64,000 nt of DNA from Candidatus Latescibacterota bacterium (GCA_963667175.2 CAXXXF010000013.1:64001-128000); one strand, 5' to 3'; counted from the first letter of the stretch, positions 1-64,000 are shown. Program-made: numbers and translations. The notes: generated by a model not told the origin, from the sequence alone.

Positions 1-346
1 TGCCGACATAGACGCCGATAGCTTCGGCGTCTACTGCCGCAGCCGGATCGAGCTCCGTCCAAACCGAGGGATCCTTCAGTGGTGGATCACTTCCGTCGGC
101 CTTTGCGAAGGTTCGCCCAGTTTCATTCGCCCAGTCGACCAGTAAGGCGAGTGCACTCCGAACCTTCTCATGCTGCGCTTCTGAACTTACGTTTTTAAGC
201 GCTGGAATGTCGGTCTCGAGCGCACCCGCCGATGTCCACCAGAAGCGAGCATCCGACCACGCTACGCCGACGCCTGCCATGACACCATAGCCTTTCAACA
301 TCGCGCCAAGCGAGGCCGTCGATACGCCCGGGAACTCGACCGTCAT
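1..346 (-). CDS. Type I-G large subunit Cas8g (Csx17/Cas8u1-like), 5' part only; runs off the window edge
   Basis: Hand translation from ATG at 346, which overlaps the cas3 stop (ATGA): MTVEFPGVSTASLGAMLKGYGVMAGVGVAWSDARFWW. This resembles the L.G....L..YLK..GV.....D.R.WW N-terminus of Csx17, and it sits directly after cas3. Confidence 0.7.
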   Translation of the reverse strand, partial: MTVEFPGVSTASLGAMLKGYGVMAGVGVAWSDARFWWTSAGALETDIPALKNVSSEAQHEKVRSALALLVDWANETGRTFAKADGSDPPLKDPSVWTELDPAAAVDAEAIGVYVG

Positions 347-2943
347 CGGCTGGCCCTCCAGTCGGCGACGCGGACCAGGGCCTCCAGGTACGCCAGAAAC
401 TGGGGTCCGTTCTCTTTGAGCAGCTTCACGGCCCGTCCCTGCCAACCGGGGTGGGCGAGCGAAGGGAGCAGCAGGTCGGGGTCGAGTTCGCACGCTTCCT
501 CACGTGCAACGAATGACATGGCTCGCGCAGGGATGCGGTCGTGGGGCTGGACACCGGCGACGTCGTCCAGCCGGTCATCGTTCCAGGGAGTGGGTGTCAT
601 CCGCACCTTCCCGTGGTGTGCCATGACGAGCCACGCGACCAGATCGTCGGCGTCCTTCTGGGCAAGGTACGCCAACGCGGACGCCACCTCGTGGCGGAAG
701 CGCTGGGTGTTGCGCCGCGGTCTGCGATGATCGTTGGACTTTGCATAGTAGACACCGTCTCGGGGGTCCGGGGGCTCATCGTGGCCTGCATCGCGAAGCA
801 TCTCCTGGAACGGGGAGAAGGGTCCGTCGGCGTCTTCCCGCTCGAGGGCCTTTCCGATATCGTGCCAACGGCCTGCCGTTGCCAGCACGTCCTCCAGATC
901 CGGAACAAGTGCCCCAGCGAGTTGACGCGCCGCCGACTCCGCCGTGGAGAGGTGCTGCGAAAGTTCCATCCAGCGGCGGGTGTGGCTGTGCGGGTCTTCC
1001 TGGCTGCCGGCCCACCCCTCCGTTCGATCATCGATCCCGCCGACCGTGTCGCCGTCGCTTTGTACCCATGAGCGATGTCCGTCAACGGTAGCCACCCAGC
1101 ACGACGGCCGGCTCTGTTCGGAGCCCACCCAACCGAGTGCATCGTCGTAGCCGCCGAGGGAGACGTCGAGCATCACCGTATCCCCGGGTCGAATGCCCGG
1201 GTCATCCAGCCGGATCTCTCTCCAGGCGCCGCTTTGACGACGAGAACGCTGCAACCCGAGTAACCAGCCCCGGCTGTCAGGACCCAGTTTGCGACCAAGC
1301 TCGCGCAGGGCAGCGATCGAGACCTTGCAGATCTCGTCAGGGTGCGGTGCTGGGGTCTCCTCCGGCTCGACGTTGTCGAGCACCCGCCAGAGCACCGCGA
1401 CATCGAGATCCCTTCGGTCGCCGCGCACGAACCGGGACACGTCGAGATGTCCACCCGACAAGTCGGGGTCCGTGTCGAAGAGGTCGTCGAGGTGGTGTTG
1501 TCGGAGCACGGGTCCTTCGACCGGGACAAGGTGCGGGTCGGCTTGGTCGACTTTCTTGATTGTCGAGATCGATGCGTCTCCACGAAGGCGATCCACTCGA
1601 ATCCATGCAGACTCGAGATCCGCCCACTTGTAAGGCAATGCGGCCGTGCTCCGGGCTTTCTCTTCGGCCTGCTCTCGGTCGGCTTTCTTCTTCGGCCAGC
1701 CTCCGGTCGGCACTTCTACTGGGGCCTCCAGGATATGGACGACGCCCTTTTTCCGTCCACGACGATTGAGTCGCCCGAGGCGCTGCACCAGGGATGACCA
1801 AGGACAGATTTCGCTCACCAGCATGTCCGCGTCGAGGTCGACACCGGCTTCGAGCACCTGAGTGCTGATCACGATTCGTCCCAGGTCCGGAGTGATCGTC
1901 CTGAGCCGGGCCATGGCCGCGGCGCGCTCACGGGGTCGAAAGCGGGAGTGCAAGAGCAGAAGCTCCGGGGGGCTGTCGTCGTGAGCGACAATTGCCTTGA
2001 CCCGCCGGAACAGCTCTTGGGCGCGCACAACACGATTGACCATCACCAGAACGAGTCGTCCGCCGGATGCGTGACACAGAAGTTGCTCGGCCAAAGACGT
2101 GTCCTCGACCGTGACCGCCGGACGTTCCACACGCTTCGATCCGTTGAGCACATCGGACATCGTCTTGCGGTCGGCTTCTCCGAGCCCGAGCACGGTGACG
2201 TCCCGTTTTCCGTGTTCCGGCGTCTGCATCCATAGGGGGGCCTGCTGCGTCCACCGTTGCCCTTCCGCCTGCCTGAGGGTCGCAGTGCCGATCGTCGCAC
2301 TCATCCAGAGACTTTCGCGTGGCAGGTGCTGCGGTGAATGTCGAAACTGATGGAGCTGAACGCTTGTGGTCCGGCCAGCCCCCATGAGTTGCACCTCGTC
2401 GAGGACCCAGAGTGCATCGACGTTCACCTGTCCGAATGCGATCGGCCAGTAGTACGGCTTCATCGCGTACCCGCGGTTCAGGCCGCGCGAGAGGAGCATG
2501 TCCTGGGTCCCCAAGAGCACGGCGTCGCGTTCCGGGTGACCCTCCCATTCCACGGCTTCCTCTCCTCCCATCAGCCTAAATACCGGAACGGCATCGCTGC
2601 ACCAGTTCGGCCGATACGGATCAGCCAGAGGCTGCGGGCGTTGAAGCCAGCCGAGGTTGGCGAACCATTCGATGATGTCGTCGTGCACTTGCTCGACGAG
2701 CGATCGCATCGGCAGGCAGTAGACCAGTCGTCGGGGTGTGCGTTGCCGGATGTCGCGGTCGGGGCACTCTCGCCGGCGCCATGCCCACGAGAGAACGGCC
2801 GCAGCGGTCTTCCCGCACCCTGTGGGCACGGCGAGGATGTCCGGCAGGTACCCGTATTCGGCAAGATTCTCCTGGTACTCATGTGGATCTGTCCGCAGGC
2901 CGGTCGCTGCTACGAAGAAGGAGCTGAAAGGTCGACCACTCAC
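343..2943 (-). CDS. cas3: Type I-G Cas3 helicase with C-terminal HD nuclease (copy 1)
   Basis: SF2 motifs PTGCGKT, LDEVQ, SAT and QRLGRLNR. C-terminal HD motifs WHDIGK, RHE, HHG and VRVAD give the I-G/I-U domain order. Confidence 0.93.
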   Translation of the reverse strand: MSGRPFSSFFVAATGLRTDPHEYQENLAEYGYLPDILAVPTGCGKTAAAVLSWAWRRRECPDRDIRQRTPRRLVYCLPMRSLVEQVHDDIIEWFANLGWLQRPQPLADPYRPNWCSDAVPVFRLMGGEEAVEWEGHPERDAVLLGTQDMLLSRGLNRGYAMKPYYWPIAFGQVNVDALWVLDEVQLMGAGRTTSVQLHQFRHSPQHLPRESLWMSATIGTATLRQAEGQRWTQQAPLWMQTPEHGKRDVTVLGLGEADRKTMSDVLNGSKRVERPAVTVEDTSLAEQLLCHASGGRLVLVMVNRVVRAQELFRRVKAIVAHDDSPPELLLLHSRFRPRERAAAMARLRTITPDLGRIVISTQVLEAGVDLDADMLVSEICPWSSLVQRLGRLNRRGRKKGVVHILEAPVEVPTGGWPKKKADREQAEEKARSTAALPYKWADLESAWIRVDRLRGDASISTIKKVDQADPHLVPVEGPVLRQHHLDDLFDTDPDLSGGHLDVSRFVRGDRRDLDVAVLWRVLDNVEPEETPAPHPDEICKVSIAALRELGRKLGPDSRGWLLGLQRSRRQSGAWREIRLDDPGIRPGDTVMLDVSLGGYDDALGWVGSEQSRPSCWVATVDGHRSWVQSDGDTVGGIDDRTEGWAGSQEDPHSHTRRWMELSQHLSTAESAARQLAGALVPDLEDVLATAGRWHDIGKALEREDADGPFSPFQEMLRDAGHDEPPDPRDGVYYAKSNDHRRPRRNTQRFRHEVASALAYLAQKDADDLVAWLVMAHHGKVRMTPTPWNDDRLDDVAGVQPHDRIPARAMSFVAREEACELDPDLLLPSLAHPGWQGRAVKLLKENGPQFLAYLEALVRVADWRASR

Positions 2944-3033
2944 TTCGCAAACCCCGTTTCAGGTGATGGTTTTCTATTGGCCTCCAGTTGATGGGCAAGC
3001 GGCTCTTTCCCGTTTCGCCAAGTTGACTGAAAC

Positions 3034-5394
3034 TCAGTCACTTTCTTGTCCTCGCTCATCCATCGGACGGCACAGTCCATATCCCCGGAATCGTCCTGCC
3101 CCCAGAAGCACGGGACCTCGCGCCGGCTCGTCGAATACGATCACCGCGTGGTTGTGGCTCTGGCGTCCGCCGTGGTTCTTGCGCGCCATTTGCGGGAACT
3201 CCCTCGAATGAGGAACCCCTTCGACTAAGGAAACCGGGTGTAACAAAACCTCGCGCGGGCGCGGCAGACCGATGTGCCCGCACATGTCCTTCACGCTTTC
3301 GGCCGCCCGTTTCCACTTGTCCTTGCCATCGAAATGCCGGTTCAGGACCACCGGGGTCACGGTGGCCCAAATGCGGGATTCCCGTGTCCAGGTATTCGGA
3401 TTAAGGTTTTTCGGCGGGCGCTCGCGGGTTTCCAGTTCAATAGCGCACTCCAACCACGCGCCATCAAACAACCGATGTTCGCACGGCAGGCCGGTAGTGG
3501 AATCGTGAAGAAAACGGGCAAGGCATTTTCCGGCATCCTGATGATTCAGGTCCGCCGGCAGGGCTATGGCCAAACCCATGACCCGGCCATCTGCATATTC
3601 TGCACCGACGAATGGGAGAGGGGTCAGTGCCAGATGGGGATCAGCGGTAGGTCCGCCCTCCGGTCGATGGCCGCTGAACCACTCCGGCGGGGGTTGTTCG
3701 GGACACTCTTTCATCAATAAACCGCGCAGGGCCGCCGTGAGCTTGAGCGTCGCCGGTAGAGACACGCGCTTGCCTTTGATACCGAGGACAATGAGCTGAG
3801 GGTCGAAAACCGAGGCGGGGATTTCGGGGGCCTCGTCTTTCGGGGGTCTATCGTATCCCTGCCAACGGCCCGGTACCGGGCTCAGACTCACGGGTTTTCC
3901 GTTGGGAAACCGGTCTTCCGAACGCGTTTTCAACTCCTTGATGTATCGTCTCTGTTCGCGAGGATTTCGCCCGATGCACGGTCCACTTCCGCCTTGCTTT
4001 GCCGCAGCAAGTCGATTTCGGATGGTGTCAACATCCGGGGAGCGGGCGAGGTACCGAGCCTCTGACTGAGTAAGGCAATCGAAGGTGTGGCCGAAGTGGG
4101 CCTTCCACCACTTTTCGAAGTCTGATCCGTGCTCTTGTCGGAGTTCATGCAATTGCTCCTGTGAAGGGTTCAATTTGACAGAGTAGGGTTTGCCGGTCAG
4201 CGCAATGGCGCCAACGACTTTTCCGCCCTGCTTTTCTATCCAGCCGCGCAGATTCGCCAAAGTACCGCCCTGACCGATGAAGTCGTCCACCATCACGTAC
4301 TCTCGCCCTGCTTCGACAGGCCCATCGAAGCAAGCCTGACGCGCGAGCCGGCCATAGCCGTCGGCGCCCGTATGGGAGACGATATTCGTCTGTACGACAG
4401 CCGTCTCGCGGGGGATGCCGAGCCGCTCGTGCAGCAGTCTTGTCAAGGCAGCCGGAATGGCATTGAGGCCCTGGCTTTCCCAAGCATGTGCGCTGACCAA
4501 CACGGGATCGCCACTTTCACTTGCTTCGGAAGCCAGCAACTGCACCGCACGGATTCCACTCTCGTCGACCAGGCTGTCGACGAGGCGCGTCGCGGCTTCG
4601 GCGTCGCGCGCCGATTTTGCGCCAGGATATTCGGGGTGCTGTTTGACTTCGGATTCGCCGGCCAGTAGCACCACGTTCGCGAATGCCTTCCAAGGCGCCC
4701 TTGGCGGTGGCTTCATCTCCTTGAGGTCCGCGTCAGCTTGCTTAATCTCACTTTGAAGATCGTGGTAGGCGATTGTCGCTGCACGGTTCATGCGCGTTTC
4801 CAACATCTGCAGGCGCCCGGGGTTCGTTACGCGGAGTCGCTGACGGGCGACGCCCGTCGCTGGAATCCACGCAGGCGGCGGCGGCTTGGTCTCCAGCCAC
4901 ATTTGTACAAAAGAAGCCGAATGTCCCACGTGGGTAACTTTGGCGCCCAGCCGTTCCAAGGTGGCGCGATGTGTACCCAACTCGGCCTCCGGCCAAATCA
5001 GATACACCTTCGGGTTGTGAGGGATGGCAACCGGGAAACCACGGGGCTGGCGCGACCGATACTCCGGAAGCTGGGCCAGTCCGGCATCCTTCAGTTTGTT
5101 CAGATTTCCGATGGCAGGCAGCCGACGCTTTATACTCGCGTCGTTGACGGGCACATAGCTGACAACAGTAGCGCGACTGTGGGCATCCGACGCGGCAATC
5201 GCAGGTGGCGGCAAGGCTTCAAGCCAACGCAGTGCGTCGCCTTCGGCGGGGTCTTCGCCCGTCTCAAACCAGGCTGCTGCCAACGCCATGAATACCCGAT
5301 CGGGATGCGGCGGCCATTCGGCCTGTTCCTTTCGGGCCCCGTCCGCCGCTGCCATGGACCATCCATTCAGATAATGGATGCCAAGAGAGAACAT
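3034..5394 (-). CDS. csb2: Type I-G Csb2 (Cas5-Cas6 fusion) with an internal phosphoribosyltransferase-like domain
   Basis: N-terminal EWPPHPDRVFMALAA and YVPVND; C-terminal W.TVTPVVL and GPVLLGAGRFRGYGLC (Cas6 G-loop). An insert of about 250 aa contains VMVDDFIGQGGT. Confidence 0.9.
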   Translation of the reverse strand: MFSLGIHYLNGWSMAAADGARKEQAEWPPHPDRVFMALAAAWFETGEDPAEGDALRWLEALPPPAIAASDAHSRATVVSYVPVNDASIKRRLPAIGNLNKLKDAGLAQLPEYRSRQPRGFPVAIPHNPKVYLIWPEAELGTHRATLERLGAKVTHVGHSASFVQMWLETKPPPPAWIPATGVARQRLRVTNPGRLQMLETRMNRAATIAYHDLQSEIKQADADLKEMKPPPRAPWKAFANVVLLAGESEVKQHPEYPGAKSARDAEAATRLVDSLVDESGIRAVQLLASEASESGDPVLVSAHAWESQGLNAIPAALTRLLHERLGIPRETAVVQTNIVSHTGADGYGRLARQACFDGPVEAGREYVMVDDFIGQGGTLANLRGWIEKQGGKVVGAIALTGKPYSVKLNPSQEQLHELRQEHGSDFEKWWKAHFGHTFDCLTQSEARYLARSPDVDTIRNRLAAAKQGGSGPCIGRNPREQRRYIKELKTRSEDRFPNGKPVSLSPVPGRWQGYDRPPKDEAPEIPASVFDPQLIVLGIKGKRVSLPATLKLTAALRGLLMKECPEQPPPEWFSGHRPEGGPTADPHLALTPLPFVGAEYADGRVMGLAIALPADLNHQDAGKCLARFLHDSTTGLPCEHRLFDGAWLECAIELETRERPPKNLNPNTWTRESRIWATVTPVVLNRHFDGKDKWKRAAESVKDMCGHIGLPRPREVLLHPVSLVEGVPHSREFPQMARKNHGGRQSHNHAVIVFDEPARGPVLLGAGRFRGYGLCRPMDERGQESD
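3930..4148 (-). CDS. Nested alternative-frame small ORF (family A) inside the PRTase insert of csb2
   Basis: AGGAG lies 7 nt before the ATG. The protein (TPSIALLSQRLGTSPAPRMLTPSEIDLLRQSK) matches three free-standing ORFs at 18.4-21.0 kb. Confidence 0.55.
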   Translation of the reverse strand: MNSDKSTDQTSKSGGRPTSATPSIALLSQRLGTSPAPRMLTPSEIDLLRQSKAEVDRASGEILANRDDTSRS

Positions 5395-6668
5395 CAGCCG
5401 TCCCCTTCTCCCGAGGCGCTGGCCAATTCCTGGCTCCGCCGGACCAGTTCGACGAGGTCGGGCGATGGGGTCAGTTCAATTTCGCCCTCCCAGGGAAGGC
5501 CGACATCTCTGGCGGCCGCAGTCGCCTCGTTCAACAATTCAAGCGCGTCTTCGGGATCAAGTTCAAATTTCCGAGGAGATTCTCCGGGACGATCGAGCAT
5601 CTCCCACACAGGTTCTTGTTCAGCGAACAACTGGCAACGAGAGCGAAGGTCCGTATCGACTCTCGCCAAACTTCCGGCGGCCAGCCCCAGCGCGGCCAAC
5701 GCGGTGCGTGCGGCCAGATCAGTGTCGCGGTCAGAGTCCGCGGCGCCGTTGAGCGGAAAGCGGAGGCGACGTAGGACACTTAGTGACATTACCGTGGTCT
5801 GTACGGCTCTGGAGATTGTAAAACCGCCGATAATCCGCGGTACTCTGCGTTCCTGTCCATTTGAGTCAATAATAGTATCATAGACGATTTGTCCTCTTGG
5901 GTCTTTCGCATAAGCGTAATCGGGAGTGACATTTCCGTGGTTCGCTTCAGATGGCCTTCCTGTCTTGAGCTTCTTCCCGTCAGTCTTATTCAACGTCCAG
6001 TGGGACGCATCGTCGCTTTCAGATTTGCGCTCATATAGCGTGGCCGCATCGCGCATGATCTCCGCAGGATCGATTCGGCTGGACGTTTTCTTTCCGGCTA
6101 TCGCGTCATATCCTGCAATTTCCGAAACCACCGCACGCTGGAATTTACACCCCAGACCGCCACGAGGACCAGTCGAGTCCCACAGACCAAATATCAGTGC
6201 GGTCGGACACAAGCCAAATAGGCCGGTGGCATTCCGCACCTCCGCGGTGTCGAGTATTCGTCCCTTCTCCGACTTACGAAAAATCGTCCCGTTCAGAAGA
6301 CTGTCGCGGAATAGCGCATCCGCGACGCGATGGGGCGCCTCCAGGCTGGACACTGAGAACTCTTTGGGTAGTTCCTGATCGAAACGTGTTACCAGCAGAG
6401 GGAGCTGTACCGTTCCGGCACGGTGTGCCTCCAGCAGCGCCAACTCCATGCGGTTGGCCTGCGACTGCACCGAATCCAGGAGAACACATTGTCGAGTCTC
6501 CCTTGTCTTCGGGTCGATGCGCTCTTCGGTGGCGTATTTACCCCCTTCGTACGTCGGAGGAAACACTTTGTCGCCGGGGCCTCCTGCGGGCTGATAGTCG
6601 GTCACGCACCGAAACGCTGCGGCCGTCCCGGCGACCGCGGATTGCAAAGTCTGCAAATCAATCTTCAT
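5394..6668 (-). CDS. csb1: Type I-G Cas7 backbone Csb1 (copy 1)
   Basis: Motifs PAGGPGDKVFPPTY, LLDSVQSQANRME, APHRVAD, FG.WDSTG and DLRSRC. Confidence 0.93.
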   Translation of the reverse strand: MKIDLQTLQSAVAGTAAAFRCVTDYQPAGGPGDKVFPPTYEGGKYATEERIDPKTRETRQCVLLDSVQSQANRMELALLEAHRAGTVQLPLLVTRFDQELPKEFSVSSLEAPHRVADALFRDSLLNGTIFRKSEKGRILDTAEVRNATGLFGLCPTALIFGLWDSTGPRGGLGCKFQRAVVSEIAGYDAIAGKKTSSRIDPAEIMRDAATLYERKSESDDASHWTLNKTDGKKLKTGRPSEANHGNVTPDYAYAKDPRGQIVYDTIIDSNGQERRVPRIIGGFTISRAVQTTVMSLSVLRRLRFPLNGAADSDRDTDLAARTALAALGLAAGSLARVDTDLRSRCQLFAEQEPVWEMLDRPGESPRKFELDPEDALELLNEATAAARDVGLPWEGEIELTPSPDLVELVRRSQELASASGEGDG

Positions 6669-6715
6669 AGTTCGTCTCTCCTGTATACGTGACGCCTCGG
6701 ATCATGGTGTCAATG

Positions 6716-6853
6716 TCAGTTCTCAACTATAACATCGCCATTGACCAATTTCCCCGCAAGGACTTCGCTCACGATCTCGGTAGTTTCCCGTGCGGCCTTC
6801 CGCAGACGTTTTGGGTCGGCTATGTCGTAGGAGACGACGTAGGAATTGCGCAT
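6716..6853 (-). pseudogene. cas2: cas2 5' remnant fused in frame to the tail of a family A ORF
   Basis: Hand translation: MRNSYVVSYDIADPKRLRK-AARETTEIVSEVLAGKLVNGDVIVEN*. The first 19 aa are a typical Cas2 N-terminus (V.YDI.D.KRLRK). The next residues match LRKAAKETAEIVSEVLA of 20723-21004. Confidence 0.7.
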
Positions 6854-7956
6854 CCGGACAACCTTTCTGTCAGGCTCTGCTTCACCTCGCGGTTCGGATA
6901 TCCCAGATGGTACAGGGTCCTGACGCCCAGTTTTCTTTCCCCGGTAATCGTCAGGCAGCCGGTCTGGAACAGCAGAGCTTCGGTACCGATGTGGTCCACG
7001 TCAATGGTCGACAGCAAATCGCTGCTACCCAACATGTCGTCAAGTGCCAGAGAACTCACCTGGCGTTTGAACAGGGTTTCGACCAGGAACGAGGGCGTAC
7101 CGGTCTCGAACCAGTAGGCCTTGAACATGCGGCTGTCGAAGAGCAGTAGAATGTCGAAGGGGTTGTACACGTTCTCCTCGCCCAGCCAGTTGTAGCCGTT
7201 GTACCAGTCGCGGATCTCGTCCCGGTCGAGACCGGGCAACTCCGGCGCAAATATGGTGTCGATATCTTCGTCGGTGTAGCCGCAGACGGCGGAATAGCGC
7301 CTGTCCAGCGTGATGTCGATCAGGTTGTTGAGCCCGGAGAACGGTCCGGCCAGGGGAAACTTGTGGACCCCGGTGAGAAGGCTGAACCGGACGTCGGCGT
7401 CGCTGGACTTGATCGCCGCGTAGAAGCCGAACAGGTAGTCGCGGATGGCGCGGGCGGTTTCGGGGTTGTCGAGGTTGTCCAGGATCGGCTTTTCATATTC
7501 GTCCACGAGGACTGCCACCCGCCGGCCGGTACGCTCATGCAACTCCTCAAGCAGGCGCCCGAAGCGGAAGGACGGATCGTTGTCGCGAGGGGTTATCTCC
7601 GCCTGGTCTTCCAGGACCTGCAATTGCGCCGCCAGTTCCGTCCGCATGTCCTCGGGCCCCCGGTAGTTGCCGTAGTCGCCGCCGCTGAAGTCGAGGCGCA
7701 CCACCGGATGACGGACCGACCAGTCCCAGTGATCGTGGATGTGCAACCCCTCAAAGAGCGGTTCGTTGCCCTCGAACAGCTCCTTGCAGGTGTCGAGGAA
7801 GAGGCTCTTGCCGAAGCGCCGCGGGCGGGAGAGGAAGTAGTGACTGCCGCTGTCGAGCAGTCGCCGTACGTACCGGGTCTTGTCGACGTAGTAGCAGTCT
7901 TCCTCGCGGATCTCGCGAAAGGTCTGGATGCCATTGGGGAGTTTGCGTCTGGTCAT
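6820..7956 (-). pseudogene. AAA-ATPase-like / PD-(D/E)XK nuclease paralogue, C-terminally truncated (nuclease domain lost)
   Basis: Begins MTRRKLPNGIQTF, has Walker A SRPRRFGKS and VDEYEKP. Homology to 7983-9533 stops after YPNREVKQSL. Confidence 0.8.
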
Positions 7957-7982
7957 GGGAGGTCTCCGGCGCGGGGGCGCGC

Positions 7983-9533
7983 TCAGGCGCGCTCCACCTC
8001 GAAAGCGGCCAGGTTGCGGGCGTCCCTGCTGAACTCGACGGCAATCAGGTAGACCGGCTGGCCGAGGCCGCGGTACTTGTCGGCGTAGCGCCTCTCCTTC
8101 AACTGGGCCATGGCGGCGCCCTCCGGCGCCAGCTCGACCACCTTGAACTCGAAGAGATAGACGTTGTCGTTGAAGCGGACCGCCATGTCGAGGCGGCCGT
8201 GGCTGCTGCTGTCCTCCACGGTGACGTCCGATTCCAGGGCAGCGAAGTACGAGTAGAACACGCTGGCGTAGTAGCCCTCGTAGTTGGCGATGTCGTTGCT
8301 GGTGTACCACTCGTAGGGGATACTGGCGAAGAAAGCACGGAACAGGGTCTCGAGCCCGGCGAAGTCGTTGGCCAGCAGTAGGTCGTAGAGCCGGGCCCTG
8401 TGCTCGGCCTGCTGCGGCGGGCTTCCCGTCAAGGAACTCAGAAGGCTTCGGTTCAGGCTCTTCCGAACCTCCCGGTTCGGGTAGCCGAGACGATAGAACA
8501 TCTCCCCGCCACGCGGCTCGGCGCGGGCGATGGTGAGATAGCCGGTCTGGAACAGCAGCGCCTCGGTGGCGATGTCCTCCACGTCGAACTTCGACAACAG
8601 ATCGTCGGTGCCCACCATGTCTTCCAGGGACAGCGAGCGGACGCGGCGCTGGAACAGGGTTTCGACCAGGAACGAGGGCGTACCGGTCTCGAACCAGTAG
8701 GCCTTGAACATGCGGCTGTCGAAGAGCAGTAGAATGTCGAAGGGGTTGTAGACGTTCTCCTCGCCCAGCCAGTTGTAGCCGTTGTACCAGTCGCGGATCT
8801 CGTCCCGGTCGAGGCCGGGCAACTCCGGCGTGAATACGGTGTCGATATCTTCGTCGGTGTAGCCGCAAAGGGCGGAATAGCGCGGGTCCAGCGTGATGTC
8901 CTTGAGGTTGTTTAGGCCGGAGAACAGGCTCACCCTGGAAAACTTGCTCACGCCGGTGAGGAAGCTGAAACGGATGTCGGCGTCGCTGTCCTTGATCGTC
9001 GCGTAGAGGCCGCGCAGGAAGTCGCGGTTGGCCAGGGCGACCTCCGGCGTCTCAAGGGCATCCAGGATCGGCTTGTCGTACTCGTCGATCAACACCGCGG
9101 CGCGCTGACCGGTGCGCTCGTGCAACTCCTTCGTCAAGCGGCGGAAGCGCGCCGAGGCGGTGTCGTCATCGCGCGGAGTGACTTCCGCTTCCTCCTCCAG
9201 GGCGGTCAGTTGAGTACCCACTTCCTTCCGTAAGTCGTCCGGCTCCAGGTAGGTACCGCTGCTGAAGCTCAGGCGCAGGACGGGGTGACGAACGGACCAG
9301 TCCCAGTGATCGTGGATGTCCAGCCCCGTGAACAGGGGCTCGTTGCCCTCGAACAGCTCCTTGCACGTGTCGAGAAAGAGGCTCTTGCCAAAGCGCCTCG
9401 GACGCGACAGGAAATAGTGCTTGCCCTCGTCGAGAGGCCGACGGATGTAGCCGGTCTTGTCGACGTAGTAGCAGTCCTCCTCGCGGATCTCGCGGAAGGT
9501 CTGAATGCCTATGGGGAGTCTGCGTCGGGTCAT
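7983..9533 (-). CDS. AAA-ATPase-like domain plus C-terminal PD-(D/E)XK nuclease protein (intact)
   Basis: LPIGIQTF, RPRRFGKS, IDEYDKP, YNGY, YNPF, YWFETGTP and C-terminal GRLDM...FEFK...QLKERRY. Confidence 0.9.
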   Translation of the reverse strand: MTRRRLPIGIQTFREIREEDCYYVDKTGYIRRPLDEGKHYFLSRPRRFGKSLFLDTCKELFEGNEPLFTGLDIHDHWDWSVRHPVLRLSFSSGTYLEPDDLRKEVGTQLTALEEEAEVTPRDDDTASARFRRLTKELHERTGQRAAVLIDEYDKPILDALETPEVALANRDFLRGLYATIKDSDADIRFSFLTGVSKFSRVSLFSGLNNLKDITLDPRYSALCGYTDEDIDTVFTPELPGLDRDEIRDWYNGYNWLGEENVYNPFDILLLFDSRMFKAYWFETGTPSFLVETLFQRRVRSLSLEDMVGTDDLLSKFDVEDIATEALLFQTGYLTIARAEPRGGEMFYRLGYPNREVRKSLNRSLLSSLTGSPPQQAEHRARLYDLLLANDFAGLETLFRAFFASIPYEWYTSNDIANYEGYYASVFYSYFAALESDVTVEDSSSHGRLDMAVRFNDNVYLFEFKVVELAPEGAAMAQLKERRYADKYRGLGQPVYLIAVEFSRDARNLAAFEVERA

Positions 9534-9607
9534 GGGAGCAACTTGTGGCGCGTCAGATCTCTCGCCGTTTCAATTAGCCTCAATTTAAAAAAGATAATCG
9601 TTAAATT

Positions 9608-9880
9608 GGCCACAAAAAGCACAAAAGACACAAAAGGTATCGGTGCGAAACAGCGTGTGTCGTAACGCCGTGACCCTGCAGATATTTGCTTGTCTTTCGG
9701 CGGTACGCCCTGTAATAGGATGGTTGTTTTTGTGCCTCTTGTGGCAAGTTGCCTTCAATCGAAAATTCCAGCAAGCCGACACTGAGGAGAAAACTCCCGA
9801 AACGGAGCGTAATGGTCGTCCAAAAGGATGTTTTTTCCGTTCACGTCCGGTGACCTGATGTATCCTGGAAATCCGATGTC
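9608..9880. repeat. Diverged dispersed non-coding repeat, copy 1 (copy 2 at about 24726-24975)
   Basis: Shared colinear blocks GGCCACAAAA.GCACAAA, GCGAAAC.GCG.GTGTCGTAACGCCG.GA.CCTGCAG and GGTCGTCCAA..GGA.GTTTT.TCCGTTCACG. Internal inverted arm TTTTGTGCCTCTTGTGGC. Confidence 0.6.
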
Positions 9881-9893
9881 ACATCGCCTTTAT

Positions 9894-10262
9894 TCACTTG
9901 CCTATATTCGATTTAACGTCACCGAATAATGACGAATCGAGGTTAGATCGGAGGGCTTCAAGGTCCCGGTCCCGCAATTCGGATTTTGCGATAAAGGAGA
10001 CAACCGGAAACGCATCCGTGCCCGCCTTCGCCACCCTGCGACGCAGGTCGCGTCTCAGGCCTGAAGTACGCCGAGCACCGAGGCGGTCCTTGTTGAAGAC
10101 AGCTTTTATCACAAGGATCTCGTCCCCATATTCATCGAAATCCGGCCTTACCGCAACCAATTCAAACACGTCACCGCATCGTTCTCTTAAAGTCGTTTCG
10201 ACAACATCCTTAACTCTTGACAGGTTTTGTACCGTCATCGTCGCCCCCTTTTGTTTATCCAA
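9894..10262 (-). CDS. Hypothetical protein (possible degenerate nucleotidyltransferase-like fold)
   Basis: Natural-looking 122-aa ORF (DFDEYGDEILVIKAVF, FPVVSFI). No motif identified with confidence. Confidence 0.5.
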   Translation of the reverse strand: MDKQKGATMTVQNLSRVKDVVETTLRERCGDVFELVAVRPDFDEYGDEILVIKAVFNKDRLGARRTSGLRRDLRRRVAKAGTDAFPVVSFIAKSELRDRDLEALRSNLDSSLFGDVKSNIGK

Positions 10263-10632
10263 AACGGGCAGTTACGAACAGAAACCTTCCCGTCTACTGC
10301 GTCCAACTTCCGGCCGAAAATCAGCGTTGCACGGGAAATCAAGCCGACGTGTCCGATAGAACAGCGCCTTGCATGTAGATAAATTGCATCTCGAGGCACA
10401 CTGAATCAAGGACATACTGAAGACGACTTGGGGGCGGGGCGGCGCCGGTCACCTCCGGCATCGTCATGGCTCGTTCAAGTTCAACTTAAGTTAAACATAG
10501 AGCATCCCGAACATGCACTAAACGTCGGCATCAAGCATTACGGCTTTCCACCGCTCTCCACGACGCTACGATTCTGAACGGCGTCCTCAAGTTCAGCGGC
10601 GGAGTTACTGTCCACAGGCTCGTCGCGAAGGG

Positions 10633-10749
10633 CTACCGGATGTAGGCTTGCGCTTCCTCAAACGTCATGCCGCTGATCTGTTCGCTAAGTCTGTCCCGGA
10701 TCAAACGCATCATCCAGACGGCATCGAACGGCTTGTTACTCGTCGTCAT
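10633..10749 (-). CDS. Very small hypothetical protein or remnant (38 aa)
   Basis: Hand translation MTTSNKPFDAVWMMRLIRDRLSEQISGMTFEEAQAYIR*. It resembles small antitoxin-like hypotheticals and is below the ORF-track cutoff. Confidence 0.35.
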   Translation of the reverse strand: MTTSNKPFDAVWMMRLIRDRLSEQISGMTFEEAQAYIR

Positions 10750-10863
10750 AGCCTATTGCGTTGTTTGGTGTTCTGCCTTCCACGATAGCGAAGAGTCCAC
10801 AGCCGATGCCAGATGAATCGGTGTAGATGTCTTTGCTTCATTTGTAAAGACCAAATGTCAATT

Positions 10864-17501
<6,638 letters not shown>

Positions 17502-17600
17502 TCGTTCCTCCTTTTTCTTCAGGTGTCCACGTCAGCATCAGTATTCTTTACGGGCTGATACGCTATTGGATTTGCAGGGATTATGTAAGTAGATATGGGC

Positions 17601-17792
17601 TTACCTGCGAAGCTTGAAATTCTTACTTTGCGGGGGTTCGTTGTCGATCTCAATGCCTTGGTCTCTCAATCGGTCAATGCCGCCGCGTACCTGTTTGCAG
17701 TCTAAGTTCACGGCTGTCGCCATTTCCAGCACGGAAGCGCCGTTTTTCCGGCGCTTCAGATATTCGTACACGCGAGATTGAATAGACTCCAT
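17601..17792 (-). CDS. 63-aa winged-HTH-like protein, directly upstream of cas operon 2
   Basis: GGGAG RBS. VYEYLK...ASVLEMATAVNLDCKQVRGGIDRLRDQGIEI fits a wHTH pattern. Confidence 0.65.
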   Translation of the reverse strand: MESIQSRVYEYLKRRKNGASVLEMATAVNLDCKQVRGGIDRLRDQGIEIDNEPPQSKNFKLRR

Positions 17793-17845
17793 GATGTTCT
17801 CCCTTCAAAATCGCCAACGTCCATTACGCGCGTCGTCTTTTTTTG

Positions 17846-17874
17846 TTGCTTTCGCATCAGAAGTTGTATATCTT
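17846..17874 (+). promoter_or_regulatory. Putative sigma70 promoter for the CRISPR-like RNA
   Basis: TTGCTT-N17-TATCTT pointing at the mini-array. Confidence 0.4.
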
Positions 17875-17885
17875 ACGAGAGGATT

Positions 17886-17908
17886 TATAAAACGAAACTT
17901 TCTATGAA
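17886..17908 (-). promoter_or_regulatory. Self-target (PAM TTC plus protospacer) of the mini-array spacer, at the predicted transcription start
   Basis: Minus strand reads TTC-ATAGAAAGTTTCGTTTTATA; the spacer is ATAGAGAGTTTTGTTTTTTA. 17/20 identical, with mismatches at positions 6, 12 and 18. Confidence 0.75.
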
Positions 17909-17912
17909 ATAG

Positions 17913-17941
17913 AATATAACAACCCCTGAAGTCATTGTCAA
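17913..17941 (-). promoter_or_regulatory. Near-consensus sigma70 promoter upstream of the wHTH gene and cas operon 2
   Basis: Minus strand TTGACA-N17-TATATT with an extended -10 TGn. Confidence 0.75.
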
Positions 17942-17957
17942 GTGTTTTCTCTCTTTA

Positions 17958-18041
17958 GGCCTCATTGAAGGATAGAGAGTTTTGTTTTTTAGCATTTTGT
18001 ATGTGTCACTTCCGGGCCGCAAGGCCCGGCCTCATTGCAGT
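17958..18041 (+). CRISPR. Single-spacer mini-array / CRISPR-like RNA (partial repeat, spacer, degenerate full repeat)
   Basis: GGCCTCATTGAAGG (17958-17971), a spacer of about 33 nt (17972-18004), then GTCACTTCCGGGCCGCAAGGCCCGGCCTCATTGCAGT with a 7-bp stem CCGGGCC/GGCCCGG. The 3' end GGCCTCATTG(A/C)AG is typical of I-G repeats. Confidence 0.8.
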
Positions 18042-18093
18042 AGTTGGCAGCAACAGGCGATGGCCCTTCGTCCAGAGAGCAACTGCTATCGGG

Positions 18094-18321
18094 CTATCTT
18101 CTTCGTTCTTTCTTTTCTGTACCAACTCGATTTCGCATGGCGTCAAATTCGGTGGAGCGGGTGAGTCGTTCCCGAATCCAGGCCTCGTCTACCGGCTCGC
18201 CCTCCATCGCCATCGAGTTCGCCACGTGACGGGGAATCGCCTTCAGATGCCGACACCGGCGCTCCTCCGCCGGGAGGTTGCGCCATTGTTCGATGGCCTC
18301 CCTCCAATGCATGTCGGGCAT
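18094..18321 (-). CDS. Small protein with a VbhA-like Fic-inhibitory motif
   Basis: AGGAGG precedes the ATG at 18321. HVANSMAMEGEPVD fits (S/T)xxxE(G/N). Confidence 0.5.
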   Translation of the reverse strand: MPDMHWREAIEQWRNLPAEERRCRHLKAIPRHVANSMAMEGEPVDEAWIRERLTRSTEFDAMRNRVGTEKKERRR

Positions 18322-18397
18322 CGACGTCCTCCTGTTCATGTCTAAACGTCGATAATATCCGCGTAACATTCGCAATAGATTCGGGTCTATTTTCAGC

Positions 18398-18640
18398 CTA
18401 TCCACTGGTTTCATCCTGATCACCAACCGCTCTCTTCCTCGCAGAGACTTCGCGCAAGACCTGGGCCATCTCCTTCTTGCTCCTCCGCAGCAGGTCGATC
18501 TCGCACGGCGTCAGATTCCTGTGAGAGGGCGAGACGCCCACTATCTGATTGAGTTTGGCCGCCGAAGGGGTGGTTCGAGCAGGCTTGTTCCGGCTCCTTG
18601 AACGCTGCTCCGCGTCGTTGTCTTTGGCCATTTTCTTCAT
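18398..18640 (-). CDS. Family A small protein, free-standing copy 1
   Basis: RTTPSAAKLNQIVGVSPSHRNLTPCEIDLLRRSKKE; paralogous to 19069-19377, 20723-21004 and 3930-4148. Confidence 0.65.
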   Translation of the reverse strand: MKKMAKDNDAEQRSRSRNKPARTTPSAAKLNQIVGVSPSHRNLTPCEIDLLRRSKKEMAQVLREVSARKRAVGDQDETSG

Positions 18641-18874
18641 TTTTCTCAGACGCGGAAACGACCGGCGCCCGTGCGGGGATTAGCCTTAATTCCTCAAAAA
18701 TAGGCAATCGAAAACGCGGTCAAACGCTGAAGAAATGGGGCATTTCGTTAGTTCAAATGCGGTTCTTCTCCGATCACCGCCGATGACCTAAAGAATCGTC
18801 TACTCGCGACCTCAATTTGCCTTTGATCTTCTGGGCAAATCCGATTTTAGGCCGCTAAAAATGCAGAATCAAGG

Positions 18875-19072
18875 TTAGAGTTTGAATAGAATCAGCGTGC
18901 CAAGCGTGATAAACATGGTAAACTGAATGCCGATCATCCAGCGGAAACCCTGATCGACGCGAATTTCGAGGGCAGCGATGCGCTGGCTAAGCTGCTCAAC
19001 GGTACCCTCCAGGCGCGCAAGGCGTGCCTCGAAATCGGCGCTGGCGGGTGCTTCGGGCGTTGCGGTGTTCAT
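18875..19072 (-). CDS. Family B small coiled-coil protein with C-terminal transmembrane helix, copy 1
   Basis: FEARLARLEGTVEQL followed by hydrophobic WMIGIQFTMFITLGTLILFKL; close paralogue of 21028-21213. Confidence 0.7.
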   Translation of the reverse strand: MNTATPEAPASADFEARLARLEGTVEQLSQRIAALEIRVDQGFRWMIGIQFTMFITLGTLILFKL

Positions 19073-19377
19073 GATGGTTTCCCTTCTTTGTGTGTTGGTT
19101 GCGACCCCTGGCCGGATTCTTTGCGCTGTTCGTCTGCTTCCATCGTTGCCTGCGTTTCATCCTGATCTCGAGCCGCTTTCTTCCTCGCAGAGACTTCGCG
19201 CAAGACCTGGGCCATCTCCTTCTTGCTTTTCCGCAGCAGGTCGATCTCGTACGGTGTCAGATTCCGGGGCGCGGACGAGACGCCTACTATCTGATTGAGC
19301 TTGGCGGCTGACGGGGTGGTTCGAGCAGGCCTGTCCCCACGCTCTGAGGGCTGCTGCACTTCGTTGTGCTCAGCCAT
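19069..19377 (-). CDS. Family A small protein, free-standing copy 2
   Basis: RTTPSAAKLNQIVGVSSAPRNLTPYEIDLLRKSKKE; its stop overlaps the start of family B (ATGA). Confidence 0.65.
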   Translation of the reverse strand: MAEHNEVQQPSERGDRPARTTPSAAKLNQIVGVSSAPRNLTPYEIDLLRKSKKEMAQVLREVSARKKAARDQDETQATMEADEQRKESGQGSQPTHKEGKPS

Positions 19378-19713
19378 TTTCTTTGTCCTTCACGGGCAAC
19401 GTGCTCACGGCAGGCAACCCCCCACCGCATCAGCCGTCGCCTGACGGCTCGGCTTCTGCCTGCCTGCCGTTCCAACGGGACAGGCAGGCGACTCCCCCTC
19501 AAGAGGGGAGTGATGGCGAGGTCAAACGGGCTTAGACGTTTACTTCCATCCGTTGGGTTCGGGCTGAGCAAAGCAAAGCCGCGTTGGAGATTTACCGATG
19601 GCCGGGGCCATATTACGATGAGACCGATTCGAACGGCCTATTTTCGATCGGCGGACTGCCGAGAGGGGCGACGTCCTCTCACCCAAATGGCAGTCTATTC
19701 CCATCAGGCGACG

Positions 19714-19935
19714 TCAAAGACCTGCAATGGGTATGGACGTTGTTGCTTCAGCCTCTCCGTGGACCATCAGTCGCACCTTCTCGGTCGTCTCGCGACGAAA
19801 CGCCTGTTCGCCGCATCGGACGCATACCACAGCCGGAATGCTCCCGACCAGGGCATAACGCCCATCAACGCGAAACACCTCGTCGACCAACTCCTCACGG
19901 CTTTCCTGGGAATGGCAGACCGGGCAAGTAAACAT
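19714..19935 (-). CDS. YgiT-type zinc finger protein (MqsA-like N-domain)
   Basis: GGAGGT RBS; MFTCPVCH...IPAVVCVRCGE. Confidence 0.75.
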   Translation of the reverse strand: MFTCPVCHSQESREELVDEVFRVDGRYALVGSIPAVVCVRCGEQAFRRETTEKVRLMVHGEAEATTSIPIAGL

Positions 19936-20029
19936 GCTCACCTCCTTACTGGAGTATTCGATCCATACATAGTGGCGACCCTCCAGATCGGCAACCTCAA
20001 GAGGCACGTTCACGAAATCACTCCAGGAA

Positions 20030-20374
20030 TCAGACAGAACGAGCAATACGTTCGATCGCTCTGGCCAACTCAGGGAGGTCGCGTTCGACGACGCTCCAAA
20101 CCGCATCAAGATCAACCTGTAAATAACCATGCACAAGCACGTTGCGAAACCCTGCAATGGCACGCCAGGGAACGTCTCTCTCGGTCTCTTTTACTGCGTC
20201 GCTCAGGCGCTGCGTTGACTCCGAGAGCGTCTGCAGATTTCGCACGACGGCATCCTGCACCATGCGTGAACCGTAGAACGAAGCTCGCCTGCTGCCGGTG
20301 TATTCCCGAATGCGTTCAATGCACTCGCGTATGTGTTCCAGCAATACTCTATCCGACTGCGCATCGGGTTTCAT
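20030..20374 (-). CDS. HEPN (DUF86) RNase toxin of an MNT-HEPN TA pair
   Basis: QDAVVRNL, WRAIAGFRNVLVHGY (RxxxxH) and VW.VVE.DLP.L. Confidence 0.88.
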   Translation of the reverse strand: MKPDAQSDRVLLEHIRECIERIREYTGSRRASFYGSRMVQDAVVRNLQTLSESTQRLSDAVKETERDVPWRAIAGFRNVLVHGYLQVDLDAVWSVVERDLPELARAIERIARSV

Positions 20375-20655
20375 AACGGCTGCGCCTCGTTCAGAACGCG
20401 CTCGCGGAGGGCCGGATGAAGACTCTTTTCAGTGACGACTTCTACGCGGCGTTGCAGAAGGTCCCGCACGTCCATCAACAGCGCGCCGAGCGCGAGGCCC
20501 GTTCTATCGGGCGGGAGCGACACCAGCAGATCGACGTCACCGGAATCATCGGCATCGCCCCTCGCCATAGACCCGAACACACGTACGTCGGTAATACCGT
20601 GCCGTTCAGCAAGGGCGAGAATCCCGGCGCGGTGTTGTTCGATGATTGAGTGCAT
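20371..20655 (-). CDS. Minimal nucleotidyltransferase (MNT) antitoxin
   Basis: VFGSMARGDADDSGDVDLLV. Likely start is MHSIIEQH, and the gene overlaps the HEPN start. Confidence 0.88.
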   Translation of the reverse strand: MHSIIEQHRAGILALAERHGITDVRVFGSMARGDADDSGDVDLLVSLPPDRTGLALGALLMDVRDLLQRRVEVVTEKSLHPALRERVLNEAQPL

Positions 20656-20722
20656 AACTACCGTATCCCTACTCGCCGTCCTTCCGGCGCTTGATGAGCA
20701 GTGTACGCTGATGGTCCGAACC

Positions 20723-21004
20723 TTAGCGGGAATCCTCGCGCTGTTCGTCTGCTTCCATCGTTGCTCGCGTTTCATCCTGATCTCGAGCCGCCTCTTTTTC
20801 CTTCGCCAGGACTTCGCTCACGATCTCCGCAGTTTCCTTCGCGGCCTTCCGAAGCAGCTCGATCTCGTACGGCGTCAGATTCCGGCAGGCGGGCGAGTCG
20901 CCCAATATCTGTTTGAGCTTGGCCGCCGATGGGGTGGTTCGAGCAGGCCTGTCCCCACGCTCTGAACGCTGCTCCGCGTCGTTGCCCTTAGCCATTTTCT
21001 TCAT
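20723..21004 (-). CDS. Family A small protein, free-standing copy 3
   Basis: RTTPSAAKLKQILGDSPACRNLTPYEIELLRKAAKE. Confidence 0.65.
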   Translation of the reverse strand: MKKMAKGNDAEQRSERGDRPARTTPSAAKLKQILGDSPACRNLTPYEIELLRKAAKETAEIVSEVLAKEKEAARDQDETRATMEADEQREDSR

Positions 21005-21027
21005 CTTTCATGGGCGCCGTGCGAGGG

Positions 21028-21213
21028 TTAGAGTTTGAAGAGAATGAGCGTGCCAAGCGTGATGAAGCTGGTAAAGTGGAGGCCGATAAGCCAGCGTTGC
21101 CCGCGCTCCAGGTTGGCAAGGCGCTGGTTCATCTGCTCTACCGTGCCCTCGAGGCGTGCAAGGCGTGCCTCGAAGTCGGCGCTGGCGGGTGCTTCGGGCG
21201 TCGCGGTGTTCAT
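21028..21213 (-). CDS. Family B small coiled-coil/TM protein, copy 2
   Basis: First 27 aa identical to 18875-19072; hydrophobic C-terminus. Confidence 0.7.
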   Translation of the reverse strand: MNTATPEAPASADFEARLARLEGTVEQMNQRLANLERGQRWLIGLHFTSFITLGTLILFKL

Positions 21214-21226
21214 GGTGATTCCCCCT

Positions 21227-22247
21227 CTATGTGTGATGTTCGCGATCCTTAGCGGGAACCTTCGCGCTGTTCGCCATCTGCCGAGACGCGTCTTTCACCA
21301 TGTAGCGCAGCAGGCTCCGATTCAGGCTCTGCCGCACTTCCCGGTTGGGATAGCCCAGACGGTAGTGAGGTTCGCCGCCGAGATCTTCCTCGTCTGTTAT
21401 TGTGAGATACCCGGCCTGAAACAAAAGCGCCTCGGTGGCCACGTCGTCCACGTCAAACGTCGACAGCAGATCGCTGCTGCCCAGCATTTCGTCCGGAGCC
21501 AGAGAACTCACCTGGCGCTTGAACAGCGCTTCGACCAGAAACGTCGGCGTGCCTGTCTCAAACCAATAGGCGGCGAACTCACGGTTGCGAAACAGCAGCA
21601 GTATATCGAAGGGGTTATATACCCTGGTATCGCCCCGCCAACTGTAGCCGTTGTACCAGTAGCGGATCTCCTCCCGGTTGAGGCCGGACAACTCCGGCGC
21701 GAACACGGTGTCGATATCCTCGTCGGTGTACCCGCAGATGGACGAATGGCGCGCGTCCAGGGTGATGTCGACCAGATTGTTGAGGCCGAAGAACAGGCTG
21801 ACTCTGGAGAACTTGCTTACCCCGGTAATAAAGCTGAAGCGGATGTCGGTGTCGCTGTCCTTGACGACTGCATAGAGGCCCCGCAGATAGTTGTGGTTGG
21901 CGCGGGCGACGTCCGGCGTCTCCAGGGCGTCCAGGATCGGCTTGTCATACTCGTCGATCAGCACTGCGACGGGCCGACCGGTCTTGCCGTGCAGCACTTC
22001 CAGGAGACGCCGTAACCGTTCGGGACCGGTGACGTACTCCGAGGATACGTTCGCCTTTCGTTCCACGGCGTCCAATTGGGCCATCAGGTTCGTATGCAAG
22101 TGGCCCGGCTCCTTGAAGTGCCCGCTCCCGAAGCTCAGACGCAGGACGGGACAACGTATGGACCAGTTCCAGTAACCGTGGATGTCCAGCCCCTGAAACA
22201 GAGATTCGTTGCCCTCGAACATTTCCTTGAGCGTGTCGAGAAACAGG
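21227..22247 (-). pseudogene. AAA-ATPase/PD-(D/E)XK paralogue truncated at both ends
   Basis: Homology starts at LFLDTLKEMFEG (Walker A missing) and stops at RQMANSA, so the nuclease domain is absent. Confidence 0.8.
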
Positions 22248-22325
22248 TTTCACGCTTTTGTTGTCTCCTTGAGGGTCTGATCCCGTGTCGGCGTCCGTAG
22301 CCCGGCGCGGGTCAAGGTGCAAAAG

Positions 22326-23618
22326 TCACGGCTTCTTGAAGATCCAGACCTTCTCCCGGTCCGTAACCAGAAACTCGTCGCGCCCGTCCCCGTCCAGGTC
22401 TCCGATCGCCGCGGTGTGGCTCGTGCCGAAATATCGGCCGCCGCCGGGATAGTTTTCGAGGCCGAACTTCCGAAACCGGTCGTGGAAGTTCCCCCGCGCC
22501 TTCAGCCGCGCCAGTTCCCGGCCCGTGGGATCCACCCATAAGACGCGGTGGTCGGCTTCGGGCTCGGTCGGCCATTCGAGACGCATCAGGCTGTCCTCGC
22601 CCACGTCGGTAGACCAGCCGATGACCGAGTAATAGCCCATCGTCCGATGCCTGGAAAGCTCGCGGCCCTGGGCATTGACGATCGCGGCCTCCCGCTCCTC
22701 CGCGCGTCCCAACGCCTTGTCCACAAAGGCCAGCTGAAGTCCGGGCTCGGCGTCGAAGAATCTTCCCGGCAGGATGTTCTGGCAGTGATTCATGGGAACG
22801 GTGAACCGCACGGTCCCGTCCGAATCGTGCACAACCGCGTCGTGCCCGTCGTGGGCCAGCGCAAACTCGAAGCGTCCGTCGCCGTCGATATCGGCAATAA
22901 CCGAATCGTCCAGGTGGTCGTTTTCTGACATCGGGGGATGCGACCAGAGCGGGCTGCCGTCGTGGTCGAACAGGCTGAAGCCGATCAGGAGTTCGTCCAG
23001 CCCGTCGCCATCCACGTCGGCAAAGTCGCCGCCGTGCCCGGCGCCGTCCACCTCCTTTTCCCAGACCACGTTGAAGTTATGGTCCAGCAGCAGGCTGGGA
23101 TTGCCGTACCCATGCGTGGCGGAAGACGTGACGCTCTTGGTAAAGACGTGAACCCTTCCGGAGTGATCGGTTCGAACCGCCCGCGAGTAATAGAACCCCG
23201 AATGGGGCAGTTCGTGCCGCCTGCACAACTCGCCGGTGGCGCCTTTGTACACCAGCAACTCGGCTTTGTAGATGATCATGATTTCGATCTGGCCGTCCCC
23301 GTCCAGGTCCACGACCTCGCAGAAATTGCTCCCGTTCCAGGAAAAGGGCCGTTCCAGCGCCCAGGGCGCCCCAATCTGCCAGAGAATCCGACCCTCGCCA
23401 TCCGTTAGCGTCAGGCAGAAGAGCTCCTGGTCTTCCACGCCCGTCTTGTACCCCTGAACGTCCTTGAACCGCGGATCGAACGCCTCGTTGGCGTGCGCGC
23501 CCGCGTTCTGCACGAACAGGACCTCGTTCTTCCCGTCTCCGTTGAAGTCACGGACCGTGAACGCCGGGCACCCCCAGGGGCGCACGTCCCAGACCGCGGC
23601 GGGATCGACGATTTTCAT
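22326..23618 (-). CDS. FG-GAP/VCBS-repeat beta-propeller protein
   Basis: Repeated D(F/L/V/I)(N/D)GDG..E motifs. Confidence 0.75.
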   Translation of the reverse strand: MKIVDPAAVWDVRPWGCPAFTVRDFNGDGKNEVLFVQNAGAHANEAFDPRFKDVQGYKTGVEDQELFCLTLTDGEGRILWQIGAPWALERPFSWNGSNFCEVVDLDGDGQIEIMIIYKAELLVYKGATGELCRRHELPHSGFYYSRAVRTDHSGRVHVFTKSVTSSATHGYGNPSLLLDHNFNVVWEKEVDGAGHGGDFADVDGDGLDELLIGFSLFDHDGSPLWSHPPMSENDHLDDSVIADIDGDGRFEFALAHDGHDAVVHDSDGTVRFTVPMNHCQNILPGRFFDAEPGLQLAFVDKALGRAEEREAAIVNAQGRELSRHRTMGYYSVIGWSTDVGEDSLMRLEWPTEPEADHRVLWVDPTGRELARLKARGNFHDRFRKFGLENYPGGGRYFGTSHTAAIGDLDGDGRDEFLVTDREKVWIFKKP

Positions 23619-23630
23619 GTGGCGTTCTCC

Positions 23631-24680
23631 TCAGGACAGTGGAAAGTCGACCCGCGCGTTGCCCGCGTGGTGCGACTTAAGGATGCCCAGGATGACCTCC
23701 AGCGACTTTCGCGCCTCCCGCGCGGGCGACACCGGGTCTCCGCCGTGTTCCAGCAGATGCACCAGCTCCGCCACCAGGGCGCCCTTGGAATGCAGCATGT
23801 AGTGCTCCGGGACGATCTCCGAGGTCTCGAACGAAGCGCCGCGGATCAGCCTGGCCGTCTTATCGGTCGCTTCCACCCGCCCGTCCTCGCACGTCAGAAC
23901 GAACCGCCACCCGGGAAAAGCCGTCTTGAACGAGTTGAAAAAAGCCCTGACGCCGTTCCCGAACCGGATATAGGCCGAGGCATACGGATCGCTCGCGGCA
24001 TCCTTTCCTCCGCCTCCCCGATACTCGGTGAAATGTTCGAACCCGTCCTCCAGGTCCGCCACCAGCCACAGGGGGTCTCCGTCTGCAAAAAAACAGACCG
24101 TATCCAGGGCGTGGGTCCCGTTGCGAAACAACATCGAACGCAGGCCGAACATCTCGCACCCGACGGTGCGCAGAGGGCCGATCTCGCCGCTTCGCACGAT
24201 CTCGCGGGCCTTGAGGTAATGCGGGTACCACCGCCGGGAATGATCCACCGAGAGAACGGTCCCGTTCGCTTCGGCTGCGGCGATCATCCTGTCGGCGTCC
24301 TCGAGCGTTGTCGCAAGCGGTTTTTCGCAGAGAATCGCGGCGGTACCGCGCTCGGCCGCGTCCACCACGATATCCGCGTGGAAGTGGTCGGACGTCGCGA
24401 CGCTCACCAGATCGGGGTTTTCCGCCTCGAACATCTCCCGATAATCCACGTAGTAACGCATTTCCGGCCACACGTCATTCCAGTTCTCCCGGAAACTTTC
24501 CAGCGCCTCCTCACGCAGGTCGCACACAGCGGTCAGCCGGGTCTGAGGACATCGGTAATAGGCCGAGGCATGCGACATCGGCATCGCGCCATAGACAGGC
24601 AGGCCCTCGGGTTCGGCCGGACGTCCGGCCCCGATTCCCGTCAGGCCCACGATCCCCGCGCGGTATTCGCGTTCGGACAT
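23631..24680 (-). CDS. Gfo/Idh/MocA family oxidoreductase
   Basis: GIVGLTGIG, CEKPLA and GTHALD. Confidence 0.88.
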   Translation of the reverse strand: MSEREYRAGIVGLTGIGAGRPAEPEGLPVYGAMPMSHASAYYRCPQTRLTAVCDLREEALESFRENWNDVWPEMRYYVDYREMFEAENPDLVSVATSDHFHADIVVDAAERGTAAILCEKPLATTLEDADRMIAAAEANGTVLSVDHSRRWYPHYLKAREIVRSGEIGPLRTVGCEMFGLRSMLFRNGTHALDTVCFFADGDPLWLVADLEDGFEHFTEYRGGGGKDAASDPYASAYIRFGNGVRAFFNSFKTAFPGWRFVLTCEDGRVEATDKTARLIRGASFETSEIVPEHYMLHSKGALVAELVHLLEHGGDPVSPAREARKSLEVILGILKSHHAGNARVDFPLS

Positions 24681-24725
24681 GGATCACCCCCGTATGTCAA
24701 TTCACCTCAAGTCGAAAAATGCATC

Positions 24726-24975
24726 GGCCACAAAATGCACAAAGGGCCTGCATGCAGCGCCTGTCTGCGTGCGTACACGCACAGGCAGGCAGTTCGCTGC
24801 GCAGGCAGGCACAGAAGGTACCGGCGCGAAACGGCGCGTGTCGTAACGCCGAGATCCTGCAGTTTTTCGTTGCCACGGCGAAGACCTGCCGAAACGGGGT
24901 ATGAGGTCGTCCAACCGGACGTTTTCTCCGTTCACGCCCCGTGACCTTGTCCATCCTGAAACGCCGACGTCAGAC
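24726..24975. repeat. Dispersed non-coding repeat, copy 2, carrying a nested CCTG..CAGG palindromic insert
   Basis: Colinear with 9608-9880, with an extra CCTGCATGCAGCGCCTGTCTGCGTGCG...CAGGCAGG...CAGGCAGG segment. Confidence 0.55.
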
Positions 24976-25014
24976 GTTCTTCTGCCATCGTCCTTCGCAA
25001 CCCCACTTCCCGGA

Positions 25015-26562
25015 TCAAGCACGGGCCGCCTCGAAGGCCGTAATGTTGCGGGTCTCCTTGCTGAACTCGACCGCGATCAGGTGAATCGGCTGTCCCAAAT
25101 CGCAGTATTTGTCGGCGTAACGCCGCTCCTTCAGCTGCGCCATCGCGGCGCCCGCCGATGCCAGTTCCACCACTTTAAACTCGAACAGGTAGACATTGCC
25201 GTTGAACAAAACCGCCATATCCACACGACCATGACTGCTGCTGTCCTCTACGGTAATAGTCAGACCCAGCGCCGCGAAATAGGAATAGAACACACTGGCG
25301 TAGTAGCCCTCGTACCGCGCAACGTCGTTGTTGGTGTACCACTCGCAGGGAATGCTGGCGAAGAAAGCGTGAAACAACGTCTCCAGCCCGGCGAAGTCGT
25401 TGGCTTCCAACAGCCGGTACAACCGCGTGCTATTGGCCCGCTGCCGCGTCCCATCCCGCACCAGGTAGCGCAGTAGACTGCGGTTCAGGCTCTGGCGCAC
25501 CTCGCGGTTTGGATAGTCCAGGCGATAGACCCGCTCGCCGCCTAAGTCCTCCTCGTCGGTAATCGTCAGGTAGCCGGTCTGGAACAGCAGAGCCTCGGTG
25601 GCGATGTCATCGACGTCAAAGGTCGAGAGCAGCTCGTCGCTGCCCTCCATCGCGCCGAGTTCCAGGGAACTGACGCGGCGTTTGAGCAGCATTTCGATCA
25701 GGAACGTCGGTGTCCCGGTCTCGAACCAGTAGGCTTCGAAGCTGTGCCTTCTAAATAGCAGGAGGATATCGAAGGGGTTATAGACCTTCTCATCGCCCCG
25801 CCAGCTATAGCCATTGTACCAGTCGCGAATCTCTTCCCGATCCAGCCCCGGCAGTTCCGGCGCGAATACCACGTCGAGGTCCGTTTCCGTGTACCCGCAT
25901 AAGTCGGAGTATTGCGGATCAATGGTGATGTCTGTGAGGTTGTTGAGGCCAGAGAAGAGGCGGACTTTGGAGAATTTGCTCACACCCGTGAGGAACGTGA
26001 ATCTGATATGGGCATCATTGGACTTGATCGTCGAATACAGACCCCGCAGAAAGTCGCGGTTGGCACGGGCAATCTTCGGTATCTCCAGCACATCCAGGAT
26101 CGGTTTGTCGTATTCATCAACCAGAACGACAACGCGCTGACCAGCCTCCCGATGCAACATCTGGATGATATGGCGAAAACGTGCGGAAGCAGCATCGTAA
26201 GGGCTTTCTACGCCTGTTTCTCTTTCTATCGCGTCCAGCTGCGCCATCACCTCTTTGTGCAAGCTGTCCGGTTCATCAAAATTGCCGCTGCCAAAGTCAA
26301 GGCGCAAAACCGGATACCGAACGGACCAGTCCCAGCGGTCGTGGACGTGAAGCCCTTCGAACAACGGCTCATTGCCCTCGAACAGTTCCTTCAGCGTGTC
26401 CAGAAACAGGCTCTTGCCAAAGAGACGCGGACGCGATAGAAAATAGTGCGCGCCCTCGTCGATCATCCGCCGCAGGTGGGCCGTTTTGTCGACGTAGTAG
26501 TAGTTTTCTTCCCGAATTTTGGCGAAGGTCTGAATGCCGATGGGCAGTCTGCGTCTGGTCAT
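25015..26562 (-). CDS. AAA-ATPase-like plus PD-(D/E)XK nuclease protein (intact)
   Basis: Same motifs as 7983-9533 (SRPRLFGKS, VDEYDKP, GRVDM...FEFK). Confidence 0.9.
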   Translation of the reverse strand: MTRRRLPIGIQTFAKIREENYYYVDKTAHLRRMIDEGAHYFLSRPRLFGKSLFLDTLKELFEGNEPLFEGLHVHDRWDWSVRYPVLRLDFGSGNFDEPDSLHKEVMAQLDAIERETGVESPYDAASARFRHIIQMLHREAGQRVVVLVDEYDKPILDVLEIPKIARANRDFLRGLYSTIKSNDAHIRFTFLTGVSKFSKVRLFSGLNNLTDITIDPQYSDLCGYTETDLDVVFAPELPGLDREEIRDWYNGYSWRGDEKVYNPFDILLLFRRHSFEAYWFETGTPTFLIEMLLKRRVSSLELGAMEGSDELLSTFDVDDIATEALLFQTGYLTITDEEDLGGERVYRLDYPNREVRQSLNRSLLRYLVRDGTRQRANSTRLYRLLEANDFAGLETLFHAFFASIPCEWYTNNDVARYEGYYASVFYSYFAALGLTITVEDSSSHGRVDMAVLFNGNVYLFEFKVVELASAGAAMAQLKERRYADKYCDLGQPIHLIAVEFSKETRNITAFEAARA

Positions 26563-26578
26563 GGTTCACCCCTGGCCC

Positions 26579-29011
26579 TCACACCGTTATGTACTCCGAC
26601 GGCGTGCTCGGGACGCCGCCGGCGTCCACCGCCACGACCCGAAAGGACGTCCCCTTCACCGTGTCATTCAGCGGCCAGCGGGTCTCGCGGACGTCGCCCA
26701 GCAGGGTTTCATTCGACGCGGAGAATCCTCCGGGTTCCGGGCATCCATGCACACGATATCGCACCGCGACGTTTCCACCCTCGTTCGCGGACCACACCAG
26801 CGACCGTTTTCCGCCCCGGCCTTCCACCCGGAGGTCCACCGGCAGACACGGGCCGTGGGGCGCGAATGACCGCGCCTCGCTCCAGTCTCCCCACGTCCCC
26901 TTATCGTTCCGCGCCCGCACGCGCCAGTAATAGACCTCGTCGGGATTCAGCAGATTCGGAAACTCCGCCTGCCATTTCGTCCCGCCCGCGTACGCGGTCC
27001 GTCCCACGTACCGGTCGAACGCGGGGCACACGCACCATCTGAAATCCGCGTATCGGCTGACCTGGATATGGTAATCGTCCACCTTTCCGCTGCCGTCGCG
27101 CGGGCGCTTCCACCGGAATTCGAAATCCAGCCGGTCGACGTCGGCGCCATCGTCAGGGTAAATCAGCCCGGGCGCGCCGGGCGGACGGATCGACCGCTCC
27201 TCGCGCCATCCGTACGTCACGCGGACCTTCCGCTGTCCCGGGCTGTCGTCGCGGTAGGCGATCCTATTGTCGCCGCAGAACAGCGAAGGCAGGGACCGCG
27301 TGGCGCACTGGATGTCCGTATCGAAGCGGATCGCGTCCAGGCCTACACCGTGTGGCCGGGAACCGGCCCACATGGCGACCTTGATGTAGTACTGATAACA
27401 GGGCCCCATCCGCCATCCGAGGTCGGTCTCCCCGCGCCAGTCGTTCAGCGCCGGGTTCAGGTACCAGTCCAGGTCCACGCACGCGTCCAGACGCCGTCCG
27501 ATGGCGACCCACAGGGACCGCCAGTCTTCGCCGTCTTTGGAAAACAGCACTTCGAGACCATCTTCCTGCGTGTCGCATCGACACCGGATACCCAGCCGCG
27601 CCCCCGCAATCGCGTATGGAGACGCCACCCGCCACACCACCTCCGAAACCTCGCCTTTCTTTTCCGGGTGCAGCGCGACGCGCCTCCCGGAAGTCTCCTG
27701 CGCGACGTTGATCGCAGATTCGGTCCCCTTCAATCCGAGCGGACCGCGAAGGTCGGGCCGGTACGCCAGTTTCCCGTTGGAATACCGAACGGTCGGGTAA
27801 AGCCGTTTCCCCCGGATCACGTTCTTTCCCACGTTGTCCCAGTAGCGGACGAGTTTCTCCCCCGGCCGGAGCCGCAGCGCCATGGTCTGCGCCGGCGGGT
27901 ATTCGCCCGGCGTCTGTCTTATCTTCCCCCCGGCGTCCATCCACGCGCCGCCCTTGTTGGGCGGATAGACGTACTGGCGTTCCCGGAAGGGCGTGTAGTA
28001 ATAGTCCTTCTCGGGCAGGTCTCGCCCGCACAGGCCCAGGTTGCGGTGGGAGCGGCGCAGCAGGTCGATGTCCCGGGAGAGGTCCTCGGCGCCGGCAACC
28101 GTCCTGTTGTCCCGTCTGAGGAAGAACACCATCAGGTCCGTGTCCAGAAAATGCCAGTCTCCGTCCGCGAACGCCTCGAAGATATCGTGCCCGCAGCTGC
28201 GCCCGCGTCCGTATCCGTCGATGGTGCCGCCAAGCCAGATTTCCCGGCTCTTCACGCCCATCGCCTCCGCGAGACGACGGCTCGTGATCGCGTTGGCCAC
28301 GCAGCCCTCGAACCCGTACACGTTGAAGAGTCTGACGGGGTCGCTGGTCCGGTCGAACCAGGACAGTCCGATCCGGCTGTCGTAGAGCTCGTCGACCACG
28401 AACTTCCAGATCGCCATCATCTTGTCCCGGTCGTCCAGCCGCCCGCCCCCGACGATGCCGGCGATCTCTTTCGTCATGGTCTCCGCCGACCACCAGTCCC
28501 GCTTCCCGTTGGCCACCACCCACGGGTTCTCCACGTCGGTCTCTCCCAGGTTCTCGATGACCACGTACTGGTTGGGCTCGAAGACCTGGTCGTAGGGCGG
28601 CATACTTGAATTCGGACCGGGACAGTAGACTTCCGGGCCCACCGTGACCGTATTCGATTCGTCCAGGTTCCCGCCCATGGAAATCGTGAATTCCTCACGC
28701 TTTTCCGTCAGTACGGAACTCCGCTCTTTCTGCGCCCGGGGTACCGCAACCCGCAGCGGGTCCGCCCCCTTGAGGCTGTTCGTTTCCGGAATCAGGCTGG
28801 GGGCCCGCCACTCCGCCGCGAGATAGTAACAGGTCTTTCCCGGTTCCAGGTGCGCCGTGTCGTCGTACGTTTCTTCGAACGCCACCCCGACCTCTTCATA
28901 GGGCCCCGCCGCGCGGCGCGACCTGTAGATGCGGGCGCCGGGGTGACCCGCAAGGTCCACTCCCAGCCGCACCCGGTTGACTGCGGCCTGCAAGACCTTT
29001 AATTTCAGCAT
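26579..29011 (-). CDS. Hypothetical protein with a transglutaminase-like core and fibronectin-III-like domains
   Basis: Cys (EGCVANA), His (GHDIFE) and Asp (WHFLDTD) in transglutaminase-like order; YYWRVRARND...WGDWS is an FN3 motif. Confidence 0.6.
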   Translation of the reverse strand: MLKLKVLQAAVNRVRLGVDLAGHPGARIYRSRRAAGPYEEVGVAFEETYDDTAHLEPGKTCYYLAAEWRAPSLIPETNSLKGADPLRVAVPRAQKERSSVLTEKREEFTISMGGNLDESNTVTVGPEVYCPGPNSSMPPYDQVFEPNQYVVIENLGETDVENPWVVANGKRDWWSAETMTKEIAGIVGGGRLDDRDKMMAIWKFVVDELYDSRIGLSWFDRTSDPVRLFNVYGFEGCVANAITSRRLAEAMGVKSREIWLGGTIDGYGRGRSCGHDIFEAFADGDWHFLDTDLMVFFLRRDNRTVAGAEDLSRDIDLLRRSHRNLGLCGRDLPEKDYYYTPFRERQYVYPPNKGGAWMDAGGKIRQTPGEYPPAQTMALRLRPGEKLVRYWDNVGKNVIRGKRLYPTVRYSNGKLAYRPDLRGPLGLKGTESAINVAQETSGRRVALHPEKKGEVSEVVWRVASPYAIAGARLGIRCRCDTQEDGLEVLFSKDGEDWRSLWVAIGRRLDACVDLDWYLNPALNDWRGETDLGWRMGPCYQYYIKVAMWAGSRPHGVGLDAIRFDTDIQCATRSLPSLFCGDNRIAYRDDSPGQRKVRVTYGWREERSIRPPGAPGLIYPDDGADVDRLDFEFRWKRPRDGSGKVDDYHIQVSRYADFRWCVCPAFDRYVGRTAYAGGTKWQAEFPNLLNPDEVYYWRVRARNDKGTWGDWSEARSFAPHGPCLPVDLRVEGRGGKRSLVWSANEGGNVAVRYRVHGCPEPGGFSASNETLLGDVRETRWPLNDTVKGTSFRVVAVDAGGVPSTPSEYITV

Positions 29012-29043
29012 GTTCGTCCTCCGTATCTGTCTTTACGGACGCG

Positions 29044-30627
29044 TCACGCGCCGAATGCGGCGGCGAAGGCAATGAAATCCGCGAAGCTGATGCTGCCGTC
29101 GCCGTCCAGATCGTACCTTTCGTCGAACGAACCGGCGCCGGACGTCGAACCGAAGTGCCGCGCGAACGCAATGAAATCCTGAAAGTCCACCTTTCGGTCG
29201 CCGTTGAAGTCCGGCGACTTGATCTCCGGCGGGCCATCGAGCGCTGTCCTGGTGTAGAGGACGTGGGGGATTTCCAGCCCGGGTCTGCCGATGTGGTCGA
29301 ACAGCGCCCAGTAGATGTCCCAGATCCGCGGGTCCCACCGGCAGAGTTCGATCCAGCCCCGGATGATCGTCGCGTCTCCGTCCTGCCGGTCCACGCGGGA
29401 ACCGATCTTCGGGTTCGAGAGCGACCCGTTCCACATCTGGTCGGTAAGCGTCCGCGCAAACCGGAGCATGTCCGCCCTCGTGAAGACCACGCCCCGCCGG
29501 TAAGCCTCGACTGCGAACTCCACGTCGATGTGCCCGTGGCTCGTGTCCTCCGCGCCGCTCTGATCCGGTCTGCCCGCCTCGACCCAGTCCCAGTAAGCCC
29601 AGGTATGCGCGTCTCCCGTTTCCTTCAAGGAATCCTTGAAGAACGCGGCCATCTGCGCGGCGCGCTCTTCGAACAGCGGCTCGTCCGACACGTCTTTCAG
29701 CGCCAGGTAGACGCGGCCGAGCGCGAGGTACTGGTTGTGCGGCAGGATGCGGTTGGGAAATCGTTCGGCCGATGATTCGGTGAACCGGTAGGCCCCCATG
29801 CCGGGCGCCATCTGCACCCAATGGCGCTCCTGTTTTCTCAACACGCGCTCCTCGATCAAGTCGAGGTAGGCGCGGGCCTTTTCCCCGTAGCGCGCCTTCA
29901 GACTATCGTCCCTGAGGGCCAGTTCAACAAACTGCGCGATGGGGTAGAGGATCATCCCCTCGTGGACGGCGTATTCGAGGGGACGCACCGCCCACGTCTC
30001 CACCCGGAATTTGTCTCCGATTTCGGGGAGCCTGTCCAGGCGCAATTTGAAACCCGGAATGCCGGGGACGTCCTGTCCCAGGGAATATGGACCTTCATAG
30101 ACCACTACCGAACGGGCGAGGTCCCGCACCACGTACCGGTTCGATGCGACCCGTTCGAGGATAAATTCCGCGTCGATCGCCTCGTGGGCCTGCTCGATGT
30201 TCGTAACAGTGGCCTCTTCCGGCCTGATCGACGCCGTTCCCCGATTGTGCAACGCCCGGGCCCGCATCCTGGACACCGAATACCGGTCCGTGTGCCACCC
30301 TGGGATGCCATCGCCGTCGTGGTCGCTCATGTTGGCGACCATCCGGTCGAAGTGGTCCACGACCTTGTCCAGCCACCGGGTATACCGGGTTGCCCGGTAC
30401 ATCTTGACGTAGGCGTTCAGGTAGTAACTCTCGCCCCATGCCAGCGTGGCGGAACTCGCGCTTTCGGAGAATCCCTTTCCCGCGTTTCGCGAGACGTCGA
30501 AGCCCACGAACTGCTTCGCCAGGGCTTCCGGGTCGAACCCGGCGGTCTGCGCCGGCGCTTCCTGGCGTGCGAGCACCGTGAGGACGGCGACCGCCGCGAC
30601 CATGGCGGATCCGGCGCAAAGTTTCAT
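29044..30627 (-). CDS. Secreted protein with a C-terminal dockerin/EF-hand-like domain
   Basis: Signal peptide; DFNGDRKVDFQDFIAFA...DLDGDGSISFADFIAFA. The core may be an alpha/alpha-toroid enzyme. Confidence 0.65.
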   Translation of the reverse strand: MKLCAGSAMVAAVAVLTVLARQEAPAQTAGFDPEALAKQFVGFDVSRNAGKGFSESASSATLAWGESYYLNAYVKMYRATRYTRWLDKVVDHFDRMVANMSDHDGDGIPGWHTDRYSVSRMRARALHNRGTASIRPEEATVTNIEQAHEAIDAEFILERVASNRYVVRDLARSVVVYEGPYSLGQDVPGIPGFKLRLDRLPEIGDKFRVETWAVRPLEYAVHEGMILYPIAQFVELALRDDSLKARYGEKARAYLDLIEERVLRKQERHWVQMAPGMGAYRFTESSAERFPNRILPHNQYLALGRVYLALKDVSDEPLFEERAAQMAAFFKDSLKETGDAHTWAYWDWVEAGRPDQSGAEDTSHGHIDVEFAVEAYRRGVVFTRADMLRFARTLTDQMWNGSLSNPKIGSRVDRQDGDATIIRGWIELCRWDPRIWDIYWALFDHIGRPGLEIPHVLYTRTALDGPPEIKSPDFNGDRKVDFQDFIAFARHFGSTSGAGSFDERYDLDGDGSISFADFIAFAAAFGA

Positions 30628-30642
30628 TTCCGTACAAGCCTC

Positions 30643-30975
30643 TCAACGATGCGCCGGCGCCTCTTCAGCGGCCTCACGCGGATGAACGTTGATTTGCACG
30701 TCTACGCGCTGGCCGAGCCTATTGAGCACGGTCATCAGACGGTCAATGGTGAAGCGGTCAAGCTGAACGTTGCGAATACGAGTAAAGTCCGCGTGGTTGA
30801 TGCCGGTTCGGACCTCGGCCTTGCGCGTTGAAAGCCCTTCGTCGTCAAGAATGCCGATGATGCGGGCGGCCAGAAGCGCCTTGGTCTGCTGTACGTCGGC
30901 GTCAGCGCGGCCCAAGTCGCGGAAAACATTGCCGCTGCCATGCACCAACTCAAAATCGTCTTCTGTTGTACTCAT
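30643..30975 (-). CDS. HigA-like XRE-HTH antitoxin
   Basis: GSGNVFRDLG and the HTH region ending RFTIDRLM; start overlaps the toxin stop. Confidence 0.85.
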   Translation of the reverse strand: MSTTEDDFELVHGSGNVFRDLGRADADVQQTKALLAARIIGILDDEGLSTRKAEVRTGINHADFTRIRNVQLDRFTIDRLMTVLNRLGQRVDVQINVHPREAAEEAPAHR

Positions 30976-31340
30976 TGCTGTAACTCCTTCTTCAATCGCT
31001 TTAGCCGCTCGCGGATCAGATCGATATCCTTCTTTGGGGTCTTGATGCCCTGCTCCGCCTTTTTCTTGAAGGCGTGCAGGACCCAAATCCGCTCCCTGAA
31101 TCGCACAGCGTAGACTGCCCGATACGCATCGGTGCGGTGTTTGAGCGCCACCTCAAATATGCCGGAGCCGAAACCCTTCAGAGGTTTGGCGACGTCGGCT
31201 TTACGGCCTTCGGCCGCGACCGTCAGCGCCCGCAGGATCGCGTTCTGCGGCTCCTGGGCAAAGCTGTCGAAAGCTTTACGGGCCGCCCTGATCCACGAGA
31301 CCGGCCGGGTATTTCTGCTTCTAATGGGATATGATGGCAA
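30972..31340 (-). CDS. RelE/ParE-family (Gp49/HigB-like) toxin; start uncertain
   Basis: KPLKGFGSGIFEV, YRAVYAVRF and VLHAFKKK...KTPKKDIDLI. Confidence 0.85.
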   Translation of the reverse strand: MPSYPIRSRNTRPVSWIRAARKAFDSFAQEPQNAILRALTVAAEGRKADVAKPLKGFGSGIFEVALKHRTDAYRAVYAVRFRERIWVLHAFKKKAEQGIKTPKKDIDLIRERLKRLKKELQQ

Positions 31341-31515
31341 ATATAACACCAAGCGCCAACGGATACAAATCTTCCCGTTAGCGTGCAGAAGAAAACCGGG
31401 GTGGGTCCTCGTCCGGAAGGTGGTAGCGCGGTAATGGAACGATTGCGGCGCGTTGGTCAGCGCCACGCAGACCCTGCCGAGCGCCTTGCCGTTTGAATCA
31501 CGCGGCGGCTTTCCG

Positions 31516-33978
31516 TCAACCGCCGTACTGAAAGCGGATTTCGCGGTCCTCGCTCTTGCCGCTGACAAGGTCCTTGATTTCGACTTCAAGCACGTTCACG
31601 CCGTGTTTGACCTTGTCGAGGTCGAATTCCAGGTATCCCTGTTCGTTCGAATTGGTACCCTCGTGTTCGTACGAAATCGAGACCGACGGTCTCTTGCTTC
31701 TGAACAGCGAGCGGAGACCTGACGCCACCGAACCGAGCGCGCCGCGGATGGGTTTCGAAACGTACCGCACAGCGTACTTGACCTTGAAACGCGTCTGGCC
31801 GAACCGGTCCTTCTTCAGGTTGTAGATCTCGTAGTAGGCGTATACCTGCTGGGCGCCCCGGTAGTTCCGCGTCGGCATGGGCACAACCCACACGTCTCCC
31901 TTCTTGAACCGCTCCTGCAGCTTCTTTTCTCCAATTGTGGCGGCGAGTTGAATGTCGCTGATCCGAAGCCGGTCATCGGGATATTCCTCCACGTCCACCG
32001 TCTGCCGGTAGATGCCGTTGTGGCCGGAAAGCAGATCCTTGATCTGAACCTGAAGGTCGTATTTCCCGGGCGGGACCCGGAGCTTGAGGAGTTCCGGCAT
32101 AAACGCCTTCTGGGCGCCGCTGAAATCGCTCGCGACCCTGTACGCGCGACTGGACGACGTACGATGGATAACGCTGTAATCCGCCGGGGCCAGGGCAAGC
32201 GCGCACTTGACCTGGATGTACGACACGTCGCGCCTCTGTCCGACCCTCACCTGTGCGGCCGGGATCCCGTAGTAGACTTCCAGCGTGGACCCGCCCTCCG
32301 GCGCCCGGAAACTGGCGAGATCGAAGTAGAAGTCCAGCGGGGGATGGTGAAACCTGGGACGGTAGACGTCGGGCATGCGGGAGACCGCGTTGCGAAAAAC
32401 CACGCGGGGCGCGTATTCCGTGAACCTGGCAATCCGGGAGACGTCCGTGTCCAGAGAAGGTGGCGGGATGGGCGCGAAGTCAAATGCCCCCGTTCCCCGT
32501 TCGTCCGTAAACGTGATTTCCATGCCAATTCCGATACCCGTGTACGTCCAGGTTTCCCAGGGTACGGCGCCGACTTCGTTGTCCAGTGTGATCGGCGCGT
32601 ACCCGCCGAAATTAAGCCGGGTATTCAGATTCCCGAACTCGTCGAAACGGCTGTCTTCCCTGATCATTGCCGTGGGGTCAACTTCGTTTTCCGCCTGCGC
32701 GGACACCTGGGAGGCGTCGACGCCGACGTCGTCGTCAGCGGTCGTCGCGCCGGCTGCGTCCGCGATAACGTTCTCGTCGAAAAGCGTGGCCTCCAGGTGG
32801 CTGCGATTCGCCCGAATCGGAAACACGGGGCCTGTAAACGTCAACAGCGCGGCCTCGTCGCCGTAGAGCGCCACAGCCATCCGGTCGCGGACGGCCTGGA
32901 CCTTCGGATTCTGCACAAATTGCCTGCGGGTGGACCGGGAACGGTAATCGGGTTCTCCGTAGCGTATGTAGACCTCACCGCGTTTGTCCCAGGGGCTGGC
33001 GCCCTTCGAGAAGAAGGTCCGGGCGTGCCAGACGCGGCGATAGTGCTCGATGAGCCGTTCGTTGATCGCGGTCAGGATATCGGAATCTCTCTTCAGCCAG
33101 AACCTTTTCAGGAAGGCTTCCTTTTCCTCCCCTGCGGCGGTCCGGTACGCTTCGAGTTCTTCCGCGGAGGCGACCAGCGTGACGTCTGTATAGACACCGC
33201 GCTCCGTGGGGTCCAGCGTCTGCAGATACCGCTCGAAGTGCTCCAGCGCCCGTCCGAACCGTTCCAGGTAGAAGTGCGCCTGCGCGGCCAGGGGGAGCAG
33301 CCGGGTTTCCGACGGGTGCGTCTCGAGAAAGGGGGTAATGTACCGGTCGATTTTGTCGTACTGCCCGAGTTGGACCAGCGAGAGTCCGAATTCGTAGCGT
33401 CCTTCGGGGTTGTCGGGTTCCAGCTCGATGTACGTCGTATAGTAGCCCAGGGCCTTTTCGTGGTCTTCTTCGAATCTTCCGTACGCCTCCCCGAGGAGCC
33501 GGTACGCCGGTCCGTAGGCCGCGTTGATCTCAATGGCGGACCTGGCTTCGCCCACGGCCTGGCGAAAGTTGAAAAATGCCTCCAGACCTCTTCCCGAGTT
33601 TCGTAATCTGGCGAGTCCGAGCCCCACGCAGGCGCCCGGAAGGTCGGCGTCGAGTTTCTTCGCCGATTCGAAGGCAACGATGGCGGATTCGAAATCTCCC
33701 GCTTTGAGGAGGGCGTTCCCCTGGCGCGTCAGGAGGTCGGCGTCTTCCGGAAATGCCTCGACGAGCCGCCCGAGAATCCGGGCTGCTTCCGCGTGTGCCC
33801 CCGATTGCGCACGTTGTTCGGACGCGGAAACCAGGGAGTCCCTCGCGGCAGGTCGAATGGAAGGTTCAGACTGCTCACCCGCGGGTATTCCAGGCGCCGC
33901 CACAACAGCGAGAACCCACACCCAGACACAAAGGCGGGCCGGACGGCAGGGGCCGCAACGACAGGTTCGGTTCTTCAT
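31516..33978 (-). CDS. TPR plus GWxTD-type domain protein, exported
   Basis: Signal peptide, TPR repeats and FW...D.....NER..EHYRRV..A......WDKRGEVYIRYGEPD. Confidence 0.8.
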   Translation of the reverse strand: MKNRTCRCGPCRPARLCVWVWVLAVVAAPGIPAGEQSEPSIRPAARDSLVSASEQRAQSGAHAEAARILGRLVEAFPEDADLLTRQGNALLKAGDFESAIVAFESAKKLDADLPGACVGLGLARLRNSGRGLEAFFNFRQAVGEARSAIEINAAYGPAYRLLGEAYGRFEEDHEKALGYYTTYIELEPDNPEGRYEFGLSLVQLGQYDKIDRYITPFLETHPSETRLLPLAAQAHFYLERFGRALEHFERYLQTLDPTERGVYTDVTLVASAEELEAYRTAAGEEKEAFLKRFWLKRDSDILTAINERLIEHYRRVWHARTFFSKGASPWDKRGEVYIRYGEPDYRSRSTRRQFVQNPKVQAVRDRMAVALYGDEAALLTFTGPVFPIRANRSHLEATLFDENVIADAAGATTADDDVGVDASQVSAQAENEVDPTAMIREDSRFDEFGNLNTRLNFGGYAPITLDNEVGAVPWETWTYTGIGIGMEITFTDERGTGAFDFAPIPPPSLDTDVSRIARFTEYAPRVVFRNAVSRMPDVYRPRFHHPPLDFYFDLASFRAPEGGSTLEVYYGIPAAQVRVGQRRDVSYIQVKCALALAPADYSVIHRTSSSRAYRVASDFSGAQKAFMPELLKLRVPPGKYDLQVQIKDLLSGHNGIYRQTVDVEEYPDDRLRISDIQLAATIGEKKLQERFKKGDVWVVPMPTRNYRGAQQVYAYYEIYNLKKDRFGQTRFKVKYAVRYVSKPIRGALGSVASGLRSLFRSKRPSVSISYEHEGTNSNEQGYLEFDLDKVKHGVNVLEVEIKDLVSGKSEDREIRFQYGG

Positions 33979-34173
33979 AGCCTTACTCCAAGAGCCGGAT
34001 CGACAGGATGATGAGGTCTGTTTTTCTTAGCTAAACTTGGGCCGGGGACGGCGCATGTCAAGCGAAAAGCGTTCCCGCGTACTCCCCTTGCGAAAACCCT
34101 TGACCTGTGCCGCCGCGCAAGGTATTTAGTGGCACTGAGGTCAATCAGACCACGCCCTGCGGAGGATCCCTGC

Positions 34174-35235
34174 ATGCGCATCGACGAACTGGACACGCCC
34201 TTCCTGGCCGTCAATCTGGACGCGCTGGAAGAAAACCTCGAGCGATACCACGGATATTTCAAGAAAAACGGCATCGGCTTTCGTCCCCACGTCAAGACCC
34301 ACAAGACCCTGGCCGTCGCCCATATGCAGATGAAATACGGCGCGATCGGCCTCACGTGCCAGAAGCTCGGGGAAGCCGAAGTCCTGGCGGCGGGCGGCAT
34401 CCAGACGGACCTGCTCATTCCCTACAACGTCATGGGCGCACAGAAACTCGACCGGCTGACGGCCCTGGCGAAACGACTGCCGGTCACCCTCGCGCCCGAC
34501 TCCGAATTCACCGTCATGGGCCTTTCCCGCGCCGCCGCTTCCGAAGGCGTTTCCATCGGCATCCTCATCGAAGTGGAAATGGGATTTGAGCGCACGGGCG
34601 TTCCCACGCCCCGGGAGGCCACGGAACTGGCCAAACTCGTCCACGATCTTCCCGGACTGGAACTCAGGGGATTCATGGGGTTTCCCACGCCCCCCGATTC
34701 CAGACCGCTCATCCAGGAAACCATCGATCGGTTCGACAAAGCCGGACTGCCTCGCGACGTGGTCAGCGGCGGCGGCACCCCGCACGCCATGGAAGCGCAC
34801 GAAATCCCCGAACTCACGGAATACCGCGCAGGGGAATATCCGGTCGGCGGGGCGATGCACTTTGCAGAAGGGCGGCACACCCTGGATCAGTGCGCGCTGC
34901 GGGTGATCACCACCGTGGTGAGCAGGCCCACGGGAGACCGGATGTTCCTGGACGCGGGGAGCAAAGCGCTGAGCGCCTCCATCTACAAGACCGACCGGGG
35001 AGACTGCATGGGGCATATCGTCGAATACCCCGACGCCCTGATCGGAATCGCTTCCGAAGAGCACGGCCACGTGGATATTTCCCGATGCCCGGTCAAGCCG
35101 GAAATCGGCGAACGCGTGCAGGTGCTTCCCGTTCACCCCTGTCCCTGCGTCAACGAACACGACGAAATGGTCGCCACCCGGAACGGAACGGTCGAAGCCA
35201 TCTGGCCGGTGCACGCCCGCGGCCGAATTCGGTGA
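34174..35235 (+). CDS. PLP-dependent alanine-racemase-fold enzyme (DSD1 / D-threonine aldolase family)
   Basis: LDTP, RPHVKTHK, SGGGTP, DAGSKAL, SEEHG and PVHPC. Confidence 0.88.
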   Translation: MRIDELDTPFLAVNLDALEENLERYHGYFKKNGIGFRPHVKTHKTLAVAHMQMKYGAIGLTCQKLGEAEVLAAGGIQTDLLIPYNVMGAQKLDRLTALAKRLPVTLAPDSEFTVMGLSRAAASEGVSIGILIEVEMGFERTGVPTPREATELAKLVHDLPGLELRGFMGFPTPPDSRPLIQETIDRFDKAGLPRDVVSGGGTPHAMEAHEIPELTEYRAGEYPVGGAMHFAEGRHTLDQCALRVITTVVSRPTGDRMFLDAGSKALSASIYKTDRGDCMGHIVEYPDALIGIASEEHGHVDISRCPVKPEIGERVQVLPVHPCPCVNEHDEMVATRNGTVEAIWPVHARGRIR

Positions 35236-35402
35236 ATTGAAGATTCTCCTCGGAGACGCAGTGGAACGCGGACCGGATCCCCTCGACGCGGATTGCCTCG
35301 AATGCGGCAGGCGGACCATGCCTTGATTTCGGGTGACTGATCTCATATATTGATATCATTTCGCCATCATATGTTGACTTCAGTCGTAGAAGGGAGCGCG
35401 CT

Positions 35403-35675
35403 TTGGCGAAGGTTCCGAAGAGCATGACCCTGCGCGGGCTGGATCCCCGGCTTGCCGCCAGGCTTAGGGAGGTGGCACGGCGGGAAGGCAAGAGCATGAA
35501 CCAGACGGTGCTGGACGCGTTGCGCAATCAGCTCGGACTGGACAAATCCCGTCGGTTTACCGAGGTCCATCACGACCTGGATCACCTCTTCGGACGCTGG
35601 GACGAGGATGAGTTCACCCGGATTCAGCAGAAGCTCGATTCCGAGCGGCGCGTTGATTCGGAACTGTGGCGGTGA
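35403..35675 (+). CDS. Ribbon-helix-helix antitoxin (FitA/VapB-like)
   Basis: MTLRGLDP.L...L...A...GKSMNQ; lies upstream of a PIN gene. Confidence 0.8.
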   Translation: MAKVPKSMTLRGLDPRLAARLREVARREGKSMNQTVLDALRNQLGLDKSRRFTEVHHDLDHLFGRWDEDEFTRIQQKLDSERRVDSELWR

Positions 35676-36064
35676 ACGAATACCTGATCGATACCCATAT
35701 CTACTCGCACGCCATGCGCGCAGACCCGGCGGTCGTGTCTCTGCTTCAGCGAGCTTCGAGAATCGCGATGAGTTCGATCAGTATCGGGGAACTGCTGTCG
35801 GGGTTCAAGGGCGGCGCCCGGGAGCGCGAAAACCGCGATGAACTGGCCGAATTTCTCGATACGCCGCGCGTGTCGATATGCCGCGTCAGCGAGGATACGG
35901 CTGAGTTCTACGCCGAGATTCTCAACCAGCTGAGGAGCGCCGGAACCCCGATCCCGACGAACGACATCTGGATCTCGGCGCAGGCCATGGAGCACGGTTT
36001 GCGACTGGTCTCAATGGATCGGCATTTTGCATCCGTGTCGGGACTGCTTTTGTTTTCACCTTAG
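35672..36064 (+). CDS. vapC: VapC PIN-domain toxin
   Basis: LIDTH, GEL, GTPIPTNDIWI and DRHF. Confidence 0.88.
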   Translation: MNEYLIDTHIYSHAMRADPAVVSLLQRASRIAMSSISIGELLSGFKGGARERENRDELAEFLDTPRVSICRVSEDTAEFYAEILNQLRSAGTPIPTNDIWISAQAMEHGLRLVSMDRHFASVSGLLLFSP

Positions 36065-36088
36065 CAGCCCGTTGAAAAAGTCCATCCG

Positions 36089-37186
36089 ATGTCATCCACC
36101 GGTTTCGAACGCATCCGATTCGCCCGCCTCAACGCCGAAATCATCGAGATCAATCCAACCGAGGCGGCGCTCTACGGGCATTACGGCATCGCGCCGGTTC
36201 TGGTGGACGCGTACGAGCCGGACGACATTATTGCGCGCGTGGCGGACTGCGACGCCATGGCCGTCGTCTCGGCCTCGCTTCCTGAGGTGGTCATCAAGAG
36301 CCTCGGCAGATGCGCGATCATCTCCCGGCTGGGCAATGGAACGGACAAGATCGACGTCGAGACCGCCACCGCCGAGGGCATCGTGGTCTCCAACGTCCCC
36401 TCCTTCTGCAACGAAGAGATGGCCGACCACGTGATGGCCTGCCTGCTCAGCCTCGCCCGGCAGATCCCGAAAATGTCGCGGCACTTTTACGCGGGCGCGT
36501 ATCAGCGGGCACGAGACGAAGGCCTGCGGCTTCATCGCGTATCGGGCATGGTCCTGGGGCTGATCGGTTTCGGCGCCTCCGCCAAAGCGGTTGTGGAGCG
36601 CGCGCGTCCCTTCGGCCTCGAAATCCAGGCCACGCGGAAGAACATGCGCGCGCCGAGGGACGAGGCAGATGCCCTGGGCGTACGTATGGTGGATCTGGAC
36701 GTGCTGCTGAAGACCTCGGATTTCGTGTCTCTGCACCTGCCGCTCGCGCCCGACACCTATCGCCTGCTGGACGCATCCAGGTTGAGAAAAACGAAACCGG
36801 GCGCCTTCTTCATCAACACCTGCCGCGGCGCCATCACGGACGAGGGCGCGCTCGCCGACCTGCTTCGGAGCGGCCATCTGGCCGGCGCCGCTCTGGACAC
36901 CTTCGACGATATCGAGATCTTCGGAGAGAACGAGTCTCCGCCGGTCCACGCGCTGACAAGGCTCGACAACGTCATGCTCACCCCGCACATCTCCGGTCTC
37001 TCCGTCCAGGCCACCCGGGAAGTGGCAATCACCGGCGTGGAGAACCTCGTCTCGGTGCTCAGCGGCCGCTGGCCCCATCCCGACAACGTCGTCAACACCG
37101 GTGTGCGCCCGCGGGTCCCGCTGGTGGAACACGATCCCTCGCTGTTCGATCATCGAAAGGACAAGGCGTTGCGCGACCGGAATTGA
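36089..37186 (+). CDS. D-isomer-specific 2-hydroxyacid dehydrogenase
   Basis: GLIGFG, SDFVSLHLPL, INTCRG and LTPH. Confidence 0.88.
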   Translation: MSSTGFERIRFARLNAEIIEINPTEAALYGHYGIAPVLVDAYEPDDIIARVADCDAMAVVSASLPEVVIKSLGRCAIISRLGNGTDKIDVETATAEGIVVSNVPSFCNEEMADHVMACLLSLARQIPKMSRHFYAGAYQRARDEGLRLHRVSGMVLGLIGFGASAKAVVERARPFGLEIQATRKNMRAPRDEADALGVRMVDLDVLLKTSDFVSLHLPLAPDTYRLLDASRLRKTKPGAFFINTCRGAITDEGALADLLRSGHLAGAALDTFDDIEIFGENESPPVHALTRLDNVMLTPHISGLSVQATREVAITGVENLVSVLSGRWPHPDNVVNTGVRPRVPLVEHDPSLFDHRKDKALRDRN

Positions 37187-37288
37187 CCGGTCCGGAATCC
37201 GGACCTCAATACCCGCCGCAAGGGAATATCCGGCGCCGCATTGTTCATCGTCGCTGCGTCAGACGAAAAACTTCAGGAGATCGATAGC

Positions 37289-37654
37289 ATGACTGAAAAC
37301 GCGAGTCCCGAACCCTTCTATTCCATGGCCCGGCGCGCCGGCGATATGCTCTTCCTCTCAGGTTTCGGCCCGGTCGAAGGCGGTGAGGTCGTCGGCGGCA
37401 ATATCGAGGAACAGACCGTCTTTACCATGGACAACATGGCGCGCGTGCTGGAAAGCGAAGACGCATCCTTCGACGACGTCGTCCGCGTCAACGTCTTCCT
37501 CCTGGACATGGCGGACCGCGACGAATTCAACCGCACGTATATGCGGTATTTCAACAACAAGGACCGGATGCCCACCCGGCGTCTGGTCGGCGCGGGCGAC
37601 ATGTATAAGGGCATCCTCGTGGAAATCGACGCCGTCGCGTACCTCGGTAAATAG
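37289..37654 (+). CDS. RidA/YjgF family protein
   Basis: YS.A...GD.LFLSG, DDVVRVNVFL, FN..Y..YF and LVEID. Confidence 0.88.
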   Translation: MTENASPEPFYSMARRAGDMLFLSGFGPVEGGEVVGGNIEEQTVFTMDNMARVLESEDASFDDVVRVNVFLLDMADRDEFNRTYMRYFNNKDRMPTRRLVGAGDMYKGILVEIDAVAYLGK

Positions 37655-37713
37655 CGAGTCCCCGGACAATCCTGAACCGCAGGCGCTTCCAGACGCAAGA
37701 CCGGAGATCCACC

Positions 37714-38526
37714 ATGTCGCATCCCATCTTCGACCTCACCGACCGCGTCGCCCTCGTAACGGGCGCGGCCGCCGGCATGGGCAAGGCGATGGCGATCGGA
37801 TTCGCGGAATCCGGCGCGGATCTCATGCTGGCCGACGTCAACGAACCCGGGGCGCAGGAAACCGCCCACGAGATCGAATCGCTGGGCCGGCGCGTCATTC
37901 CCGTGCGGTGCGACGTTTCCGACGTCGACCAGGTCCGCGGCATGTTCTCCCGGCTGGACACCGAATTCGGCCGCATCCACGTCCTGGGCAACGTCGCCGG
38001 CGCCACCATGCTGGGCAAACCGGAGGACCTCACCCTGGATCAGCTTCAGGAGAGCATGCAGTCTCTCGTCATCGCGCGTTTCTGCAGTTGTCAGGAGGGG
38101 GGCAGACGGATGCTCGCCGCCGGCAAGGGCAGCATTATCAACATCGGCTCTCTGGCGAGCCTGACCGCGATCGGGCGGGGACACGTCGCCTACAGCATCG
38201 GAATGGGCGCCGTCGCGCAGATGACCCGGGAACTCAGCACGGAATGGAGCAGCCGCGGCGTGCGCGTGAACGCCATATTGCCCGCCCAGGTCATGAACCC
38301 GTTCCTGGAAAAACGCCTGCGCGCCGAACCCCGGATGGCCGATACGTGGCTGGGCGGGATTCCGTCCGGCCGGTTCGGCGAGCCGGAGGATATCGTGGGC
38401 GTTTCCATCTTCCTGGCATCCGACGCGTCGGCGTGGGTCACCGGCGTGATGTTGCCCATGGACGGCGGAAACCTCGCGATGAACGCGGGAGGAACCTATC
38501 CCGGCGGCCCGATCGTCAGCGGATAG
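37714..38526 (+). CDS. SDR family oxidoreductase
   Basis: VTGAAAGMG, GSIINIGS and GVRVNAILP. The catalytic motif reads YSIGM rather than YxxxK. Confidence 0.85.
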   Translation: MSHPIFDLTDRVALVTGAAAGMGKAMAIGFAESGADLMLADVNEPGAQETAHEIESLGRRVIPVRCDVSDVDQVRGMFSRLDTEFGRIHVLGNVAGATMLGKPEDLTLDQLQESMQSLVIARFCSCQEGGRRMLAAGKGSIINIGSLASLTAIGRGHVAYSIGMGAVAQMTRELSTEWSSRGVRVNAILPAQVMNPFLEKRLRAEPRMADTWLGGIPSGRFGEPEDIVGVSIFLASDASAWVTGVMLPMDGGNLAMNAGGTYPGGPIVSG

Positions 38527-38571
38527 AGGAGTTCCATCCCCGTCACCCCATCTACAAGGCAGGGGACCTTC

Positions 38572-39561
38572 ATGCCAGGCGACCTCAGTACCGAGCAACT
38601 CCTTTCTCTTCACCGGCAGATGCTCACGATCCGGCGCACCGAGGAGCAGATTGCCAGGTCGTACCAGGCCGGATTCATCCCGGGCGCCTGCCACACGTAC
38701 GTGGGCCAGGAGGCCATCGCGGCGGGCGTGTGCGCCCACCTGCGCACTGAGGACACGATCTTCAGCACCCATCGGGGCCACGGCCACGCGCTCGCCAAGG
38801 GTGTTCCCATACGCGAACTTATCGCCGAACTCTACGGCAAGTCCACGGGATGCGCCCGCGGGCGGGGCGGCAGCATGCACCTGTTCTCGCCGGAAATCGG
38901 GCTGATGGGTACCAGCGGCATCGTGGGCCCCAGCATCCTTCAGGCCGCCGGGGCAGCGTATACGTTCAAGATGCTCGAAACCGATCGCGTCAGCGCGGCC
39001 TTCTTCGGCGACGGCGGCGTCAACAACGGCGCCTTTCACGAAGGCCTGAACATGGCCGCCATCTGGCAGTTGCCCGTCATCTTCGTCCTGGAAGACAACC
39101 GGTACGCCACTGAAGTCGCCTTCGAGTACGCCACCCGCAATACGAACATCGCCGAGCGCGCGGACAGCTACGGCGTCGCCGGCGTTCAGGTTGACGGAAA
39201 CGACGTCCTCGACGTCTCTGAAAAAGCCGGCGACGCCGTCCTTCGCGCACGGGAAGGCGGCGGCCCTACGCTGCTGGACTGCAAGACCTATCGCACCCGA
39301 CCCCACGCGGAGGGGATGCGGGATACCGGTTACCGCACGCGGGACGAAGTGGACGCCTGGAGAGAGAGAGACCCGATCGCGTTGCTGGAAGGAAAACTGA
39401 TGGAGGAAGAAATCGCCGACCGGGATGCGCTCGAAGGGATCGAAAGCGAGGTCCGATCGGCCGTCGAAGAGGGCGTCGCGTTCGCCGGGAAGAGCCCGTG
39501 GCCGGACCCCGCCACGGTAACGGACCACGTCTTCGGTGGAACGGGAGCGAACCATGCGTGA
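38572..39561 (+). CDS. Pyruvate/acetoin-type 2-oxoacid dehydrogenase E1 alpha
   Basis: GQEA, STHRGHGH, GRGGSMH and the TPP motif FFGDG...N. Confidence 0.92.
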   Translation: MPGDLSTEQLLSLHRQMLTIRRTEEQIARSYQAGFIPGACHTYVGQEAIAAGVCAHLRTEDTIFSTHRGHGHALAKGVPIRELIAELYGKSTGCARGRGGSMHLFSPEIGLMGTSGIVGPSILQAAGAAYTFKMLETDRVSAAFFGDGGVNNGAFHEGLNMAAIWQLPVIFVLEDNRYATEVAFEYATRNTNIAERADSYGVAGVQVDGNDVLDVSEKAGDAVLRAREGGGPTLLDCKTYRTRPHAEGMRDTGYRTRDEVDAWRERDPIALLEGKLMEEEIADRDALEGIESEVRSAVEEGVAFAGKSPWPDPATVTDHVFGGTGANHA

Positions 39562-40531
39562 GATCACGTTCACCGAAGCCGCGCGCGAAGCCCTGTCCGA
39601 TGCCATGGCTGCGGACCCGACCATCTTCGTCGTGGGCGAAGGCGTGGGCGAACGCGGCGGCAACTTCAACACCACCACCGGACTTTACGAACGCTACGGA
39701 CCCATGCGAGTGTGCGATACCCCGATTTGCGAGCGGGGCTTTATCGGGCTCTGCACGGGCGCAGCCATGGCCGGCGCGCGGCCCGTGGTGGATTTCATGT
39801 TCATCGACTTCATTCTGGACGGCTTCGGCGAGATGGTCAACCAGGTTGCCAAGATGCAGTACATGAGCAGCGGCCGACTGTCCATGCCCGTTGTCCTGCG
39901 GGGTTGCGTGGGGATCGGAGGCGCCGCCGCCACCCACCACTCGGGAAATTACTATCCCGTTTTCGCGCACCTGCCGGGCTTCCGCGTGGCCCTGCCCGCC
40001 ACGCCGTACGACGCCAGGGGCCTGTTCAAGACCGCCCTGGAAGGCGATGATCCCGTTCTCTTCCTCGAGCACAAGTCCATCCTCAACCATCGGGGTCCGG
40101 TGCCCGAAACGCCGTACGCCATTCCCTTCGGACGGGCCGAGGTGCGGCGCGAGGGCAGGGACCTCACCGTTATCGCGCTCGCCAACATGGTTCCGGTGAC
40201 GCGGGAGCTCTGCGACCCGCTCGCCGCCGAGGGCATCTCGATTGAATTGATCGACCCGCGCACCGTGGCGCCGCTGGATATGGATACCATCCTGGAATCC
40301 GTACACAAGACGGGTCGTCTGCTCATCGTGGACGAAGCCTTCGGCCCATGCGGCATCGGCGCCGAAATCGCCGCTCAGGTTCAAAGCCTGGCGTTCGACG
40401 ATCTGGACGCGCCGGTAAGCCGCCTCAACGGCGCGCACGTTCCCACGCCGTACAGCGCCCCGCTCGAGGCTGCCTGCCTGCCGCAGCCGGATACCATTTC
40501 CCAGGCCATCCGCGACCTGATGGAAGAATAG
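39554..40531 (+). CDS. 2-oxoacid dehydrogenase E1 beta
   Basis: DTPICE.GF.G, RPVVDFMF, DPVLFLEHK and ELIDPRT..PLD. Confidence 0.92.
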   Translation: MREITFTEAAREALSDAMAADPTIFVVGEGVGERGGNFNTTTGLYERYGPMRVCDTPICERGFIGLCTGAAMAGARPVVDFMFIDFILDGFGEMVNQVAKMQYMSSGRLSMPVVLRGCVGIGGAAATHHSGNYYPVFAHLPGFRVALPATPYDARGLFKTALEGDDPVLFLEHKSILNHRGPVPETPYAIPFGRAEVRREGRDLTVIALANMVPVTRELCDPLAAEGISIELIDPRTVAPLDMDTILESVHKTGRLLIVDEAFGPCGIGAEIAAQVQSLAFDDLDAPVSRLNGAHVPTPYSAPLEAACLPQPDTISQAIRDLMEE

Positions 40532-40691
40532 CAGCCCGTTGATAGAGTCCATCCGGGCTGCGTCCGGCCCTTGCGGTCGAAAACCTGCGTTGCGCTCCCT
40601 CGCCGAATCGCAGGATGGGACTCGGTCGCGCGCCTTGTCTTCGGCCACAATGGCTCGGCCTCGCCTGCAGAGCGACTCTATCAACGGACTG
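40532..40691. mobile_element. MITE-like element with 18-bp terminal inverted repeats
   Basis: CAGCCCGTTGATAGAGTC ... GACTCTATCAACGGACTG (17/18 match), flanked by TAG and ATAG. A lone matching left end lies at 36065-36088. Confidence 0.7.
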
Positions 40692-40723
40692 ATAGTCGCG
40701 GGCACTTCACGAGGATGACCTCC

Positions 40724-41884
40724 ATGCCCACAGAAATCGTCATGCCCCGCCTGGGATGGACCATGGAGGAAGGCGTTCTGGTCGAATGGCTCAAGCAGAG
40801 CGGGGATCAGGTCGAGGCCGGAGACGTCATCTTCACCGTTGAAAGCGACAAGGCGATAAACGAAATCGAGTCCTTCGACAGCGGGACCCTGTATATACCG
40901 CCCGATGCGCCTCAACCCGGAGACACGTTGCCGATCGGCGCGGTGCTGGGCTTCCTGCTGGGGCCGGGCGAACAACCTCCCGCCGCGACGCCCGCCCCGC
41001 CGGCGGCTGAGAAGGAAACGGAACCAGAGCCGCAACGGGCGACTTCTTCCAGACCGCGCACAGATCGACCGCAGGGAAGAAAGAGCCGGTCCGCGATCAG
41101 TCCGAGGGCGCTTCGCCTGGCAGAGGAACTGGGTGTCGACTGGAACACGCTCCAGGGCAGCGGTCGAAGCGGCCGTATCGTCGAGCGCGACGTCCGGGCC
41201 GCGGTCCCTGCGCCGTCCGGAATAGGTACCGAAGGCGCCGTGCGACGGACCATCGCGCGGCGGCTGACCGAGAGTCACACCGGAACGGCGCCCGTGACGC
41301 TTTCCACCGAAGCCGATGCGACGGACTTCGTTTCATTGCGCGCGGAACTCGACGTCCCCCTGCTGACGTACAACGATCTCTTCGTAAAAGTGACCGCCCT
41401 CGCGCTCGCCGACCATCCCGACCTGAACGCCTCCTGGCAGGACGGGTCCGTCTGCAGGCATGAGGAGATACACATCGGCATTGCCGTGGATACACACGCC
41501 GGCCTACTGGTTCCCGTCATCACGCACGCCGGCGCCAGAGACCTGCCCGATCTCGCCCGCGAGACCTCGGACCTCGTTCAGAAAGCCAGGCAGGGTGACC
41601 TGGGCCCGGAACATCTGCAGGGCGGTACGTTCACGGTTACGAACCTGGGCGCGTACGGAATCGACGTCTTTACGCCCATCATCAACCTGCCGCAGTGCGC
41701 CATTCTGGGGGTGGGCCGGATTGCCGCGAAACCGGCCGTGTACCAGGGCCGGGTCGTGCCCCGGGACATGGTCGCCCTGAGCCTCACCTTCGACCACCGC
41801 GTCGTGGACGGAGGTCCGGCCGCCCGGTTCCTGGACACGGTCCGACGCCACGTCGAACGCCCCGAACTCTGGCATGCTCGCTGA
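40724..41884 (+). CDS. Dihydrolipoamide acyltransferase E2
   Basis: Lipoyl motif VESDKA, E3-binding GSGRSGRI, GGTFTVTNLG and catalytic FDHRVVDG. Confidence 0.92.
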   Translation: MPTEIVMPRLGWTMEEGVLVEWLKQSGDQVEAGDVIFTVESDKAINEIESFDSGTLYIPPDAPQPGDTLPIGAVLGFLLGPGEQPPAATPAPPAAEKETEPEPQRATSSRPRTDRPQGRKSRSAISPRALRLAEELGVDWNTLQGSGRSGRIVERDVRAAVPAPSGIGTEGAVRRTIARRLTESHTGTAPVTLSTEADATDFVSLRAELDVPLLTYNDLFVKVTALALADHPDLNASWQDGSVCRHEEIHIGIAVDTHAGLLVPVITHAGARDLPDLARETSDLVQKARQGDLGPEHLQGGTFTVTNLGAYGIDVFTPIINLPQCAILGVGRIAAKPAVYQGRVVPRDMVALSLTFDHRVVDGGPAARFLDTVRRHVERPELWHAR

Positions 41885-42091
41885 AGGCGATCAGAGGCGT
41901 TCCCGCGGGCCTGACCGGTTCGGCGAGATCGCGCCGGCCGGCAGTGCGAAAGGCTTCCACCGCAGGGGCTGTACGCTTCGCAACCGGTACGTATTACGGG
42001 GAGCACCCTATTGTTTACATCCTCCCACTCTTCTTTGGTTGGATCCGGATGTCGACTATTTGCTGCTCCTGAAACTAAATGGAAGCTGACA

Positions 42092-42852
<761 letters not shown>

Positions 42853-42904
42853 ACTGCTCTTCCTGACCACTGACCACTGTCCACTATTTACTGCTCCTGG
42901 TAAT

Positions 42905-43357
42905 ATGCAACCTCTCAACTTTCCACGTCAGTACGAATTTGACATTCGCGCCAACGGCGGGAGACAGACGATTTTCGATCCGCTTCGCCGGAAGCACGTG
43001 CGACTCACGCCGGAAGAGTGGGTGCGCCAGAACCTCGTGCAGTACCTCGTTCAAGACATGGGATTTCCACCGGGCCGCACCGCCGTCGAATCGGGCTTTT
43101 CACATAAGGGCGTCCGGCACCGCGCCGACGTGATCGTCCACAACGGCAGGGGAGAACCCGTTCTCATGGCTGAATGCAAGGCGCCCGACGTGAAAATCAA
43201 ACAGGAAGCGTTCGATCAGATCGCCCGCTACAACACCACTGTGGGATCGGACTATCTGGTGGTGACCAACGGAGTCACGCACTACTGCTACGCCCTTGAC
43301 CGCAAGGAACGCAGCTACCGGTTCCTGCGCAGTCTGCCAAGATATGAGGATCTGTAA
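42905..43357 (+). CDS. HsdR N-terminal-like (PD-(D/E)XK) domain protein
   Basis: TPEEWVRQ, RADVIV, ECKAP, FDQIARYN and VTNG. Confidence 0.85.
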   Translation: MQPLNFPRQYEFDIRANGGRQTIFDPLRRKHVRLTPEEWVRQNLVQYLVQDMGFPPGRTAVESGFSHKGVRHRADVIVHNGRGEPVLMAECKAPDVKIKQEAFDQIARYNTTVGSDYLVVTNGVTHYCYALDRKERSYRFLRSLPRYEDL

Positions 43358-43396
43358 CCTTTTTCGAATCCACATCCCGGGAGGATTGGAAGCACG

Positions 43397-44407
43397 ATGG
43401 AAATGCGCCGCATCCCCTTCGAAATGATGGTTGCGGAATTACGCCGCGTCCTGCTCAATACCGGCTTCGCCAACAGCCGCGCGGATCGCCTGGCGAGGAT
43501 TTTCGCCGAAACCACGCGCGACGGCGTCTATTCCCACGGGGTCAACCGGTTCCTGCCGTTTATCAGGCACGCCCGTTCAGGCGAAGGCATGGACCTCCGC
43601 GCCGAGCCCGAAAGAGCGGGCGCGTTCGGCGTACTGGAGCAGTGGGACGGAAAGCTGGGCCCCGGTATCCTCAATGCGTGCACGTGCATGGACCGCGCCG
43701 TCGAAGTCGCTGAAGAACAGGGCATGGGCTGTGTGGCCCTCAGAAACACCAACCACTGGATGCGGGCGGGTACGTATGGATTAAGGGCCGCGGACGCCGG
43801 GTGCATCGGCATCTGCTGGACGAATACCACCCAGCTGATCCCGCCGTTCGGTTCCGCCGATCGGAAGGTGGGAAACAATCCCCTGGTTTTTTCCATCCCC
43901 CGGCCGGGAGGGCGGCATTTCCTGCTGGACATGGCGTTGAGCCAGTACTCCCACGGCAAGCTCGACGTGTACCGCGTTGCCAACCGGCGCCTCCCCGTCC
44001 CCGGCGGCTACGACGACAGGGGAGAGCTTTCGTTCGACGCCGGCGCCATTCAGGCCGCACGCCGTCCGCTTCCTATCGGTCACTGGAAGGGCATCGGACT
44101 CGCGATGTCGCTGGACCTGGTTGCCTCACTGCTTTCTGGGGGCCGTTCGACCTTTCAAATCGCGCAGGAGGAATCCGAATACGGTGTCTCCCAGGTCTTC
44201 ATGGCCATCCACGCCGGCGCTGTCGCGGGTGACCGGATGCGGGAAATCGTGGACCGGACGCTCGCGGATTTTCACGCCGCCGAGCCCCTCGAAGGCAACG
44301 AACCGGCGACCTATCCAGGCGAGCGGATGTTCAGGACCCGGGAGGAGAATCTGAAGTTGGGGATCCCCGTTGCGGATGATTGCTGGCGGGAAATTTTGGC
44401 GTTATAG
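43397..44407 (+). CDS. yiaK: 3-dehydro-L-gulonate 2-dehydrogenase (Ldh_2 family)
   Basis: DGVYSHGVNRF, LRNTNHWMR.GTYG, ICWTNT, GNNP and PIGHWKG.GL. Confidence 0.85.
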   Translation: MEMRRIPFEMMVAELRRVLLNTGFANSRADRLARIFAETTRDGVYSHGVNRFLPFIRHARSGEGMDLRAEPERAGAFGVLEQWDGKLGPGILNACTCMDRAVEVAEEQGMGCVALRNTNHWMRAGTYGLRAADAGCIGICWTNTTQLIPPFGSADRKVGNNPLVFSIPRPGGRHFLLDMALSQYSHGKLDVYRVANRRLPVPGGYDDRGELSFDAGAIQAARRPLPIGHWKGIGLAMSLDLVASLLSGGRSTFQIAQEESEYGVSQVFMAIHAGAVAGDRMREIVDRTLADFHAAEPLEGNEPATYPGERMFRTREENLKLGIPVADDCWREILAL

Positions 44408-44419
44408 AGGCGCGGCGAT

Positions 44420-44448
44420 TTGACTTGAGAAGCCGGGAAGGATATATT
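44420..44448 (+). promoter_or_regulatory. Putative sigma70 promoter
   Basis: TTGACT-N17-TATATT upstream of the 44535 ORF. Confidence 0.5.
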
Positions 44449-44534
44449 TGAAATCGAGACGGCGCATCTCTAACGAAAGGTCATTCACTTAGAATCCACT
44501 TCATTCAACAGATCTCCATTCGCCGAAGAACTGC

Positions 44535-45356
44535 ATGAATACGATTCATACCATAGAAGACCTGATACAACTGCTGGACGAAAAGCCCGAATGGGCCGAC
44601 GCCATGCGCGCTCGGCTGCTAACGCGTGAACTGATCGAACTGCCTGAAAAGTTCACGAAATTCGTCGCCGAATTAGACAGATTCGTCGAAGTCGCGAACA
44701 GACGATTCGATGCCCTGGAAGAGCGGATAGACAAGCTGTTCACGCAGACAGACAAGCGGTTCACTCAAATAGACAATCGGTTCACGCAGATAGACAATCG
44801 GTTCACGCAGATAGACAATCGGTTCACGCAGATAGACAATCGGTTCACGCAGATAGACAATCGGTTCACGCAGATAGACAATCGGTTCACGCAGATAGAC
44901 AATCGGTTCAACAGACTTGAAGCTGACGTGGGGCAGATCAAAGGCATTCTCGCCAGAAATGCCGCCCTAGAAGATGCCGCTCTCATTGCCAGAGAGATGG
45001 ATTTGCGGCGATTGAAGACACTCTCTCAGGAAGATCTTTGGGACCTCGTCGACGCCGCCGATACATCGGATATTCCCCCAAGCGATCTCAGGAGTTTCCG
45101 AAGGGCGGATCTGGTTATGGAAGCCATAGACCCTGCGGAAGAGACCTGCTACGTCGCCGTGGAAATTTCATTCACGGTCAACGGCAGGGACACCGCCAGG
45201 GCCATTCGCAACGCCGGATTCCTGACGCGGTTTACGCAGCGACGCGCTCACGCGGCAGTCGCCGGCTTATATCGAGACCATCGCATTCGGGACATCATTG
45301 AATCCGGGGACGTGTTCTGGCATGAAATGGATCCCGGCATTCTGGAATCAGAGTGA
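44535..45356 (+). CDS. Coiled-coil heptad-repeat protein with a possible C-terminal PD-(D/E)XK-like domain
   Basis: (FTQIDNR)x7; C-terminal ADLVM...VAVEIS...D..RA. Confidence 0.7.
   Translation: MNTIHTIEDLIQLLDEKPEWADAMRARLLTRELIELPEKFTKFVAELDRFVEVANRRFDALEERIDKLFTQTDKRFTQIDNRFTQIDNRFTQIDNRFTQIDNRFTQIDNRFTQIDNRFTQIDNRFNRLEADVGQIKGILARNAALEDAALIAREMDLRRLKTLSQEDLWDLVDAADTSDIPPSDLRSFRRADLVMEAIDPAEETCYVAVEISFTVNGRDTARAIRNAGFLTRFTQRRAHAAVAGLYRDHRIRDIIESGDVFWHEMDPGILESE
44739..44906 (+). repeat. 21-bp coding tandem repeat, about 8 units
   Basis: TTCACGCAGATAGACAATCGG units, most identical. Confidence 0.95.
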
Positions 45357-45378
45357 TCATCGCGTCACCCGCAGCGGT

Positions 45379-48300
45379 TCATCCGGCCGTCCGCTCCCGC
45401 CGCTCGCGCAGATACGCAGCCAGCAGGAAGAGCAGCGGCGCCAGGCCGAGCACGACCATTGCAATGCCGTTCCACTGATAAACGGATTCCGTTGTCCGTT
45501 GAATGAACGCGATTCCAGGGCCCGGGATGAGCGCGGCGGACCAGACGGCGACGAGATAGGCCATCAGGTTGAACCGGATCAGCCAGGCGACCAGGAAAAC
45601 CAGTACGCCCAGTTCCACAAGCGCGATGCCGGCCAGAACGGTGAAGTGATAAAAACTCCTGGCCGGTGCGACCGCCTCCGCAGACAACATGGCAACCGCG
45701 ATTCCTGCCACAATCAGCCACGGTCGTTTCACTCCGGTCTTCCAGACCAAAAGGATTGCCAGCACCGCGAATGGGTCGATCAGGTCCAGGGCCGCGTCAC
45801 TGAAGGCGTTGAAGAAGGGAAGAAAGGCATTTACCCGCGGCATGTTGAATCCGCCTGCCTCCAGATACTCCGTCAAACCATTGTACTTCACATATAAACC
45901 GATACTTTCCGTGCCCGCCCGAAGCAACAGGAATGCTGCGCCCAGCGCCAGCGTGCCCGCCCAGAATCGCGCGCTTCCCTCCCGCATCCGCAAGAGGCCC
46001 AGCCATCTGCCGGTCCCCATCTCTTCCGGGTAGAGCGACCTCTTCAACCCAATCATTAACGCCAACACTACGGCCAGCGCCAGCCCCATAATCGGCGTGC
46101 CAATCAACCATAAGACACCCTGGATCCCCAGGTAGGTCGCGATCGACTGGCTCGTATCGTAACCATGGAAGAAGGCGGGTAAGGAGTTGATCCAATTCAA
46201 CAGCATCAATAACACAACCACAATGCCGATGGTAATCGGTAGCCTCCAGTGCATCTCCTTCGCCCTGTAGAGTCGGAAGAAATAGACCCCGGCCAGTATG
46301 AGCGTCGCCAGCCCCAGGAGGACGGGCACAATTGAAGCCAACGCCTGTCCGGTGCCGCGTTCCCGGAGAGATCGAAGGAACTCCTCCGGCGCCTTGTATT
46401 GCGCACTGAAAAATCCCACCTCGTCGCCCTGGACCCGCGCATTCACGCGGAACTCGCCGTCCTCGATTTTCCGGTCGATCCGCTCCCAGACGAAATGGTG
46501 GTCCATCCGTTCCTTTTCCTTCTCCGAACGGGCCTCCAGCAGCTTGTATTGCGTTGAATCCGTCACGGGCCGCTCGAACCTCTCCACAACAAACGCCTCC
46601 GCCTTCGCTCGCGCCGCTTCGGTCTCCAATTCGGGTCCCGCCCGAGTCTCCGGGATGATGTGGTTGACGCCAACAACGCTGCCCGACGCGTCCACGCGGA
46701 CCTGGATCTCCTCCTTCTCCATCGGCTTGAACCAGCGTACGTGCCAGTGCCAGGGCGACGTGTTCTCTGCCATGAGGGTATCCGCGCGCGCAACCCCCGC
46801 GTTTCGGATCAGATACGTATAGTGGGAGGAGCCAACTCCGCTGCGAAACTGTACCGACCTGCGGTATTCCGACACATCCAATCCAAGTTCCTCACAAAAC
46901 GCCTCCGCGACACCTATCGCCTGGCGCCGGCTTACTTCGAGCTTCAACGTGCGCGAGCCGAACCGATCCACCTGGAACCCGATCATCAGCGCGATCCCTG
47001 CGACAATGCACACCCCGACGGCAATCCACCTCTGTCGATCCGGCAAGTACGCTTCGGGGTCTCTTTGAGTGACGGACGCCTGAACGGGCTCGGGCGCCGG
47101 TTCCTCCGTTTCGGCCGGTTCATCAGGCGCCTCTTCATCTACCGCTTCTTCAACTTCCTCGGATCGGGACCTCCCGGTCAGGACCGCGAACGCCGCGGGG
47201 ATGGCCGGCACCAGCAGGATTCCGATGACGAGCACGCCGGACACCTGGAAGTAGAGGCTGGATGACTTCACCATCGGCAGCGCCACGATGAACGCGTTAA
47301 TCGCGTAGTGGGCGATGACGGGCGCCCAGATCCCGAAACGCAGGAACAGGATGCCAAAGACGATCCCGATGACGGTGATCTCAATTCCTCGTATGTATAT
47401 GGGCTCATGGGGATAGTTTGAATGCAGGAACGCCCACACGATCGCTGACAGCAACACCGCCAGCCACCGTTGTTTCAACCACCTGATCAGCAGGGGAATG
47501 GCCAGCAGACGGAAGAAAAACTCCTCGACCGCCGCGGCGGACAGTCCCACCAGCAACGGGTAGATCCAGGGAATGGCCGTGCTGAACGCGTTGTCGTACT
47601 CGCTGACGTCGGCGGGCACCCAGACGTCGAAATACCGTCCGCCCAGCAGATAAAATACGGCGACGTATCCCAGAACGGCCCCGGCTGCGCCGTAACCCAC
47701 AACCGTGGACCGCAGGAATCCGGCCGTAAAAAGTCCTCTGAGCGAAAGGCGCCCGATCGGGCTCGCGCGACCCTCGGACATTACGTCTCTTTCCAGAACG
47801 CCGCCCGCGGTCCCGGCCAGGCAGACGACTCCGCCGTAAACCGCCGCGATCAGAACGACACTGAACAGAACCGTCACCAGAAAGGCGCCGTATGAGATCG
47901 TTGTATCGAAATTATACAGCGCAAGCGGCAAGGCGTTGACGTTTGCCGCAAGCCAGGCGACGGCCACGAGTGTACCGACGATGAGTCCGGCCTGCCAGCG
48001 CAACCGCTTCCGGCGATAGTTCTTGACCAGAATCACCAGCATGGCGACGCCGAGCGCGAGCCAGAACGGCAGAAAGACCTGAGTCAACAGATTCGCCCTC
48101 GAACGCACTTCGCGGTAACTCCGGGAGAAACTGTCCGGCACTTTCAGGTACTCGCTGAACCGCCCGACTCGGTCCCCGTGAACCACGACGTCCAGCCGGT
48201 AGTGCCCGTCGTCACCTACCGTGAAGTCCTTCTTCCTGTACGCGAACTGATGATCCACCCGCGCCTTGCGTTCCGTGCTGGACCGGTCGATCAACGCATA

Positions 48301-48789
48301 GACGTCAAGGTCGTACCCCTGGGTTTCTCTCAGGAAATCAGACGCGATTGCCAGCGCGTCGTCCTGCGCAAGGTTTGCGCCTTCGTCCGATTCCAGGATG
48401 CGGTGCGAGAATCCGACGATTCGCCCGCCCGGATCCAGCCCCACCCGAAGTTCCTCCTTCTGCAACGGCCTGAACCACCGCACGCTCCAGGCCCAGACCG
48501 ACAACCATTCCCTGGCGAGCCGGTTCGTCTCCTCCAGGCCCAGCGTCTGCTCCAGGAAAATCTGCTGCATCTGGCTGCTTGAAAATATCTGGGCGCTCTC
48601 GTAGCCGGCAAGATCGTACCCCAGGTTCTCCAGGTAACCCTGTGCCTTTTGGTGTACTTCGTCGCGGCTCAGCTTGAAGTCCAGCGACGCGGACGGAATC
48701 GCCTCGTGATAGAAATTCAGAAAAACCGCCAACCCGCCCACGCCCAGTACCACGAAAACCAGCAACCACATCGCATCACGACGGTCCAT
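45379..48789 (-). CDS. Large membrane protein with a CPBP (CAAX/Abi) intramembrane protease domain
   Basis: AGGAG RBS; EEFFFR, WAFLH and HYAIN motifs; many TM helices. Confidence 0.82.
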   Translation of the reverse strand: MDRRDAMWLLVFVVLGVGGLAVFLNFYHEAIPSASLDFKLSRDEVHQKAQGYLENLGYDLAGYESAQIFSSSQMQQIFLEQTLGLEETNRLAREWLSVWAWSVRWFRPLQKEELRVGLDPGGRIVGFSHRILESDEGANLAQDDALAIASDFLRETQGYDLDVYALIDRSSTERKARVDHQFAYRKKDFTVGDDGHYRLDVVVHGDRVGRFSEYLKVPDSFSRSYREVRSRANLLTQVFLPFWLALGVAMLVILVKNYRRKRLRWQAGLIVGTLVAVAWLAANVNALPLALYNFDTTISYGAFLVTVLFSVVLIAAVYGGVVCLAGTAGGVLERDVMSEGRASPIGRLSLRGLFTAGFLRSTVVGYGAAGAVLGYVAVFYLLGGRYFDVWVPADVSEYDNAFSTAIPWIYPLLVGLSAAAVEEFFFRLLAIPLLIRWLKQRWLAVLLSAIVWAFLHSNYPHEPIYIRGIEITVIGIVFGILFLRFGIWAPVIAHYAINAFIVALPMVKSSSLYFQVSGVLVIGILLVPAIPAAFAVLTGRSRSEEVEEAVDEEAPDEPAETEEPAPEPVQASVTQRDPEAYLPDRQRWIAVGVCIVAGIALMIGFQVDRFGSRTLKLEVSRRQAIGVAEAFCEELGLDVSEYRRSVQFRSGVGSSHYTYLIRNAGVARADTLMAENTSPWHWHVRWFKPMEKEEIQVRVDASGSVVGVNHIIPETRAGPELETEAARAKAEAFVVERFERPVTDSTQYKLLEARSEKEKERMDHHFVWERIDRKIEDGEFRVNARVQGDEVGFFSAQYKAPEEFLRSLRERGTGQALASIVPVLLGLATLILAGVYFFRLYRAKEMHWRLPITIGIVVVLLMLLNWINSLPAFFHGYDTSQSIATYLGIQGVLWLIGTPIMGLALAVVLALMIGLKRSLYPEEMGTGRWLGLLRMREGSARFWAGTLALGAAFLLLRAGTESIGLYVKYNGLTEYLEAGGFNMPRVNAFLPFFNAFSDAALDLIDPFAVLAILLVWKTGVKRPWLIVAGIAVAMLSAEAVAPARSFYHFTVLAGIALVELGVLVFLVAWLIRFNLMAYLVAVWSAALIPGPGIAFIQRTTESVYQWNGIAMVVLGLAPLLFLLAAYLRERRERTAG

Positions 48790-49007
48790 CAACCACTCCT
48801 TTGAATCTGGTCTGCAAGCAAAGGGGATTCTACACCCGCAATGTAAAGACGCGGGGAAGGCGGGCACAAGGAAAAACCCTGGCGACCAATCCATTCGATT
48901 CGGTTGCCATCTGTGTTGTTTCGTCCTATCTTGGTTTCTCCGGCGACCGTTCAATCAAGGTAACGTCGGGACTGTAGACGTTCCAGGCGCATGTCGGCGT
49001 CCGGACC

Positions 49008-49036
49008 GTAGGGGCAGGTTTCAAACCTGCCCCTAC
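49008..49036. repeat. REP-like palindrome
   Basis: GTAGGGGCAGGTTTCAAACCTGCCCCTAC, a perfect hairpin with a GTAG end. Confidence 0.7.
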
Positions 49037-49088
49037 TTGCCCATGTTTGCGCCAGGCTGATTCTCAATATTGACCAGGAGAGGATACA

Positions 49089-51158
49089 ATGGAAGAGACC
49101 GGGAAGCTCATTCGCCGAAGACTCACGGTAAACCCTGCCGGTGACGTCGGAAATCTTCAGGATTTCCCGCTCCTCGTGGTCCTGCGCGACGATGGACTCA
49201 AATCCGCCGACAACGGAGGGCGTGTTCGTGGAGACGACGGCGGCGACGTCCACTTCGTCTCGCTCGAAGGCGATGCGCTGGCGTACTGCATCGAGTCCTA
49301 CGTTCCCGAAACCGGCGCCCTGAGCGCACGGGTCAGGATCCCTTCTTTCACCGGGGCCACAAGTCTGTACCTCTGCTATGGCGGAGTACCGGTTTCATCC
49401 CCGGATCGTGTATGGGATCCACATTTCAAATTGGTCCGCCTCCACAGCAGCGATGCGCGATCCGAATCGCTCGACGACGTCCAGGCCCTCACCGTGGAGG
49501 CCTGGATCGACAGCAGACAGTCGAACACCGATGCCTTCCAGGTCCTGGTTGCCAGGTGGTCGTTGCGACCGGTAATGGACCGGTTCGAGTCCTACGATGC
49601 CGGGGACACCGACGGCCTGGACACGAAGGGTTATTTCGGCGCCGTCTCGGACGGACGCTACGTATACTTTGCACCGCAGCTCAATGCGTCCCAGGACCGT
49701 CACGGCCAGGTCCTGCGATACGACTCCCGGGGGGCGTTCGACGATCCCGATAGCTGGGAAGGATACGACGCGGGCTGCACCGACGGCCTGAACACGAAAG
49801 GGTACTACGGCGTCGTGCACGCCGGGAACCACATCTATTTTGTCCCGCGTACCGACTGCGATACCCTTCACAGCCGCATTCTGCGATATGACCGGAGCGG
49901 GGAGTTCCGGGATCCTGGTAGCTGGGAGGCATACGATATCGGGAGGACCATGGCCTGCCAGAGCGCCGCGTACGACGGTCGATATATCTACCTGTCGCCC
50001 GGATACTACGGGGATTCGGGCGAATCGGGTAAAGCCCTCCGTGTCGATACCCGGGGCGGCTTCAAGGATCCGGACAGCTATGTGATTTTCGACGCCGGGA
50101 ATACCGACGGTCTGGAGTCGAGGAACTACGACGGCGCCACCTTCGACGGACGTTACGTCTATTACTCGCCGCTCAACGACCGCGGCATCGTGCTCCGCCA
50201 CGATACCCGCGGCGGGTTCGACGATCCTGCCGCCTGGCAGGCGCTGGATGCCAGTGCTCATGGAATGGGGATGTGCGTGGGCGCCGTTTTCGACGGCCGC
50301 TACGTCTATTACGTCCCGTACGCCCACAGCAACGCCGTCAGATACGATACCCGGGGCGACTTCAAGGATCCGGACCGCTGGGAAGCCTACGACGCGGCCG
50401 GAACGTCCGGCCTGCACACAAAAGGCTACGACGGCGCGGCCTTCGACGGCCAATACGTCTACTACGTACCGTTCTACGAGGGCGACGAACCCCAACGGGG
50501 ATTCCACTGCCGCGTCCTGCGCTACAACACCTGCATGAACTTCACCGATAAGGCCGCGTGGGACGCCGCCGACGGAGGCGTTTTCACCTTCCCGCCGAAC
50601 CCGGGCGGGTTCAATGGCGGCGCGTTCGACGGACGATACGTGTACTTCTCGCCGTGGCGCGAAGACCCGGATGAAAGCGACAACCGCGAATACACGCCCC
50701 ATGGAAAGGTGTTGCGCTACGATACCGCGGATGAGGCCTCCTTTGCGCTCAAATACGCCGAATGCGGTCACAACGGCGGTCTTTGCGCCTCGCTCCCGGG
50801 TCCGACCTTCACCATCAACACGGAACGCGGCACCCGGAGCGTGCGCGCCAACAGGACGCTGAGCCCGGGCCGGCATCATCTGTCGGGCGTATACGACGGC
50901 GAACGGGCGACGCTCTATATCGACGGCAGGCCGGTGGACTCGGTCGAAGCATCCGGCTCCGTCCGGTCCGGCCAGACTCCGATCAGCATCGGCCGGCTCG
51001 CGGGCGGCGGGGCGCCGTTCCAGGGCGACATCGATGAGGTCCGCATCTCGACGACGGCCAGATCCGATCGGTGGATCAATGCCACATATCAGAATCTTTC
51101 GAATCCGACGGAATTCGTCCGCCTGGGGCCTGAAGAAAAAATGGACCATGCGCAATAG
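49089..51158 (+). CDS. DUF2341-like / LamG protein with an inserted beta-propeller repeat block
   Basis: N-terminal DFPLLV; repeats of G..FDGRYVY..P; C-terminal H..GVYDG...LYIDG and FQGDIDEVRIS. Confidence 0.7.
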   Translation: MEETGKLIRRRLTVNPAGDVGNLQDFPLLVVLRDDGLKSADNGGRVRGDDGGDVHFVSLEGDALAYCIESYVPETGALSARVRIPSFTGATSLYLCYGGVPVSSPDRVWDPHFKLVRLHSSDARSESLDDVQALTVEAWIDSRQSNTDAFQVLVARWSLRPVMDRFESYDAGDTDGLDTKGYFGAVSDGRYVYFAPQLNASQDRHGQVLRYDSRGAFDDPDSWEGYDAGCTDGLNTKGYYGVVHAGNHIYFVPRTDCDTLHSRILRYDRSGEFRDPGSWEAYDIGRTMACQSAAYDGRYIYLSPGYYGDSGESGKALRVDTRGGFKDPDSYVIFDAGNTDGLESRNYDGATFDGRYVYYSPLNDRGIVLRHDTRGGFDDPAAWQALDASAHGMGMCVGAVFDGRYVYYVPYAHSNAVRYDTRGDFKDPDRWEAYDAAGTSGLHTKGYDGAAFDGQYVYYVPFYEGDEPQRGFHCRVLRYNTCMNFTDKAAWDAADGGVFTFPPNPGGFNGGAFDGRYVYFSPWREDPDESDNREYTPHGKVLRYDTADEASFALKYAECGHNGGLCASLPGPTFTINTERGTRSVRANRTLSPGRHHLSGVYDGERATLYIDGRPVDSVEASGSVRSGQTPISIGRLAGGGAPFQGDIDEVRISTTARSDRWINATYQNLSNPTEFVRLGPEEKMDHAQ

Positions 51159-51191
51159 CACATGGCCCGGATCCGGCGTCCTGTTCCAGAA

Positions 51192-52094
51192 TTATCTCAC
51201 CGGTCTCCCGCCGATCCTCGCGCCCGCCTGTACGTGTACTTCGATTCCGTGCCCGGAGTCTTCCATCAGGTCGTCGTCAAAGACGACCCTTCCCGGCTCG
51301 AACAACAGCACGAGCGTGGATCCCCCGAACTGAAAATAACCCTTCTCCTGACCCCGGTCGACCCGGCCCGGCGTGTACGTCTCAACGATGCTGCCCACCG
51401 CAAAGCCGCCGATTTCCACGTACGCGATCCTCCCGAACCCGTCCGAATCGAACGTTGTAATCGCGCGTTTGTTTCGCCAGAATACGCCGGGCGCCCTGGC
51501 AAGGCCCAGCGGGTTGACAATAAAGTACCGCCCCGCGACCACGCGCGCCGGACCGGCCGTTCCGGAATCCGGAAAGTGGAACCGGTGATAGTCGCAGGGC
51601 GCGAGCCGCACGACCAGCGCCGAGCCGTGGAGAAAAGGAACCGCCTCCTCCTCGGAATCCAGCAGGCGTTGCAGGGGAACGGGGGCTCCCTTGACAGGGA
51701 TCCGTGCGCCTTCAATGAGTTGCGGATAGACCAGGACTTTCCCGTCCGCGGGGCAGGACAGCGCGCCGGGTTCCGGGGCGAACGGTCGGGCGCCGGGTTT
51801 CAACCGGCGGGTGAAGAACGCGTTGAAGGTCGGATACCGATCCAGGGGAAATTCGATCTCTTCCACGTCGATGCCGTACTCCCGCACGAAACGGGAGATT
51901 CTCCGGCGGCTACCCGGACGCGTCTGCAACCAGCCATACAACCGGCAGAAAACGGAGTTGTTCAGCAGCAGGTGGAAGAGCCCCAGGACGAAAGGAGCGT
52001 GGAACACTCGCTGGAAGAAGGCGTAGGACAGCGGCTCCGCTATCGTCCGTCCGGACCTTCGATCGCGATAGGTAATCCCGGAATCGTTATCCAT
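51192..52094 (-). CDS. psd: Phosphatidylserine decarboxylase
   Basis: FNAFFTRRLK, PADG, RLAPCDYHRFHFP and the self-cleavage motif FGGST. Confidence 0.9.
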   Translation of the reverse strand: MDNDSGITYRDRRSGRTIAEPLSYAFFQRVFHAPFVLGLFHLLLNNSVFCRLYGWLQTRPGSRRRISRFVREYGIDVEEIEFPLDRYPTFNAFFTRRLKPGARPFAPEPGALSCPADGKVLVYPQLIEGARIPVKGAPVPLQRLLDSEEEAVPFLHGSALVVRLAPCDYHRFHFPDSGTAGPARVVAGRYFIVNPLGLARAPGVFWRNKRAITTFDSDGFGRIAYVEIGGFAVGSIVETYTPGRVDRGQEKGYFQFGGSTLVLLFEPGRVVFDDDLMEDSGHGIEVHVQAGARIGGRPVR

Positions 52095-53922
52095 CTTCCT
52101 GCCGGGACGCCGGAATAACGGGAAGGACAATATGAGAGGGGTGATCCGGGTCGTGATAGATCACGTTTTCCGCCAGCGCAACGCGGCGGTCCCGGCCCAA
52201 CGCGCCACCCGTATTCGGATTGATATCGAATCTGGGAAAATTGCTGCTGGAGACGTCGAGCCGGATCCGGTGCCCTGCGTCGAAGACGGTTGAGGTGGGA
52301 TACATGACGATTTCCAGTTCATAGATTTCGCCTGGCGCCATCAATTCGGGTTTGTCCCGCGAACGCCGGTACCGACCCCGGATGATGCTGTCCGTGATAT
52401 TCTGCGCGAAGCCGTCGGGATGGTCCTCGTTCGGTGGATGCACGTCGATCAGCTTCACCGTAAAATCCGTATCCTTCGCCGACGAGGAGGCCCACAGTTT
52501 CGCCGTTAGCGGTCCCGTCACTTCAAGCGGCTTGTCCAATTCCGGGGTCTGGAAGACGAGGACGTCGCCGCGGGCCGACAACGGCAGGGTGTCCATGCAT
52601 CCGTAAAAGCGCGAGTCGCCGCGCTGGTCGTACGCGCCGGCAACGAGAATCGGATCCCCCGCGGACAGGTTGCCGCCGACCGTGGGAACCGGATCCCGGG
52701 GATCGAACGTGTAACGACTCGGCTCCGAGGGCTCCGGCATGTCCTCTGCGATCGTGCCGTCCGAATGCAGATAATACGGCGTAAACCGTGTTCCGGGCAA
52801 AGGCCAGTCCTCAACGTCCCGCCAGGCGCCCATACAGTTAAGGCGCCCCTCCCGGTTTTTGCGTCCGTCACCGCCGCCCATGACGAAGATACGAACCGGC
52901 TTTTCGCGGTCGACTCCGTTGTCGATTCCCTTCAGCCAACGGTCGAACCAGCGCAGCCGGTACCCATCGTAATCGTCAAGGACCGATTCCGATCCGAAGT
53001 CCACGTCTCCCGCGAAGGAGTTCCCCCAGCCGCCGTGGGTCCACGGGCCCATCAACAGATGCTGCGGGGATTTCATCCGTTTCGACAACGAAACGTAATT
53101 CGCCGTGGTTCCCCGGGTATATGTGTCGTACCACCCGCCCAGATAAATCGTGGGCACGTCGGCGTGTTCGTCGTAGTAGTGGTCGATCGCGTATCCCCGC
53201 TGCTTCCAATAGTCGTTGAAATCGCCTTCTCCCAGAAGATCCAGGACCCACTGTTCATAGGAAGGCAGAAACCGCAGGGCGGACGATCCTTTCCTGTAGG
53301 GCGTCCGTGTCAGCCATTCGCCGACCCTCGCGAAATCCGCGTCCAGTGCGGCCTTCAGCGCCGCGTCCGCGAGCGCCTCCCTGCTGGTTGTCGCCATCCG
53401 GAACGCGTATATCATGAACCGCAACTCCAGGGCGCCGTTCTGCCGCATCGAACTGGTGTGATAGTTCGACGTGCCAACCGCGACGACCATGGCTTTCAGA
53501 TGGGGCGGATTCAGGGTGGCAAGCGCGCTCTGGTCGCTTCCACAGTACGATCCGCCCATCGTGCCCACGTTTCCGTCGCACCAGGGCTGCGCGGCCACCC
53601 ATTCCACGGTATCGTACCCGTCCGGCGCCTCCTTTGCAAACGGATGCCACGTGCCTTCCGATTCAAACCGCCCCCGGACGTCCTGACGCACGCCCACGTA
53701 CCCTCTTCGCGCGAGATACCGGCCTTCGCTGAATTTCGACTCCTTATCGTACGGCGTGCGCTCGATTACCGCGGGAAACGCGCCCTGTACGATGTTTCCG
53801 TGCTTCGAAGGGAAATACAGATCGGTCGCCAGCTTCACGCCGTCCCGCATGGGTACCATCACGTTCCTGCGGACGATCACTTCGTATTCGATCCACGATC
53901 CCCTTACCTCGGATGCCGCCAT
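52087..53922 (-). CDS. CocE/NonD family hydrolase
   Basis: MRDGVKLATDLY, RTPY, DVRGRFESEG, GGSY, GPWTH and SSSNFPRF. Confidence 0.92.
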   Translation of the reverse strand: MAASEVRGSWIEYEVIVRRNVMVPMRDGVKLATDLYFPSKHGNIVQGAFPAVIERTPYDKESKFSEGRYLARRGYVGVRQDVRGRFESEGTWHPFAKEAPDGYDTVEWVAAQPWCDGNVGTMGGSYCGSDQSALATLNPPHLKAMVVAVGTSNYHTSSMRQNGALELRFMIYAFRMATTSREALADAALKAALDADFARVGEWLTRTPYRKGSSALRFLPSYEQWVLDLLGEGDFNDYWKQRGYAIDHYYDEHADVPTIYLGGWYDTYTRGTTANYVSLSKRMKSPQHLLMGPWTHGGWGNSFAGDVDFGSESVLDDYDGYRLRWFDRWLKGIDNGVDREKPVRIFVMGGGDGRKNREGRLNCMGAWRDVEDWPLPGTRFTPYYLHSDGTIAEDMPEPSEPSRYTFDPRDPVPTVGGNLSAGDPILVAGAYDQRGDSRFYGCMDTLPLSARGDVLVFQTPELDKPLEVTGPLTAKLWASSSAKDTDFTVKLIDVHPPNEDHPDGFAQNITDSIIRGRYRRSRDKPELMAPGEIYELEIVMYPTSTVFDAGHRIRLDVSSSNFPRFDINPNTGGALGRDRRVALAENVIYHDPDHPSHIVLPVIPASRQEDG

Positions 53923-53950
53923 TGCAATCCTCTCCAATACCGTTTGACGC

Positions 53951-55051
53951 TCATTGCCGGTCTTCAAAATGTCCGGCGTCCCGCAGGGCCGCCACGCCCG
54001 AACCGCGCGCTGCGAGCGGGAAATCGACGGGCTGATTTCCCGTCAACTGGGACTGGTAGATCGCCATGACCATTTCCAGGGACCTGAGGCCCACCCGTCC
54101 GTCGCTGCGCAATTTCCCGCGGTCCTCCAGCGCATCGACGAGTTCGTTCAGCGCCAGAACGTAGGTTGACGCGGGCGATGGATGGTCGACGGGCGTGTGC
54201 TTCAGGGAATGCCACTGAAACCCGCTGTCCGGTTCGTAGTCGTCCTCTACCGCGCGGAAGAGATGGACCCGTTCGCCGAGAAAACGGATCACGCCTTCGG
54301 TCCCGCGCAACTCGAACGCGTTGTCCGTATAGGACGTCAACTCGGCGCCGTGGACCAGACCCGTCGTACCGTTCCTGAATTTCATGATCGCGGCGCCGAA
54401 GTCCTCCACGGCCCAGGGACGCATCCGCTGCTCGGCCATCCCGCACAACCAGGCCACCTCTCCGGCGTACATGTCCATCAGGTCGAAATAGTGGGTAAAG
54501 TCGTGCAGAAACGGACCCTCATTCTCGCTTCGCCACGAAGGGTCCGGCTTGCCGCCGTCCATATAACAGTAAATGTGGTTCAGCTCTCCGATCTCGCCGT
54601 CCCGCAGCAGTTGCAGTCCCATGTTCCACTCGGGAGACCATCGCCGGTTGTGGTTGATCTGAAGCAGGATGCCCGCGCTGTCGCAGGCGCCGATCATCCG
54701 GTCGCATTCCTCCAGGGACAGCGCCATCGGCTTTTCGCAGATGATCGCCTTCGTGGCGGGCGCCGCGGCGCATGTTTCCACCATCTCGCAATGCAGTTCC
54801 GGATGGGTGGCCACAATGCAGATATCCGGCCTGACTTCGTCCAGCATGCGCCGGTAGTCGTGATAGATCGCCTCAATCCCGTATCGCTGCCCGAAGATCT
54901 CCAGTTTTTCGCGACCCCGGTTCACCCCCGCCACCAGTTCGCAGTCCGGGTGTTCGCCCAGGGCATCGGCGTGGTTGTCGGGCAGGTCCCCGAAACTGAA
55001 CTGGTATCCCACCCGGCCCGTGCCGATGATCGCCACGCGATATTTCGTCAT
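53951..55051 (-). CDS. Gfo/Idh/MocA family oxidoreductase
   Basis: IIGTGRVG, CEKPMA and THYFD. Confidence 0.88.
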   Translation of the reverse strand: MTKYRVAIIGTGRVGYQFSFGDLPDNHADALGEHPDCELVAGVNRGREKLEIFGQRYGIEAIYHDYRRMLDEVRPDICIVATHPELHCEMVETCAAAPATKAIICEKPMALSLEECDRMIGACDSAGILLQINHNRRWSPEWNMGLQLLRDGEIGELNHIYCYMDGGKPDPSWRSENEGPFLHDFTHYFDLMDMYAGEVAWLCGMAEQRMRPWAVEDFGAAIMKFRNGTTGLVHGAELTSYTDNAFELRGTEGVIRFLGERVHLFRAVEDDYEPDSGFQWHSLKHTPVDHPSPASTYVLALNELVDALEDRGKLRSDGRVGLRSLEMVMAIYQSQLTGNQPVDFPLAARGSGVAALRDAGHFEDRQ

Positions 55052-55088
55052 CAGAACCTCTTTCATTCAAATGCCACCAACAATGAAC

Positions 55089-55754
55089 TCAGTTTTCCGC
55101 GATCCCGCCGAATTGCCACCCAATCCCGAGGCCGAATTCAAACCCGCTGTAGTTGCGCCTGCCCCCCAACGCTTCCGAAAAGTCCGTCATCAGGTTAAAT
55201 CCCAGGGTCGCATTCGTCACAACGGACCCGCCCATCCGAACGTCCAGCCCCGCGCCCGCCCGGCCCCCGAATGCCGTCATTGTCGCGGCCTTCTGAACCA
55301 CCTGTATTCCGACGTCGTTCCGGGCTTCAAAGCCGGCGACGGGTCCAATCCCCGCGGTCAGGAAGGGTCTGAACCGGGTTTGGAATGCAGGCGTGCCCGT
55401 GTAATATCTCACGCCGACGATTATCGGACAGATGACTGCCGCCCGCTGCGAGACGCCCGAAGGCCCAACCCGAGAACTCGCCTCGACGGCCATGACGCCG
55501 ACCGTGGCGTAACCGGCCACGTCTTGCCGCATCCAGCGCGAATAGCCCAGCGAGAAAAACAGGCCGCCCGACCCGGCGGTCGTTTCAACCCCCAACGGAC
55601 CGATCGTTGTCGCCGCGCCGCTATTTCCTCCCTGATGCCGCAGTCCCATCCTGAGTTCAATCCGGGACCGCCTTTCCATTTCGCCTGCAGATATCATCGC
55701 CGGCGTTGCCAGCAGCAGGAAACACAACAGTACCGTCGTTCTCATTGTCGTCAT
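55089..55754 (-). CDS. Exported outer-membrane beta-barrel-like protein
   Basis: Signal peptide, alternating beta-strands and C-terminal FGLGIGWQF. Confidence 0.6.
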   Translation of the reverse strand: MTTMRTTVLLCFLLLATPAMISAGEMERRSRIELRMGLRHQGGNSGAATTIGPLGVETTAGSGGLFFSLGYSRWMRQDVAGYATVGVMAVEASSRVGPSGVSQRAAVICPIIVGVRYYTGTPAFQTRFRPFLTAGIGPVAGFEARNDVGIQVVQKAATMTAFGGRAGAGLDVRMGGSVVTNATLGFNLMTDFSEALGGRRNYSGFEFGLGIGWQFGGIAEN

Positions 55755-55988
55755 CTACGTCTCCCTTCGAAGTTTTTTACTTCTGGCGTTTGCGTAATGG
55801 ACGTGAATTCGTCAACATTGCGGCGACATTTACATGGATTATTTCAAAGTAACAACGGCGGATTTACGTCGAAATTCCTCGCATCCTTTGGTCAGTGAAC
55901 CTGACTTGGTAAACGGCGCAATTTGGCCTGGTTATTTCCACGTTTCTCGTGGAATGACTACACTGACAATTGATTTTATTTGAAGAAT

Positions 55989-58838
55989 TTAACTGATTTC
56001 AGTCTCGACGATCTGTATTTCGTCCTCAGTCAGGTCGTACAAATCATAAACGAGACGATCGATCCGCTGATCTGTCGCAGCAATCTGGCGCTGGATAGTT
56101 GTCTTTTCGTGGTGCGTCTTCGCAATCGCATAGTGTCTGTGAAGAGACAATATCTGTTCGACCAATTCCACCATTTGGCTATGACAGGCCGTGCAAACGG
56201 GGTCGGAAGCATCGATGTTGGGGATGGGTATTTCGTCAAGATGGTTTTTTTTGAGTTGAGCGATACTTCTTTTATTCGTCACATATCTGTTTGTAAAGAG
56301 AAAGTTCACAACAGCCGAATTTAAAATGCCAAGCAGATACATAAAGTCAAGATTACTGCGGTTGTTAAATAAAAAATACAACGATTGCTCAGGAAATATC
56401 CCCGAGTCATCAAATGTAGCGAGTATTCGGGCTCCTGTTTTCCTCAGGAGGATTTTTGGTTTTGCTCCCAACTTTATCTTGTTCGTCGTGCGGCCCGTTA
56501 TGTTTTGTTGATTGAATTCAAACCAATATTTCTTCTTGAGAGCATATCTGCCTATGCTGTCTCCCTTTAACGTCTCGATCTGTAAGTTACTCGTCCTTTT
56601 TGAAGTAATAGAACTTGATCTTCCTCCGAATCCAGAAGTCGTCTCACAGAGGTTGCCCAAAGGGCAAACATTTGATGAAGATTCGATTTTTTTTATCACG
56701 TTCCTTATTTCAACATTCTCATAGTATTGAAAAGTATGGGTTGGACTCTGTTCAAACTCTCGCTGCGGAATGTCTAGAGACTCCTTTCCGTACTCTCCGA
56801 TCGCAACAAGCTCGTCTCGATCCGGGTTATTCTTGCGTCGAAAAACGAACACCAAGGTGTCGGCAGTAATTCGAGGAAACGGAACCTTATAAACCAGTGA
56901 TAGAACTTGACATTGTTTCAATATCTCTCTTCGCAATTTCTGGAACTGGGAGTTGAATCCTAATCGATCAGGTACGATATAACCAAAATAACCACCATCA
57001 ATAATCAGACGGATTCCTTGTGCGATGAAGTACTCGTACATATTGGGCATGTAGGTATTGCCGGAAAACTTCTCGATCATGTAGTCTATTTCGTGCTTAG
57101 GGTAAATTCCGGCACCGAATTTTCCTTTCAAAGAAATCCAAGGCGGATTTCCGATTACAGCGTTAAAACCGCCTACCTTCATTATTGCTTGAAATTCATC
57201 TTCCCAGTCGAAAACGTTGATTCTGAAACGTTCGTTTTCGTCGAGTAGACTCATCTGCTGTTCGACATAAATGTCTGGACCGATGAGGGAATTCCCGCAC
57301 TTGATATTGTTCCCCAAATCAGGTAGGGCACGTTCGCGGAAGAACCTGAACTGACGTGTCAGCGTTTGTTCAGTCTCCCCCTCCAGAACCTTCAGCAACA
57401 GCGATAGCTTGGTGACTTCCACCGCCTGCGAATCAATGTCGACACCGTAGATATTGTCTAAAAGAATTCGTTTTCTTTCGCCAGTTGTTAGCCGCCAACC
57501 GCCGCTCGCATCCTGTTGGAGGGAAGGTGAACGTCCCTTCGACCATTTTTCGGGACCGTTTTTTGTATAAAAATCGTAATGCCAGTCAAGCAAACACTGG
57601 TAAGCACCAATGAGAAAAGACCCGGAACCACAGGCCGGATCGAGGATCTTTAGCTTCCCGACCTGCTTAAGGGATTTTTCTTTCAGCAACTGACCCACCG
57701 TGTTCTCTATGATGTAGTCTACGACGTAGGTAGGGGTGTAGTAGACGCCTCCCGCCTTTTTTGCTTCGGGCTTGTCCTCCACGACTGCACGGTGCTGCGT
57801 TGTAAGACGAATTACCTTGCCCAAGAATTGCTCGTATACCTGCCCAAGAATGTCAGCGGACAATACCGAGAATTCATAGGGGCTTTCGGGATAGTAAAGG
57901 CTCTTGATGATTTGCTTTATCGTCCTGTCATCAATCGTTAAGCCAAAACTTATCACATCTGGGTGGCCTGACCTTTGTTTTTCGTCTCTATAGTGAAACA
58001 GACCTGAATTATAGCGTTCATCGGCCCGTCGAAACAAGTGGCAGAGACGTGCGTACACATTTCTACCATTCTGAAGCGCCATGAGCTGGCCATAGTCCTC
58101 TACACCTCGATCTTCACAAATGCGAAGAAAGATGATCCGGTCGATTGTTCGGCCGACGGTGAAGTTGAGTTCACGCTGGCTTAAGCTGGGATTCCGTAGG
58201 GCAATATTGCGCGCAAGTGCCGTTCGCCACGACTCTATTTCTTCCAAAAAAGACGAGTCGATCTCAGAGGTTCCCCTCTTTCCTTTGCTTGATTCAACAT
58301 ACTCGTCAAATGAACCCCTTAGGACCGAATCGCGTGAGTATACCGAATCGATTTCGTTCCACCTGTCGATGTAATCGGCGTAATTAATGTAGAAAATACG
58401 CGCGACTGCGGCGCGGTCCGCCTGCGTCGGCCTAACCCGGCAATCGTAAACTGCGAATTCCTCGAAGTCGGTGAGTATGCTAAGGGGTAGCTTAGCCGAC
58501 CAGGCATAGCGGCGAAGTTGATAGGCTGGATGGGTGTCGCCCTTGATGTCTACTGATGGCTTCTTTGCCTCGAGAAAGAATTTTCGAGTACCGCCTATTC
58601 GGAAACAATAATCTGGCGCCTTTGTCGCGCCACCGATTTTGATGGCGCCTTCATGGATGACGTCCTTGTATGCCTCTGCATAGCCCCGCTTATTGCTCAC
58701 ATCCCAGCCAAGAACTTCGAAAAATGGATCGAGAAACTCCCGCCTTAGTTGAGTCTCGTTGTATGACCCAGATCTGTACGAATCGCGATTACGGTCAAAA
58801 CGGTCGACCAGTTCAACTATCTCTTTTGGCGTAATCAT
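55989..58838 (-). CDS. Type IIG (Eco57I-like) restriction-modification enzyme: nuclease, N6-MTase and TRD
   Basis: N-terminal APDY...LEAKK; GVYYTP, DPACGSG and NPPW; TaqI_C-like tail (GILNS, IPIP). Confidence 0.9.
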   Translation of the reverse strand: MITPKEIVELVDRFDRNRDSYRSGSYNETQLRREFLDPFFEVLGWDVSNKRGYAEAYKDVIHEGAIKIGGATKAPDYCFRIGGTRKFFLEAKKPSVDIKGDTHPAYQLRRYAWSAKLPLSILTDFEEFAVYDCRVRPTQADRAAVARIFYINYADYIDRWNEIDSVYSRDSVLRGSFDEYVESSKGKRGTSEIDSSFLEEIESWRTALARNIALRNPSLSQRELNFTVGRTIDRIIFLRICEDRGVEDYGQLMALQNGRNVYARLCHLFRRADERYNSGLFHYRDEKQRSGHPDVISFGLTIDDRTIKQIIKSLYYPESPYEFSVLSADILGQVYEQFLGKVIRLTTQHRAVVEDKPEAKKAGGVYYTPTYVVDYIIENTVGQLLKEKSLKQVGKLKILDPACGSGSFLIGAYQCLLDWHYDFYTKNGPEKWSKGRSPSLQQDASGGWRLTTGERKRILLDNIYGVDIDSQAVEVTKLSLLLKVLEGETEQTLTRQFRFFRERALPDLGNNIKCGNSLIGPDIYVEQQMSLLDENERFRINVFDWEDEFQAIMKVGGFNAVIGNPPWISLKGKFGAGIYPKHEIDYMIEKFSGNTYMPNMYEYFIAQGIRLIIDGGYFGYIVPDRLGFNSQFQKLRREILKQCQVLSLVYKVPFPRITADTLVFVFRRKNNPDRDELVAIGEYGKESLDIPQREFEQSPTHTFQYYENVEIRNVIKKIESSSNVCPLGNLCETTSGFGGRSSSITSKRTSNLQIETLKGDSIGRYALKKKYWFEFNQQNITGRTTNKIKLGAKPKILLRKTGARILATFDDSGIFPEQSLYFLFNNRSNLDFMYLLGILNSAVVNFLFTNRYVTNKRSIAQLKKNHLDEIPIPNIDASDPVCTACHSQMVELVEQILSLHRHYAIAKTHHEKTTIQRQIAATDQRIDRLVYDLYDLTEDEIQIVETEIS

Positions 58839-59051
58839 ATTGGGATTCTCAGACTGTCAACATTGCCCTGCTGTCTGTCAAGAAAGTAAAGGCATGTTTA
58901 AACGCCGTATTTCGGTTTTCGCCTGTCCCACACAATTCTAGCCCAAAAAAATCCATCCGGTTTCACTAAAGCATAAAGGAACAGAAAGTACACGAGTACT
59001 CAGCGTTTTCGTCAATGATGGCATATAGCAGAGAAGACCCTATGACCGAGA

Positions 59052-60104
59052 TTATCTCTGACACAAGGCTGTTGGAGCCATTTCTCTAATGAATGATTCG
59101 TGATTGGATCTCTGCGGCAAAATCGTCCTGGGATCATCGAGATCGATAACTATGGTACCAGCACAACACTTTCGTCCTTCTCGACCTTGGGCGAATGAAT
59201 CATTCAAGTGTTTGGGCGATGAGGTTGGTAGCCCTGATGCGCAGTGTTCCGAAAGTTGCGTACAAGCGATCCAGACTTCGGCCAATTCCTCGCGTATTGC
59301 AGCGACGATTTCAGGTCGAGGCGTGCTGTGTCGACCCCGACCGATTGAGAAAATTACCATTGCCGGAGAAGCAAGCTCACAGAGGTCCTTTGCGAAAGCG
59401 CTCAAGTCCGTGGAACCCGTTCTGCCACCATGATGTGGAAATACAACAATAGGGGCAGTCGCGTCCACTTCAGAAGCGCGAAGGTCGTCCAGACCGATGT
59501 GATCAAGGTCGCCGGGAAGCAGTGCAATTGGCTTCCCGCCCTTTGATAATCGCGTAACTACACTCACCGAATTACTGGTCAGTTTTCGACCGATGCGGTC
59601 CGTGCTACCCGGGCCCTTCGCGGCAAGATACTTGCTTGGGCCGAGGATCTCGATCTGCACTTCGGTGCTATCGAGCTTCGCTTCACTGCCTCTCGTCAAA
59701 GACGTACTAAAATCAAGCTCACCCTTCAGGTCGGTACTGTCAAGCTCGTACAGGAGATCGTCCCAACGTTTAGACTTTTTCGCAGAGTCAGTATTCACAT
59801 GCACCGATCTGATGCGGAACATTCCGGATGACAGCAAATGAACCAGACCTGCGATGTGGTCATCATCCGCGTGAGAAAGCAATACTGAGTCAATTGCAGT
59901 GATTCCCTTCGCTAACAGGTACTCAAGTAAGGAACTTCCAAGACCCGTATCGATAACCACGACACAATGAGAGTCGATAAGGACTGCACTGTTACCATGT
60001 CCTACATCAAGGATGGCCAGACAATGATTAAGTGCAGGTTTCGAATTACCATTAGTCGGCTTCCCAGCTATCGAAGTAAAGTTCTTCATGTTTCTCGGCT
60101 CCAA
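59052..60104 (-). CDS. Metallo-beta-lactamase-fold hydrolase (ComEC/Rec2-like); start may be 60089
   Basis: LDVGHG, IDTG, SHADDDH, N..S, LLPGD and PHHG. Confidence 0.85.
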   Translation of the reverse strand: MEPRNMKNFTSIAGKPTNGNSKPALNHCLAILDVGHGNSAVLIDSHCVVVIDTGLGSSLLEYLLAKGITAIDSVLLSHADDDHIAGLVHLLSSGMFRIRSVHVNTDSAKKSKRWDDLLYELDSTDLKGELDFSTSLTRGSEAKLDSTEVQIEILGPSKYLAAKGPGSTDRIGRKLTSNSVSVVTRLSKGGKPIALLPGDLDHIGLDDLRASEVDATAPIVVFPHHGGRTGSTDLSAFAKDLCELASPAMVIFSIGRGRHSTPRPEIVAAIREELAEVWIACTQLSEHCASGLPTSSPKHLNDSFAQGREGRKCCAGTIVIDLDDPRTILPQRSNHESFIREMAPTALCQR

Positions 60105-60717
60105 CGTTTACGTGAGCATGAAGTCGCCTCTCTGGCTTTATAAGTGGTTGAATTTTCGGAGGCACGTCATCATACGAAACACGTATTTTTTCTCTTGAAC
60201 TCCAACCTGAGATGACAACGTAGAAATACTCCCTTTCATCCACCACTTCTTCGACTCGAACTTGCGTTCTCCAGGGCCTTCGACTCGGCTGAAATACCCC
60301 TCCAAATTCTCTGACGCATTGCTCAAAACCCTTTGCGATGTTTTCAGGATCGAGTTCACGGGGCTTTAACAGCGCCGGTATAAAGCGTCTACGGCTTCTC
60401 ATAAGGAAAACATCCACATCGGTGTAGCTTGTACAGAGTAAAGCTGGAAATCTTTTTCGGTAACAAGCGGCAACTAACTCGTCACCATTGAAATTCGCGT
60501 AATTCCCTTTCTTTCGCAGATGATAGTCGCACAGGACGGCATCCGCTCGAGTTGGTAACGCCTCCACAAACTGCTGCAGATTTTTGAGAGGCTTGGCCTG
60601 AGGGACAACTGTCAGTCCCAATTCCTCTATGGGGTATTCATAGCTATCCCTCGCTTCATTGTCGTCGTCGACGATTGAAACGCTTGCGAATGTCTTGTTG
60701 TCTATAAGCAATGGCAT
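60052..60717 (-). CDS. Response-regulator receiver domain plus unknown C-terminal domain
   Basis: IVDDD, LCDYHL (phospho-Asp), NGDEL, LCTSY and LLKP. Confidence 0.75.
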   Translation of the reverse strand: MPLLIDNKTFASVSIVDDDNEARDSYEYPIEELGLTVVPQAKPLKNLQQFVEALPTRADAVLCDYHLRKKGNYANFNGDELVAACYRKRFPALLCTSYTDVDVFLMRSRRRFIPALLKPRELDPENIAKGFEQCVREFGGVFQPSRRPWRTQVRVEEVVDEREYFYVVISGWSSREKIRVSYDDVPPKIQPLIKPERRLHAHVNVGAEKHEELYFDSWEAD

Positions 60718-60720
60718 TTC

Positions 60721-62787
60721 TCATACTCCCAGGATCGGTACATCGATTCGAATTTCGGCGCCTCCAAGTTTACTGCGTTCAATTGCATCGACTTCCCCGC
60801 CAAGATCCTTAACGGTGTCCCGGACGATAGTTAGACCAAGCCCCGTTCCATCTTTTCTTGTCGTCTGACCAGGCAACCAAATATCCTTCTTGGGTATTCC
60901 GTCGATGCCAGGACCATTGTCAAGAACCCTTAGCCTAAAAATCCCGCCGTCAACTTCGGTACGGAGAAGGATCATTCTTGCTTCTGTGGTGGAATGTTCA
61001 AATGCGATAAGACTATTGTTGATTAAATTCGTAACAATGGACTCTACCGCGGCCTCACTTCCACTCAAAAAAGGCGCGCCATCACAGAGACAAAGTTCAA
61101 CTTTAACGTTTCTTCCTTCGAGAAACGGTTGGAATGTCTCAATAACGCTCTCGATGACTGTGTGTAGATCGACGTGAGAGATTCTACGCTTTTCATGTTC
61201 AACGAGCTTGAGTGTCGCTTGCCCAAGTACCTCAAGGCTCGCAATCGCTCGATTGATCCCTTGAACTGGCTTAAGAAACAACCTGTCGTATGTATTGCGA
61301 AGTGCCTTTCTTGCGCGTCTCTCAATTGCATCTATGGACATCGTGATACTCTTTATTGGATTGGCATTCGACTCATGCGCAAAGGTTGCTGCTGTGATAC
61401 CGGCAGTACTGAGTGTCCGATAGAGCTGAACTTCATTCTGTAGATTTCGAACCTCTCGGTCTCTCGACCGGTCGTACGCATCCACAGCATCAGTCAACAA
61501 CTGTTGAGATTCCGTAGGTACTTTACTTATAGCAGCATTGAGATCTTGCTTCGATCTGCTCGTTTTCTTTGGTGCGTCGGTACGCGCCCTGGCTCTTCGT
61601 TTCTCGGCCACCTCCAACCTTCTCTTAGCCATCCATTCCATTGCATCTTGAGCAAACGACTTCATCTCAAGAAAGGCATCCCCTTCTATAAATCCGGATC
61701 GGTCCGTTTTTTGAACCAACAGATTCTCGGTATCGAAGATTCTGACCCGACCTATTGCTGTATTGGTGCTCGGCCGCTCCTCTGGACTCCTTACTCTACT
61801 TAGGTTCATTTCCAGCCAATCATCCCCAGGGTTACCGTAGGGCATAACTCGTAACCCATTATGATACAGGTGGACTCCACCGAATTCCTGGAGCCACGTC
61901 CGAACCTCACCAAGCGTGGATGAACGAGTCAAGAAAGTCGACCTATTCAATATGTAAACCCAGAGGTCAAACTTAACGACCGAACATCGATATTTTTTAT
62001 CGTCACGGGAAACGGTCAATTCGTCATTGTCAGCTGAGAACAATTCCTCGCCGCGCCAGTCGACAACGGACGCTCTGGCTGTGCCGGTGTTGTCTATTGA
62101 AGCGATTAAGTGGTACTCCGCATCACCAAAGTATCGCGTTTGAACAATCGCTTCGAGGTCTGAATACTCTTCCGCCTTTAATTGTGGCTTGAACCCTTCC
62201 GGGTCATCCCCGAATGGGTCGGCCAACAATACAAGCTCTCTAGCCAATCGCTTCACGTCGAGCCGCCCAATTCGATTACTCAAATCTTCCAAATATATCT
62301 CCGAACCCGGCTTTATTCTCTCGGGACAAGAGCTTTTCTCAATGGAAAGTGTAACTTCGTCGACGTGCTCAACGTCTTCAAATTCCCTCCAATCAATCAG
62401 CAGGTCGTACTGAGTGGCTTTCTCTGTCCTTGGGAAAGTTGTAAGGTAAGCGGACGAGCCCATACGCAATGCGGCCAGCCTCCCGAGGCCTTTGCTACCT
62501 GCGGGTACTCTGCCACGGCGCGTGCGTTGATTGGATGATTTTCCCGATCTTCCAATTACAAGCCATCCGTTTTCGATATCTTGCGCGCCCATACCGTCGC
62601 CGTCGTCGACGATTTTAACAGATCCTCCCGGTTGGTCAGTTTGGATCAATTCTATCCTGCAGGTGCGTGCATCCGCATCATATGCGTTCTTGACAAGCTC
62701 GATAATCCCCTTGTCGGGGCTAGGGTTTAATTCCTCGCCAAGTCGACGTAGAATGTCAGTTGCAAATCGTATTTGTACACTGCTCAT
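60721..62787 (-). CDS. MORC/MutL-type GHKL ATPase fused to a histidine kinase
   Basis: N-terminal ELVKNAYDA, DDGDGM and GSKGLGR; C-terminal FAHE (H-box), NLINNS, DNGPGI and GTGLGL. Confidence 0.88.
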   Translation of the reverse strand: MSSVQIRFATDILRRLGEELNPSPDKGIIELVKNAYDADARTCRIELIQTDQPGGSVKIVDDGDGMGAQDIENGWLVIGRSGKSSNQRTRRGRVPAGSKGLGRLAALRMGSSAYLTTFPRTEKATQYDLLIDWREFEDVEHVDEVTLSIEKSSCPERIKPGSEIYLEDLSNRIGRLDVKRLARELVLLADPFGDDPEGFKPQLKAEEYSDLEAIVQTRYFGDAEYHLIASIDNTGTARASVVDWRGEELFSADNDELTVSRDDKKYRCSVVKFDLWVYILNRSTFLTRSSTLGEVRTWLQEFGGVHLYHNGLRVMPYGNPGDDWLEMNLSRVRSPEERPSTNTAIGRVRIFDTENLLVQKTDRSGFIEGDAFLEMKSFAQDAMEWMAKRRLEVAEKRRARARTDAPKKTSRSKQDLNAAISKVPTESQQLLTDAVDAYDRSRDREVRNLQNEVQLYRTLSTAGITAATFAHESNANPIKSITMSIDAIERRARKALRNTYDRLFLKPVQGINRAIASLEVLGQATLKLVEHEKRRISHVDLHTVIESVIETFQPFLEGRNVKVELCLCDGAPFLSGSEAAVESIVTNLINNSLIAFEHSTTEARMILLRTEVDGGIFRLRVLDNGPGIDGIPKKDIWLPGQTTRKDGTGLGLTIVRDTVKDLGGEVDAIERSKLGGAEIRIDVPILGV

Positions 62788-64000
62788 TCGGCATCCCTCC
62801 ACCAAGGCAGATCCGCAATCGCTGACACTGTCAAGTGCCTACAGCAGATATATTGATCTAACCATTGGGTCGTCTTTGGATTCCGAAGAACTTCGAGTAG
62901 CTCGCGACAAGCCTCAATTGTCCCATCCATTGGGCGCAAGACAAGAAGATGATTCTCAACTGCAACGGCACTCTCCGTATTAACAATTGTCCCAAGCGCT
63001 CTGAATTTATCTCCCGGCCTTGAGGTCCGCCGAACCACAACAAATGGCGAAGCAATGACTTTGCCCTTAAACCTACGATATTGCGAAACTTCGCTGACCG
63101 TCTGCCATGATGATGAATTGCGAGCATGTACGAAAGGATGCGAAGGTCCTTCATGCGGGTCTCGATAGTCAACAACAGGACCGATACATACCTCGAACCA
63201 TTCCCCCACACTTGAAAGTGTCGGTCTAATTGGTCTACTCCAATGAAAACCATTCGATCCTTTAGTTTCTTCGTGAATCTCAACATCCAGAACAAATACA
63301 TCAACGTCGGTCCACCTATCAAACCTGCCATGTAATTCTATCCGATGCATTCTCGATCGTGATTCAACGAACTTTCGCCATTTTTCATACCGAGACCCAC
63401 TTCTGAGCACATCAGGCAATATTGCTACGATTCGTGTCCCACAATTCGCGTGGCGAATGCATGCCTCCATAAAGAGCGCGGCGGCATTTACCTTTCCGCT
63501 GGCCCAATTACAACTTTCAGGTGCGGTTGACAGACCGAAGGGTGGATTTACGACAATGTGTGTAGCCGCCTTGATCGCGTCCTCGTCCGAAATCCCGCAC
63601 GCACAGACAATCTTGGGAAACGTCTCTTGAACATTGGGGACACTACATTTATCCCGAATATTGTCGCGAAATGCAGCTAGTAAGAGCCTCGCCTTTGCGG
63701 CCTGAATGAACTTTGGATAGATGTCGCGGCCCATTATCTGGGCGCCCCAACTTTTCAGAGTAGTATCAAGATCGTTGTTTTTGCCTAATTTGGTAGCGCA
63801 TGTGATGAGCAAATCACCAGTGCCACATGCAGGATCCAAAATGACTGATCGATCGTCAATCGTACCAACGAAGGATTTCACCGCGATTTGTGATAAATCG
63901 GAACCCGTAAAGAAAGCACCCGACGTCCGTAGTTCCGTCAACGAAACGAGCCTGCGCAGTTCCTGCGCAGGCTGACCATCCAATGCGTCGTCGATGCGCG
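62784..64000 (-). CDS. N6-adenine DNA methyltransferase (5' end probably beyond the window)
   Basis: GAFFT, LDPACGTG and NPPF; its stop overlaps the kinase start (ATGA). Confidence 0.85.
   Translation of the reverse strand, partial: RIDDALDGQPAQELRRLVSLTELRTSGAFFTGSDLSQIAVKSFVGTIDDRSVILDPACGTGDLLITCATKLGKNNDLDTTLKSWGAQIMGRDIYPKFIQAAKARLLLAAFRDNIRDKCSVPNVQETFPKIVCACGISDEDAIKAATHIVVNPPFGLSTAPESCNWASGKVNAAALFMEACIRHANCGTRIVAILPDVLRSGSRYEKWRKFVESRSRMHRIELHGRFDRWTDVDVFVLDVEIHEETKGSNGFHWSRPIRPTLSSVGEWFEVCIGPVVDYRDPHEGPSHPFVHARNSSSWQTVSEVSQYRRFKGKVIASPFVVVRRTSRPGDKFRALGTIVNTESAVAVENHLLVLRPMDGTIEACRELLEVLRNPKTTQWLDQYICCRHLTVSAIADLPWWRDAE

Follow-up and report, generated by a model that had tools for sequence, protein, structure and literature searches.

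KfrC is a protein of broad-host-range plasmids of the IncP-1 (RK2) and IncU (RA3) types, encoded in the kfrA-kfrB-kfrC stability operon, in which an N-terminal phosphoribosyltransferase (PRT) type I domain is joined to an extra alpha-helical C-terminal domain. According to the accessible part of the study on plasmid RA3 (PMC8124265), overproduction of the PRT domain retards growth, the effect is abolished by a DDT-to-AAA substitution, and kfrC1-249 is not stably clonable; in that part of the text, neither the term "overlapping" nor the term "reading frame" occurs. A PRTase-fold toxin, which disturbs purine metabolism, is also found in the phage defence system ShosTA, together with a protective, unstable second protein (PMC11961720, in the portion available). 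In type III-A retrons (e.g., Retron-Eco11), a PRTase-like effector is restrained by a nucleic-acid-based sensing complex, according to the available excerpts of the retron literature.

Second proteins encoded within a larger gene have been described as well. The comS gene, located in srfAB, represents a same-strand, out-of-frame nested bacterial gene. Small proteins encoded out of frame in a larger gene are also reported for gndA in gnd and for the synthetic relE within ilvA (available parts of PMC11230408 and 10.1101/2023.02.27.530340). Furthermore, Cas11 of CRISPR-Cas types I-B, I-C, and I-D is a second protein produced from an internal start within cas8, and no small subunit inside Cas8g of type I-G is reported in the accessible part of the same source (PMC9638904).

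The locus considered in the present work lies in a window of 64,000 nucleotides (the whole stretch of DNA analysed) from a Candidatus Latescibacterota bacterium. Here, a type I-G csb2 gene embeds a PRTase module and, in a different frame, a small ORF, hereafter referred to as A (Table 1).

Table 1. Coordinates of the features of the window, counted from its first nucleotide
Feature	Coordinates	Strand	Remarks
cas3g of operon 1	343..2943	(-)	directly downstream of csb2::PRTase; TIGR02621, E 2.2e-187
csb2 with PRTase module inserted in frame	3034..5394	(-)	host of nested A; type I-G Cas5/Cas6 fusion, 786 aa; PF09609, TIGR02165, PADLOC Cas56g
In-frame insert between Cas5-like and Cas6-like Csb2 halves	3820..4782	(-)	approximately residues 205-525, about 320 aa
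PRTase-homologous part of insert	3955..4689	(-)	approximately residues 236-480
Gene A, nested copy	3930..4148	(-)	72-aa ORF, +1 frame of csb2, within main-frame codons 416-488
Shine-Dalgarno-like AGGAG	4156..4160	(-)	7 nt (4155-4149) before the ATG of A (4148-4146)
csb1/cas7g of operon 1	5394..6668	(-)	directly upstream of csb2::PRTase; TIGR02570, E 2.4e-21
Second type I-G interference operon	10864..17501	(-)	without PRTase
Cas3-extension family gene, second operon	10864-11775	(-)	
cas3g, second operon	11772-14561	(-)	
Plain csb2, second operon	14554-16248	(-)	
csb1, second operon	16248-17501	(-)	
Free A paralogue 1	18398..18640	(-)	80 aa; PRTase frame degraded; all-free clade
Free A paralogue 2	19069..19377	(-)	102 aa; PRTase frame degraded; all-free clade
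Free A paralogue 3	20723..21004	(-)	93 aa; PRTase frame degraded; all-free clade

Comparison with the described systems

The PRTase of this locus is homologous to the N-terminal PRT type I domain of KfrC over about 95% of its length, and a stand-alone member of its family (L105) shares 36-44% identity with KfrC (tblastn, 168 plasmid records). The match takes in the C-terminal helical stretch that is overlapped by A. Moreover, in the KfrC loci, the +1 frame is open for 60-92 codons in all seven of the plasmid loci sampled, against 1.1 expected; of the A motif, just the C-terminal half (..LT.SEI.SLR..) is present there, and the start codon is not conserved. KfrC, however, possesses the extra C-terminal domain and belongs to the kfr operon, whereas the PRTases considered here occur alone or in Csb2: the stand-alone ones end about 50 codons into the overlap, and that of the window runs on into Csb2, with neither kfrA nor kfrB adjoining. 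The C-terminus common to KfrC and to these PRTases is also weakly similar to the XopC family profile.

The likeness to ShosTA consists in the pairing of a PRTase-fold protein with a second protein; ShosA, however, is in the sections available a separate DNA-binding protein counteracting damage (type IV) and not a binder encoded within the toxin gene, and the ShosT and ShosA models of PADLOC did not match any of four PRTases and two A proteins at E <= 0.01. As for the retrons, the PRTase_III-A model gave one weak PADLOC match (E 0.0042) in one of the four PRTases; the carrier is Cascade (Csb2) here and a reverse transcriptase with msDNA in type III-A retrons, no reverse transcriptase was found among the neighbour genes scanned, and the PRTase was not assigned to the type III-A retron effectors. 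Cas11 is in frame with Cas8, corresponding to its C-terminal part, whereas A lies in the +1 frame and has no residues in common with Csb2. Lastly, A differs from nested genes of the gndA type in that the overlap is kept across many phyla and in more than a thousand protein clusters, free-living paralogues exist, and a complex of the two products is predicted.

The csb2 gene and its PRTase insert

The ORF hosting A matches the Csb2 family profiles of Pfam (Cas_GSU0054, 1.6e-19), TIGR02165 (4e-87, in two stretches, one in each half of the protein), and PADLOC (Cas56g, 1.2e-122). Residues 2-204 and 526-786 of this protein align with residues 9-255 and 280-559, respectively, of the plain 564-aa Csb2 of the window, and the boundaries of the insert were derived from this flanking alignment. 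The PRTase part of the insert and free-standing PRTases of about 245 residues can be aligned over their whole length.

The PRPP loop (VDDFIGQGGT) occupies residues 369-378 of the host protein, and VMVDDFIGQGGT is conserved, in keeping with the PRPP-binding loop of type I PRTases, a hydrophobic strand followed by two acidic residues and xGGT. The match of the window PRTase to PF00156 is weak (0.0026) and under the cut-off; that of the stand-alone L105 (1e-6, 28.6 bits) is over the cut-off of 26.3. In a PDB profile search, adenine PRTases were retrieved at the same PRPP loop (2.6e-4). The AlphaFold2 model of the PRTase has a pLDDT of 80.6, with confident helices in the overlap region. Some PRTases of the family carry an N-terminal MqsA/XRE DNA-binding domain, so that the PRTase fold could also be read as that of a regulator or sensor; it could alternatively act as a ligand sensor.

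The PRTase part of Csb2-PRTase fusions was retrieved in 358 clusters, with proteins of 432-1376 aa, and PF09609 is annotated on nearly all of 120 fusion clusters among the matches listed; stand-alone PRTases form 1315 clusters. In public records, both types are called only "phosphoribosyltransferase" or "Csb2".

The three free copies of A are located just upstream of the second type I-G operon, a layout that recurs, with free A, in G009, which belongs to the same genus. Repeat searches did not detect any CRISPR array within the window, and no paper describing a type I-G locus whose Cas5/Cas6 protein contains an enzyme domain was found.

The nested ORF and its family

An earlier note on this DNA had described a 72-aa ORF in a shifted frame, preceded by AGGAG-N7-ATG and sharing a motif with three nearby ORFs devoid of an attached PRTase gene, and all of these observations were borne out. 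The nested ORF covers the last third of the PRTase-homologous part of Csb2. It shares 46, 46, and 44% identity with free paralogues 1, 2, and 3, respectively, and the alignment of the four sequences has 26 invariant columns, including those of the motif TPS.A.L.Q..G.S...R.LTP.EI.LLR....E. When the 102-aa free copy was compared with the window's own genome in six frames, exactly four places were retrieved, with E-values of 7.9e-61, 8.5e-34, and 1.5e-29 for the free copies and 1.9e-11 for the nested one; with such values, the likeness of the four copies is far above chance. In the PRTase frame, the translations of the three free copies are only 31-41% identical to the conserved 32-residue stretch of the PRTase family.

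The A family comprises 205 representatives at E <= 0.001. The Pfam, NCBIfam, and PADLOC searches did not assign A to any family, the PDB profile search gave no match below E 1.8, and no name was found in any of the sources consulted; A represents an unnamed protein family.

Selection on the two reading frames

In order to have a sample collected without reference to A, main-frame residues 301-416, upstream of the overlap, served as the query for metagenome loci; the best 80 of 431 relatives were retained, and 68 of these are non-identical with 200 nt or more of downstream sequence. All 68 loci have an ATG from which frame A runs for 50 codons or more without a stop; 14.9 out of 68 are expected when the PRTase codons are shuffled synonymously. 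This ATG corresponds to codon 1 of A in 14 loci and to codon 7 in 54. Over a stretch of 44 codons, frame A is free of stops in 68/68 loci and the main frame in 66/68, the counts for the remaining four frames being 0, 0, 22, and 1; since the sequences are related to one another, these counts overstate their independence.

Upstream of A, each well-populated 12-codon window of 63 stand-alone PRTases (amino-acid identity 0.45-1.0) shows a synonymous difference rate among identical residues of 0.58-0.72; from the first codon of A onwards, the rate falls to 0.33, 0.20, 0.34, 0.17, and 0.23. In 32 Csb2-PRTase fusions, a biased sample because they were found through A itself, the rate is 0.21 over residues 416-488 vs. 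0.51 elsewhere, with amino-acid identity being alike (0.72 in the overlap and 0.70 elsewhere). A constraint due to RNA structure was considered and rejected, given a fold z-score of -0.58 and the absence of any Rfam match.

The start signals of A are embedded in PRTase codons. In the window, AGGAG is written by the main-frame codons CAG GAG (Gln-Glu), and a Shine-Dalgarno-like core lies 4-11 nt 5' of the ATG in all 32 Csb2-PRTase fusions, 29 of which have AGGAG with a 7-nt spacer. At the site where a His codon supplies the AT of the ATG, CAT is used by 52 out of 52 His codons (the other two of the 54 loci have TAT), to be compared with 296 CAT and 190 CAC gene-wide; similarly, the Arg codon forming GAGG is AGG in 36 of the 53 Arg codons at the site (AAA in one of the 54 loci), against a gene-wide share of 140/972. 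The ATG and the Shine-Dalgarno-like motif of A are held by biased synonymous codon choice. Moreover, a stop closes frame A three codons before the conserved ATG in 54 of the 68 unbiased loci, and a Shine-Dalgarno-like motif precedes that ATG in 36 of these 54.

No internal promoter and no internal terminator were revealed near A by a consensus scan, which says little. In L055, L067, L069, L072, L076, and L084, frame A is open over a long distance upstream of A; these stretches were considered as possible fusions and discarded, since their translations do not resemble coding sequence and A starts with a Met of its own; L086 differs in having a VbhA-like segment in frame before A.

The marks of an overprinted gene were thus found together: an ORF preserved more often than expected, a host frame with suppressed synonymous change, and conserved start signals. 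These sequence comparisons indicate that both readings of the overlapping DNA are kept by selection, and A is very probably a real, translated gene. The statement of the earlier note that csb2 is dual-coding here gains support from the same data and from the selection acting on the free copies.

Free-standing copies of A

Fourteen free copies with a degraded PRTase frame gave a pN/pS of 0.49 in frame A vs. 1.43 in the PRTase frame; the former value is only moderate, and the Nei-Gojobori method was not built for overlapping frames. In the phylogenetic tree, 17 exclusively free copies form a clade with support 97/84. In this old clade, distributed over several phyla, the ORF, the start, and the motif are kept, whereas the PRTase frame retains 31-47% identity or is interrupted by stops. 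Intact free copies number three in the window and seven in G009. On sequence grounds, the free copies descend from PRTase 3' ends and are maintained as genes. Some of them are recent leftovers, such as L046, which retains 88% of the PRTase-frame motif and pairs in the tree with the PRTase-linked L051. In another genome (G015), a remnant of A is joined by a deletion to a truncated cas3.

Outside the genus of the window, a type I-G cas gene follows within about 620 nt, on the same strand, in all seven members of the all-free clade with downstream DNA: cas3 in L058, L072, L078, L082, and G057, csb1 in L034, and the C-terminal half of csb2 in L088. Free A heads type I-G cas operons in six genomes without a PRTase match (G009, G057, and those of L072, L078, L082, and L088), out of nine such genomes; here, absence means that no PRTase was found with the query used, and the completeness of two of the six is 99% (G009) and 93% (G057). 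The persistence of free A where the PRTase was not found suggests that A also has a role without the enzyme in cis. Titration of the Csb2-borne enzyme, which the earlier note had suggested for the free copies, cannot be their whole role, as free A heads cas operons in genomes where the PRTase was not found with that query.

Modules formed by a stand-alone PRTase and A occur directly beside cas3 or csb2 in six loci (L045, L051, L067, L073, L086, and L098). Of the 80 PRTase+A loci of the unbiased metagenome sample, 76 lack a cas gene in the DNA examined, which suggests that the ancestral partner of A is the PRTase and not Cas.

The A protein and its predicted complex with the PRTase

In the AlphaFold2 model of A, residues 1-17 are disordered, and helices span residues 22-31 and 42-71; no recognisable DNA-binding fold is present in this model. 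The complex of the PRTase domain with A was modelled with a score of 0.78, the best of three controls reaching 0.02. The score mark is reached by 58 of 80 solved complexes and by 2 of 110 mismatched pairs, a rough guide here, given the custom unpaired alignments. At least 77% of contacts are common to the runs, and the partner pLDDT is 68 or higher. The modelled contacts of A include the family invariants L27, G32, S34, R38, L40, E44, L48, R49, and E54, and its site is a conserved face of the PRTase, formed by the SAHAxExxGxNAIP and VQTNxVxHTGA motifs; the PRPP loop itself is outside the interface. The free copies, too, conserve the A residues that form the modelled interface. This model suggests that A probably binds the PRTase, in line with the small partner that the earlier note had put forward.

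In two database proteins, A is fused to other domains: in P0427 it lies behind an MqsA antitoxin domain, in one frame, and in P0489 it is joined to DUF2442. These fusions fit an antitoxin-like module.

Alternative explanations

A could be translated and nevertheless act as a positive partner or adaptor, for instance as a subunit required by the PRTase, a link of the PRTase or Cascade to Cas3, or a small regulator of type I-G cas operons, which we regard as rather unlikely. The cas genes following all seven free copies outside the genus, the six of nine genomes without a PRTase match, the PRTase+A modules beside cas3 or csb2, and the conservation of the interface residues in the free copies are in agreement with such a role; it is at odds with the 76 out of 80 unbiased loci without a cas gene and with the lack of a recognisable DNA-binding fold or family match in A, and the toxicity of the KfrC PRT domain, as reported in the accessible part of the RA3 study, calls for a restrainer. 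It is quite improbable that frame A is untranslated, its openness being a by-product of a conserved PRTase C-terminus and of nucleotide-level constraint. The main-frame peptide of the overlap does have 16 invariant columns (H187-R226) and is modelled as confident helices, but protein conservation leaves the synonymous sites free, and these are suppressed three-fold precisely from the first codon of A; moreover, the frame is open far beyond the shuffled expectation, the ATG and Shine-Dalgarno-like motif are fixed through codon choice, no RNA structure signal was detected, and the same frame persists as free genes once the PRTase frame decays.

Another possible origin of A is a +1 ribosomal frameshift, by which it would represent an alternative C-terminus of the PRTase. 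The frames do differ by +1, and one database protein (P0420) runs from the PRTase frame into frame A; this is, however, a single record that may be due to an indel, and the stop located before the conserved ATG in most of the loci, the Shine-Dalgarno-like motif preceding this ATG, and the free copies' own starts make a frameshift highly improbable. Finally, the free copies might be merely decaying PRTase 3' fragments, so that the nested copy alone, or none, matters. Recent leftovers such as L046 and the remnant fused to cas3 in G015 recall such a decay, which is nonetheless contradicted, on the basis of the sequences, for the old free clade, where ORF, start, and motif outlast the PRTase frame. 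This explanation, which the earlier note had itself raised against the nested gene, was rejected as a general account, as purifying selection acts on frame A and several intact copies coexist in the window and in G009, and it appears extremely improbable.

Proposed model and its meaning

The explanation that we favour, with somewhat more confidence than doubt, is that A is an overprinted gene with its own start, laid over a KfrC-type PRTase, of which it would be the cognate partner and probably an inhibitor. According to this model, PRTase and A would form an old module of two genes on one stretch of DNA, in which the last 45 codons or so of a free-standing PRTase of about 245 aa overlap A. 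In a mainly marine lineage rich in MAGs, type I-G CRISPR-Cas loci would then have acquired the module, which here would have been inserted as a whole, in frame, between the Cas5-like half of Csb2 and the Cas6-like one; the insertion of the whole module would explain why A is fully nested in csb2. In its turn, A would most probably be an antitoxin-type inhibitor silencing a growth-inhibiting PRTase, and the presence of both products on the same DNA would tie their inheritance and expression. The three free copies of the window would be escaped paralogues, with frame A under selection, which may also bind the Csb2-borne enzyme. Taken on its own, the inhibitory action of A is a tentative proposal, a little short of even; an antitoxin role is plausible, a homologous PRT domain, that of KfrC, being toxic when overproduced.

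A wider scenario, which seems unlikely to us, would extend the growth-inhibiting PRTase with its own inhibitor in two frames from the kfrC plasmids (RK2, RA3) to type I-G systems; the insertion into Csb2 would then tether the enzyme to Cascade as an effector of target-triggered growth arrest controlled by A, and the escaped free A genes heading cas3 operons would be a new small Cas-associated regulator.

To our knowledge, few long same-strand, out-of-frame overlaps in bacteria have firm evolutionary support, and standard annotation does not detect them; the overlap between A and the PRTase is a well-supported case, conserved across many phyla. Furthermore, the presence of an enzyme domain within the Cas5/Cas6 protein of type I-G loci represents an unreported CRISPR architecture. 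The overlap may also explain the toxicity of the KfrC PRT domain of RA3 and the difficulty of cloning it. If A is an inhibitor, the module would be a natural counterpart of the entangled genes built in synthetic biology; if such an entanglement of toxin and inhibitor is true, neither gene could be freely lost or mutated without touching the other, a design that would have gone unnoticed so far in the kfrC genes of broad-host-range plasmids.

The csb2 Gene with a PRTase Insert and Its Nested ORF

The window harbors two type I-G interference operons (Table). The large ORF embedding the small ORF A was assigned to Csb2, the Cas5/Cas6 fusion of type I-G CRISPR-Cas, through Pfam Cas_GSU0054 (E 1.6e-19), NCBIfam TIGR02165 (E 4e-87), and PADLOC Cas56g (E 1.2e-122). 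Residues 2-204 and 526-786 match the plain Csb2 of the second operon in alignment, which puts the insert at about residues 205-525; the free-standing proteins of ~245 aa with which this insert aligns end to end carry the type I phosphoribosyltransferase (PRTase) PRPP-binding loop. ORF A lies over the final third of the PRTase part, and the AGGAG-N7-ATG reported upstream of it in the earlier note is present. With regard to an RNA-level alternative to coding, the fold strength of the overlap stretch is not above that of shuffles (z-score -0.58), and an Rfam search of it gave no family match. No Cas8g/Csx17 gene was recognized in the part examined within 1-22300, and a search for CRISPR arrays over the entire window was negative.

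Features of the window, in window positions
Feature	Position	Strand	Remarks
Operon 1	6668-343		csb1, csb2::PRTase, cas3g
csb1/cas7g	5394-6668		flanks csb2::PRTase
csb2 with PRTase insert	3034-5394	-	786-aa ORF
A (nested)	3930-4148	-	72-aa ORF, +1 frame over main-frame codons 416-488
cas3g	343-2943		flanks csb2::PRTase
ORF downstream of cas3g	2-493	-	no family match
MTRRRLPIGIQTFREIREEDCYYVDKT-type paralogues	7983-9533; 6820-8868 (C-terminal part); 21227-22222	-	flank both cas regions
Operon 2	17501-10864		csb1, plain csb2, cas3g, Cas3-extension family gene
Plain csb2	14554-16248		564 aa
63-aa ORF	17601-17792	-	directly upstream of second csb1; only a weak DUF6432 match
AT-rich stretch	~17800-18000		precedes the 63-aa ORF
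110-aa ORF	18094-18426	-	overlaps end of free A copy 1; no Pfam match
Free A copies 1, 2, 3	18398-18640; 19069-19377; 20723-21004	-	
ORFs of 61-65 aa, MNTATPEAPASADFEARLARLEG...LILFKL	18875-19072; 21028-21213	-	paralogous, each adjoining a free A copy
Toxin-antitoxin cluster	19714-20775	-	between free A copies 3 and 2; MNT-type nucleotidyltransferase (PF01909, 8.6e-13), HepT RNase (PF01934, 5.8e-28), ORF with weak MqsA zinc-ribbon match
Tandem repeat	44726-44910		21 nt x 8.8 copies, 95% matching

Selection on Frame A over the PRTase

An alignment of A used as the query retrieved 463 proteins (E up to 0.01), many of which have a length of exactly 72 aa, and 166 genomic relatives; the best 80 of these loci, together with loci fetched earlier from related genomes and the four copies of the window, provided 93 distinct copies of A. 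Thirty-two are nested in Csb2-PRTase fusions of ~800 aa, 23 overlap a PRTase-frame ORF that is shorter, in most cases a stand-alone PRTase, at its 3' end, 35 are free, and three belong to apparently broken fusions. Since these loci had been found through A itself, a second, unbiased sample was drawn by scanning metagenome contigs with main-frame residues 301-416, upstream of the overlap. Out of 431 relatives, the closest 80 were kept and examined, and 68 of them are non-identical loci for which 200 nt or more of downstream sequence exist. In all 68, whose sequences, as in the other overlap analyses, are related to one another, an ATG begins an open stretch of 50 codons or more in frame A, vs. 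14.9 loci expected when the synonymous codons of the PRTase are re-drawn from each gene's own usage. Over 44 codons, A is stop-free in 68/68 loci and the PRTase frame in 66/68; of the four other frames, the sense one is open in none and the three antisense ones are open in 0, 22, and 1.

The synonymous difference rate, that is, the share of identical residues encoded by different codons, was calculated for 63 complete stand-alone PRTase genes, whose pairwise identities range over 0.45-1.0 with a median of 0.57. Upstream of A, all well-populated 12-codon windows have rates of 0.58-0.72; from the first codon of A, the rate falls to 0.33, 0.20, 0.34, 0.17, and 0.23 through the overlap. In the 32 fusions, which were ascertained through A, the rate is 0.21 over residues 416-488 vs. 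0.51 elsewhere, with equal protein conservation.

The start signals were analyzed in the 54 stand-alone genes with A starting at codon 7. The His codon giving the AT of the ATG of A is CAT in 52 out of the 52 with His there (the other two have TAT), vs. 296 CAT and 190 CAC gene-wide; the Arg that precedes this site by three positions is encoded by AGG in 36 out of 53 (one further gene has AAA), vs. 140 of the 972 Arg codons gene-wide, and this AGG yields TGAGG, i.e., a frame-A stop plus an SD-like GAGG. An SD-like core is located 4-11 nt upstream of the ATG in 36/54 stand-alones and 32/32 fusions. Judged from the sequences, the overlap is most probably dual-coding: the open frames, the suppressed synonymous change, and the start signals support the proposal of the earlier note that the nested frame is a real gene. 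In the database protein P0420, the PRTase sequence continues as that of frame A, via an indel or a frameshift.

Free Paralogues of A

The three further ORFs reported as paralogues do exist, sharing 44-46% identity with the nested ORF and 26 invariant columns, and a six-frame search found exactly these four copies in the window's own genome. In the three free copies, frame A is intact and the PRTase frame is only 31-41% identical to the conserved stretch of the family. Over 14 free copies with a degraded PRTase frame, pN/pS is 0.49 in frame A vs. 1.43 in the PRTase frame (Nei-Gojobori, 44-codon core, a method crude for such data); the degraded frame contains three stops at locus L053 and two at L057.

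In the tree of A copies, based on 44 columns and weakly resolved, 17 exclusively free copies from several phyla, including the three free copies of the window and the ones from G009 (a genome belonging to the same genus), form a clade with support 97/84. The remaining free copies branch at various points between PRTase-linked ones, the starred branches require the "free" label to change at least 10 times, and some free copies are recent, L046 retaining 88% of the PRTase-frame motif and pairing with the PRTase-linked L051. A has thus left the PRTase more than once, one of these escapes being old. According to the alternative weighed in the earlier note, the free copies would be only decayed 3' fragments of PRTase genes; the pN/pS contrast and the supported free clade contradict it, and on such comparative grounds we reject the debris reading and regard the free copies as genes.

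At locus L008 (genome G015), the first 44 residues of A are joined by a deletion, in one open frame, to a cas3 without its first ~70 codons; this locus looks like a decaying one. The 110-aa ORF overlapping free copy 1 contains NSMAMEGEPV, which we take to resemble the [ST]xxxE[GN] Fic-inhibiting motif of VbhA-type antitoxins; a VbhA-like segment beside or in frame with A also occurs in G009 (L178:11061-11423), in L086, and in protein P0385. The ORFs of 61-65 aa, which resemble a coiled coil at the start and are hydrophobic at the end, belong to repeats D2 and D4, and their sole Pfam match is a weak one to DUF7310.

Genomic Context

The three free copies lie just upstream of operon 2, among toxin-antitoxin-like genes, a layout shared by G009. 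In the all-free clade, cas3 is directly downstream of A at L058, L072, L078, L082, and in genome G057, and A directly precedes csb1 at L034 and the C-terminal half of csb2 at L088; among the clade members from other genera for which downstream DNA exists, a cas gene follows A in 7/7. Stand-alone PRTase+A modules also adjoin cas3 or csb2 (L045, L051, L067, L073, L086, and L098). In the unbiased metagenome sample, cas genes were found near PRTase+A in only 4/80 loci, within the locus DNA examined, and the other neighborhoods are varied (restriction-modification genes, MazE/PIN, WYL, IS200); the module thus predates its CRISPR association. A search for this PRTase in G009 (99% complete), G057, and the genomes of L072, L078, L082, and L088 did not find it; in the genome of L058, it is present 12 kb from the free A copy.

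The 63-aa ORF preceding the second csb1 may encode a small regulator of operon 2. The three MTRRRLPIGIQTFREIREEDCYYVDKT-type paralogues, which begin with this sequence and also occur in G009, resemble AAA-ATPase/PD-(D/E)XK "DUF1703" proteins; the 516-aa copy, the sole one scanned, matched no NCBIfam family. The tandem repeat could encode a 7-residue protein repeat.

KfrC and Other PRTase Relatives

Over ~95% of its length, the stand-alone PRTase shares 36-44% identity with the N-terminal KfrC domain and with other plasmid "phosphoribosyltransferases" (168 plasmid and three phage records). In KfrC of plasmid RA3, the overproduced PRT domain retards growth, the substitution DDT141-143AAA abolishes this retardation, and kfrC1-249 resisted stable cloning; the terms "overlapping" and "reading frame" never occur in the paper (PMC8124265). 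In 7/7 plasmid loci (L182-L188), hand-picked from the 168 records, the homologous part of the KfrC-type gene has a +1 frame open over 60-92 codons, vs. 1.1 loci expected; this frame differs from A in retaining only the C-terminal half of the motif and in lacking a conserved start. The RA3-like plasmid among them has a 53-aa +1 ORF over KfrC codons ~207-260. In well-studied plasmids, kfrC may hide a gene like A, a lead rather than a result.

Toxic defence effectors with a PRTase fold are known from ShosT (PMC11961720) and from Retron-Eco11. For four PRTases of the present family, PADLOC gave no ShosT match and one weak retron-PRTase match. Some members of the family (L128, P0286, P0316, and P0319) have an N-terminal MqsA/XRE zinc-ribbon plus HTH domain; L128 retains the overlapping A ORF.

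Predicted Structures and Possible Role of A

The AlphaFold2 model of A (121 sequences; mean pLDDT 74.9) comprises a disordered stretch (residues 1-17), a helix (22-31), and a long helix (42-71), with a pLDDT of 97 over residues 41-60. Since the PRTase stretch under A is modelled as three confident helices (domain pLDDT 80.6), both frames would encode ordered structure. For A and the PRTase domain (Csb2 236-500), the predicted complex reached a score of 0.78, vs. 0.02 for the best of three controls, a mark attained by 58/80 solved complexes and 2/110 mismatched pairs, these counts being rough as own alignments were used; at least 77% of the contacts agree between runs, and partner pLDDT is at least 68. 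The modelled interface involves residues 20-66 of A and, on the PRTase chain, residues 28-38, 66-88, 94-105, and 117-123, including the invariant AHAxExxGxNAIP and VQTNxVxHTGA motifs. The model hence supports a binding of A to a conserved face of the PRTase, in agreement with the partnership suspected in the earlier note.

We infer that A restrains a growth-inhibiting PRTase in an antitoxin-like manner. Its disordered tail would suit a labile antitoxin, and A is fused in frame behind an MqsA antitoxin domain in P0427, where the PRTase is missing, and with DUF2442 in P0489. A PRTase inside Csb2 would be tethered to Cascade, and one might speculate that target binding releases it. A positive or regulatory role of A, instead of a purely antitoxic one, stays a serious rival to this restraint, because free A persists at the head of cas operons without a PRTase and some PRTases bear DNA-binding domains.

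Literature searches found no relevant paper on Csb2 with a phosphoribosyltransferase and none on a PRTase with "type I-G" and CRISPR, and the type I-G structure has been described without mention of an insert of this kind (PMC9638904). What the comparisons show is a conserved +1 gene, apparently startable on its own, over the PRTase 3' region, with selected free paralogues and a type I-G association. A would represent an overprinted gene, a kind already known, with its protein family as yet unnamed, and the PRTase within Csb2 an unreported Cas architecture.
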